In this document: positions 1 through 64,000 of the stretch, one piece after another
Numbering within the stretch: position 1 is the stretch's first letter
Layout of the letters: every line of letters starts with the position of its first letter
DNA from: Azolla caroliniana
Taxonomy: Eukaryota > Plantae > Polypodiophyta
DNA length: 64,000 nt
Assembly (NCBI GenBank): GCA_043228905.1
Contig: JBHGNT010000004.1
Location: forward strand, 23,250,001-23,314,000
Reading direction: 5' to 3'
Translations under genes and position numbers: made by a program
The notes under the pieces: generated by a model
Databases searched by the model: none
What the model saw: only the letters and a program-made list of their open reading frames with translations
What the model was told of the DNA's origin: nothing

Positions 1-309
1 GTCGTCACTTGTTTCCACCTGAGGGTTCCAAAATAATGGTTGTCTAGACCACTCGATTAGCGTCTCCGGCATGTGCTTGACCAAATGATGTCGTACGTGA
101 CACCATGCCCACAAGATGGAGTTCGTGACCCTCTCCTCCGGAAGACAAGCCATCTTGGGTGGGACTCCACGCGTGCAACACCAATTCAAGGAGTCGGGCC
201 AAGGCCTACCATACTTGGGAGTCCCTGCCTGCAACCTATTGCGAAGTAGAACCTTCCAACACCCCTTACCTGGCAGGAGGCAGCGAACCACCATTTTGGC
301 TAGCAATGA

Positions 310-1216
310 TCAGCTCTTCATTAAGGGGTCTATGAGGCCAAGCCCCCCTTTGGCCCGCAGTTCTGTTAACCAATGCCATGACACTCTGGCGGAAGCCATC
401 GGGTTGTCCTTACCTGACCATATAAACCCCCTGATGGCAGCCTTAATCACGTGCAAGCCTGAAGGGTCCATAATCCAGCACGGGACTGAGTGCCACATGG
501 TGGCGAGCATCACTTGGTTCGCAATAAGAACCCTACCAACGAAAGATAGTTTAGACAGGCTCCATTGGTTCAACTTCTTGCTTAGTTTGGCTTGCACATG
601 GGACAATTGCGCTCCCTTGGGGATTGCCCTCCCCATCGTAAATATGAGGTACTTGAATGTCGTCCCATCAGGGACCCATGCAAAATCAGGATGGGGATGC
701 CACCTTGGCTTCTCTTGTTCACTGAACCAGAGGTCTTGGGTTTTATCCCAATTGATCTTGGCACCAGTAGCCTGACAAAAGTCTTCAACAAGATGTTCAG
801 CTCGCTGCAAATTTGCATCATCGCCCTGCAAGAAAAGGACCGTATCGTCAGCATATTCAGATAACAGAAGATCCTCAGTCACATTGGGGATGGGCGATCC
901 CCTCATTTCGTTGCTTGGTGCATGTAAGTAGGCCGAGAAAGCCTCGGTTACAAATAGATAGAGATATGGGGCTAGGGGACAACCTTGCCTCACTGAGCAA
1001 TGTATGTAGTTGGAAGGCGGGGCCCCAAGCACCAGATACCAACACGCTACTGGTAGCAGTCCGATAGAGTGTAGAAATGCAATTCCTCCATTGCGGGGGA
1101 AGGCCCATAGCTCTCATCACTCTTTCCAAAAAGGGCCATAACACCCTATCGTAGGCCTTCTCAAAGTCTAACATCAAAATAGCCGAGCTCGATGTGGTGC
1201 GATCTGCCAATGCCAT
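310..1216 (-). pseudogene. LINE reverse transcriptase core (frameshifted near 1025)
   Basis: ORFs 875-1216 (LDFEKAYDRVLW) and 310-1032 (RQGCPLAPYL, EYADDT, KGGLGL). Confidence 0.88.
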
Positions 1217-1234
1217 AACTTCCCAGAGAAGCAG

Positions 1235-1673
1235 TGTTGCCGATTGGGAACATGGACTGCGGTTAGTCCTTCGATCTAGACCTCCAAGTGGGTGTGGAAC
1301 AACGAATAGGCGTCTAAGCGTAATGCGTAGGGGAATGTTCCCTGTAACCTATCAGTGTATAAGGGAGACGGCTACAACCAAATCCTTAGCAAGGGTTACA
1401 CTTACGTTCTTACATGCTCAGGTCTTCAAGACACACACACTGGATTAGCCGTAGCTATACACAGAGAATCAAAGAAGATAGAATTCTATTATGAGACGTT
1501 TCTTACATTCCCAAAATTACACGCTCCCCCTATCAGAGGTTTTCTGCCCTTTATATACGCAGGGTCTATTTAGCTGTTCACGCTTCCTGCATGAACCGTT
1601 ACATGCGTTATGATCTTATATTATTTCTTATTCCTATGCTCTTGTTCGTCGGTTACTATTCCGGCGGACAACA
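1235..1673 (-). repeat. 3' LTR of gypsy element 1 (439 bp)
   Basis: TG...CA termini; matches 10164-10558 with about 23 substitutions (counted by eye) plus a 44-bp indel. Confidence 0.95.
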
Positions 1674-1720
1674 CCTGGCACGCCTGTGGGACAGTGCCCT
1701 GGCACGTCGGACCCATCCCG

Positions 1721-4490
1721 TTAATCCTCTTCCAAAATGGCCCGGATGTTTGGGTCTGTTGCGGTGTCCACGTCCGGAGGTGACGTAGGGCCCGTAGGTG
1801 CATCGTGGTGTGGCTCCCCTGTTTGGTCGGGCTCGTTTCTCCCGGAGTCGCAGTCGTCGTGAGTGGGCGGTCCGGGTACGGTGGGCTCTTCTTGAGCTAG
1901 TGGGTTGGGCTCCGCCGTTGTCGTGCTTGCAGTCGGCTGCGGCTCTGCCTCCATTGTTACATCCTCCGTGGTGTCGGCCGTTTTTGTACGTTCCGGGGAG
2001 TGGGGCGGAGATTCCGCCTGGCTCGCACCGTTCTCCGTGTGGTCCGATGATAGCGTGGGCTTGTGCGGATTAACCTCCTCTTGTGCAGTGGTTTTGCTGT
2101 CTGGTACTGTGGGGGACTCCGCTCGTCGGTCCGTGTTGTTCTCCATCGTTGTCATTTCTGGCGATCGAGCCTGAGGTTCCTCTTCTTCAGCCGTGCCCGG
2201 AATTGGCGTCGCCCTGGATTCCTCGTTTGTGTGCGTGTTGCCGGCTTGTGTGATCTGGTGAAATAGCTCCTCCTGGCTTTCACCAAAATCATCTATGAGC
2301 TGCGCGAGTTCTTCGGAGTGTTGGTCCGCTAGCGCACGATAGTCTTGCGCTAGGTCCTCTCATACGGCCGCAATTCTCTCCTCATTTAGTTTATAGAAAC
2401 CTCGGCCGTCTTTTCGCCGGTTCTCCCAGTCCACACAATACACGTGCAATTCCGTTGCTTGGGTTGCCCACGCCATCCATCCTTTGTCCAACGCCGTTTA
2501 AAATTGTGCTATGAACCTCTCCCGATTTGTTTGGAGAAGGATACGCACGTTATCTGTGATGGCCTGGCAACGGTTGCGTGCGTCCTCCATCGACTTCTGG
2601 AGGTTTGCGATTTCTTGTTGTTTAACCGCCGCTGCTTCTTCGTACATGGCCTTCAGGCCCGCCCACAGCTGGGATTCCTTTGCATGTTGTTCTTCTAATT
2701 TCCCCATTTCATTGTTTAGGCGGATTTCGAGCTGATGCCTTCTTTCTTGTTCGACCACCAATTGCTCGTCGAACCATACCTTCTTTTTTTCTAATAAGGC
2801 CTGGAGTCCCGTGATTGCTGCCTCCGATTTCTTCGCGTCCTCTCGTAATTGGGCATTGTCATCTTTTGTCCGAATGTGCTGAGCTACCTCCGCAACGAGT
2901 TTCTCTTCAAGGGTTTTTACTGCCTTCCGGCCGTTAGCCCATATCTCCTTTTCTCTGTCTGAGGATTGGCGTAGTTCCACTCGAAGGCGGTCAATTTCTG
3001 ATTCCGCTAGTTGCATGGCCCTTTTCGCTTTTGAGGCAATGGCGGTCTGAGCCTCAATTTCTTCCTTTAAAGCGTCGATGGCGTGGTTTGGTGGCGGAGT
3101 TGCGTTGCGCCGTAGTCGCGTGAGCTTCCAACTCCGCGATGCGTTCGTTGGCTTTTTGAAGTTCAACTTGGGTCAGTTTCACCTTCTTCCAGACATTCTT
3201 ATTTTTTATGGCCATCTCCTTGGCGCCCGTGCTGACCTTTGCCAGTTCCCGATGGACTTCGACTAGTCCCGTGTTTAATGGGGGTATCTCCATCCCCACT
3301 CGGCGTACCCCGGCGTTCCTCTGTCTGCCGACCCTGGCTAACCGGTCCTCATCGTCGCTCTTCGTCGTTTGTGTTAGGGCACGCTCAATCATCTGGCGTT
3401 CTGCATGCTCTTTGGCCATTCGTTGGGCGGCTTTTACCTGTTGTTTTGCCAGGAACTCCATGAGCTCAAAAGAAGTGTCGAACTGTAAGAGGGCGTTGAA
3501 CTCATCGGCCGTATCCGGGATATCCGGATATGCCAAAACCTCGCTTTCCGCTGTCAATACGGCTTTCCCTCGTTGGGACTGGGTCGTAATGATCGGTCGT
3601 GGCTCCCGGATGATTTTGAAGGTGGTATTGGGTTCCGTAGCTGCGGAGCCATCGCCTTCGGTCGGTGTTTCTATCACCGTGGGGACGTTTTTGACCAACC
3701 CCCGCCCATCTTTCCTGTCCAATCTACGCCGTTTCGGTCTGGGGCTATCCCACTGTGTTTCGGTGTCTGGCTTTGGGGCTGCTTCCATGGAACGTGCCGG
3801 TTGTTCCTCCTGTGTTGTCCGTGTGTCTGGCTGGTCAGTAGGTGGTGTTGTCCTTGGGTCAGGTTGGGCGGGTTGGGGTTCCTCTTCCCACTCTGGGGCC
3901 GATAACTTCGCTAACCTGCGCTTCGCGGATCGGGGCGGGGGCATGGGCCGGTTGGGCTGCGGTGATGGCAGGCCTCGGGGTGGAAATAGTACCGTAAGGT
4001 ACTGTTGTATGATCGGCCTGAGCTTTTTGCCTGCCTGGTACGCATGCAGGCCTTCCCTTAATGTCGGCCCTGTGATGACCCCCCCATCGACCGCGCGCCC
4101 CTCAAAGGTATCGATAATGATGCCCACCTTCTGCTTAGGCATCCCATATGCGTTGACATGTACGCAGTCGACTTCTAGCAGGGACTTGGCAACTTCACAG
4201 AAGAAGGGATCCGGAATCTGCTTGGTTCTATAGGCCTTGGCGGAGGAGGAATATGGCCCGAAATATCACTGCAGCGCCTCTGCAGGAGGGATTTCGAAAT
4301 GCCTTTCGCCTAGCGATGACAGGTCCAACTTCTTCCGGATGGAGGAGTTGGTGATCGTGTCGATGTTAAGCTTCTTGGCGATGTCCATGGCATCCGGGTG
4401 TGGGGGTGCTTCTGCGACCCGGATGTACCCATCCAAGCGTTTCTCCACAAGCCATCGGCGTAAGGCAATAGAGATGAAGATCGTCATCGC
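1721..4490 (-). pseudogene. Extra sense ORF (~900 aa) between integrase and 3' LTR: globular N-terminus, Pro-rich region, NLS-like PRPKRRRL, long coiled coil, acidic tail
   Basis: ORFs 4266-4487 and 3054-4142 share a frame across one TGA. ORFs 2498-3166 and 1721-2155 share a frame across TAA/TGA. One frameshift near 3110. Confidence 0.75.
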
Positions 4491-4829
4491 CAGAGGAGAT
4501 TCGTGGGAAGGAGACTGGTGGTTGCGATGGGCTGAAGATGTGTGATAGGATGGAGGAGAAGGTGAAGGGGAGGAGCGATGGAAGCGTTGATAGCTAGAAG
4601 ATGAGTTTCTGTTTTGTGCAAAAAATCTTCTGTTTCCTTCTTTTTATGGCTTAGGGTTCATTGGGCGGTGAGCCATCGTGGCGCCCCGTGTTCTTGAACT
4701 AGGAGTTTGTGCATGCCTTTAGTCGTTTTAATAGTCGCTATCTTCTCCTTTTTTTTTCTTTTTTTTTTCATAACGGTTATCTACAACCTATTTTTACATT
4801 ATGGTACAAGTGGGGCCGCTCATTTAAGG

Positions 4830-7800
4830 TGCGGGTTCTCCGGCTCTATCCTGTTCGGCGGTGAATGGGTTAGGTGGCGTAGGGCCCAGGTAAGGTTTGA
4901 GCTGAAACCCATTCACCTTTTGTCGGACTACTTCCCCGGCCAACGTACCTAGTCAGAACGTGCCTTGTTCCGCTCCAATTATCCAGTATGGGCGGGTCCA
5001 GCGGAATCGTAACTTCCCCGACATATGGCCCATGTGAGTTTGGAAAACCAGCACTGCTCGACCCACGGCGAACTCCTTTTCCCTTGCGTTCCGATGTCGA
5101 TCCACAAACGCTTTATGCCGTCGCTATTCCTACTCCAACACAACCATGTTGTGGACGTGTTTTTCCCCTAGTTCGAGGAGTTGGTGGAGCCGTACCTCCT
5201 CCGACTTGGCTTCTGATAGTCGGTTTCGTACCTGAATTCGTAAACTAGGTACCTGAAATTCAACCAGCATCACAGCCTCTAACCCAAACGCTAGTCGAAA
5301 CGGTGTTGACTGTATGCTTGTTTTGTAGCTAGTTCTGTACGCCCATAACGCACTTTGTAGTTTGGTATCCCAGTCCGTTCTATTTTCATTGACAATTTTC
5401 TTCAAAATGGTCTGCAACGTCTTATTGGTGGATTCTGCTAATCCATTCGCCTGCGAATAATATGGCGTACTCTCTTCTTATGGACTACGGCGTAATGTTG
5501 TGTTAGTTCTCGAACAACCGTATTGAGAAAGTGGCTCCCCTGGTCACTGATAAGCTCAATCGGACAGCCGAACCGGCACCAGATGTGCTCGTAAAGGAAT
5601 CTGGCTGTGACCGTTGCCGTATTTTCACGTAGTGCCTTTGCTTCTACCCATTTGGTGCAATAATCCGTGGCTACCAATATGTATTTATTGCCCGTACAGG
5701 CTGCCGCCGGCGTGAAGGGCCCCACAAAATCCAATCCCCACTTTTGGAAGGGGTCTAGCGGTAATACGGGCTGGTGTGGCATCCTTGTGCCCTCCGCGGG
5801 TTGTCCCATCCGTTGACACAAATCACACTTTCTACAATACGCGGATGCGTCCTTCTGTGTTGTTGGCCACCATAAGCCCGCCTGCCATACTTTCTGGGTT
5901 GTAACGTCACCCGCGTAATGGCCGCCTGCCGTGCCGCAGTGTGCCTCCCATAAAACCGCTTCCTTCTCATCCTGTCGTACCCCACGTCGCCAAATGTCGT
6001 CACTTCCTTTGTGATATAAAACGCCTTCAACGAGGCAGAAGTGATGGCTTCGGACGGCTAGTCGTTTCTTCTCGTCCGTGCGTAATTGTGGTGGAGGCAG
6101 TCCCGTAGTCAAAAAGTACGTCATTTCCATAAGCCGCCAGTCCGGAAAGGTCGATTCCGTTCTTTCTGCTAGTGTCGCTACCCGCAGGATATCGGCGACC
6201 GGAAAATCGTCGTCATCTTTCTGTACTATTTCTCCATTCTCGAGTCTGCTCAAAAAATCCGCCACTGAGAGTCGCGTCCCTGGTCGGTGTTGGATTACGA
6301 AATCGAATTCCTGGAGCAACAACATCCACCGTGCCAATTTCCCTGTCAGGGCTTGTTTCTCCACCAAATACAGTAGCGCCGAATGATCCACGTGGAACGT
6401 GAATTTCCTTCCTAATAAATAGTGCCGGAATTTATTGATGATATAGATCATCCCTACCGCCTCCCGCTCCGTTGTGGCGTAGTTACACTCTACTGTTGAT
6501 AATTTGCGACTAGCGTAGTATACTGGCCGGTACCAGCTTGGTTCAGTGAGCTGCATTAGTGCACTTCCTATTGCTATGTTTGAGGCGTCGACGAACACGT
6601 GGAATGGCTTCACCCAAAATGGTGGTTGTACGACGGGAGCCTGTGTGAGCATTATCTTAAGTGCCTCGTAGGCCTTATCCTCCGTTGCAGTCCATTGGAA
6701 AGGAGTCCGATGTACGGCAGCACGTAACGGCGTGGCGAAGTCCGCCAAATACCGTATCATCCAACTATGCCACCGTATTTGTCCTAAAAACCGGCTGAGT
6801 GATTTGGCGTTTGTCGGAGTTTTGGCTTGCGTAATCGTAGAGATTTTGTTCGGGTCAACCACTATTCCCTCCTTGCTGACTATATAGCCTAGGAGAGTCC
6901 CGTTGGTCATGCCGAAAGCACATTTCGCGGGATTCAGGCTTAAGCGTGCGGTGCGGCAACCTTCCAGGCACAGTTGTAAGTGCGAAAAATGGTCTATTGT
7001 TCTCCCATATACCGCAAAGTCGTCTAAAAAAACTTGCATGAACGCTTGAATGTATTCCCCAAAGATCTCCGTAATTGTCCATTGAAATGTTGCCGGCGTC
7101 GTCTTTAGCCTGAACATCATGACAACTGCCACATATACTCCCTAGTCCATGACAAATGTCTTCTTTTCTTGGTCCTCGGGATGCATGCATACCTGGTTAT
7201 AGCCACTAAAGCCATCTAAAAAACTGTACATCTCATGGCCTGCGACGGCGTCCAGTACGCTATCGGTGAAGGGTAAGGGAAATGCGTCCATAATGGTGAC
7301 GACGTTTAATTTTCGGTAATCTACGCATACCCGTATTTTGCCGTTTTTCTTTGGAACGACCACTATCGGGTTAACCATGTCGCTTGTTTAACTGGTCGTA
7401 TGAACCCCGCCTTCAGGAGCTTGTCAATTTCTTCTTTCACACGGGTCGTGTACTTCGGGTTCATGCGGTAGCGGCGCTGTTGGACGGGTTTCGCGTCGGT
7501 TGCTAAATTGATCTTATGCTGATAGAACTTGGGATCTAACCCCTTCATGTCCTCTTGAGCCCAAGCGAACACATCCTTATATTCCGTGAGTAGTGCGATC
7601 ATCGTGTTTCTCTGGTCCGGCCTTAATTCCTTTGCGATGGAGAGGAAACGAGGCTTCGACTCTGTACCCATATTTACTTCTTCAAGGGCGGAAGCGGTGA
7701 CTCATCGTGAAATCTCCATTTCTCTTTTGAATGCCGCCCATGCTCTGCTAAGTTCCAATATGGACTCTGGGTTTGGTTCATAAGGCTCGTCGTGGAGAAT

Positions 7801-10141
7801 AGTGGTCGTGGCATATTCCGAGGGTGTTCGTCGAGGTATGCCTCTAATTCTGCATCCTCCACCCCAGCCAACATATTTATATCTTCTGCGTATAATGGTG
7901 TTATACCCTTCGGTTGTGGCGTGCTTCCTTCCATAGTTACGCGAACCTTGGTGCGTCCGTGTTGGAAACTGATACACTTGTGTTGCCAGTTCTGCTTGAT
8001 ATTTGCTGCCTGAAGCCATGGTCTGCCTAGAAGCATTGGGTACGCCCCTGGGGCGTCCAAGGCGAGGACGACCGCCGAGATGTCGAATCGGTGTCTGCCC
8101 ATGATAATGCCTATTTTGCGAATTAACCCTAATGGTCGTACTGAGCGGGTATTTGCCATTCGGAGCCAGAATGGGCAAGCCTCCCATTCTGAAATGCCTA
8201 ACTGCTCGCAAGTTTTCACGCTAATTACATTGACGCCTGAGCCGCCGTCGATTACGCATCCTGGAATTTCCTGTCCGTGTAATATTAATGTAATAGTCAG
8301 GTTGTGTTGATCCACTACCGGCGGTCCATTGCTAACGTCTGTAAGGTTTGTAGCGATACTCACCTCGGGTATGCCTGTCACCCGTTCTTCCATGGTCTGG
8401 CGGAAGCGTGGGACTAGCTGCAGCAGTTTCTCCATGGTTAACGTTATCTCACAGCCCGCTAACGCCTGCCAAATGGGGTCTGGGACCGGTCTTTCGTCCT
8501 CTGCTCGCTCCATTGTGTTCACGGACTTCTTCCGCATGCGTTTCGTATTTGTTGCGTTTGCTTTTTCCACCCACGCTTGGGCTTGTCGGCGTACCTCGTC
8601 TTGCGCAGCCCAATCAGCCATTTTTGTTTGCTGGCGTGTCGTGACTTGTTGCACTTCCGCTGTAATCGTATTGACAGCGGGCCCCTTTCCCTTGCGTGCT
8701 GGGCATTGCGTGGCATAATGTCCGGGTTGCTGACAAATAAAACAATGGATGCTTTATTCACCCTTCTCAGCTCCTGGTGGTGTGTGCCGCTCCACTGGTG
8801 CTACTTGCTCCTCGCGGTCTGGCCTCGTTTGTCGGAACATACGCGGTGGCTGTTGTTGGTCTCGTTGTTGTTCCTGGTGCCGCTCATCCCCCGAGCTTTC
8901 GTCGTAATGTCGGTGATCTCGATATTGCCGTGGCTTACCACGATAACCATTGAAGCCGCCCCGTTTGTTTGTCGGCCGGTGATTCTCGTAGCGCCGACCC
9001 CCTTTGGCGTAACTCGGATGTCCACGATAATCCTCGTCCTCTGGTTCGTCCTCCTCGGAATCGTTGTGATTTCGGTGATTCCGGTGGTGTCGGTCCTCCC
9101 GTGGGTTGCGATCCTTATACCGTGGTTGGTCTTCTTGCCTCCTTTGTTCAGTTCGGTGTGGTTGATGTTGTGTGTCCATGCTGCGTACTGCGGGAGTGGC
9201 TCTGTTTAACATATTGTATTCGCATTGGTCGACTATGTGAGCCTTCGAGTGGCAGATTGGGCAGTGGATTCGCATATTGCATTCCACTGCGGAATGCCCC
9301 GAGTTCAAGCAAATCGTGCACTGGATTTCTTGACGAAACTGGCGTTCCTCGTCCTGAGGTAACGCTTGTCGTAAGGAGGACATAGACAACCTTTCCTCCT
9401 CGTCATCCAACTCGAGTTGTAACGCTCGTTCAATTACCATATCCGTCGTTTCCCCTTTCACGCTATTGTTGTTGAGCGTTGCCCGGATGGGCCGGCGTAA
9501 AGCTGCCAGAAATGTTTCCCGAGCCTCGTCCTCCGCGGGGCTCCGTTCTAGTTTCCGTCGTAAATTTTGGAAACGTAAGCTGAAGTTCGCTATCGTCTCG
9601 GTCGGTAGTTGCTTAATCGTATAAAACTGTCCGAGGATTTCGCATTGTGGAACCCTCCGATGGAAGAATCGCAAGAAAGCGGACTGCAGCTGATCGAAGG
9701 TTGTTATTGCTGGTAAATCCATCTATGAATGCCAAAACGCCGCTCGCCCATCTAATGTTAACCCGAACTCCGTCATTTTTGACTGGTGTGCTACCGCCTC
9801 CGAAAGGCTCTACGCCATGTGGTTCGCATTCCAGACATTCAGGAACATGCGAATATGAGTTGCGGCGTCCGTTTCGCCGTTAAAGCGGGGGTAGGCAAAG
9901 GCCATGGTGGGGGCTGTGGTGAGCGTAGTCCCCGCGTCTCGTCGAGTTATTTGGAGAGCGAAGAATCACCTTTGTACTCACGGTAGGTAGCACTGAGGTT
10001 GCTGAGGCGAGGCTTTTGCCGTGCGCGTTCTTCTGCCTGGCGTGTGACGGGCCTTGTTATTGGCCTGTCTTGTCGTGTTGGTTCTCTGGGGGCGTCTGCG
10101 GCTAAACATCCATTCGTTGTTGCTCGTCTGTGAGAAGACAC
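4830..10141 (-). pseudogene. gag-pol polyprotein of gypsy element 1 (multiple stops/frameshifts)
   Basis: Retrotransposon gag with CCHC knuckles (8754-9722); protease IDGGSGVN (7674-8654); RT VCVDYRKLN, FLDGFSGYNQ, FLDD; RNase H VDAS, EREA, VDH; integrase HHCC, GLDFVGP, SDQGSHF (5130-7671). End coordinates approximate. Confidence 0.92.
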
Positions 10142-10163
10142 TGATCACCAAGCGTGCCAAAAG

Positions 10164-10558
10164 TGTTGCCGATTAGGAACACGGTCCGCGGTCAGTCCTT
10201 CGACCTAGACCTCCAAGTGGGTGTGGAACAACGAATAGGCATCTAAGTGTAATGCGTAGGGGAATGTTCCATGTAACCTATCAGCGTATAAGGGAGACGG
10301 CTACAACCGAATCCTTAGCAAGGGTTACACTTACGTTCTTACACACTCAGGTCTTCAAGACACACACAGTGGATTAGCCGTAGTTATACACAGAGAATCA
10401 GAGAAGATAGAATTCTATTATGAGACGTTTCTTACATTCCCAAAATTACACGCTCCCCCTATCAGAGGTTCCTATGTGAACCGTTACATGCGTTATGAAC
10501 TTATATTATTTCTTATTCCTACGCTCTTGTCCGTCGGTTACTATTCCAGCGGACAACA
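10164..10558 (-). repeat. 5' LTR of gypsy element 1 (395 bp)
   Basis: Direct repeat of 1235-1673; followed on the minus strand by PBS-like TGGCACGCTTGGTG and the gag start. Confidence 0.95.
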
Positions 10559-10650
10559 AGCAGCACATTATCAAAGATACACCTACCCCTGATAAACCCT
10601 GTTTGATTCTCATGTATGATGTCTGGTAGGTAGCTTGTTATCCACCTAGC

Positions 10651-11121
10651 TGTCATGATAACAGTCACATCATGCATCGAAAGGATCATGACACTCACGT
10701 TATGACTCGAAAGGATTTGAACCCACGACCTTGTTGTACACATGTCAAATCCTTAACCATTGTATTAATATTCTTATATGTATAGTCTCTAGAATATGAA
10801 ATCTAATATCATAGGAATATTCTATATTACTCTACATTCTAGAATGACCTAGAATATTCTAGAGTGTTCTATACCACTAGAACCTTCTAGAATACTCTAG
10901 AGATCTTCTAGATTACTCTACATTCTAGGATAACCTAGAATATTCTAGAGAGTTCTCTATTACTTATAAATAGGGATCTACCACCCATCCCAAACCTAAA
11001 TTGGTTCAACGCCATTTTGTAGCCTACTCTTTGTAATCCATTTTACGCTTCAATATAATAATTCTCTTTCAATTATCTCTCTATCTCTTTTTCTCTCTCT
11101 TTCTCTCTCTCAGTCTTGACA
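10651..11121 (+). repeat. 5' LTR of chromovirus
   Basis: Apparently identical to 21345-21815; TATAAATA at 10965-10972. Confidence 0.96.
10825..10960 (+). promoter_or_regulatory. Heat-shock element (nGAAn inverted pentamer) array in LTR U3
   Basis: Perfect aGAAccTTCtaGAAt at 10879-10893 plus aGAAtaTTCtaGAGnnTTC at ~10851 and ~10937, just upstream of the TATA box. Confidence 0.7.
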
Positions 11122-11210
11122 GTTTGAACCAATTTTTTTTCCTTTCATCTCTTCGTCTTCCACAAACCCTAACAAGTTCTCTTCTTCCTTCTCCTCTCCC
11201 CTCATAAGCT

Positions 11211-12335
11211 ATGGAGTCCGTGAGCAAACAAGAATACATGCGTGTTCTTTCTGAGCTCGACATGCTCACGAATAAATTTGTGGCATTAGAGCATGAGAAT
11301 CAAAGGCTACTTGGAGATCTACAACACGTGAGCGCCGAAAAAGCTCAACAATATGAAGAGTTATCACAGCGGGTTCATCAACTTGAGGCGACTATATTGT
11401 CATTACGAGAGCAAGCGTCGGGGGCTCAGAACTCCCCTAGAGAGCCAAAGATCAGCCTCCCTGCCAAGTTTGATGGTACGAGGTCTTTATTTCGAGGCTT
11501 TTTGAATCAAGTTCGTTTAGTTATTCAGCTACATCCCAATCGGTATCCAACTGATGCTGCTCGTGTGGGATTAGTGGGAACTTTGCTATGCGGTACGGCG
11601 TTAGCATGGTTCGCACCACTTCTCGAGAAGAAATCACCATTGCTGGAGGATTTCGAGGCCTTTGTTAAAGAGTTTCAAGCTAGTTTCGGAGACACCGACA
11701 GCACTAGGACAACGATAAACAAGATTCGAAGGCTCCGACAAGGAGATCGTCCCGCGTCGTCTTATGCAGCCGATTTCCGTCTCTTGGCATGCGATATCCC
11801 TTGGGATGAGGCAGCTTTAATGGATCAATTCCGTCAAGGTTTGAGAAATGATGTCAAAGATCTTCTTCTTACTTTCCCTGAAGATCCGAAGTCACTTACA
11901 GAAGCCATTAGTCGAGCTGTGCGATGTGATAATCGCCTATTTGAGCGACGTTCTGAGCGCCAACAAATGTTACGCCGCCAACCTGAACAGACTTACGCTT
12001 CCGTAGTCGCAACGCCTCCACAAGTTTCTAGACCCATTACAAGGGATGGCCCAACTCCGATGGAAATAGAGTCAACACAACGTCGTGGGCCGTTATCAGA
12101 TGCTGAGAAGCAACGACGTCGAGCGCATCGCCTCTGCCTGTATTGTGGTGGTCCAGGACATATAGTTGTAAATTGTCCACATAAACCAAGGCGTCAAGTA
12201 TACCAAGTAAGTGCCCATGAAAACCCTACATCGAGTTCTATTGTTACTTCTAATAACATAAATAAGCCTCATAGTCCATGTCATGAGAATAGATTCGATG
12301 TCTTGAGTCAATTAGAGGATGTGTTAAACGAGTAA
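11211..12335 (+). CDS. Chromovirus Gag (PEG10/Ty3-like capsid, CCHC knuckle)
   Basis: 374-aa ORF: [19 protein letters not shown]...[29 protein letters not shown]. Confidence 0.92.
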
Positions 12336-15300
12336 GTCCGGCCAAAATAGGAGCCATTTGGCTGGACCATCCTAGCTATGTAGAGTTAGTTCCTAGTCGT
12401 GGTTCCATTTCATCAAATCAAGTGAGTCGAGTTGTTTCAGCACAAGTCGAGCTTACCACATCTACATGTCATCGAGTCCTAGCCTCTGCCCTTCTAGATT
12501 CTGGAGCCAACTCTTGTTTCATGGATCGTGAATTTGCCTTGTCACAAAACATCCTCTTGAATAAGCTTCCCAACCCAGTAGCCGTAGGAGTCATCGATGG
12601 ACGTCCCATAGCATCAGGAGATATAGTCGAGGAGTCCGAGCCAATTAGGATAATTCTTGGCAATTTGGCAAGCCTAATCTCTTTCAATATTATTCGTAGT
12701 CCGGACCACCCAATAGTTCTAGGTCTCCCCTGGTTTGAACTCCATAACCCGAAGATTGATTGGATGGAAAGAACAATTGAGGAGACTCGGGAAAAAAGCA
12801 CAAATCCCGCATCCCTCTCTCCTACATGTGCTAATAGATCCCCGGAGTTATCGCCCATCTCTTTACGACAGTTGCGGGAGGAAGGGGGGAACGAGGCCAT
12901 GTTCGTCTTCGCAATAGTAGCAACTCCATCATCCACTTCACGTGACGCGGATATTAAACTACCAAAGAAATACAAGGAGTTTTCAGATGTCTTTGATAAG
13001 GTGAAGGCCAATACATTGCCGGAGCATCGGCCATATGACTGCCCTATTGACTTACAACCAGGGAAAGAACCTCCATGGGGCCCAATTTATAATCTTTCCC
13101 CTGTAGAGCTAGAGACTTTGCGGGAATATATTGATGAGAATCTGGCAAACGGATTCATTCGGCATTCTAGATCCCCTGCTGGTGCACCTATCTTCTTCGT
13201 TAAGAAGAAGAATGGGACTCTTCGGTTGGTCGTGGATTATCGAGGGCTAAACAAAGTGACTATCCGAAATAGATATGCTCTACCATTAATCCCAAATCTT
13301 TTGGAACGTCTCAGTGGTGCAAAATATTTCACGAAGTTGGACCTTCGCGGAGCATATAATCTAGTTCGGATTCGCCCGGGGGATGAATGGAAGACAGCTT
13401 TCCGCACTCGCTATGGACATTTTGAGTATACAGTGATGCCATTTGGTCTCACGAATGCACCTGCTGTTTTCCAACATATGGCGAACGATATTTTTCGAGA
13501 TTTTCTTGATATCTTCACTATAGTTTACCTAGATGATATTTTAATCTACTCAAAGACCCAAGAGGAGCATGATGCACATGTTCGTCAAGTACTGTGCCGA
13601 CTCCGAGAATATGGTCTCTACGCAAAATTAGAAAAGTGTAGTTTCGGCCAGAATCAAGTGGAATTTTTGGGGTATGTTGTATCTTCAAATGGTCTTGCTA
13701 TGGACCCCATGAAGGTACAGGCAATTTTAGAGTGGCAAACGCCCCTTTCAGTGCGTGATGTGCAATGTTTTCTCGGGTTTGCAAATTTTTATCGAAAATT
13801 TATTAAAAATTATTCCAAGGTTGTGCTTCCGCTTACTCAGCTCACACATAAAGATCAACCATTTATATGGAGTTCAAATGCATCCGAGGCATTCGAAAGC
13901 TTAAAACGAGCATTTACAACGGCACCTATCTTAGCACATGTCGACCCAACAAAATGCTTCATCCTCGAAGCCGATGCATCCGATTTTGCACTAGGGAGTG
14001 TCCTCTCGCAGACTGGAGATGATGGACAACTACACCCTGTCGCCTTTCATTCACGAAAGTTTGAAGCTGCAGAGATCAACTACGAGATCCATGACAAAGA
14101 GCTTCTTGCAATCGTGGATTCGTAATTCTCAGCAGATCATTGTCTACAATGATCATAAGAACCTGACTTATTTCCAAAATGCTCGAGTCTTGAGTCGGCG
14201 ACAAGCCCGGTGGGCGCAATTTTTGACTCACTTTGACTTTATCATCATATATCGCCCTGGGATGCAGCAAGGCAAAGCTGATGCTCTTTCTCGGCGCTCT
14301 TATATGGAACTTCGTCCAGGGGAACCTGCTTTTGAGCATCAAAAACAAATCCTTTTGGGTCCTAATCGATTACGATTAATGGTAGTTAACGCCATAACAG
14401 CTCTTGAAAATTCCACTCTTCTTGATTCCATTCGAGATCATATGGCCACTGATGATTTCGTCAAGGATGTTTTGGATCATATCGTCCCGGATCGTGCTTC
14501 TTGCTCACAGTCGAAAAATCCTCGTAATGACTATTGTCAGTTCTATTGGCATGATGGTTTTCTATTTCGACAAAATTTATTGTATGTTCCTGATGGTCCC
14601 CCACGGCTACAAGTTTTGCAACATTGCCATGACTCACCAATGGCTGGTCATTTTGGAGTTCACAAGACTCTAGAATTAATTTCTCGACGCTATTGGTGGC
14701 CTCGCCTTCGTCATTTTGTTGAGGAGTATGTTCGGAGTTGTGATATATGTTGTCGATCAAAGAATCCTCGTCACCGACCCTATGGCTTACTACAACCACT
14801 TCCCATTCAGGAAACACCTTGGAAGTCTATATCCTTGGACTTCATTACTGATCTCCCAGTTTCAAAAGGTTTTGATGCAATTCTCACAGTGGTTGATCGA
14901 TTTACCAAAATGGCACATTTCTTGCCATGTACAAAGTCGATTACTAGTCAAGAGACGGCTGATCTCGTTATGCGGGAGGTATTTAAGCATCATGGTCTGC
15001 CAGATGATATTATTAGTGATCGTGGTCCACAATTCATCTCAAAGTTTTGGAAGCACCTATTCAAACTTCTCCACATTTCAGTTAAGCTTTCTTCGGGCTA
15101 TCATCCTGAAACAAATGGCCAAATAGAGCGTACCAACCAGACATTGGAACAATATCTTCGTTGTTTCATCAACTATCAACAAGATGATTGGGTTGCATTT
15201 TTGCACTTGGCGGAATTCGCTTACAACAACTCAGCCCATTCTTCTACAGGATATTCCCCATTTTTCGCAAATACGGGCTATCATCCTCGATGGACGATGA

Positions 15301-15564
15301 ATGCGCATCCAGAAGTTCCTACCAACCCTGCTGCCGAGGATCGTCTTAGTCGCCTCCAAGAAATTCAAGCTAACATTCTCCACAATTTGCACGATGCTCA
15401 ATTTACACACAAGAGGCTTGCCAATCGTCATCGTTTAGACTCCTCAAAAAAGTTCCGCATTGGGGATCATGTATGGCTTCTCCAACACAACATCAAGACC
15501 ACTCGACCTTGCAATAAATTGGATTACCAACGTTTTGGCCCTTACATGATCACTGGTAAGATAA
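12323..15564 (+). pseudogene. Chromovirus Pol (PR-RT-RH-INT) in the -1 frame relative to gag; frameshifting deletion in RNase H near 14120; cut by the copia insertion
   Basis: [27 protein letters not shown], integrase HDSPMAGH...CDIC, SLDFI, SDRGPQF, IERTN. Confidence 0.92.
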
Positions 15565-15828
15565 TGTTGAAAAACAGTGCTCGGCCACAACCGAGGAATA
15601 GGATCAACTCTCAGAAAACGGGAAATACAAAGTGCACGGGGACAATAGAGAGAAAGGTACACTGGATATTTTACGTGGAAAACCCTAAATGGGAAAAACC
15701 ACGGGAGTCCTCAAACTCCAACTATCACTATGAACAGGGATGTACACTGGTGAAGCTACAAGGCAACAACCTTGAGCTCACTGTCTTCGCCACAGGCGGC
15801 GGTAATACACAGAGGCAACGACCTCTTC

Positions 15829-15897
<69 letters not shown>

Positions 15898-16219
15898 CTG
15901 CTCTCACTTCGCTCCCTCTTAGTGGAAAACAGAAAATGAGCAACAACATTTAAACTGTTTGCCCTAAGTCATATTTATACACATATGACTTTCGGGCTAT
16001 TTACAAATATAGCCTCAAGGGCTCTTGGCAAAACATATTCACAAATATGTCCCCGCATCCGGATCTCTCTCCGGGTACATTCGTCATCCGGCTCCGTAAC
16101 CGGGGTCTTCAGCATCCGGCTCCGTAGCCGGGGTATTCATCATCCGGCTCCGTAGCCGCAACCGGGCTTGCCGTCATTCATCTCCGGACATCCCATCCGG
16201 AGGGACCGAAATCCCAACA
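15565..16219 (-). repeat. Copia 3' LTR (655 bp) containing a (CT)n microsatellite
   Basis: Direct repeat of 20335-20967. Confidence 0.96.
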
Positions 16220-16229
16220 AACTCCCCCT

Positions 16230-19200
16230 TCACTTCGGCATGGGATGTCTCTCCAATCCGATCCTCTTCCGGCATGCTTCCAGCTTGTCGGGTGTGAGCA
16301 CTTTGGTCAGCATATCTGAGCCGTTCTCGTCCGTGTGGATCTTCGTCAGCACGAACTCCTGGTCTTCTATCCTTTCCCGGATCCAGTGGTATCTACGCTG
16401 GATGTGCTTCGTCCGGGAGTGATAGGCCGCATTCTTCGCAAGGTGGATGGCACTCTGACTGTCGCAGTAGAGTCGGTACTCCTCCTGCCGGATACCGAGC
16501 TCTCTAATGAAGTCCTTCATCCATATTATTTCCTTGCCAGCTTCAACAGCCGCCATGTACTCCGCCTCCGTGGTTGACAGCGCAACCGTCTTCTGCAGCC
16601 TCGACTGCCACGAAACAGCTCCACCTGCATACGTCATCACATACCCTGATGTGGACCGGCTGGTATTTGCATCAGCCGACATATCCGAATCGGTAAAGCC
16701 GTCGAATTCGGGCTTACCGGAGCCGAATCGGAGGCACACGTTTGCCGTGCCCTTCAGGTATCGGAGTATCCACTTGACCGCGTTCCAGTGCTCTTTGCCG
16801 GGATTGCTCATGTACCGGCTCACCACTCCAACTGCATATCCTATGTCCGGTCTTGTACACACCATTGCGTACATCAAGCTTCCGACGGCAGAGGCATATG
16901 GTACTTTCATCATGTCCTCCTTCTCAGCCTTTGTCTTGGGGCTTTGCTTGCTGGACAACTTGCAGTTTGCCGGGAGGGTTGTCCCGACCGGTCTTGCTTC
17001 CGACATGTTGAACCGGTGAAGCACCTTTGTCACGTACTTCTCCTGTGACAGCCACAACTGCTTCTTCTTCCGGTCCCGGATGATGTGCATCCCTAGTATT
17101 TGCCTCGCCGGACCCAGGTCCTTCATTGAGAAGGTTCGGTGAAGTGCTTTCTTCAGCATCCGTATCTTGCCCTGGTCCCGTCCGACGATCAACATGTCGT
17201 CCACGTACAGGAGGAGTATTAGAGAGTCTCCTCCTTCGAACTTCTTCACAAACACGCAGTGATCGGACTGCGTTTTGTGGTACCCTTCATCGGTCATGAA
17301 GGAGTCGAACTTCCGGTACCATTGCCGGGGAGCCTGCTTCAGTCCGTAAAGGCTCTTCTTCAACCGGCATACCAGGTGCTCCTTCCCTTTCTTCTCGAAT
17401 CCTTCCGGTTGCTGCATGTAGATCTCTTCTTCGAGGTCACCGTGAAGGAATGCCATCTTCACGTCCATCTGTTCTACCTCGAGGTCCATGCTTGCCGCTA
17501 TGCTCAGCACCGTCCGGATGGAGGTCATCTTCACTACTGGGGCAAATATCTCGTCGAAGTCGACGCCCTTCTTCTGCTGGAACCCCTTCACCACGATCCT
17601 GGCTTTGTATCTCGGGGGGTTTCCGGCATCTCCCGGTTTCAGCTTGAACACCCACTTGTTTCGAAGTGCCCGCTTTCCTTTCGGCAACTCCACAAGTTCA
17701 TATGTGTGGTTCTCATGCAGGGAATCCATCTCCTCCTGCATGGCACTTAACCACCTGCGGCTATGGGTGTCAAGTTTTCCTTCTTCAAAACTCTCCGGCT
17801 CCCCCTCGTCGGTTAGCAACACGTGCTCTGGTTCCGGAAATCTCCGGGGGGGCCTTCTCTCTCTTAGAGGGTATCTCCGTTCCGGAGCTTCGGTAACCGG
17901 CTGCTCCGTTTCCTCTTCATCCGAATCCATTTCGGGATCAGGGCCGGTTCCGGTATCAGTTTCATCTTCCTTGGCCGGTTCTGTTTCTTCACCGTCTTCG
18001 GCCGGATCCTCGAGTGCTAACCGGTCCCTTGCCGGTCGGGACTGCTCCTCGTAGAGTTTATCCTCACCGGTCGACTTGGAGCTCTTCATCTTCTTCTCCG
18101 ACTCCCAGTCGGCGAGTGTCTTGTCCTCCATGAAGATGATATCTCGACTCCTGAATATCTTCTTGTCGACCGGGTCCCATACTCGGTAGCCGAACTCGTC
18201 GTCGCCGTAACCGAGGAATATGCATGGCCGGGTCTTTGGATCTAACTTTCCTCTCCGGTCCTTTGCCACATGCACGTATGCGAGACACCCGAACACCTTC
18301 AGATGCCGGTAGGACACTTCCTTACCGGTCCACACTTTCTGCGGCGTGTCTCCGTCCAAAGGTACTGAGGGTGATCTATTTATCACATACGTCGCCGTCG
18401 ACATTGCCTCAGCCCAAAATCCCTTGGGTAATTTCGCATGCGCCAGCATACTCCGGACCCTCTCCATTATGGTCTGGTTCATCCTCTCGGCCAGCCCGTT
18501 CAGTTCCGGCGTCTTCGGCACAGTAAACTCGAGCCGGATTCCCTTCGAGCGACAGTACTCCTGGAACTGCCCCCGGTATTCCCCTCCGTTATCCGCTCGT
18601 ATCGCTTTCAGCTTCTTGCCGGATTCCCTTTCCACTCTCGCGTGGAGTTCTTTGAAGACGGACAACACTTGGTCCTTTGTCTTCAACGGCGCCGTCCACA
18701 GCTTCCGGCTGTGATCATCAATGAAAGTCACGAAGTACTGGGCTCCGCCATGTGACTTCGTTTCTACTTGACACACGTCAGTGTGCACCAGCTCCAATGG
18801 TGCGCTACGTCTCGTCGGTGGCCTTGAGTGGAAGGAGGTCCGGTTTTGCTTACCGGCCAGGCAGTCGGTGCACTTCTCCAGGTGCACATGCTTCACTGGA
18901 ATAAGGTTGTCTTCTGCAAGCCTCTTCATCCCCTTCTCACTCATGTGGCACAGTCTCTTGTGCCACAGCTCACCGGCAGTGTCGGCTGCCACGTTTAGCT
19001 CCTCCGGACATAGCCGGGAATTCATCAGGTACAGTGTGTTGACCTTCCGGGCCCGAGCCACTATCAGGCTCCCCTTGCTGAACTTCATGACACCGTTCCG
19101 GATGCTACCCGTGTAGCCTTCATCATCTAGCCTCCCGGCCGAGATCAGGTTCAATCGGACCTCCGGAACGTGTCGCACATCCTTCAGCAGCATCTTGCAT

Positions 19201-20303
19201 CCGGTTGATGTCATCAGCCACACGTCTCCTATGCCGGCAATCCGGCATGTGCCTTCATTTCCCATCCAGACACAGCCGTGCTCACCGGTTGTGTAGGATG
19301 AGAAGTATTTCTTCTCCGGGGTCAGGTGGAACGACCCTCCGGAATCAACCACCCAGGTCATCTCTACACCGGCAAGGTTCAGCTCCCTCTCTTCGGTAAT
19401 GAGCATGATTTCTTCCTCACTTGCCGCGAGTGCCGTCGTTCCTTTCCGGTCCTGCCCTCGCCAATCCGGACCTCTCCGGTCCGTGGCTCCCCGGTATGCA
19501 CCGTTTCTCTCCGGTGACTTCTTCGAATCGGTGTCGTCGGCTCCGTTGTCCTTTCGGTAATGCCGACAATTCTTCCGGAAGTGCCCCGGCTTCCCACAGT
19601 GGAAGCATGTGGGCCTTCCTCTTGACTGCGACCGGGTCCCCGACTTCTCCCGTCTTTGCGGACTCCGGTTCCATTGTCTTCCCCGATCCGATTCGGTAAG
19701 CAGCATCTTCGGATCGGAAACCGGTTCTTTATCTCTCCGACGCGCTTCTTCGTTCAAAATGCTTGTCTTTACCGTTTGTAGAGACAAGTTATCTTCGGTG
19801 CAGGAGGTGCTGAGAGTCACCACCAAGTTCTCCCAGCTTTCCGGCAATGTACACATCAGAATGATGGCTTGCATTGCATCCTCCAACGGGAACTTGATCG
19901 CCGCAAGCTGGTTCACGAATCCCATGAACGTGCTTACGTGTTCCACCATACTCTCGCCGTCCCGGTACTTGAGGTTCACTATCTTCCTCATCAGGGAGGT
20001 CCGGTTCAACGCATTCTTCCTCTCGTAGAGGCCCGACAGCTTCCTCCACATCTCATATGCGTTGGTGTCGTTCGCCACGTGTTGTAGAACGCTCACGTCG
20101 ACGTATTGCCGAATGGTTGCAACGGCTTTCCGGTTCAGAAGCCTCCACTCCGTCTCAAGTACCCCCTTGGGTATTTCCGACCTGTCGATCGGTTCATACA
20201 GGTCCCGAACAATGAGCAGATCCTCCATCTTTATCTTCCAGTCGGCGTAGTTCTGCGCATTCAGCACCATCATCCCCGGCTGCCCGCTGCTGCCGCCTTC
20301 CAT
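16230..20303 (-). CDS. Copia gag-pol polyprotein (~1357 aa, start MEGGSSG)
   Basis: Uninterrupted ORF: CFHCGKPGHFRKNC, VVDSGGS protease, WHKRLCH/CTDC, integrase HTDVC...DNGGEY...AERMN, RT YVDDML, RNase H FTDSD/EAEY/CDSQ. Confidence 0.95.
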   Translation of the reverse strand: MEGGSSGQPGMMVLNAQNYADWKIKMEDLLIVRDLYEPIDRSEIPKGVLETEWRLLNRKAVATIRQYVDVSVLQHVANDTNAYEMWRKLSGLYERKNALNRTSLMRKIVNLKYRDGESMVEHVSTFMGFVNQLAAIKFPLEDAMQAIILMCTLPESWENLVVTLSTSCTEDNLSLQTVKTSILNEEARRRDKEPVSDPKMLLTESDRGRQWNRSPQRREKSGTRSQSRGRPTCFHCGKPGHFRKNCRHYRKDNGADDTDSKKSPERNGAYRGATDRRGPDWRGQDRKGTTALAASEEEIMLITEERELNLAGVEMTWVVDSGGSFHLTPEKKYFSSYTTGEHGCVWMGNEGTCRIAGIGDVWLMTSTGCKMLLKDVRHVPEVRLNLISAGRLDDEGYTGSIRNGVMKFSKGSLIVARARKVNTLYLMNSRLCPEELNVAADTAGELWHKRLCHMSEKGMKRLAEDNLIPVKHVHLEKCTDCLAGKQNRTSFHSRPPTRRSAPLELVHTDVCQVETKSHGGAQYFVTFIDDHSRKLWTAPLKTKDQVLSVFKELHARVERESGKKLKAIRADNGGEYRGQFQEYCRSKGIRLEFTVPKTPELNGLAERMNQTIMERVRSMLAHAKLPKGFWAEAMSTATYVINRSPSVPLDGDTPQKVWTGKEVSYRHLKVFGCLAYVHVAKDRRGKLDPKTRPCIFLGYGDDEFGYRVWDPVDKKIFRSRDIIFMEDKTLADWESEKKMKSSKSTGEDKLYEEQSRPARDRLALEDPAEDGEETEPAKEDETDTGTGPDPEMDSDEEETEQPVTEAPERRYPLRERRPPRRFPEPEHVLLTDEGEPESFEEGKLDTHSRRWLSAMQEEMDSLHENHTYELVELPKGKRALRNKWVFKLKPGDAGNPPRYKARIVVKGFQQKKGVDFDEIFAPVVKMTSIRTVLSIAASMDLEVEQMDVKMAFLHGDLEEEIYMQQPEGFEKKGKEHLVCRLKKSLYGLKQAPRQWYRKFDSFMTDEGYHKTQSDHCVFVKKFEGGDSLILLLYVDDMLIVGRDQGKIRMLKKALHRTFSMKDLGPARQILGMHIIRDRKKKQLWLSQEKYVTKVLHRFNMSEARPVGTTLPANCKLSSKQSPKTKAEKEDMMKVPYASAVGSLMYAMVCTRPDIGYAVGVVSRYMSNPGKEHWNAVKWILRYLKGTANVCLRFGSGKPEFDGFTDSDMSADANTSRSTSGYVMTYAGGAVSWQSRLQKTVALSTTEAEYMAAVEAGKEIIWMKDFIRELGIRQEEYRLYCDSQSAIHLAKNAAYHSRTKHIQRRYHWIRERIEDQEFVLTKIHTDENGSDMLTKVLTPDKLEACRKRIGLERHPMPK

Positions 20304-20334
20304 TTTCTGTGTTACCGTCGCTCTGATACCACTT

Positions 20335-20598
20335 TGTTGAAAAACAGTGCTCGGCCACAACCGAGGAATAGGATCAACTCTCAGAAAACGGGAAATACAA
20401 AGTGCACGGGGACAATAGAGAGAAAGGTACACTGGATATTTTACGTGGAAAACCCTAAATGGGAAAAACCACGGGAGTCCTCAAACTCCAACTATCACTA
20501 TGAACAGGGATGTACACTGGTGAAGCTACAAGGCAACAACCTTGAGCTCACTGTCTTCGCCACAGGCGGCGGTAATACACAGAGGCAACGACCTCTTC

Positions 20599-20645
<47 letters not shown>

Positions 20646-20967
20646 CTGCTCTCACTTCACTCCCTCTTAGTGGAAAACAGAAAATGAGCAACAACATTTA
20701 AACTGTTTGCCCTAAGTCATATTTATACACATATGACTTTCGGGCTATTTACAAATATAGCCTCAAGGGCTCTTGGCAAAACATATTCACAAATATGTCC
20801 CCGCATCCGGATCTCTCTCCGGGTACATTCGTCATCCGGCTCCGTAACCGGGGTCTTCAGCATCCGGCTCCGTAGCCGGGGTATTCATCATCCGGCTCCG
20901 TAGCCGCAACCGGGCTTGCCGTCATTCATCTCCGGACATCCCATCCGGAGGGACCGAAATCCCAACA
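20335..20967 (-). repeat. Copia 5' LTR (633 bp)
   Basis: Adjacent to the Met PBS; shorter (CT)n tract. Confidence 0.96.
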
Positions 20968-21352
20968 GATAAGTGATGTTGCATTTCGTCTTGACCTCCC
21001 TCCGCACATGCATCTTCATCCGGTGTTTCATGTATCCCTTTTGGAACCTTATACTACAAGTTCAATTCCGGGCCGTCTTACGACACCCCCACCACCTGTC
21101 GAGTTCTTGGACGGGCTTGAATTTGAAGTTGCTGCCGTTCTCGATTCTAAAATCGTGCGCAACAAGTTGTATTACTTGGTCGATTGGCTAGGCTATACCC
21201 CCAATGATCGAACTTGGGAACCTGCCACAAATCTTTCCAATGCTGCCGAACTCGTCAATGCATTTCATCGCCAATATCCTTGTAAACCAGGTCCTAATAC
21301 AAACCCTACGACCCGTGAGACGTGTCGTCGAAAAAGGGGGATAGTGTCATGA
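20968..21352 (+). pseudogene. Chromovirus Pol C-terminus: GPY/F remainder and chromodomain
   Basis: Continues TGKI-SDVAFRLDLPPHMHLHPVFHVSLLEP after TSD removal; chromodomain EFEVAAVLDSK...YYLVDWLGY...TWEP. Confidence 0.9.
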
Positions 21353-21815
21353 TAACAGTCACATCATGCATCGAAAGGATCATGACACTCACGTTATGAC
21401 TCGAAAGGATTTGAACCCACGACCTTGTTGTACACATGTCAAATCCTTAACCATTGTATTAATATTCTTATATGTATAGTCTCTAGAATATGAAATCTAA
21501 TATCATAGGAATATTCTATATTACTCTACATTCTAGAATGACCTAGAATATTCTAGAGTGTTCTATACCACTAGAACCTTCTAGAATACTCTAGAGATCT
21601 TCTAGATTACTCTACATTCTAGGATAACCTAGAATATTCTAGAGAGTTCTCTATTACTTATAAATAGGGATCTACCACCCATCCCAAACCTAAATTGGTT
21701 CAACGCCATTTTGTAGCCTACTCTTTGTAATCCATTTTACGCTTCAATATAATAATTCTCTTTCAATTATCTCTCTATCTCTTTTTCTCTCTCTTTCTCT
21801 CTCTCAGTCTTGACA
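21345..21815 (+). repeat. 3' LTR of chromovirus
   Basis: Preceded by PPT, followed by TSD CTAGC. Confidence 0.96.
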
Positions 21816-23283
21816 CTAGCTAGGACTTTTGTGAGTATCTTGTATATTGTGTTAAGGATCGTGATTGGACGCCATTGGCACAACTCGAGGCTTCGCCCTA
21901 CCGCTTTAGGGATGAGATAGATCATCCCCTCTGTCAAGCCAGTTGGCATCGCTCCTAAGGACCAAATCTCCTGAATCCCGACTTCCACTGACGGGATAAC
22001 AGTTTCCAATGAATCTCAAAAAAAACTCATGAGAGACCATTAGGGCCAGGGCATGCTCCTCTCCGCAAACCCCTAAGTGCCTCTGAGAGTTCTAATCGAG
22101 AAATGGGGCTATCAAGTACAACTTCCATCTCATGGGTGACCTTGGGGTGAATGCAAGCCATCACTCTCTCAGCCAGCTCCGTGTTTTGCTGCAGATGTAT
22201 AGGTGCGAGCAGGTCGCGATAGTATTGTGTTGTCATATGCAGAATCTCATCCTTGTCCTCCGTTATTGAGCCATCTAGTTTGCGCATCCCTTGTATATGT
22301 CCACCACCACCCTTTGGTGCCCTGGAGTGAAAGAAATGACGGTTGACCTTGTCGTCTGTTCTAGCCCACCATGATGCGGCCCTTCGAAATAGCATGCGGT
22401 TCTTCTCCAACGTCCTTTCCCGCAGCTTCAACTTTGCTTCCTCCAGCTTAGCTCTAGACCAATTGCAGCTAGGGTTTGCTTGTAGCAATCGTTGTGCGGC
22501 CGCAACGGACTTCCGTAATTTTGTTTCAATGGCTCTAGCATGCTGGAGGGCCAGCTTGGTTTCCTATTGTAAAAAGGAGGAGAGGGCCAGTTTCTTCTGC
22601 AAATCCTCACTGGCCGATTCATTTACAATGGTCTCCCGCCATATGCTCTGCAACCCTGCTTTCACCTTTGCATTCTTCATGATCTTTGTGGGGATTTTCA
22701 CAATGAGACTCCGCTTGCTACCGCAGGGTGGGTTAAGGTCTAATCTCATCGGCTAGTGATCTGAGAAGGTAAGACCTGCCAAGATAGCGAAGGAGCCCCC
22801 TAGCTCTTCGAGGGACAAGTTGATGTATATACGGTCTAGTCGCGCAAGACTACCACCCCTAGCATTCACTACAGCTCAGGAGAAGTGTAGCGAATGTGGT
22901 CATCTCCTAAGGGAAGAGCCCCATGTATCCTTCACCCCAATTTTCCCAATTAGGAAAGCCCATGAGTCCAACTCCGCACCATGAAGCGGTCTTTGGGTCC
23001 CCCCTTTCCTATCTCCCAGATGCTCAGCCATGTTGAAATCTCCGGCCATTACCCACGCCTCTGCATCAGGCAATATTGTCGCTAACATGAACACGAAGGT
23101 ATGTGCACATGAACATGAAGGTTGTTGAGACTTTAGTGAAAGTCTAAGTATGTGTACGTAAAGGTTGCTCTTTTTGAGGTCACTAAAAGCTTGAGAGTCA
23201 TTTTTCATTATTAAAATCTTGATGTCAACCATAAACATTAGTGAAGTGAATGTTACACTTAATGTGTATCCTATGAAAGCTTT

Positions 23284-23426
23284 GGTGTGAACATAGTTAT
23301 AATCATGTGAACCTAGTTAAGTAATTGTTGGGTGTGAACATACTTAGAATAGTATGAACCTAGTTAAGTAGATGTTAGGTGTGAATATAGTTATAATAGT
23401 GTGAACATAATAAAGTGATTGTTGGG
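23284..23426. repeat. Three-copy ~47-bp tandem repeat
   Basis: Unit GGTGTGAACATAGTTATAAT...GTGAACCTAGTTAAGTA.TTGTT repeated three times with divergence. Confidence 0.75.
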
Positions 23427-26400
23427 TTTCCACTTACCTCTAGAAATTGGTTAGATAAAGCATTCTACATCTTTGTAATCAACGTTAGTTTTCCCTAATC
23501 TACTGATATTTCCGTAAGTCTTCTAAGTGATATTGTTGTGTGATTAGTCTAAGATCCTTGCATTTTCTATAGCGAAATAAGCCTTATGATACTGATGCAT
23601 AGGCATACATTGATGAGGTTAATTAATTGCTACGAGGTAACATATAAGGTTAAAGATATTCATATAATTATTCGACAAAATTTGTTTGAAAAATAAGAAT
23701 TTGATATTGAGGTGAGGTGAAACATCTAAAATAGATATATTTATTTTTTCCCTAGTTATCTTTAAGAGCAATTGCAATTGACATGAGGCATCTCATGCGG
23801 CTTTGGGATAGGTTAATATGAATCGGTCTTGCCTTCTCACTTTTTATCTTTACTAGGATTTAAATGAATGATAGATCTATAATTGGCTTTATTGACATCC
23901 TCATTGAAAGAATTTGATTTTAGGAAGAGGTCAACATCGAGTACCACTTGAAACCGTTGCCATGATGTGGTATGTGCAAAGGGAGAAATGCATGTAAAGT
24001 TGAGTTTAAAATAAGTCAAGATTCTCATTAAAGTGATCATCTGAAACAGAAGTGGAAATAAGAAAAAGAAGCTATTATACATGCATAATTCTAGCTCTCC
24101 ATGAAGATCATTAAACAAGAACCCATTTTTCATACTATAAAGTATAGTGCCAATACTAAGAGCTAGCCATTGGTACGACAATGTCCAACGTTAAAAAACC
24201 TTTAAAGATGATAGAAGGAAAAGTGAGTGTGAGGTAGATACAAACCTAATAAGGGAGCTCTCGTAAGTCATAAAGAGATGAACTACAATGCATAAGAATT
24301 GACAAGGAATCATGTGGTGGATGCAAATCTAACAAGAGAGCTCTTGAAAACTATACATAAGTGAAGAGTCAAGACAAAGAAGCATGTGGTAAATAGAAAT
24401 ATTTCGACATACATTCTGCTACAATTGGGTGCCCATGCAATGACAACGACAAGGACACGTGCATAGTCAAAAGAGAAAGTAGTGGTGCATGTAAAAGGAG
24501 AGAATGTTGTATTTATCCAAAAATACAACTCCTAGAAGCTATAAAATGAGGAAGCAAGCTCAAGCTCATTCTTGTGTTCACAAGTTTTGGGAATCAAACA
24601 CCTAGGCTTTGGTGACAAACTAGATCACAGGGGGGAAAGTGTTGACGGGCTTAATTCGGACTCAAACGATATAAACCCACACTCATCATCAAGGATGACA
24701 TCATCATTCTAAAATCATGCAAAGTAACAACCATTCTCAATGCCTCAGGTTCAAAGAATGCTAAGGAACTATCCCAATTCCTTGTAGGGAGAATCCATTA
24801 GTACTAAAGCCCTATAATGAGACGCCATTGACATCGCATACAATGGTATCATCCAGGTGGTTAGCTACTAGGGTGAAAAAAATCAGCTAATTGGAAAAGC
24901 AAAGTGACATAGTAAACGTTAGAGTAAAGAGTTAATATTCAATCAATGAGAGGCTAAGATTCAAGGGAATCAATGGTTTCTCGAGGACATACAACTAGAA
25001 GGATTAGAAGCAACAACACAAATTAGAGTTATCTCAAAAAGTTTACAAACTAGAAGGAGCGTTGTTATCTCCACAATGACATGTTTCAAAAGCATCTCCA
25101 ACCTCTCCAAAAGAACAAAATATTAATCTCCATGTGAAATTCAATGGAACTCCATAGCAGTTTTGAGGATTTCTTAATTAGGTATGCCTTGTGATTCAAA
25201 TGCACCTACTAAATCTCCAATTAATGTTGCTTGACTTGGGTTGGTTGAAACCTTGTTAACAGTGACAACAGTAGGATGGTTTGCAATGTTTATATAGGAT
25301 GGCTTTATTAATGATTTTCAATGGTGGTTTGGAGATACATATAGTGTTAGCACAATGATCAACAATATCTAAAGATCGAGACAAGGAAACCGTCCAATCT
25401 TGGCTTATGCCATGTTCTAAACAAGATACATGTAGCGTGAAAGGTCAACATGACCACTAAGGTTCTAAACCATGGAAGATGGTTTTGTCGGTGAAGAGTC
25501 GCGAGAGAAGATAGTTGTGAAGTGAAGTTCTTCCTTCTAACGCACTGCTCAGTGCATACTCTATGCATGAGGGAATATGTGATGTAGTTTGCCCATCCTT
25601 GTGTACTAAGGTTTGGTTTGGTTTGATTAATTCACAATGTGCTAGAATATGTGTAAGTGTATGTGTATCATGTATGTGTATCATGTATGCGTATGTGTAT
25701 GTGTATACGATAAGCATATGTGTGCGTATTCCTATGGTATGCATATACGATATGCATATGTGTAGTGTATGCGTATGTGTACATGTAGCATAGGTGTACG
25801 TCTACGTGTACGTCTATGTCTATGTCTATTGAGATATCGTCTCTTCAAGTTCTCTTTCCCTGAACCAAATTGTCGGTTAAACCCTAGACATGCAACAAAT
25901 GAGTGTATATATGTCTAAGGTGTACTTGAAGCATAAATGTGTGGGTGTATTATGTTTGTATGATAATGTTCCTTTGACCGTTCTGAATATACATACTCTT
26001 CCAATGGAGTTTTCTCTTTCCCTCCCAATGGTCAAGGGAAAGAGGGGTATTTCGGGAATTTTAAAATTTGGAGGGGCATTGTGGGGATTATATATAACTT
26101 ATCATTTCTCATTTAAATGGATAATGCCCACAATTTGAGGAAGGCTTAGTTTCCTTTTGCTTCTGCTTCCTCTGTTTCTGAGCCATGGCCATGGCTCCTC
26201 ACTCTTCTGCAGCAGCTGCAGGTTTTTGTTATCCCCACAAACCTCTTCATTGCTTTGGGCATCAGGTATATTGTTCCTCCCTTTTCCTCCTCCCTTGTTT
26301 AGGTATGCTTTCCTGTGCCTCTCTTACTGGTTTAGACAGGGTAAAGTAATTTATTTACTCTCTCGTTTGTTTCGGCTCCACTTTCTTATGCCATTTTAAT

Positions 26401-26585
26401 TTGGATAGCTTTAAACTCACGGAAAAGAAATCCAGTGATATATGGTTGTATGCATGTACTCGTGTGTGTGTGTATGCACATTGTTTATGAATGCGCTTAT
26501 GTATGTATGCGTATGTAATGTGTGCACATACTATGCATAAGTACAGGCTTCCCAATATTTACATATGAAACCTGACGCGAATCAA

Positions 26586-26725
26586 ATATATGTATGTTTG
26601 TATTTATTTATTATATATGTATGTTTGTATTTATTTATTATATATGTATGTTTGTATTTATTTATTATATATGTATGTTTGTATTTATTTATTATATATG
26701 TATGTTTGTATTTGTTTATTATGTA
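26586..26725. repeat. 27-bp minisatellite, ~5 copies
   Basis: ATATATGTATGTTTGTATTTATTTATT in tandem. Confidence 0.9.
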
Positions 26726-27470
26726 TGTAAAGATGCCCAAATTAAGAGGATGCATCAAATTTCTTACCCCCGGTAGATCAATTTATTTCTGTAAGCGGAT
26801 GGGGTTTGTTATCACCATAGCTCGGTGTATGTTTTCTGATATATTTATGTGCAGAACATTGTACAGGGAGTTGTATTTGCTAGACAAAGAGTAGATAATA
26901 TATAACAGAACATAGTTTTTCATATTCCATTGTAATTTTTAACTCTGTTCTTTTTGTAACTCTGCATATTGCAGGGAAGATTCAAAGACTTGAATGCTGT
27001 ATATACTTTGAGAACAGATGGGACACTAATTGATAATGCTTTAATTCTTGCAAGATTCGGAGACCCACAAAAGCATTGCTCTCATATATTTCTTAGAGTG
27101 AAATTAGCATGCTTGGTTGACAATGATATACCATCAAATACAAGCACCATCAGGTTTGCCAATCTACACTATTTATAGTTTTTGCTAAAAATAATTCTCC
27201 ACTCATTTTCTTCTCTTTCTCTAATGAATTTCTAAAGCTTGATTTGTCAAACCATTTGCAAATAAACGATATGCATCACATTGTGCTTTGCATCTAATGT
27301 CTTGTTATGATTGCATCATTTTAAGCTATTATATATTGTAGATTTTATAGACAATATACAGGTTATGGTTTGCAAATGTGGAATATAGTAGGAAATCATT
27401 TGTTAGGACCTAAGAATGTCTTTGGATCATGTTTGTTGGTGCAATGTTTTGTTTGATCTTGATCTCACAG

Positions 27471-30212
27471 GTGCAAGAGAATGATCACTATTTTGGCACT
27501 GTTGAGGCTTTCAGTGAGGTGCATGAAGATGGATCAATTTACAAGAAATTTGAAGAACTTGAGGAACTGTTTACTGAAGGAAAAGCTGTTCCAAATGATG
27601 CAGTATTTTCTCTTGCAAAGAGATGCAAAAAAGAAGGAAACCTGGGTTGGGGTAAGCAATTACATAACCTTATTATAAAAAATGGTTTGTTATCGGACAT
27701 CACTATTGCAAATCAGATGATAGAAATGTTCTCCTCCCTTGGAAGTTTTTCTGAAGTTAATGAAATCTTCAACAAATTGAATGAGGAAAATGCATCTTCA
27801 TGGAGTGTCGTGATTTCTTCATTCGTCAAATATGGGCAGAATGTGAAGGCACTTGAAATGTACAATAAGATGAGGGAGTCTAATATTGAACCAGATTTGG
27901 ATATTTATATTAATGCTATAAAAGCATGTTGCATCTTAAAAGACTGTGAAGTAGGCAAGTTAATACACAACCATACAGTTGAAAGTGGTTATGACTTGAA
28001 TGTCTTCGTGAGCAATGCTCTTATAGACATGTATTGCAAGTGCAAAGACACTCAAAATGCAAGGAGAGTGTTTGATAAACTTCAGGTTAAAAGTTTCATG
28101 TCTTGGAACACAATGATTGGTGCTTATTGTCATAGTGATGAGATTGAGAAGGCATTTACAATGTTCAAAGATATGCAGAGAGAAGGATATACTCCGAATG
28201 ATATCACATTTTTGCACCTTCTAAAAGCATGCACAAACTTAGCATCTTTAGAAGAACTCCACGCAAGGATGATAGAAAATGGGCAGGAACCCGAACTGCA
28301 TCTTTGCAACACCCTTATTTATAAGTATAACAGGTATAATGCATTTGAGAATGCATGCATTTTGTTTGAGAGAATGCAGACACATGATATCATAACATGG
28401 AATTCCATGATCACTGCATATTCTAAAAAAGAATATCTTCTTGAAGAGACTCTTTGCCTTTTCCAGCTTATGCAACAAGAAGGCATTTCGCCTGACATTG
28501 TAACTTTCTTGGGTTTGGTAACAGCATGTTCTGCCATGGGATGCTTAGAGACTGGAAACCAAGTTCATGCTGATATTATCACTCATGGTCTTGAACATGA
28601 GCCATGTATTGGTAGTTGTATCATTAATATGTATAGCAAGTGTGGAAATCTTCAAGATGCAATTGCAGTTTTTGCTAAATTTCCAAGAAAAAATGTGATA
28701 TTATGGAATACCATCATAACAGCATACCTGGAACACAATAGTAGTGAGGAAGTTCTTAGTACTCTTGAGGAAATGCAAGTAAAAGGCATAGATCCTGATC
28801 GAATTTCATATATGTCTGCTTTGAGAGCTTGCTCTGACCTACTAGCCTTAGAGGAGGGCAGACGTTTTCACTCTGTTATTGCAGAGAAGGGTTTTGATGT
28901 ACACTTATCAATCAAAAACACGCTCATTGACATGTATGGTAAGTGTGGAAAGCTTGATGATGCTCGTATGATGTTTGATAAATCAGAACAAAGAAGTTTT
29001 GTGACATGGAATGCCATGATTGGAGGCTATACCCAGCATGGCCATGGTCAAGAGGCTCTTCAGCTTTTCCTCCAAATGAAGCAAGAAAACATAGAACCAG
29101 ATAAAGTTGCCTACATCTATCTTTTGAAAGCATGTTCCTCTACCATAGCTTTAGAAAAAGGGAGAAAGATACATGATATGATAAATGATGCTGGGCTGGT
29201 GTCATCAGATATATCAGTTGCTAATACACTTGTAGACATGTATGCCAAGTGTGGAAGCTTAAAAGATGCTCAAGATCTATTTGATGGATTGGAGAAGCGA
29301 GATGTCGTGACTTGGACTGCTCTGATCTCCGGTTATGCTGACCAAAATGATTATGATAGGGCTTCTCAGCTATTTGATGAGATGCAGCAATCTGGCATCA
29401 AGCCTGATGATATTTCATATCTGATTCTTCTCTCCGCATGTAGTCATAAGGGTCTTGTTAATGACGGTTTCTCCTTCTTTAAGGAAATGAAAGAGAAATA
29501 TGATATACTTCCAACTCTTCAACACTACGATTGTATAGTTGATCTTCTTGCTTGTAAAGGGATGTTAGAGGAAGCAGAAGATCTTCTTGAAACAATTCCA
29601 TTTCAAGCGAATCTCGTTGGTTGGATATCTCTATTAGGTGTATGCAGATTACAGAAGAACATAGAGATATCAAGGCGATGCTTTAACAATGTAATCACTC
29701 TGGACAAGGGTCATGCTGCTGCTTATGTGCTAATGTCAAGAATATATGCAAGTTTAGGAATGTATGAAGAGGCGAATGAGTTGGAACAATTGAGAAGAGG
29801 TGAGGATGTATGGAAAGTGCCAGGAAAAGCTTTCATTGAAGTTGATGAAACTTTGCATTATTTTACTGCTCAAGACAAGAGCCACCCTCAAACAGATTCT
29901 ATACATGCAAAGCTTGAAGCATTGAACTTTGAAACAAAGAGGCTTGCATTGGAAGTGGTTTCGAGCAATTCAGAAAAGGGTCTCTTTTGTAGGCATTCAG
30001 AGAAGCTAGCTGTGGTGTTTGGTCTTCTTAATACTTCCCCAGGGAAACCAATACGGGTAGGAAAGAATCTAAGGATTTGTGATGATTGTCATCAAGGTAT
30101 TAAAATTATTTCGAAGGTTGAAGCCCGAGAAATCATTGTACGAGATATTGATTGCATCCATACTTTCAAGGATGGATTATGTTCATGTAATGATAGATAT
30201 TATCCTATATAA
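27471..30212 (+). CDS. PLS-class PPR protein with E and DYW (KP-like) deaminase domain, organellar RNA editing factor; main exon (a likely 5' exon lies at 26185-26265)
   Basis: Repeated PPR motifs (NALIDMYCKC, WNTMIGAY, LLSACSHKGL), E domain, HSEKLA...NLRICDDCH...CSC. Phase-0 acceptor CTCACAG at 27470. Upstream exon structure is uncertain. Confidence 0.93.
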   Translation: MQENDHYFGTVEAFSEVHEDGSIYKKFEELEELFTEGKAVPNDAVFSLAKRCKKEGNLGWGKQLHNLIIKNGLLSDITIANQMIEMFSSLGSFSEVNEIFNKLNEENASSWSVVISSFVKYGQNVKALEMYNKMRESNIEPDLDIYINAIKACCILKDCEVGKLIHNHTVESGYDLNVFVSNALIDMYCKCKDTQNARRVFDKLQVKSFMSWNTMIGAYCHSDEIEKAFTMFKDMQREGYTPNDITFLHLLKACTNLASLEELHARMIENGQEPELHLCNTLIYKYNRYNAFENACILFERMQTHDIITWNSMITAYSKKEYLLEETLCLFQLMQQEGISPDIVTFLGLVTACSAMGCLETGNQVHADIITHGLEHEPCIGSCIINMYSKCGNLQDAIAVFAKFPRKNVILWNTIITAYLEHNSSEEVLSTLEEMQVKGIDPDRISYMSALRACSDLLALEEGRRFHSVIAEKGFDVHLSIKNTLIDMYGKCGKLDDARMMFDKSEQRSFVTWNAMIGGYTQHGHGQEALQLFLQMKQENIEPDKVAYIYLLKACSSTIALEKGRKIHDMINDAGLVSSDISVANTLVDMYAKCGSLKDAQDLFDGLEKRDVVTWTALISGYADQNDYDRASQLFDEMQQSGIKPDDISYLILLSACSHKGLVNDGFSFFKEMKEKYDILPTLQHYDCIVDLLACKGMLEEAEDLLETIPFQANLVGWISLLGVCRLQKNIEISRRCFNNVITLDKGHAAAYVLMSRIYASLGMYEEANELEQLRRGEDVWKVPGKAFIEVDETLHYFTAQDKSHPQTDSIHAKLEALNFETKRLALEVVSSNSEKGLFCRHSEKLAVVFGLLNTSPGKPIRVGKNLRICDDCHQGIKIISKVEAREIIVRDIDCIHTFKDGLCSCNDRYYPI

Positions 30213-30869
30213 AGAAAAGAAGTGTTCTTTCAGATGGAAAATTAATGGGGAATTAATACACGTATTCTAATTGTGCTTTACCAAAACCACAACACCATCA
30301 TTAGTAGTTATTAAGCATCTATTAGTATTATTTTGTGCCATGATCCTACCATTGAATATTACATTGAATGTTAGGAAAATATAAGAGTGGTTCTCCACCT
30401 ATTGGCACACACTAGTTACTTGCATTCTGCATTTGAATCTAATTTGTCTTCTTGAATCAATCAGGATGTAAATTATAGCCAAGACTTTCAAATTTGGTTT
30501 GTACCTTTAGGTTGCTGGTGATGTGGGCTTGCTTATTCTTAGCTACTCAATAGAAAACCCTTGGCTCCAACTTGCACTATATGTGAGGTGGAACACACAT
30601 TTTAAACTCATTGAGCATTAAATTTTGGTAAAGAAAATGATCTTTGATTGGTTTTCTTCTAAATCATTTTCATCAGTGATCATTCCCATCAATGGGCTAG
30701 TTTTGGGTGGTTTACTTATACATAAACATTACAAATAATCCATCGTTAAAGTTTTGGGTGGTTTATTTTTTGGTGTAAATAATTGATTTGGAACGCCAAA
30801 AGTTTACTAGCAAGTGATTGCATAATTTTTAGGCTCTTGGCATAGTTAGTCAAAAAAATTGGTAGATCA

Positions 30870-31428
30870 TGTCGAGAATCGTGACCGGCCACAACCGGCT
30901 TATCGTTCAGATATTCGGTTGCAGGGAACGTAAAGTAGAAGGCACTCAGATAGAGTACGAAAACAAAAATAGCACAAGAGACAGAAACACACGATCTTAA
31001 CGTGGAAACCCGAAATGGGAAAATCATAGGGGTCCACAAACCCCGAGAAACAGAATCACTATGCTAAAAGGAGTACAACTAGAAGCTACGAGGCAACGAC
31101 CTCGAGATTCTACTTCATCAACAGACGGCTACACAGTTACACACACTCTCTCTCACTTACTTATTGTTATGCAGTTACAGAGGCAACAACCTTCTTAGTG
31201 ACTTTTAACAATAACTCATAATAATATTATGATTGCCCTAAGTATTGATACTAGGTACACCTTTTGGGTTATTTACAAGTGTAGCCCATAAGGGCATATT
31301 TAGACTATTTACAAGTATACTCTTCCGAGTTGGCTTTCTACACAGTTTCGGTTTCGGTTTTGGCCTCGGCTGAGTTTCTCATCAACTCGGCTCTTCTCTT
31401 CCCATTCGGAGGGACCCGTTTCCTAATA
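30870..31428 (-). mobile_element. Solo LTR of a copia family related to the 15565-20967 element
   Basis: Flanked by TSD GATCA (30865-30869, 31429-31433). Shares colinear blocks with the copia LTR (GGCCACAACCG, ACGTGGAAA, AAATGGGAAAA, AGAGGCAAC, TTGCCCTAAGT, CGGAGGGACC). Begins TG, ends TA. Confidence 0.8.
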
Positions 31429-31714
31429 GATCACAAGTGTAAAGAAATTGGTTATGGAAGTTGCAACTCAAAAAAAAAACATTATTGCAATCGTGGGTTC
31501 AGTACATCTAAGCTGACTCTCTTGTGGGTATTATGCTGGTTTTGCAAATGTACACTAACTTGTCATCTTTTGTACAGCTCGGAAATGTTTGACTTGTAGG
31601 TTTTCTCTTCACCAAACGCAATTCAAGATCAAATTGTGTGTTGCAAAATATGTGAATTATCTAGACTAATGGTCATAGGATTTGGATTTGGTGAGAGTGA
31701 GTGACGGCATAATT

Positions 31715-32100
31715 AACTATTACGTTTACTAAGGCTTGAGAAAATGTACACAAAAGAGATAGTGGAAAATGTGTGGAGAAGGGAAATATGCAAGTTAAAG
31801 ATGGCTCCAAAGTGATGAAGAACTTGATAGTTTGAAGACCCAAGGTTTGTCCAGCATTTCTAGCGGACCATACTTATTGTCTAGATAATGGTGGTAGCAT
31901 TTGGAATTGTTGAGAGGGCCAAGTGATAGCACAATTTGGCAATTACGTTTACTCATGCTTGAGAAGATGTACACAAAAGAGGTATTGGAAAATGTGTGCA
32001 AAAGGAAAATCTCCAAGTTGAAGATGGCTCCAAAGTGATGGAGAACTTGATAGTTTGAAGACCCATGGTTTGTCGAACATTTATAATGATCCGTACTTAT
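31715..32100. repeat. Diverged tandem duplication, ~223-bp period
   Basis: TTACGTTTACT...GCTTGAGAA.ATGTACACAAAAGAG...GATGGCTCCAAAGTGATG.AGAACTTGATAGTTTGAAGACCCA occurs twice. Confidence 0.8.
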
Positions 32101-33116
32101 TTCTCATTCACTATTTATACAGAGATGGCATTGGGAAAATCATCCAAACTACATGGCACAATGATGCTAGGGTACTTCCTCAAATAGATACATATTCTAC
32201 GCAACCTACTATATACATTTCTAGACATTCGGATACTCATTCTTTGCACATGTGCTTGCTGTGTGATATTTCTTTGCTTCAAAATGAGAGATCTCAAACC
32301 ACTCTGGCAATTACAGAGACTTTTAGGCACTAAATATCAAAATCAAAGAATAAACAGTAAAACTAGTGCAGCTACATGCAAATTCAGATTAGAGAACACA
32401 TTTACCAACATCTTTGCATGATATATATATATGTGTGTGTGTGTGTATGCATGTATGATACATTCAGCGTAGATATAACTCAACAAAGGGATGCCTTTGG
32501 AGACTGTTGTGTAGTTTCGTGTCACAGGCAACTTTTTCTAGCTATGGCTAACTGCAAACATTGTATTAATTCCATCTCTGCATATACATTTCCCATAATG
32601 CAAACTCCATGGAGACCAACATTCAAATTATTGATACAAATCAATATACAAAGAAGGTAACTTGACACCCATTCCATGGTGGTCAGCAGCATTAAATATA
32701 CTTACCAACATAGGAACAAGTTATCTAGACAGTCATTATCTCTGGTGCAATTATTAGTCAATGCAGAAAATAGTGGAGATTTGAAAGATATATATTATTA
32801 GTAAATATCTGGTATGTACACACTTTCCCAACAAACTTGCTTTTATCTGTACAATCTGTACAATGTAAGAGGCAAGAACGTACTTGTAGCTTATTTACAT
32901 TCTCCTGCCATCAACATACAACCCATGTATTACAGTACTTGTTCATTGACTGGTGGTTAGCTAACATTCTACTTTTACAATCTTGTGCATGTTTTCAAGG
33001 CAACTGCCGGCTTCTATTACTATCCGTCTCTTGATCCTCTCCTTTGCACATTGTAGTTATAGTAATCCGGCATTATCCACTGTCTGCCGCACTAAAATAT
33101 ATGTAATTATCAACGT

Positions 33117-34775
33117 TTACTTGATCGAGTCTTTGAAGTCTATGTACATTTGCAACTCTCGAATAGCATCATTGGCTGTTTTCTTGTGTAAATTACCTAC
33201 CAGCAATAAATCCTCGCTCTCTTGCTGTCTTGTAATGTTCCCACCTAATGGTACAGATGAACGAAACATTGTTATCAGCGATCCTATCGCAACACCCGCT
33301 GAAATACTGCTGGAGCATGTGGGGGATCTGTCCAAACTGTTAAATTTTGTGTAAAATAAAACTATCATTCTCAAATCATTGAGTGAAAAAATAAAGGTAA
33401 AGCACCAAAATACCCGAACTTGTTGGGCATTTACCAGAATACTCCTAACATTTCAAAAATTACCCGGGGCCTTTCAATGTTTTGCCCAATAACAAAAATG
33501 TATAATGACAAATTTTGCTCACATCCCTATCAAAAAGATGTTGATCACCTGCTGTATTTCTCATCGATTGCAAAAGGGCATTCTAATGAGTTCACATCTA
33601 CGAGAACACTTGATCTTGTCTCTGCTGCATGAGGGTACATTATTGCATGCTTCTCTCCATGTTCCGGAACCTGCAGGCACCCAAAGACCTCTCTCAGACT
33701 TGAAATGCATCAATACAAAACACAATCAGATACTTTACATTCAAATGCAATTTTTATCACTAGTCGAAAACCTTTTTCTTTTTAATGAAACTTGTTTTTG
33801 TAATGACGTTGTCCTGATCATGCAGACATCAAGGAGATTCATAACTTTACATGTTCAAAATTCAAATAGAAAAACTATAGCTAGCTTAAAAACCTTTATG
33901 TTTGTGATGACAAGTTTTTCTTCACTCGAATAGTTCTTTTGACTGGGAACTGGAGATGAGTCTTGGTTTTGCCTTGATTGAATCATAGCTGTTGCATAGT
34001 CAGATATAATCCTAGGGAGGACTAAAGGAGCCTCCTTGTGAATTAGATTTGAAACTTCTGCTTGATATGAAACTGATATAAACATGCAGCCGATGCCACT
34101 GTTCATTGGAGTAAAGCAGTTGTGAACCATGTCCTTAAGGTTAATTGGAGCCGGAAGAGGTGATGATAATATTCGGTAATTTAAAGTAAAATTGCACTGA
34201 TGTGAGGTGCATAGAAGCCGAAATATGCTGTGTGCTGGTACCATGCGTGTAGTGCAATATAATGACCGCAATAATATTGTCATCATCCTTTCCAAATCAT
34301 CAAAAGGGGAACACACATTTGTTTGTTCATTACTGATACTAGACATTCTCCCTTTTGAGAGAGATCTTAACTCACTCGTTGTCTTTTTGGAGCTAAATTC
34401 TGAGAATTGGATAGTCCATCTTTCCAACAAAACCGGTTGATCAACTGAATCTAGATTTTTTAATCCAGTGTAAACATGCCCAGATTCCGGAACATTAGTT
34501 CTGTGGACGATCTTTCTAGAGCCAATTGACTTTCCTTGTCTGTTTTGCGAAAAGAAAACATCTATAACCATAGGCTCCCAGATACCATTAGACCATGGCT
34601 CCATCCGCTCGATACATGGACCAAAAGAACCTTTGCCTTCGGAATATTTCCCATCATGAAAAGATGTTGAAGTAAATATAGGTATTCTAGACTCTAACAC
34701 GACTTTCATAGAGCTTTCGTAGAACTTCATGATCGTGTGATGTAACTGAATTTTGTTAGGAGAAGCCATGATCAT
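33117..34775 (-). CDS. ATG13: Autophagy-related protein 13-like; exons ~34775-33894, 33670-33549, 33336-33117 (~405 aa)
   Basis: HORMA-type N-terminus (VVLESRI, LLERWTIQF, ILLRSLYCTTRMVPAHSIFR, PRIISDY), CPFAID motif, C-terminal AIGSLITMFRSSVPL and TANDAIRELQMY. GT-AG sites are phase-consistent. Confidence 0.82.
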
Positions 34776-37700
34776 ACCTCCCCTATGTTCGATGATAACA
34801 GAACCCACGAAGATAACGAATAGAAAAACTTATTTGAAAATGGAGACTCTTGAAAACAATATGTATTTTTAACTCTCATATTATAGAACGAACCAATGGA
34901 TTTATTCAGACAATATGGATCAAAGGCATTACTGCTCTGCCTAGGAAACCTGCAGTATTCTGACAACAGCGTGCAATCTCTTTCACAAATGCCTTCCAGA
35001 TACATCTTTAATACTTTAATCGGAGGTGACAACAATAGAACAGAACAGCAACAGGCAGAACAACAGATTATGGAGCTTCTTGCCACGAACATTCATCTTC
35101 AGAAAAAACACAAGTAATCCAGATGTCACAACTTTATGCGCTCAATTAAAGGCCATACATAATGCAATTCTATCATATGCAAATTAGATTTAAAATCAAT
35201 TTACTGGTTACCACTTTTATGGCATTTAAAAAACATCAATCCTTTACAAGAATTTCAGTTCTTGTTTTCATTTCATCAAGTTGTGATACAAAAACATTAC
35301 AGGTAAATTTTTAAAATGTATTGGTGATTCAAAACACGTAATTCAAACAACTAACATTATGGGTACATTTTTAATTGGTGAACTTTTAGGACACCCTTTG
35401 TCTCTATTTTTTACTTTTGAAAATACGAAGGCTGATTATTCATGGTACCATAAGTCCATCAGAATTAACTGGCCAAATTCTGAAGTACAGATAAACAACA
35501 CTTATGGCCATGAGGAAGTTTCAGATATAATTGAGTCGTCAACTAAAGTAAAGCAATAATAAATGTGAATAAAACTAGCACACGATAGAGTTGAAACTGG
35601 AAAAAATCACATAGCTCATCCATTGGTAGAAACTGAGCCCACATCAAGAATAAGGATGTGGCCATTATCATCTTCAGGAAGAACGTAAGCTCCATACTTT
35701 CACCATGAGCTTTGGACCATAGTCTTCACTTAGTCCCAGATTGCCTGATACTAGATAGCATCATGCAAATCAGGTAACAATAAGCGAGTTGAGCCTGAAT
35801 TGGTGAATTGGAGTCGTTTCCAGAGCAATACTTCCTACAGCTGATACATGTCCAATACACATGGGAAGACATCGTGAAGAATTTAAGTAATATTGAAAGT
35901 AGTATTGGAAGCGGCAAGGATTTGAGCTGGAGTTTAGCAAAGATAAGGTGTCACAGTGGAATATTGTAACTTTGGTAAATAAAATCTTGTATTCCCAAGA
36001 ACTCTCCTCGTTCATAACCCCGGCGATTGGATGCGCCGTTCACGAACTCTACGATGTGTGAACATAAGCTGTTACACTCCCTGCCACCCATCGAGACTAA
36101 GTGCTAAAGCAACAAATGACGACTCTAGGCATTCTTTCACAAATGAATTTCTTCTTTTAGTCATGTTACTAAGAAGATTTTCAGTATTTTGAATGTGTTT
36201 AAATACTATCAGCCTCCGTTCATTGATTTGCAAGGAATGCACAGCTGGAAGTCAGAAGCCCATAGCACCTGTCCAACTCCCACTAAAGGACCATGTGAAT
36301 GGTGGAAAGTGCTGAACGATGCGGCAATTTTAGCCTTACCTTAGAAATCATGGCCCAAGTATCTGAAAAGGATGTATTATCGCTTATCCAAAGGAAAAGC
36401 GCTAGACAGAGTAAGAGTTGGTGGTGGTGGTGGTGTCACGGTCTCTGGTGATAGAAATGAGGAAGTTTGTGGATGTGGTGAAGACCAGAAGAAGTTGTGG
36501 TTGTAATGGGCCTTGCAGAAAAAATCACCTTCATTCCTTTTCCATAAAAGGTGATTTCCAAATTATGACAACCCAAGAGGATACTAGTTTTAGGAACTGG
36601 ATAACATGGGCACGACTTTGGACACAATCTTGCAAAAGGGACAAGTTACAACAATAAGAAGGGAGGCCAGGCCCTAAATTAAAATCAATATCCCAAATAC
36701 ATGGGAGCCTGACTGACATGATTCCTACTAGCATGCTAAATCTTTCTAGGTAGAACTTAAGAAGTCATGCTCGTTCCTAACCAGATTCGATGCCAAGGTT
36801 CCTTTTTCTTGAAACATTCTAGTTCCTCTCGAAAAACAACAGTTCAACATGCAATTCCTTTTTTATCAAAAAAATTTCATCCTTCCTGCCATATTAACAT
36901 ATCTTCATGTCATGTGGTCTGTATAATGCAATAACTTCATTTCAATTTGTTGGAAAAGAGAGAATAGCAATGCAACTACTGTATTCTAGGCACACATGAG
37001 AATATGATGTTTTCATGCACAACTATAAGGCTACAATCAAGTTTTCTTCATTGATAAATGTCACGTAAAAGCACATAACCATAATGCTATCTAAGGGTAA
37101 AGTCTTAATTGAGGTGATAAGGCCATCATTTTAAAAACTTAGCATGTCAAAACCAAGAAAATTGCAACATGAAAGATTATGTTCTTCCAAGGTCCCCACA
37201 GCAACGAAAAGTTACAGCGTATCAATTGCACGGGACTTTGGGAGCATTCTTTTCGCAGACACAAGTGAGAAAATTTCCTTGAAATAACGAAAAACCAGTA
37301 TAGCTTTCTAAAGTTTGGCGTTCATCTTAAGCTAGTAAGATACCTCAATAATTCATCACTGCCTAGTGAAAGAAAGCTAGTATCACACTAAAATGAAAAT
37401 ATAGCATTAAGGTTGATATTTTATGCCAAAAGCTATGGTTCGTGAAAAAGTTTGAAACAATTAATTGTCATGTGTGGGTTTGCTGTGGAAGCCCACAATC
37501 TGAGAAATCATCAAATTTTCAAATGCTGGCTTCAAATGATTTCTCAAGGTTGGGATTGGCTAAGTTGTTAATCGTTTATTGCCTCTTGAGGGTCTAGGAT
37601 ATCATCACCTTTCTTCACACTTTTGGAATCCATAAAGCTCTTTTCAGAGTTGAATAGGACATTGTTTTCTTGTAATACATTATTTTATTCTAAGTTTCAC

Positions 37701-39699
37701 CCATTGCACCCACATAAGACTAACTAGCACCATGTATGATTGATCTCTTCTTTATCAAGGTCATACTTGCATTGGTTCACATCTTTACCTTCAATAACCA
37801 ATTGATGCTGAAACTTTCTACGATTTCATTTTGCATCACTGGTACTATTTTACAACACTATCGCTACTATGCTTAAAGCAAAAGAAACATCACATGTTTC
37901 TCGAAGTAATGTTGTATTCATGTTTTAGGAAAATACTGATTTTATCCAGCACTTTTAGTATCTTTTTGTGTGATTTGGTACTCGAAATGGATGTACCAAA
38001 TTTGTTCCCTAGGTCAAGTTCGGCCGTTCAATACAAGTCTTCAGAGCCCAACTTCTTATAGACCCATTTACACTCATCCAAGATAAAGATATACCTACAT
38101 CAAAGTCGAGGGATGCATTGAAATATATCATAGCCACATAACATGTGTGAGGATCGATAGACAGTATGTTCTTGCTTATGTACATAAGACATTCATAAAT
38201 AGAGAACCTGTTGCTGAGTGGTTCAGCCCTTCATTTCCCTTTATCGTTCAGAACATGATCAAAAAACATTTAAGGACGACCCAAGTAGAATCCAAATGCG
38301 TGATCTCAAATTAATGTGGCAACAATGAGGGTTTTTACAGGAATATGGAAGATCATTGCCACTGAATATATTCTACGATCCTATGTGTGATCATTTCAGT
38401 AAAATGACAAATGCGCGAGCTTTATCATAGACATAAATTTTTTTAACTTAACAATATCAAAGTCAAAAGGACTGCATTCAAAAACTGTTAGTTTGGTTAT
38501 ATATGTGTTAAGATTTTAGACACTATGTTCTCAATCTAATACATATCATACATACACAAAATCTCCTTACATGTACGTATATATCTTGGAAAAACATTCT
38601 GAAATCTCTTTAAACAAGCATATATATATATATATACACACATACATAACAAAACGAATTCATATCCAAAATCTCTTTACAGTATGCATATGTGTACATA
38701 AATCATGTAGTTAAATTCAATCTTTCGAGATTCAATGTTCTTCAATGCTTTCTTATATATACAAATGACAGCCCTCAGTAACATGAGTTAGTTGAGACAT
38801 TCGTCAAGGATCATTCAACAAGGGGATGCTTTTATGGGTAGTTTACTTAAACAAAAAAGCACACAAAACAACAGAGAAACAGAATAAATAAGCAAAACAA
38901 AAGAAGCCATGGAGAGAATTGGCGGTTACAGATTTGAGGGACGGAGAGAGGAGTGTTGTTGGGAGATTCGGGGACAACTTACGGTTGTGCAAGGATGGAC
39001 GAGAGAGAGGGACTGGGATCTGCATCCGGCCCGGAACGATGGAAAAGCCCACGAGGGGAAGAACGAGCTATGGAAGAGAGAGACAGAAAGAGATGGAACA
39101 GGGCAGTGTCCAACATGAGCCAAAGGACCCAACAAATCTCTCCGGACAAACCGGCCGCCCGACTGCCCGGACACCCCGACAATATAACATCTCTTTTGTC
39201 TGGTCGGGCTTCGTGCCGCCCAGGACACCAAAATAAATAAACACCCATCGCCTGTTCCTTGCCTCTCTCCCTCTCTCCCTCTCGATGAATGGGTAAATAT
39301 CCCATTTTTTGTTGTAAACCATTTGTCTCATGGGCCAATTTTGGCCTTAGAAGACGTTAATATATCTTTCTTTCTTTCTTTCTTTCTCACTTCCACGAGA
39401 GCAAAAAATTCTCTCATTCGGTTGGGTAGTTGACATCCTGTAATGGTTTGAAATATGGGATTTGGAAGATCTCCCTAGAGCTTCCAAATGACGCTATGAA
39501 AATATGTTGTTATTGCGAAAAGATTAATGAGCCCACCAAGTAAGAAGTGGAAAGATGCTAAAAGGACAAATTTTAGATTATTACATTGCAAACATCAATT
39601 GTGAATGTTGGGTTCTATATAAGGCGAGAAGGCCCTGTGGATCGTATTCAACCTTGCCTCATTACTAACATGAGCATTAATTAACTCTTGTAGAGCCAT

Positions 39700-40100
39700 A
39701 ACAGTCCTTCACACTCGATCACACAACCTAGGTATTGAAGTTGCAGTATGGAATCAAAATCAGCCAAATATAAAGACTTGTAAGGTATGCGAGGAAGGAT
39801 TGGTAGAGGACAAATATCACTTGCTTTTTACACGCTCTACATATTATAGTGCAATTCGTGAAAGATCTTATGATATATTAAGAGGGGGTGACGACTTGAG
39901 TATCGTACTAAAGAGAACACCTATAAGGTTGAGCTCATATGTGTATGCCTTATTCACACAACGAGACTTGGTGCTTCAATGTATGAATATCCCTTCTTAG
40001 GAAGCAGACACACATCAAGATAACTTTTGTACTTAGGTCCTATGGGGGGTCAATATTGACCTCTCATGAATGCTAAAAAATAGCTATCTATCTATCTCTC
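39700..40100 (+). mobile_element. 5'-truncated LINE 3' end (RT-distal zinc-finger region, CTAT tail)
   Basis: Frame LHTRSHNLGIEVAVW...CKVCEEGLVEDKYHLLFT...YSAIRER resembles the SHxLxIExGRW...CxxC...EDExH motif; ends in (CTAT)n. Confidence 0.6.
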
Positions 40101-42361
40101 CAACTCCCTCACATCACCCTTGTTCTATATGGTCAAAACAACAATCAAAGTGTGGCCCCCTGTGCCATGTCCTCTCTTGGAGCTCTTGAAAAAAGGTCTA
40201 AGTGCAACCCTTTGTAGGAACTACTGGAACAATCACGCTTGACTTTTTCCGTACGTCGACCACTTGAAAATCAACATGTTCATATGTTTCTGATATGTTG
40301 AGCCTGAAATATGTCATCACCTTTCCTCATTTTTATGGCCTATGTTCAACCAGCCCCATCCTATATATTTCAATGTATGTGTGAGCATTGGCAAATTGAT
40401 GAGATTGTTAATATCCCTTTCCTAGGCATGGTTTTTCGACATTGGGATGCTTTCTTTGCATCCCTTTGTTTCTATTGCAAGGGCTACCATCTTTGTTAAG
40501 CCATGATTGTATTGTTGCATGCTTTGGCAAATCTTTTCTACATACTCTCACCTACTTTGATAGTACATGTTTGATTCATGTTGTCTAATGCCACGTGGAA
40601 TTGTTTTTGTGCTAGATTCCTTTGGCCACTATTGGGTTAACTACAAAACTACTTACTGAGCTTTCCATTTTTTAGTGACATGCATCTTTTTCTTGGTGGA
40701 CCTGCCTATAACAAGGTGCCAATAGTGGTCCTAACAAAGTTGGTGGCCAAGCCATTTTCTTTGGGTTTGGCAATTACATTGGGCATTGGTTGGTAAAATG
40801 CCCTAGTTCTCACTAAGTTTGTAATTGTGGGTTGACCATAAAGCTTTCTCATTGTTCTAGCTTTACGATAGAAAGGTCAACCCTTCTCGAAGGTGCGTGG
40901 AAAAGTATCCAATGTATACAAGATGGGGATGTAAACTAACATTTTAGAATAACGTGTGGGCATGAACTTTTTTGTGTGGATGTGGTCAAGCCGTGTGCAT
41001 GTATGCTCCTACATGTTTATACATATGTTCCCATGTGTGTGTATCCATGTGGTGGCATATAACACAAAGATGACTTTAATGGAACAATTAACATGGCTAT
41101 AGATTCAACACACAATGTTGTATTCACTAAGATACATTGTGATGTTGATGCGACAATAATCAATAAGTCACTAAGAGAACGGGTAAAAGCCCACTAGATT
41201 AAGTTCTAAGGGGTGAGACATTGGACCATGCAATACAATTAATGTTGGATACATGTCTAAAAGGTTAAGAGCAACACTCGACCAACATCATTCAAGCCCA
41301 CTAGATTAAGTACAAAAGGGCGAGACAAATATTGAGTGATTGCCAAAATGTGCTTGAGAGGTACCTTAAAGCTTCATATCATATGACTGTTCACAAGGAA
41401 CAAATTACACATGAGCTAAAAGATAGGTGGCATTTGGCCTCAGATACACAAACTAGAAATCAACACATTACAAATGAATTTGTGACAAGAAAATTGATTG
41501 ATGAAAAAATATATTATGAGATGACGGGGAAAACTATAACATGGCCCCATGTGTGTGCCTATGCATGGCATATATTCATCGGGATAGTGTACACACATGC
41601 AAGTTGGGCCATACATTGACACCTACACTTCACCACACACGTGCTTTAATGCTAGCTTAGGCTTTCCACACATACATGACCATGCATATGTGACTTCTAC
41701 ACAATTCATATCTTGAGAATCATAACCCCATTGTAAAATGGACAAGGACGTGAGCAACTCAACCCTAAAAACATTTATGTACCTCACAAATTGAGCCATC
41801 ATACCTTTGGTATGTTCAATGTAATCCATTGTGAACTAGGTCAAGTGGAGACACCTTTGGTTTCCATCATATCCCTTAGAATCCAAACAGAATATTACAA
41901 CCAACGACATCACATGTTTATCATTCACCCTTTTGAGCGTGAGTGTGGTCATAATTAGATTGATGTCGGCCAACCTCTACACCTAGTCTAAGCATGTCTA
42001 AGCAATCCAACTTAGGTCTAGTGAGCCAACTTTGGCCTAGTTCAAACTCAATGGCAACGCCTAGTCTAAGCATGTATGGATGAACTCATAAACAAACCTT
42101 GGCAACTCAAACTAAAATTGGATCTAGATAGCAAGTACCATAGCTTTACATGCCACATGCAAGGAGTTCCTTTATTATAATTGTCGATAATACATTTTAC
42201 ATAAACAAAAATACTTTTTTTTTAACAACTTTAGTTGCCTAATATGAACTGTCATATGAAACACAAGGTGTCTATGGCACCAAAGTTTTTTTTAACAATC
42301 TAAAGTACGCTAGACCCAACAAACATCCTTATCATAAAAATCACGGAGCTGGCTATAGTTC

Positions 42362-43454
42362 ATAAGCTCGTTGAACTGAAAACCCAAAGGCATCGACAAT
42401 CGAAACACATGAAGGAAACCCAAATTCATTCATTCACATAGAGCTTAGGGCTTGCCTTCCATCCCAACACTTACTTACTTAGAATGCCATTGGACCTGCA
42501 CTTCCAAGCATTTGACCACAAGATGAGGCTTGTAAAAAAAACACAAGTAAGATGTGTGTTTATAAGCTCGTTGAGCTGAAAACCCAAAGGCATTGACAAT
42601 CGAAACACATGAAGGAAACCCAAATTCATTGATTCATTCACATAGAGGCTAGGGCTTGCCCTCCATCCCAACACTTACTTACTTAGAAGGCCATTGGACC
42701 TTCACTTCCAAGAATTTGAACACAAGGCGGGGCGGGGTTTGTCACAAAAAAAGAGCTAGTAAGATGTGTCTTTCTAAAAGCTCGAGCCTAAACCCAAATG
42801 TATTCAACAACCCCAAAACACAAAGGCATCGGCTCAGCGAGCTTCGAAACACACATCGGACTTTGTGTGTTTTTGGGGTCGTCGAATGCATGTGGTGTTT
42901 CAACTCATCGAGCTTAGAAACTCACATCTGCCTTGTGCTTTTGGGGCTGTCGAATGCCTTTAGGGTTTCGGCTTGGCGAGCTTAGGAACACACATCTGAC
43001 TTGTGCTTTTGGGGGGCTTTGTTGAATGCCTTTAGGGTTTTGACTCAGCGAGCTTAGAAACACACATCTGACGTGTGCTTTTGGGGGGCTTTGTCGAATG
43101 CCTTTAGGGTTTCGGCTCAGCGAGCTTAGAAACACACATCAGACTTGTGCTTTTGGGGGGGCTTGTCGAATGCCTTTAGGGTTTCGGCTCAACTGGCTTG
43201 TGTTTTGGGGGTTGTCGAATGCCTTTGGGTGGGTGGGTGGGGGGGGGGGGGTTTCAATTCATCGAGCTTAGAAACACACGTATGACTAGCGTTTTGTTGT
43301 TGTTGTTGGAAAGCCTCAGACTCGTGTTCCGAACGCTTGGAAGGAAAGGGAAGGTCCAATGGCAGTCTAATGTTAAATAAAGTGTTGGGATGGAAGGCAA
43401 ACAAACCCTAGGTGAATGAATATGAATGAAATTAGGGTTTGTTTCTTTCATGTG
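42362..43454. repeat. Foldback-like complex repeat: two 200-bp direct copies, ~72-bp tandem units, and an inverted terminal copy
   Basis: ATAAGCTCGTTGA at 42362 and 42562; GCGAGCTTAG(G/A)AACACACATC units at 42976, 43048, 43120; 43252-43454 is the reverse complement of the left arm. Confidence 0.8.
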
Positions 43455-44100
43455 GGGGTGTGAATTGGATTGAAGCAGGGGAGGGGGCAGGGGAGACAGA
43501 GTCTACTAGAAATAGGGGGAGGCAGGGGAAAGGCAAGGGTTGGAGTTGCAGGGTGTGCACGACGCTGCTCTTCCTTCCCTTCCCTCTCTCTCTCTCTCTC
43601 TCTCTCTCCCCCTCCCCCTCTCCTTCCTTCTTCTGTCTCTCTGACTTTCTTCCCCTTCCCCTCCTCCTCCTCCTCCTCCTCCTCCTCCTCCTCTCCTTCT
43701 TCTTCTTCCAGAAAAAGAAAAAATCAAAACAGAAACCCTAGCCTTCTCCCCTTCCCTTTCTTATCCAACAAACAGGGAAAAAAAACCCAAACAAAATCAA
43801 ACAAAACCAAAAATCAGACAAAAAAAAAAACACCCCCCCTCCTCCAGAAATATCTTCCTGTGCAGCAACCAACCCTAACCCCTAAAGCTTGGGCCTCAGT
43901 CAGAACCAGAAATTATATATACTTATCAGAAACCCCTCCCCCCCCCGACCCTGACTTGAGAACAAGCGGAAAAATTACCTTCCTTATCAGGAGCCCTAAC
44001 GTGGGTTCTTCTTGGAGCAAGCCCCCCCCTAAAAAAGAAAACCCAAGCGGAAAAAAAAACCGAGCCTTTCTCGTGCACGGGGAGGTCAGGGCAATAGTAG

Positions 44101-49060
<4,960 letters not shown>

Positions 49061-52000
49061 AGGCTGGGACTTGGAAGAAACTCTAATTTTTTCTTTCATC
49101 AGACTTTCTTTAAGCGTTTTGCTGTTTTTTGGTGTGTTTTTTTGTTCTGTAATCGGAGTTTTGGGAGTACTTCTGGTTGTTGTGGCTTGTTTTATCTGGA
49201 ATTATGTAATGTAAAGTCACACATGGGGAAGAAACTAGTAGAATCAAGTCAATGTGGTACAAGTAGTGGATGGTCCAGACTTTTTGTGTTCTGGCTACAT
49301 TACATTTTCAATGTATGTAGCAAACTCTTTTTTTAATATTTCAAAGACTGCAATATTGTTCTGCTCAATGTTTTCATATAGCTTATTCTTTTGTTTGTTG
49401 TATTTGAAAATTTCGACTCTACTGACTCGTGGGGGTAGCTGTTCCTTATATAATATTAAAACTCTGGTGTTTTGAGGAGCTCTAATAAATTAATTGTTTT
49501 TTTTGTTGGTTAACAGTTGACTTTGTTCTCTTTTAGTCTAGTGAATGACATCATAATGTAGGTTCAAGGAAAGGCTTTTAAGTAGCAGTGTACTGATTGG
49601 AGGTACATGGTTTTCAATGATCTTATAACTGTTTGCCTGTTGCTATGTGGTAAAGAATGCTTGCATATTTCCATGCAATTCGATGTGCTGATAACTTTGC
49701 ATGAGCTATGGTTTTGAATTGATGATTGCCATTTCATGGCTTGATTGTGATTTGATGTGCATGATTTAGCAATTTTATAGGCTCTGTTTGAAAGGGAAAT
49801 AAATTATTGTTGGGCATCTAGGGAGAATGAGGAATATCAGAGTATATGTAAAAAAAGCAAGTCTCAGAGTTGATCTGCAGAGTTCTGACTTAGTATTATC
49901 ATTCATCAATACTGTGTTTGGTTTCATCCTGAAATATATAGGATATATGGTTATTTAGCTTTTCAATACACTGCGTCTTGAGATAATAATTGGTTATTTC
50001 AGCCGTCCATCTACATACATCTATGGAGAGGTGAATAATACTAATTACTGAAACTATGTTCAAAAGTTGCATTGAATGCTCGAATTATTGTATAAAGTTA
50101 TGCCCCCTGCTTTACAATACAATGTATAAGAGCATTAAATGCTTCTCTTAGGAAATATTTTGTTCTCTTACTTTATACTTATCTTAAGAAGAGCGTTTAT
50201 TAAAAGCTACCTCACAGTTAACTAAGTTCGCAACTGTTTTGCAAGTTTAGGTTTGTACAATGTAAACAATTAGTTTTAGTGCAAATTATACACTTACTAA
50301 GTACTAAGTTGGTAACCCCATGACTGAAGTCTTTTTGATACCACTCAATGTTGGTGACAGCAATCAGCATTCTCATGAATTTAGAAGGAAGAATTCTTAT
50401 TCATGCTAAATTTGCAATATGATCTTAATATAGTGTTGTGCATGTCCTATTGCATTTAATACAGCAATTTATTAGTATTTTTTGACAAGTTAAATGTAAT
50501 GGAAATATCACGTGTACTTAATTCTAATTGCATGATTCCCATCACCAACACTTCAATGTCGAAGAAACATGGTACATGCCTTAAGCTTTAAAGGCCAATG
50601 CCATGATTTTATTTCATTCCAAGTTGTCATTGATAAAGGGTGAATAACCAGGGCAAGTGTGTATACATGATGCACGTGTAGTCAAAGCCACATGAGAAAG
50701 TTGCATATGGACAATGTGAATGGAAGATTATTGATCAGGCCACTAATTTCACATCTAGACTGAAATATTTCGTGATTTAAATCACTTAACCTTTTTCAAT
50801 TTAAATAGTAGACTGCATTCTTAAGAGAGCCTTTGCGAGGAAAAGGATTGCATTTTTATCATATCGACCAATGTGCCATAGATCTTTTTATCATGAGCAC
50901 ACTTTGATTTCGTGTTGTAGACCCTTGTGGGAAATGTCTTTCCTTTTAGCCCTATAATTGGTTTTTCCACTTTTTATTGTAGTTTTTATGTGTAAAAAGC
51001 TACATGCGTCTTGAGATAATCAGAACATGTGCCATTGTAAAAATCTCACATGCTCACCCTGGCAATGCATTAGAGATTATTTATGTTCGTGTTGTCTAAT
51101 ATTGGTACTTAAAGCTTAAATTACAACTCAGGTTTTTCAAATAAAAAGGGAAAATCCTAAGTTTTAGCTAAGATAAGATTTCCTAGTCACACAATGTTTT
51201 CTGTAATACAAATCTGAAATTTAACGAAGCAACCAAAACCACAAAGAAAGGATACGAGATAGAGAACTAAAGGTTTGTACATTCAGTAGACTGAAAGCAT
51301 TTCATCGGAAAGCATATATAGATAGATTGCAATATCATGGGAACTGTGCCAAACCTACAAAGACAAACGGAATAACTTCCACAAGGTAAATATATCGAAT
51401 GCGCATATGCATGCACACATACAATATATGTGCATAGATGTATGTGCACACTATCATAGTAGAATTTATGGGCACAGGGGAAATATGGGAAGCCTAAAGT
51501 TTTGATCAAATAAAAAAATGCATAGATTTTCATAATGGTTTTTTCCATAAAATTAGGCCTAGGTTTTCGTGAGTCCTGATGTGTTATGATTTTTAGAGGC
51601 TATAATATGCTGCTATGTTTCTTGACTTGGGATAACGAGAGAAGAGATAATCGAGGAAATCTCCAATTGATTTTGTGATACATTTTATCCATGAGATATG
51701 ATTCAACCAAAGCACATGGGAATTAGACCTTGAGCAGGAACAAACACTCTTTCTTGCTTTTATAATTTTGGACATCCCAAAAAACAAAGCATATATTCAA
51801 AATTTTGCCAAAATGATTTCACATTCCGATTCATGAATACAATAGTGTTTACATGGTGGATTTCAGTAGAAATTTAGCTATCCATATGGACAAGGGGGAG
51901 GGCTTTTTTTCGGGGGCGGGGGGGTGGGGGGGGGGGGGGGGGGGGGGGGGGGAAGGGATATGTATTGTAGGATTACAGAAGCATATGAACAAAAGCTCAA

Positions 52001-52231
52001 TACATTGAGGTCTTTTAGCTTCAACTTCCTATAACAAGGTAACAACAGTAATGACAAGAATCCGAAAATCACCCACTTGCCCAAGTTAAGAACAAATATA
52101 CATACACACAACACAAATATGCTGAGTTTTGGACTTGGGTTGTTTTATCTTGGGGTAATATCACCTTGCTATAGTAATGCCATATGCTAGCTTAATGGCT
52201 ATGATTTTTTTTTAGCATTTTATCATTGATT

Positions 52232-55200
52232 TCATGTCATTATAACTTGTCCACCACCACCATTGATGCTTGACTGTAGCTCCAAGCATTTGGCCACCAC
52301 TCTATATAATTGCTCTTCCTCGAACGGTTTCGATACATATCCATCCATTCCACATCGTTTGCATTCATCAGGCGTCGCTTGAATGACGTCGGCTGTCATT
52401 GCAAAAATTGGGACATGCCATATTCCGTCAGCCACTTTTTCTTCATACCCCCCCAAACTTTGCTCCGTTGCCACAATCTTCTTCTCAATACTTCTTATTT
52501 GTCTGGTGGCCTCGAATCTGTTAAGAAAATAACCACAAGCACCACCCTAAACAAAAAATAAATGAGATTCATCAAGGCTTTTTGTTTAACTTTCCTTACC
52601 CATCCATCTCTGGCATTTGGATGTCCATCAAACAAGCATCAAAAGTATGAGGAGGCTGAAGCAATGCAATGGCAGCTTTACCACTCTCACAACATTCAAC
52701 ACTGGCTCCATATTTTTTCAGGGCACCTGCTGCAACCCGACGGTTGACAAGGTTATCATCAACCACTAGTATGTTCTTACCTTTGATAAGCTTGTGTAGT
52801 TTTTCACGCCGACCACCTCTAACACATTGCCCTTGTATCCCTTTGCTTTCTAGGCCTAGAGCTTGTTGAAGACATGCTGCCATTAAGCTGGGCCGCAATG
52901 GTTTCATTATGACTGTTTCCACAAACCCCATTGCTTTTGCTTTTTCGGTCTCTCGGGGGGTTATGGCAGTTGCCAGCAGAATCATTGGCAGTTCTTTCTT
53001 GTGTATTCTCCATGTGGTTGAACTTTGCTGCCTANNNNNNNNNNNNNNNNNNNNNNNNNNNNNNNNNNNNNNNNNNNNNNNNNNNNNNNNNNNNNNNNNN
53101 NNNNNNNNNNNNNNNNNNNNNNNNNNNNNNNNNNACAGGCGTCGCTTGAATGACGTCGGCTGTCATTGCAAAAATTGGGGACATGCCATATTCCGTCAGC
53201 CACTTTTTCTTCATACCCCCCCCAAACTTTGCTCCGTTGCCACAATCTTCTTCTCAATACTTCTTATTTGTCTGGTGGCCTCGAATCTGTTAAGAAAATA
53301 ACCACAAGCACCACCCTAAACAAAAAATAAATGAGATTCATCAAGGCTTTTTGTTTAACTTTCCTTACCCATCCATCTCTGGCATTTGGATGTCCATCAA
53401 ACAAGCATCAAAAGTATGAGGAGGCTGAAGCAATGCAATGGCAGCTTTACCACTCTCACAACATTCAACACTGGCTCCATATTTTTTCAGGGCACCTGCT
53501 GCAAACCCGACGGTTGACAAGGTTATCATCAACCACTAGTATGTTCTTACCTTTGATAAGCTTGTGTAGTTTTTCACGCCGACCACCTCTAACACATTGC
53601 CCTTGTATCCCTTTGCTTTTCTAGGCCTAGAGCTTGTTGAAGACATGCTGCCATTAAGCTGGGCCGCAATGGTTTCATTATGACTGTTTCCACAAACCCC
53701 ATTGCTTTTGCTTTTTCGGTCTCTCGGGGGGTTATGGCAGTTGCCAGCAGAATCATTGGCAGTTCTTTCTTGTGTATTCTCCATGTGGTTGAACTTTGCT
53801 GCCTATTTGGAAGCAAGGATGGGAAAGATAGTCCTGTGGGACATGCCCCATGCATCTTTCTCCACTAGGACCATGTCCAAATCCTCTAGTATTCTGACAA
53901 ATAAAGAGAGTAGGAATCACATAACAAGGGTCACACAAATTGGCAGATTTTCTAAAAGGTTTCAACAATAAGACAAAACCTTTGCTGCACTGTGATAGCG
54001 TCACCTTCAAAAATTTGCACATTGACTAACATATATGTATATAGGGGCGTGTGTGTGTGTACATGTAGACATAGATATTTACATAAATATGAATACAACA
54101 CAGGCACACACATTTATTTGTTGATATCCACATTTAAGATCATTTTAAATTTCCAATAATAACCTAAACTCACAAGGAATACATAGATGCCATCACAAAA
54201 TATGGAGATTGTTTCATTCTCTAACGTTTTTTCAATTCATAACAAAAAGTATATGGATTGTACTAACCTGGCCTCCCCCAATATTACTCACACCACCATC
54301 ACTGGATGATACCATTCGGACTGCGCCCCGACAGTCGTGATGGATTCGAACTTGCACACCTAGCCGTTGAAGATGATATTTTGTAACTTCGGATCGGACA
54401 TGGTTACCATCGACAACTAGTGCTCTCATACCCTTGAATCTCGTTGGAAGAGGATCACTGAGAGGTCTTCGCTGATTATCTTCCCAGTTTATCATGCCTT
54501 TTGTGAGCATCAAAGTGCATGTAAAAGTAGATCCTACATCTTGTACACTCTTAAATCTCATCTCACCATTCATTAGCTCGGCTAGACATTTACTAATACT
54601 TAGTCCTATTCCGGTGCCCCCATAGGTTCGAGATGTTGAGCTATCAGCTTGCATGAAAGGCATGAAAATTCTTTGTTGGGCTTGCAATGGTATACCCACC
54701 CCAGTATCCTCCACCACTCACAAACAGCTTAACATGGTCTCCAACATTGAACAAATCTTGTTCCCCTCCATTGAACATTATCAAAGCTTCTATTTCCAAT
54801 CAAAAGCTCAAACAATGTCCCCAACTATTTTGCCCATCTGCCACTGCAAAGCCACTTAGAGTATTGTTGCAAGCATTGCCATTGCAAAATTTTGCCCTCC
54901 CTTCATTTAACTCTTTTCTTAACAACTCGGGATTGCTTGTTCGCATTCGTAATGATTCAATATCATCCCAGAGATGGACTCGTACAAATATATGGCCTCT
55001 TTCGGTGAACTTCAATTAGTAACCCCCCCCAAAAAGCAAAAACAAAAGTGTTTGTTAAGGACATCTCATATAAGTGACCAAAATTGGCTAAGGGAAATTG
55101 GAAAATGGCATTTACTTTCACAGAGTTCCCAACAAGGTTAGTGATAATTTGCCGGAACCTTCCTGGATCGCCGACAAGAACATGGGGTACTCGGTCTGAT

Positions 55201-58200
55201 ACAAAGGCAGCAAGCTTTCTCACATGAAATAGAACCAAGCAAAGAAAAGTCAAGATCAATGCAAGCCATTAAGTACCAAACAAAGTAATATATCAAATGC
55301 TTAGAAAACTTATTTAGAGAGAAAATAATTAGAAAGATCTTGATTAATAGTTTTCTAGATATAATCTTCTCAAAACAATGTCTTCATTTGCAAATTATTT
55401 TACAATTGTACTTGCATCCTTCTTTGTATTGTACCTCAAATGCCCTTATCCCGTGTTTTTCCAGAGAAAAGAGACAACACATCGTCAAGTATGCTCCGCA
55501 GATCAAATGCTACAGCCTCGAGTTCAATGCGTCCGGATTCAATCTTTGCTTGGTCCAGGACTTCATTGATTAATGTAATTAATGCTTTCCCAGAAGCTTG
55601 GGCTGTTCTGGCAAAGTCTTGTTGTGTTGTGTCCAAGTCTGTGTCCATGAGCATTTGCAGCATGCCTGAAATGAAAAGGGGAAGTAATTTTTGTATTCAT
55701 CTGGCTTCCTTGTTCTGTTTTTGACCGTTACAAATAAACCCTAAAATCTAAAAAGTAGATATAGCACCACATACCAAGAACTCCATTCATAGGCGTCCTG
55801 ATTTCATGAGATACAGTTGCTAAAGAACTGTAAATGCACAAATAATGCATAAATATCGTTTACTACCAGTGAAGCTTGTAATATGAGGATATTATCCCAC
55901 TCAATTCCCATAGTTACCTGAGATTTTGCAATATCAGCAGCTTCAGCTCTCACTTTCAGCTCTTCCATTTTGCGATAGTCCTCCTCTACCTTCCTTACAT
56001 GCATATGTGCATTATAGACCATAGAACAGATGAGTGTGCTACTAGTGCCAATACTCCATTTGCAAATCCAATAGCAAGCCGTGCGACGGGCGGCTTGCTT
56101 GCTAACCTATCCCATCACCCAAGTTAATTAACCTAATTATCATATTATGAAAAAAACTTCTGATGAACAATATATACACATCAACAAACAAACATTGCAT
56201 TGCATTGCATCCATGAAAAATGCTATCTTAAACGTGCACACTAGTTACTATCTCAAAGACAATGATATTTTCTATATCAGATACATAATCATGCTTTCTC
56301 CAACATACCTGCATCTCATCTCATGTTTTCTGAAAGGATCACCAAAATCTAGTGAGCTAACACGAGATGCAGTTGCATCCGAGAAGTCATCTGGTCCATA
56401 CATAGTATAAGGGCTGGAAGAATTGGTTATGTCATAAACATTTACAATGATGGCTTCCTTCTTAGCAAGGTGTTGAAGCAAGTTTTGAACTAACGACTCA
56501 AAGTCAAATGCTTCCCCCCAAGTACCTGCATATTCACAGTATTTTTTTTATTAGACAATTACAAACAGATTCCAGATCAAATATTAGGTGTTTACCATAG
56601 ATGAATAGTAGCAGGTTTACCGACGGACCAGGGTTGGTTCACATGTGACCTTCGTGGTAGGAACACCACTATAATGATATTAGTAAAATTTCTATAAACA
56701 TTAGAAAGAAGAGAAGGGACAAACCCAGCTGCTGCCTTAGTCCTCTGCTCCGGCGTTGCATCCACAGGGAGATCCGTGTTGTATACAGGAAGGGTCAAAA
56801 CAACTCCAAGATGGTTGGATTCTAGAAGCTTGAAAGGCCGTGTCAGTACGCCCTTACCGGATGCCCTAGCTCTCAATATATTTTCTCTATCTTCCTGCAA
56901 AGAATGTACATACATGATGGCAGGAGAGTTAGCATTAGTTTATGAAAGGTTTAAGCATATTGCAATTAATTTAATTATTAAGTCTTTTCCGACATTTTGC
57001 CCACTATGATCTCCACTCTCATAGAGTAGCCAGACATTTTTATGAGCTTTCATAGGTGAGATGAATGATATCTAATGTAATTAGTATATTTAGATCATAA
57101 TTATAAAGCTAATAGGGAAACATGCGGGAAAGTGGCTCTTCCAGTGGAAAAATGGCTAAAATTTCTTCTGATATATATGAATATAGATTTTTTGTAACAC
57201 ATAAGTACATAAAGCACATACATGCATATACATATATAGTGCACATGCACACATACATGAAAGAAGGTCTCACCTCTCCAGACATCATATCGAGAGAAGC
57301 AAGGTGCCCTAGGGTCTCTTGAAAGAGCACAGTTGGAGCATATTCATCTCGAACAGGACTGGGTTCTTTAGAATGCATTGTTTTGATGGTCCATCCCTGC
57401 ACACGTTCAAAAGCTTCTCTTTCTATGTGTAGGACCCTAGATGCATATGCTACTCCAGTCATGAGAGGCCTCTCAAAAGCAGTCCTTGCTGTGTATTCTG
57501 CAAAAGTTTCCTGTGAACACCAAAGGGAAAACCACATATGAACCTTATGCTAGACAAAAACCGATGTTTTTGAAGCAAAATGGGGATTCACTTTAACATA
57601 CAATATGGGATTAGAACTAGTGAAGTACTTTATAAAGAAGAAAAGAGGATTTACTCAAGAAAACGAGAATTTTAGAAGCAAGGGAGACCAAGTGAAGAGA
57701 AGAAATGAGGGTTCAACTCAGAGTTGTTATAGCAAAGAAATTCTACCACATGTGATGTGGGCTTTAACATTAGAAGTAGAGCCAAATCAGATATTTTCCT
57801 TTGAGAAAGAAATGAAGAAAAAAACCAATTTGCTTTTCCAGCAAAGGGAAAACAACATAACAGCTTCTCTTGCAGAACCAAGAAAAATCCACTTATGGCT
57901 GAGCCTTCTGAGAGATAGAAGCAATGGGGACTTTAGCATAGGAAATGACAGAGAAGAGAAACCTACAAAAAGAAGAAGATACAAACGAATTCGATAGGAA
58001 GTAGAACCAAATGAGAGAGGTTTCCCAATTGGAGGAAGTGAAGGCCTACTAACCTGGTCAATCGCAGAGGGATGCTTCCCTAAGTGGAAAGTTGAGACCA
58101 GGATTGCCAAGGCATGGACATGGTTCATACTCACTGCAAATTGATGTTGAAGCATCCTTGCTCTCTCATCACACATGTTAATCAATGTGTCCTCATAGTG

Positions 58201-58431
58201 CTTATAGTGTTCTCTGCTGAAGAAATGATACACGATATATGATGCTATAAGTCCAGCTATGGCAAACACCCACACAAGTGTCATCATGTTCCATGAGCCT
58301 AAATACTTCTTATGTAATTGTACAGTATTCTTGCTGGTGTTCTTCTTCTCCTTCTTTCCTTTGCATTCTTCCATCACACTTTGTGATAGAATTAGGCTCT
58401 CTTCTAGTGAACGCTTCATGCCTAATCCCAT
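52232..58431 (-). CDS. CHASE-domain hybrid histidine kinase, cytokinin receptor (AHK4/CRE1 family); several 1-nt indels are probably sequence errors
   Basis: MCDERARMLQHQFAVSMNHVHALA, TARTAFERPL, ASGKGVLT.PF.LL.SNHLGV, TVSHEIRTPMNG, FMQADSSTSRTYGGTGIGLSIS, receiver ILVVDDN...CLMDIQMPEMDG...AMTADVIQAT. Confidence 0.93.
53035..53134. other. 100-N scaffold gap flanked by a duplicated overlap (52369-53034 approx. equal to 53136-53805)
   Basis: N run; the copies differ only by four single-base homopolymer insertions in the right copy. Confidence 0.95.
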
Positions 58432-58722
58432 TAATGCTTATTTGTACGAGAAATAGCAGGGGGGGGGGGGGAAGAAGCAGAGGGAAATTCTCAGCTTGGT
58501 CTTCGCATGTTATTAGTTCGAGCGATCGATCGATCCCTAATTTCTTTTCTTGTTGTTTTTCTGCAATGAGTTCATCTGTTGGTTTTTCCTGAGCATAGAT
58601 TATATGCAAAACACAATAGTGCTAAGAATCCATGGGGATGATAGCTTTTTTGGAAGCAAAGGTGCATTCAGGAAGATGCTTTTTTCTGTAGTGTTATTTA
58701 TTAATAATAATACATGGATAAC

Positions 58723-58825
58723 CTTGATGTAAATTTAATACATACTTTTGATGTAAATTTAATACATGCTTTTGATGTAGAACTTAATGCATACTTTTGA
58801 TGTAAATTTAATACATTGCTTTTGG
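58723..58825. repeat. ~24-bp tandem repeat, ~4 copies
   Basis: TTGATGTAAATTTAATACATACTT-like units. Confidence 0.75.
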
Positions 58826-59696
58826 AGTATTGAATAATAGCAGCTAGTTCTCACTTGAGTGAGCAATAAGCAGAGATGTCCATTTCAGTTAGTGAAGAAT
58901 TTGACATTCACTTGGGGCCAAGGCAACAATCAATTCATATACTGCAGAGAAATGTTGGAGATATGGGCACTACTAGTATGAAGAAGAAGAATAAGAAGAA
59001 GAAGCTGATTATGTCTGCTCTGCTGAAGAATGGAGAAAACCAAAATGCTTAAAAAATGTGCAGTGTAAGGTATATAATGATGAAGAAGAAGTAGAAGAAG
59101 AGAGTAAAAACAGAGGAATATGATGAAGAAGAAGAAGCAGGGTGAGATTAGAAAACTCTGTATGTGTGTGTAATGCATATAGATGAGCTCAGATAATTCA
59201 GTAAATAGCAAAGCTAAATCTAACAGTAGGCTCTGAGAAGAAGTACAGAGAGAGAGAGAGAGAGGGGGTGAGGAAGATAGAACTGATTGAACACTACTAT
59301 ACTATCACCACTACTACTAACTATGTACTATCTAGAGCTATCAGTAGCCATTATATGTAGCTATAGCCATAGCTATAGCCATAGCTATAGCTACAGATGG
59401 CTACTTCAAGTCAAGTATGTATGTATGTAGTAGTAAAGTTTTTAGGCTCTGCTGAATCAATCCTCCATCTCTTTCTCCTTCTCCTTTCTTACTTCTTTCA
59501 TCATCTTCTCTCTCTTCTTCGTCTTCATGTAGAGGAGGTTTTTGGACAACAAGAGGACAACATAAGCAGTTGATTTGATGGAAGAAAGACTTGGGGCAAG
59601 AAGAATCTCCATCTCTCTCTCTCTAGACCTTCTCTCTCTAGGCCATCTCTCTCTCTCTATATATATATACATATATGATATATATATACATATATG

Positions 59697-59727
<31 letters not shown>

Positions 59728-60304
59728 TACATATAAAATTTAAATACATAATAGGAGTTCAGGCGTGCTAAATGGATAATCCCCCATTTAAGTCTTAAAG
59801 AGCAGAGCAGAACAGAGGAAATTGGGTTTTCCTTTTACCCCCCTCCCCAAAACCACAAAAACACCAAACAAATTTCCTGTTCTTTTGTGTGTGTGGAGTT
59901 TGAATAGACTACATATATGCACATTGCAGATAGAGAGAGAGAGCAGGCAAATGAGAACTGAGAGAAGAAGCAAGAGCAGGTATGCATAGTTAAGTGACAT
60001 GAGTGTGGATTTGCTCTGTGCAGAGTGCTCTGCTCTGCTCTCTCTTTTCTTGGTAGTATGGTGTAAGAATCAAACTAAAAGATGCTAGAAATGTACATAC
60101 ATATGTATACATTTGCACACATATGTACATGAATACATACATACACACACATACATGATACATACATACATATATGTACATACACATGTGTGGGTGTATA
60201 TGTAGAGAGAGAATGTATGTGTGTGTGTCCTTTTTGACCCAAGGTTAGACTTTGAAGTTTGAAGCCCCCCCCCTGCCCCTCCCAAATCCCAATGCTAATT
60301 AAGT

Positions 60305-60328
60305 AAGTGCATAAATGTGTGTTATGCT

Positions 60329-60359
<31 letters not shown>

Positions 60360-60592
60360 TATGTATGCATGGACCTATATGTATATGCATCATGCATGTA
60401 TCTATATCTATCTATGTATGCATGCATGCATTCATGAATGTATGTATGTTATGCATGTATGTAAGTATGTGAGTGTGTGTACATGTGTATCATGTACGTT
60501 ATGTATGTATGTGAGTGTGTGTATCCTGTATGTTATGTATGTATGTAAGTATGTGTGTGTGTGTGTGTGTACATATGTATGTTATGTATGTA

Positions 60593-60656
<64 letters not shown>
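60305..60656. repeat. (TATG)n/(TG)n simple-sequence tract
   Basis: Direct inspection; pure (TG)n at ~60597-60656. Confidence 0.9.
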
Positions 60657-60657
<1 letters not shown>

Positions 60658-63600
60658 TTCATGCATATGTGTAGACAGATATACTTAGTGACCGGATGTT
60701 GTCTCTATTATTTGGCGGGTGTAAAGGAGGAAGCCTACTCAGTTTTGTCCCCCTTCAAAAGAGGCCACATTTGGTCGACTCTAATCTAAGACCGCAGTAA
60801 TGCGCATGTGTGTCGTATAACTTGTTTTCATTGTCCAAGAATTGAAACTTAAAAGCATGCGTGTGTTTCGTATAACTTGGTCGGTTGTTCAAGATTTGAA
60901 ACTTATTGAGCATGTATGTGTGTCTTGTTCGAGAAGTTGAAACTTAAGACATGCTCTATAAAGACGAAAAGAGTGAGAAGTAGGATACCTCATGTTGAAC
61001 CCATCCCAAAGCCACGTGAGGCACCTCTCTCCATTAGATTGTTGTGATTCATGAGTCTTGACTCGGAGCATTTCATGTGTTGACGTGAAGAGGTGTATGT
61101 ATTTGTCCAATGGTTGCTCCATATATCCCTGTATAATCTAGGGAAAACAATGAAGTTTATTGGAGAGATGGAGAGAAATTGAGTTGATTGATGTGCCATC
61201 TCATCTCATCTCATCTTGTGGAAGGCATGGAGTTAACCTATGTCATCTTGATGTTTAGCCATATGCTAAATTTGATTGCCCAATTCGCGTTCGACTATTT
61301 AAAACATTTCAAAGCTCGTTATCATCCCTCTTACATACAAGGATGCTCCAGTTTTGCACCTTGTCTCTATGCTCTAATATTTGTGGTACATAAATAAGCC
61401 CGATACCAAAGCCATGAAATTATCTTTTGTTAGAAACTCCTAGAATCAATGACCTTCAAAATGGACAACTAGATTTTAATTTTGATGAACCATGTGAATT
61501 CCTCAAGGATGTTTTTTAGATCGTCAATGATATACATTGTCTCTTTATCATGGGTCAAGCACATTTGTTCACAAAAGGAAATAAATGCTTGGGAAATAAC
61601 TATAGCCAAAGACACCCACATTCACACCAAAATAAGCCTTGTTGGTGACAGTACAAGCAAACAAGAGCTAAAAGTAGGGAAAATTTTCAAAATACCTCAC
61701 CTTTACTTTTCTCCAAAATGAAGCTACTTTCCCATTAGTTAGGAAGGATTATTACAAAGAGACTGTACAAGGAGGCTTATACACAAATCGGGGAATCTCC
61801 CTCCAATCAAGTTCAAGAAAATGAGACTACTTACATAGCTTTTTGGACTGTCTACTTAATGTAAGTAGATGCCAATAGCTAAAAGTGGTGCCCTTCAGTG
61901 TTGGCTAGTACAAACCAACTCTTGGGGCCTACAACAAAGGGAGGGTGGCGGTACCAAATCTTCGAAGACCTTTAGGCAACACGCTTTCCATACAGACCAC
62001 AGGGTGAAGCATGTGATCAACATCCAAAATTATGGGAACCTAGGGGATGTGAACTACAAGCCTCTCTCAAAATGGATCTTGACAATTTTGCCTCTCATGC
62101 ATACATAGCACCAACTATCCGCATTGAAGGCGTCCGTCCACCTATCAACTGAGTGATCAATCCATGTTGCAGCACTCCACGATGTTGTTCCTTCCGCTTC
62201 ACATGCCGCAAGGAGGCGAGTCACTCTATCCCATACATTTGAGCTTGAGAGCAATCCCACAGACAATGTCTTAAAGTCTCAATAGGTGAAGAGCAAAGTG
62301 GGTAACCTAACTTGCCGCCACGTTTACCTAGCCATTCGCCAACGGGAACCACATTATAACCAATCTGCCACCCAAAGAGTTTGATCTTTTCACCCTTACT
62401 TTTATATTCATCAAATTACCTATACATTTGGGAAATTATCAAAATGCCCCAAATTTGGCAAATTTCTACAAGATGTTGGCATGTAAAGTAATTATATAGA
62501 TGTTGCAAAAACCATGTCCATTGTCTACATCCTCATTATCAATGACAATAGAGGCAATAGGAAATAAACCTCTTGTAGCATCAATATAGTAAATGTGTCA
62601 ACATACTTACTAGTCAAAAAAGTGGCATCAAGTTCCACATATTGTCTCTTGAAATCCACTCAAACATGCTTCATAGGTAATGAATAGTTTATAAAAACAA
62701 CCTTGACAATCTTCACTCATAGGTTCACGTCGTGGATTTCTTTCATCCAATGTCTTTGCACAAATTCATGTATCCTGTTTTGCAATCTCCATTGATTACG
62801 TCGAGAATAATGTCTTTAGGGTTGTAAGTCATTCTGGACGAAATAGTAGCACCTGCTTCTCTACAAAAATCACTAGTTAATTTGGTCAGTTTACAGTGTT
62901 GGTATTCCCTAGAGTCCCCCATTAATTTCCTTGCTGAAGAACCTTTTTTATTTCTCAATTGTTAGGCTAAAAAACAATTGTGCTCTCAAATTGCACAAAA
63001 TTTGCATCTTGAACCATTGCATATTATAAAAGCAAAAACAAATGCACAAACATTTCGTTTGCATTGCAAGCTATATCTACACTTGTTCGACTTCACCAAT
63101 ATGAATTCAAGTGGTTGATACAATAGCATGTATCTCGGCAACATCCTATACATAAATTAATGAATCTATGTGGTTCCCTTTTGACAATTCCATCACCAAT
63201 TTAAGAAACAAAAAAACCCCTTTATGTGTCATATCTACGCCTTGAGAGAATCCTATTCTATCATAATTAAGCCTTGAGCAATTCATTGATGAACTGACCA
63301 TGCACATTTGTGTGATGAAAGAAAATGTATATTTGTTTGAAGGAAGAAAAGGTGCATACCCCCAATGACAAGACCTCAAGAAATCTCACGTGGCAAAACT
63401 GGTGGTGTTGTTGCTAAGATGCTAGAAGGCTGGTGGAATTGGTGGTGTGGTGCTTGAATTATGCTGATATTGAGTCACCAAAAGCTTTTGTGTTCCCTTT
63501 GTTTTTGTTGTTTGGGTAAAGAGAGTATTTTGGATACTTTCTTAATAGTTTAGGGTATTTTGAGAAATAGAAAAGTAAAGTTTATTTTGACCATTTACCC

Positions 63601-64000
63601 TTTAAAGTATTGTAGAAAGAGAATGATTATGGTATTTTAAGTATGTTAGAAGGAAAATGTTCTTGATAATAATTGTCTTGTCTTGTGGCTTGGGTTAAAT
63701 TATTGTAGTCACAAGATAACCAATACCATAATGCAATGAATTATTATTGAGCTTACCTTGTAATGAAGATATCATAAGTAACATTAGCATTAGCATGGAA
63801 AAGTGTAGCACACAACGATCACATCATGTGATCCTCTTTGCATTGTCATGTCATCATTTAGCTCAATTTAAGAGATGTTGCAATGAGATGCCACATGATC
63901 ATGCGTGCGTCCATGTAAGCCAACATATTTGAGCTATTTTCAAGTAAATAAACAATAAGTTGAAAGGATATGAAAATAAAATATGTTAGCATTAAAAAAT

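What the first reader, a model, noticed from the sequence alone, without database searches (positions are those of the whole stretch)
1674..10163. LTR retrotransposon with tRNA primer-binding motifs at both internal ends and no polypurine tract
Seen: after the 5' LTR the sense (minus) strand reads CA-CTTT-TGGCACGCTTGGTG (10146-10159), a PBS-like site just before gag. Where the PPT should sit before the 3' LTR, the sense strand instead reads GTCCCACAGGCGTGCCA-GG-TGTTG. This is not purine-rich and looks like a tRNA 3' end including CCA. On the plus strand it is LTR-CA-CC-TGGCACGCCTGTGGGAC (1676-1692), a canonically spaced PBS facing inwards, and a second TGGCACG follows at 1700. Known (from memory, to be verified): TGGCACGCC(C)RGTGGGAC is the tRNA-Arg-type PBS of Tat/Ogre gypsy elements, and plus-strand synthesis normally uses a PPT. 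Inference: the element is symmetric. Plus-strand DNA could be primed by a second tRNA-Arg annealing to minus-strand DNA, the 3' tRNA mimic could pair with the 5' PBS to circularise the RNA or self-prime, or both sense and antisense transcripts could serve as templates. I know of no described plant family with this layout.
Basis: partly seen in the sequence, partly recalled or inferred. Interest (0 to 1): 0.85.

Follow-up and report, generated by a model that had tools for sequence, protein, structure and literature searches.

The report
Retrotransposon swaps purine tract for tRNA
A group of plant jumping genes has no purine-rich tract where such elements normally start their second DNA strand and carries there a mirror image of its tRNA docking site, so a second host tRNA likely starts that strand, a route I did not find described.

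Summary
Observation confirmed, and it is lineage-wide. The element (1235-10558, 5-bp target duplication, gag-pol on minus) has a tRNA primer-binding site inside the 5' LTR and no polypurine tract; two neighbouring elements in the window have normal tracts. Two bases inside the 3' LTR lies a 41-nt block whose antisense strand pairs with 26 of the last 28 nt of a tRNA-Arg(UCU) (bacterial stand-in; host tRNA not obtained), split at tRNA position 58/59 by a hairpin with compensatory changes. It persists in family contigs from four sequencing runs and in all nine metagenome relatives that reach this point, on five branches of one clade. The 5' site has the same split design on the opposite strand, and in one sub-lineage the two ends match different tRNAs, which argues against end-to-end pairing. 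Best reading (0.6): a second host tRNA anneals to minus-strand DNA and primes the plus strand; main rival (0.22): the element's own RNA fragment primes. No experiment or RNA data. Not Tat/Ogre, Phygy or Selgy by tested features. Ten paper searches found no description. This scan noted the same layout before on other pieces of this genome.

The parts
1230..1234 (.). Target-site duplication AGCAG, left
1235..1673 (-). 3' LTR, 439 bp, TG...CA
1550..1557 (-). TATA-like box TATATAAA in the LTR, on the gag-pol strand; lost from the other LTR by a 44-bp deletion
1674..1675 (+). 2-nt spacer between LTR edge and the tRNA-complementary site
1676..1692 (+). Inverted primer-binding site at the PPT position: 17 nt pairing with tRNA-Arg(UCU) nt 76-59 with one tRNA base looped out
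   Evidence: tRNA is a bacterial stand-in
1694..1705 (.). 4-bp hairpin that splits the site; five different stems among ten sequences, all paired
1707..1716 (+). Complement of the tRNA T-loop and 5' T-stem strand (nt 58-49)
1721..4643 (-). Extra ORF in the gag-pol direction, in four pieces in this copy; no Pfam family, no membrane segment
5130..9722 (-). gag, zinc knuckle, RT, RNase H (D-E-D-D kept), integrase in Ty3/gypsy order, broken by stops and frame changes; protease not hit by Pfam, read by eye from the ORF at 7674-8753
10122..10126 (-). CGAGC (CGAAC in relatives), complement of tRNA T-loop nt 57-53, after the 5' hairpin
10129..10140 (-). Small hairpin after the 5' PBS
10146..10159 (-). 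5' primer-binding site, 14 nt pairing with tRNA-Arg(UCU) (two G-U pairs)
10160..10163 (-). 4-nt spacer CTTT between 5' LTR and PBS
10164..10558 (-). 5' LTR, 395 bp
10559..10563 (.). Target-site duplication AGCAG, right

Best explanation
This is a member of a non-chromovirus Ty3/gypsy lineage that has no polypurine tract and likely starts both DNA strands with host tRNA. Steps: (1) the LTR makes a sense RNA (TATA box on the sense strand shown; transcription inferred). (2) A tRNA anneals to the 5' PBS and primes the minus strand (site shown; priming inferred from the standard pathway). (3) After the first jump, RT copies the 3' block and RNase H removes the RNA (RNase H acidic residues shown; activity inferred). 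(4) The freed minus-strand DNA now shows a site complementary to the last 28 nt of tRNA-Arg(UCU); its first 10 nt are predicted unpaired and could serve as a toehold, the rest would swap strands with the tRNA T-arm, with the hairpin looped out opposite position 58 (complementarity shown with a stand-in tRNA; annealing inferred). (5) RT extends from the tRNA's CCA through the 2-nt spacer into U3, which fixes the LTR edge; RNase H would then remove the tRNA and integrase would trim the spacer (geometry shown; chemistry inferred).
For: No PPT in 9 of 9 sequences scored (purine 53-60%, longest run 3-4) while two in-window controls have one. Site kept in family contigs of 4 runs and in 9 of 9 metagenome loci that reach it, on five branches of a clade with support 100. 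Spacer 2 nt in 8 of 9, 4 nt in 1. Match to a real tRNA-Arg(UCU) over acceptor strand, T-stem and T-loop, -44 to -52 kcal/mol with RNA parameters. The 5' PBS, whose tRNA-binding strand is not in doubt, has the same design (PBS, hairpin, CGAAC) on the sense strand in 8 of 8 aligned sequences and the 3' site mirrors it on the antisense strand. 9 of 11 departures from the tRNA match are C-to-T opposite a tRNA G, tolerated as wobble only on the antisense strand (not significant alone, P 0.06-0.10). No conserved 5' acceptor strand precedes the block, so the sense RNA cannot form a tRNA-like minihelix (by inspection). L013 joins an Arg-UCU-type 3' site to a different 5' PBS.
Against: No experiment and no RNA or cDNA data; Logan contigs cannot show ends or strand. 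The host tRNA was not obtained; the comparison uses a bacterial tRNA-Arg(UCU) found with a pattern built partly from the site itself, so the T-arm match is partly by construction. All 3' sites are one base short of the tRNA, which needs a bulge. A tRNA:DNA hybrid of 17-26 bp is itself an RNase H substrate, and it must compete with the element's own fully complementary RNA. C-to-T versus G-to-A variant depths within the family are no more skewed in the site than in the adjacent LTR. 78 of the 80 loci come from one series of assemblies, so they are not independent as to host. Ends of the sister branch (L028, L072, P0005-P0008) were not seen.
Confidence: 0.6

Rival explanations
1. The element's own RNA is the primer: RNase H cuts the sense RNA just after the CCA, reading it as it reads a tRNA-DNA junction, and the tRNA-like fragment stays on the minus strand as a non-purine PPT.
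For: Needs no second tRNA; the fragment is fully complementary; PPTs have no common consensus and can hold a pyrimidine (PMC3185511, passages); RNase H acidic residues intact in 45 of 56 loci scored; the sense RNA can fold the T-stem in several copies.
Against: Does not explain why likeness to tRNA is kept out to nt 49 across families whose LTRs and flanks no longer align, why the break sits at position 58/59, or why the 5' PBS has the same design. All three T-stem departures make A-C mismatches in the sense fold but G-T pairs on the antisense strand. 40-47% pyrimidine is far from known PPTs. No acceptor-stem 5' strand.
Confidence: 0.22
2. The packaged template is an antisense transcript (or either strand): the 3' site is then the minus-strand PBS on RNA and the 5' site primes the second strand. 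Both strands would still be tRNA-primed; only the polarity differs.
For: The 3' site is the better tRNA match (17 + 9 nt against 12-14 + 5) and has the usual 2-nt spacer. In Ty1 and Ty3 the PBS is not regenerated from the tRNA (PMC5371799, passages), so the missing base does not rule this out.
Against: TATATAAA lies on the sense strand in 6 of 8 LTRs, a TATA-like box on the antisense strand in 2 of 8; gag-pol and the extra ORF are both sense.
Confidence: 0.1
3. The 3' copy pairs with the 5' PBS to circularise the RNA or to self-prime the minus strand.
For: In the Arg-UCU families the two ends can pair, -21 to -25 kcal/mol; Ty3 and Drosophila gypsy join their RNA ends, though through a tRNA bridge.
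Against: tRNA pairs better than the own 3' copy in 5 of 5 (-27 to -29); the ends do not co-vary (mismatch at position 9 in L002/L003); in L013 they are of different tRNA types (-7.4). It leaves the plus strand without a primer. Caveat: L013 is an assembly through one shared LTR and could join related families, but L007 and L009 on the same branch show the same two ends separately.
Confidence: 0.05
4. A rearrangement of this one copy or an assembly artefact.
For: The copy is decayed (5.8% LTR divergence, broken frames).
Against: Kept in contigs of 4 runs from 4 studies and in 9 related loci with 66-81% pol identity; clean target duplication.
Confidence: 0.01

Closest known systems
Standard LTR-retrotransposon and retrovirus replication (Ty3, PMC5371799 passages; retroviruses, PMC12789967 and PMC13191261 passages)
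   Same: LTRs, gag-RT-RNase H-integrase, tRNA site inside the 5' LTR, a primer site just before U3 that fixes the LTR edge
   Different: The site before U3 is not purine-rich; it is an inverted tRNA-binding site
Split or extended tRNA-binding sites: Ty1 bipartite PBS, Ty3 5'/3' PBS, HIV-1 primer activation signal (PMC5371799, PMC13191261, passages)
   Same: Pairing with both the acceptor strand and the T-arm, with a loop between the two segments
   Different: All known cases are on the genomic RNA and serve minus-strand priming; here a second such site is on the antisense strand at the plus-strand start
Drosophila gypsy two PBSs (PMC1635307, abstract and sections 19 and 22 read)
   Same: tRNA-binding sites near both ends of a Ty3/gypsy element
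   Different: There the 3' site is on the RNA, pairs with anticodon and T-stems, not the CCA end, and is dispensable for cDNA synthesis
Plant non-chromoviruses Athila and aRH-less 'Tat Z1/Z2' (PMC6317226 passages and supplementary file 5; PMC10508981 passages; PMC13468544 passages and section 2.5)
   Same: No chromodomain hit, no extra RNase H, 5-bp target duplication, extra ORF after pol, 38-44% pol identity
   Different: Separate clade from flowering-plant Athila-type proteins; tRNA-Arg rather than Asp/Asn; the two Tat papers contain no occurrence of PBS or PPT
Helenus TRIMs (PMC10886601, passages)
   Same: tRNA-derived sequence inside an LTR element
   Different: There it is a promoter inside the LTR, the PPT is kept, and the author finds no priming role
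Hepadnavirus plus-strand priming (recalled, not looked up)
   Same: An RNA primer anneals to a complementary site on finished minus-strand DNA
   Different: That primer is a translocated piece of the viral RNA, not a host tRNA

Membership tests
Ty3/gypsy LTR retrotransposon | Two LTRs with TG...CA ends and target duplication | tested here: met
Ty3/gypsy LTR retrotransposon | Order gag, RT, RNase H, integrase | tested here: met
Ty3/gypsy LTR retrotransposon | PBS after the 5' LTR | tested here: met
Ty3/gypsy LTR retrotransposon | Polypurine tract before the 3' LTR (usual, not a classifying trait) | tested here: not met
   9 of 9 sequences
Tat (TatI-III, Ogre, Retand; Neumann 2019) | Additional archaeal-type RNase H domain | tested here: not met
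   no such Pfam hit in 9 ORFs of the element, 4 long relatives or the extra ORF of L002
Tat (TatI-III, Ogre, Retand; Neumann 2019) | tRNA-Arg PBS and 5-bp TSD (Ogre, TatIII, part of Retand) | tested here: met
Athila | Clusters with Athila in pol phylogeny | tested here: not met
   outside the 14-row group (support 100) that holds the Athila-ORF1-bearing P0078; quick tree, midpoint root, no curated references
Athila | tRNA-Asp/Asn PBS | tested here: not met
Athila | 5-bp TSD, no extra RNase H, extra ORF 3' of pol | tested here: met
Phygy | 4-bp NCGN TSD, tRNA-Trp PBS, no extra ORF | tested here: not met
Selgy | 4-bp TSD, tRNA-Ala PBS, about 5 kb | tested here: not met
Tat Z1/Z2 (no aRH; Biryukov and Ustyantsev 2023) | No additional RNase H | tested here: met
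Tat Z1/Z2 (no aRH; Biryukov and Ustyantsev 2023) | Placement in the Z1 or Z2 branch of the RT tree | not tested
   reference sequences not fetched; nearest named proteins are from liverworts, which is compatible
tRNA-primed plus strand (proposed) | tRNA joined to the 5' end of plus-strand DNA | not testable with these tools
   needs particle cDNA or in vitro assay
tRNA-primed plus strand (proposed) | Site matches a tRNA of the host | tested here: inconclusive
   matches a bacterial tRNA-Arg(UCU); host tRNA not available

The most novel reading that the evidence does not exclude
A whole clade of autonomous LTR retrotransposons has abandoned the polypurine tract and primes both DNA strands with host tRNAs at two mirror-image, hairpin-split docking sites, in some families with two different tRNAs; the symmetry may even let either strand's transcript serve as genome.
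Probability: 0.65. Interest if true: 0.9.

Novelty: new variant of a known kind. Interest (0 to 1): 0.82.

Why it matters
PPT priming of the plus strand is treated as common to retroviruses and LTR retrotransposons, whereas minus-strand priming is known to vary. A successful, high-copy clade without a PPT breaks that rule whichever primer proves right. It gives a natural system to ask how RT and RNase H choose a plus-strand primer and how the LTR edge is set, it suggests a PBS module can be duplicated in mirror image and reused, and it means annotation tools that rely on PBS and PPT may mis-orient or drop such elements. The test is simple: RT, a short DNA template and one tRNA.

Tried and rejected
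No whole genome held; no tRNA gene in the window. No RNA holder listed; this is no evidence on expression. Viral contigs: no relative by protein; 40 pattern hits, none with a pol match, taken as chance. Whole-element read laying showed full cover in 4 runs but its table was cut to 40 rows, so the 5' PBS could not be scored within the family. Rfam found no tRNA or other family in 7 loci (1 chance hit). MAFFT misaligned the 3' hairpin arms, so arms were parsed by script, which favours pairing; the permutation control uses only 5 distinct stems (1 of 120). Idea that a dead RNase H forced the change: rejected, D-E-D-D kept in the window copy and 45 of 56 loci. Idea that 1694-1705 is a conserved palindromic dimer signal (A is read at 1699 in about two thirds of depth): rejected as lineage-wide, other families have other stems. 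Argument from the missing base about template polarity: dropped after reading that Ty1/Ty3 do not regenerate the PBS from tRNA. Mutation-skew test in family depth: uninformative. 21 of the 28 loci with at least 600 nt after integrase showed no LTR edge that I could locate, so they are uninformative rather than negative. Protein atlas gave no answer. Paper searches for the motif letters or a plant tRNA-Arg end gave nothing relevant.
Full report
Observation. The element spans 1235-10558 with LTRs of 439 and 395 bp, TG...CA ends, the target duplication AGCAG and 23 mismatches in 395 aligned LTR bases. Pfam finds gag, zinc knuckle, RT, RNase H and integrase on the minus strand in Ty3/gypsy order. 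Four bases inside the 5' LTR is a PBS (10159-10146); two bases inside the 3' LTR, on the opposite strand, is a second one (1676-1692). The joint pattern occurs twice in the window and in 0 of 100 shuffles. The last 15 sense bases before the 3' LTR are 60% purine with no run over 4; two other LTR elements in the window score 93% and 80% with runs of 12 and 10. So the absence of a PPT is specific to this element, not to the genome or my test.

Family. Contigs of four public runs from four studies (two organism labels and a leaf metagenome) were laid on 1625-1765: 1405, 1159, 1449 and 238 contigs. Of the 19 positions 1674-1692, 10 have no variant row at the 3% threshold; the others vary by at most 10%, except the spacer base 1675 (14-22%) and 1685 (10-31%, towards the tRNA match). 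Divergent subfamilies leave the reference before 1643 and after 1715-1719 but share the block between.

Lineage. Nine loci reach the place before the 3' LTR (L002, L003, L005, L006, L013, L029, L048, L066, and L009 cut inside the site) and all nine carry the inverted site. The LTR edge was checked by comparing 5' and 3' LTRs in the window, L006, L001/L002 and L020/L029. The spacer is 2 nt in 8 of 9 sequences with a visible edge and 4 nt in L048; none has a PPT. In a quick tree of 59 chosen rows (35 of 120 proteins asked for, 23 loci, the window copy; the careful search did not finish) these fall on five branches of one 22-row clade with support 100, nearer to liverwort proteins than to flowering-plant Athila-type proteins. 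A PPR gene in the window has its highest-identity named match in a fern (48%), so the host is probably a fern.

Anatomy of the 3' site. On the antisense strand it reads 17 nt, A, a 4-bp hairpin, then TCG.ACCCAC-like. I could not get the host tRNA; a tRNA-Arg(UCU) from a bacterial genome (L122; a second from a phage contig) served as stand-in, and it was found with a pattern built partly from the site. With one tRNA base looped out, the 17 nt pair with tRNA nt 76-59 and the last part with nt 58-49; in the window copy 26 of the last 28 nt pair, and duplex energies are -44 to -52 kcal/mol with RNA parameters. The hairpin falls at position 58/59; m1A58 is the known stop for copying of primer tRNA (PMC13191261, passages; numbering is my reading of the stand-in). 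Ten sequences show five different stems, all fully paired; 1 of 120 permutations of arms reaches this, with the caveat that arms were parsed to favour pairing and two copies have a 2-nt loop. DNA folding leaves the first 9-10 nt unpaired in 7 of 9 full sites.

Which strand binds. The 5' PBS pairs with the tRNA over 12-14 nt and is followed by a hairpin and CGAAC, the complement of the T-loop; in 8 of 8 aligned sequences three pairs hold, one with a compensatory change, though the consensus energy is only -0.57 kcal/mol. The 3' site is the same design on the other strand. Of 11 departures from the tRNA match in stem positions, 9 are C-to-T opposite a tRNA G; as 7-8 independent events against 1 G-to-A this gives P 0.06-0.10, suggestive only. 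Variant depths inside the family do not add to this. The bases before the T-stem copy are not conserved, so the sense RNA has no acceptor stem.

End-to-end pairing. A tRNA pairs better with the 5' PBS than the element's own 3' copy in 5 of 5 Arg-UCU-type elements, and L013 has an Arg-UCU-type 3' site, one LTR, then a PBS of another type (TGGCGACC; recalled as another tRNA-Arg, not checked), with -7.4 kcal/mol between them. L007 and L009 on the same branch show those two ends separately.

Mechanism. Something must supply a 3'-OH two bases before U3, because the plus-strand primer sets the LTR edge (established pathway; PMC5371799 and PMC12789967, passages). The candidates are a host tRNA on minus-strand DNA (0.6), the element's own RNA cut after CCA (0.22), or the same two tRNA sites used on an antisense template (0.1). 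TATATAAA is on the sense strand in 6 of 8 LTRs and RNase H keeps D-E-D-D in the window copy and 45 of 56 loci, so standard polarity and an active RNase H are likely. Shown: sequences, conservation, complementarity, geometry. Inferred: transcription, annealing, priming, primer removal.

Comparison with what is known. By tested features it is a Ty3/gypsy non-chromovirus but not Tat/Ogre/Retand (no extra RNase H), Phygy or Selgy (TSD and tRNA type), nor inside flowering-plant Athila; the aRH-less Tat Z1/Z2 branches remain possible and untested. Split tRNA sites are known for Ty1, Ty3, HIV-1 and Drosophila gypsy, all on the genomic RNA and not at the plus-strand start. Helenus has tRNA-like LTRs but keeps the PPT. 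Ten searches of the held library gave no description of a tRNA site in place of the PPT; subscription papers and Repbase were not searched. Papers were seen as passages, named sections or one supplementary table, none as whole text.

Earlier notes of this scan. Nine notes on other pieces of this genome describe the same layout, and one a single fungal copy. They are unchecked AI notes and are not counted as support; my reading and the hairpin-plus-T-arm observation were written before the first of them was seen.

Verdict. Real, conserved across a clade, and apparently undescribed. A new variant of a known kind of element with a likely new way of priming the plus strand. Interest 0.82.

Noticed in passing
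window 1721-4643 (-); L002 6958-9885: The extra ORF is one frame of 954-977 codons in five relatives and ends 28-115 nt before the tRNA-like block; no Pfam family above cut-off, no membrane segment, so not env-like. L048 lacks it yet keeps the 3' site.
   Followed up: partly
window 10651-21815: A second Ty3/gypsy element on the plus strand with target duplication CTAGC and a normal PPT; no TGG-type PBS seen after its 5' LTR, perhaps self-priming Tcn1-like (label from memory).
   Followed up: partly
window 15565-20967: A third LTR element nested in the second, on the minus strand, with a tRNA-Met-type PBS (recalled), a normal PPT and target duplication GATAA; probably Ty1/copia.
   Followed up: partly
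window 310-1234 and 22027-22563 (-): RT-bearing fragments that look like one LINE into which the LTR elements inserted.
   Followed up: no
window 10164-10558: The 5' LTR of this copy has lost its TATA box in a 44-bp deletion.
   Followed up: yes
joint 10558 to 9034: One contig in each of three runs continues from the LTR end with CC-TGGTAG.., possibly a related family with another inverted site; not resolved.
   Followed up: no
L007 48-90, L013 925-967: 5' PBS of another tRNA type with a 6-7 nt spacer but the same hairpin and CGAAC.
   Followed up: partly
window 27414-30212 (+): Intact 932-codon PPR gene with E and DYW domains; other host gene pieces include ATG13 (33855-34829), an RRM protein (45755-46459) and a receiver-like ORF near 52596-53162.
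   Followed up: partly
window 52448-53805: About 770-bp direct repeat around a run of 100 N (53035-53134), likely an assembly overlap at a gap.
   Followed up: no
window 42424-43300: Array of 68-72 bp repeats with an inverted copy nearby.
   Followed up: no
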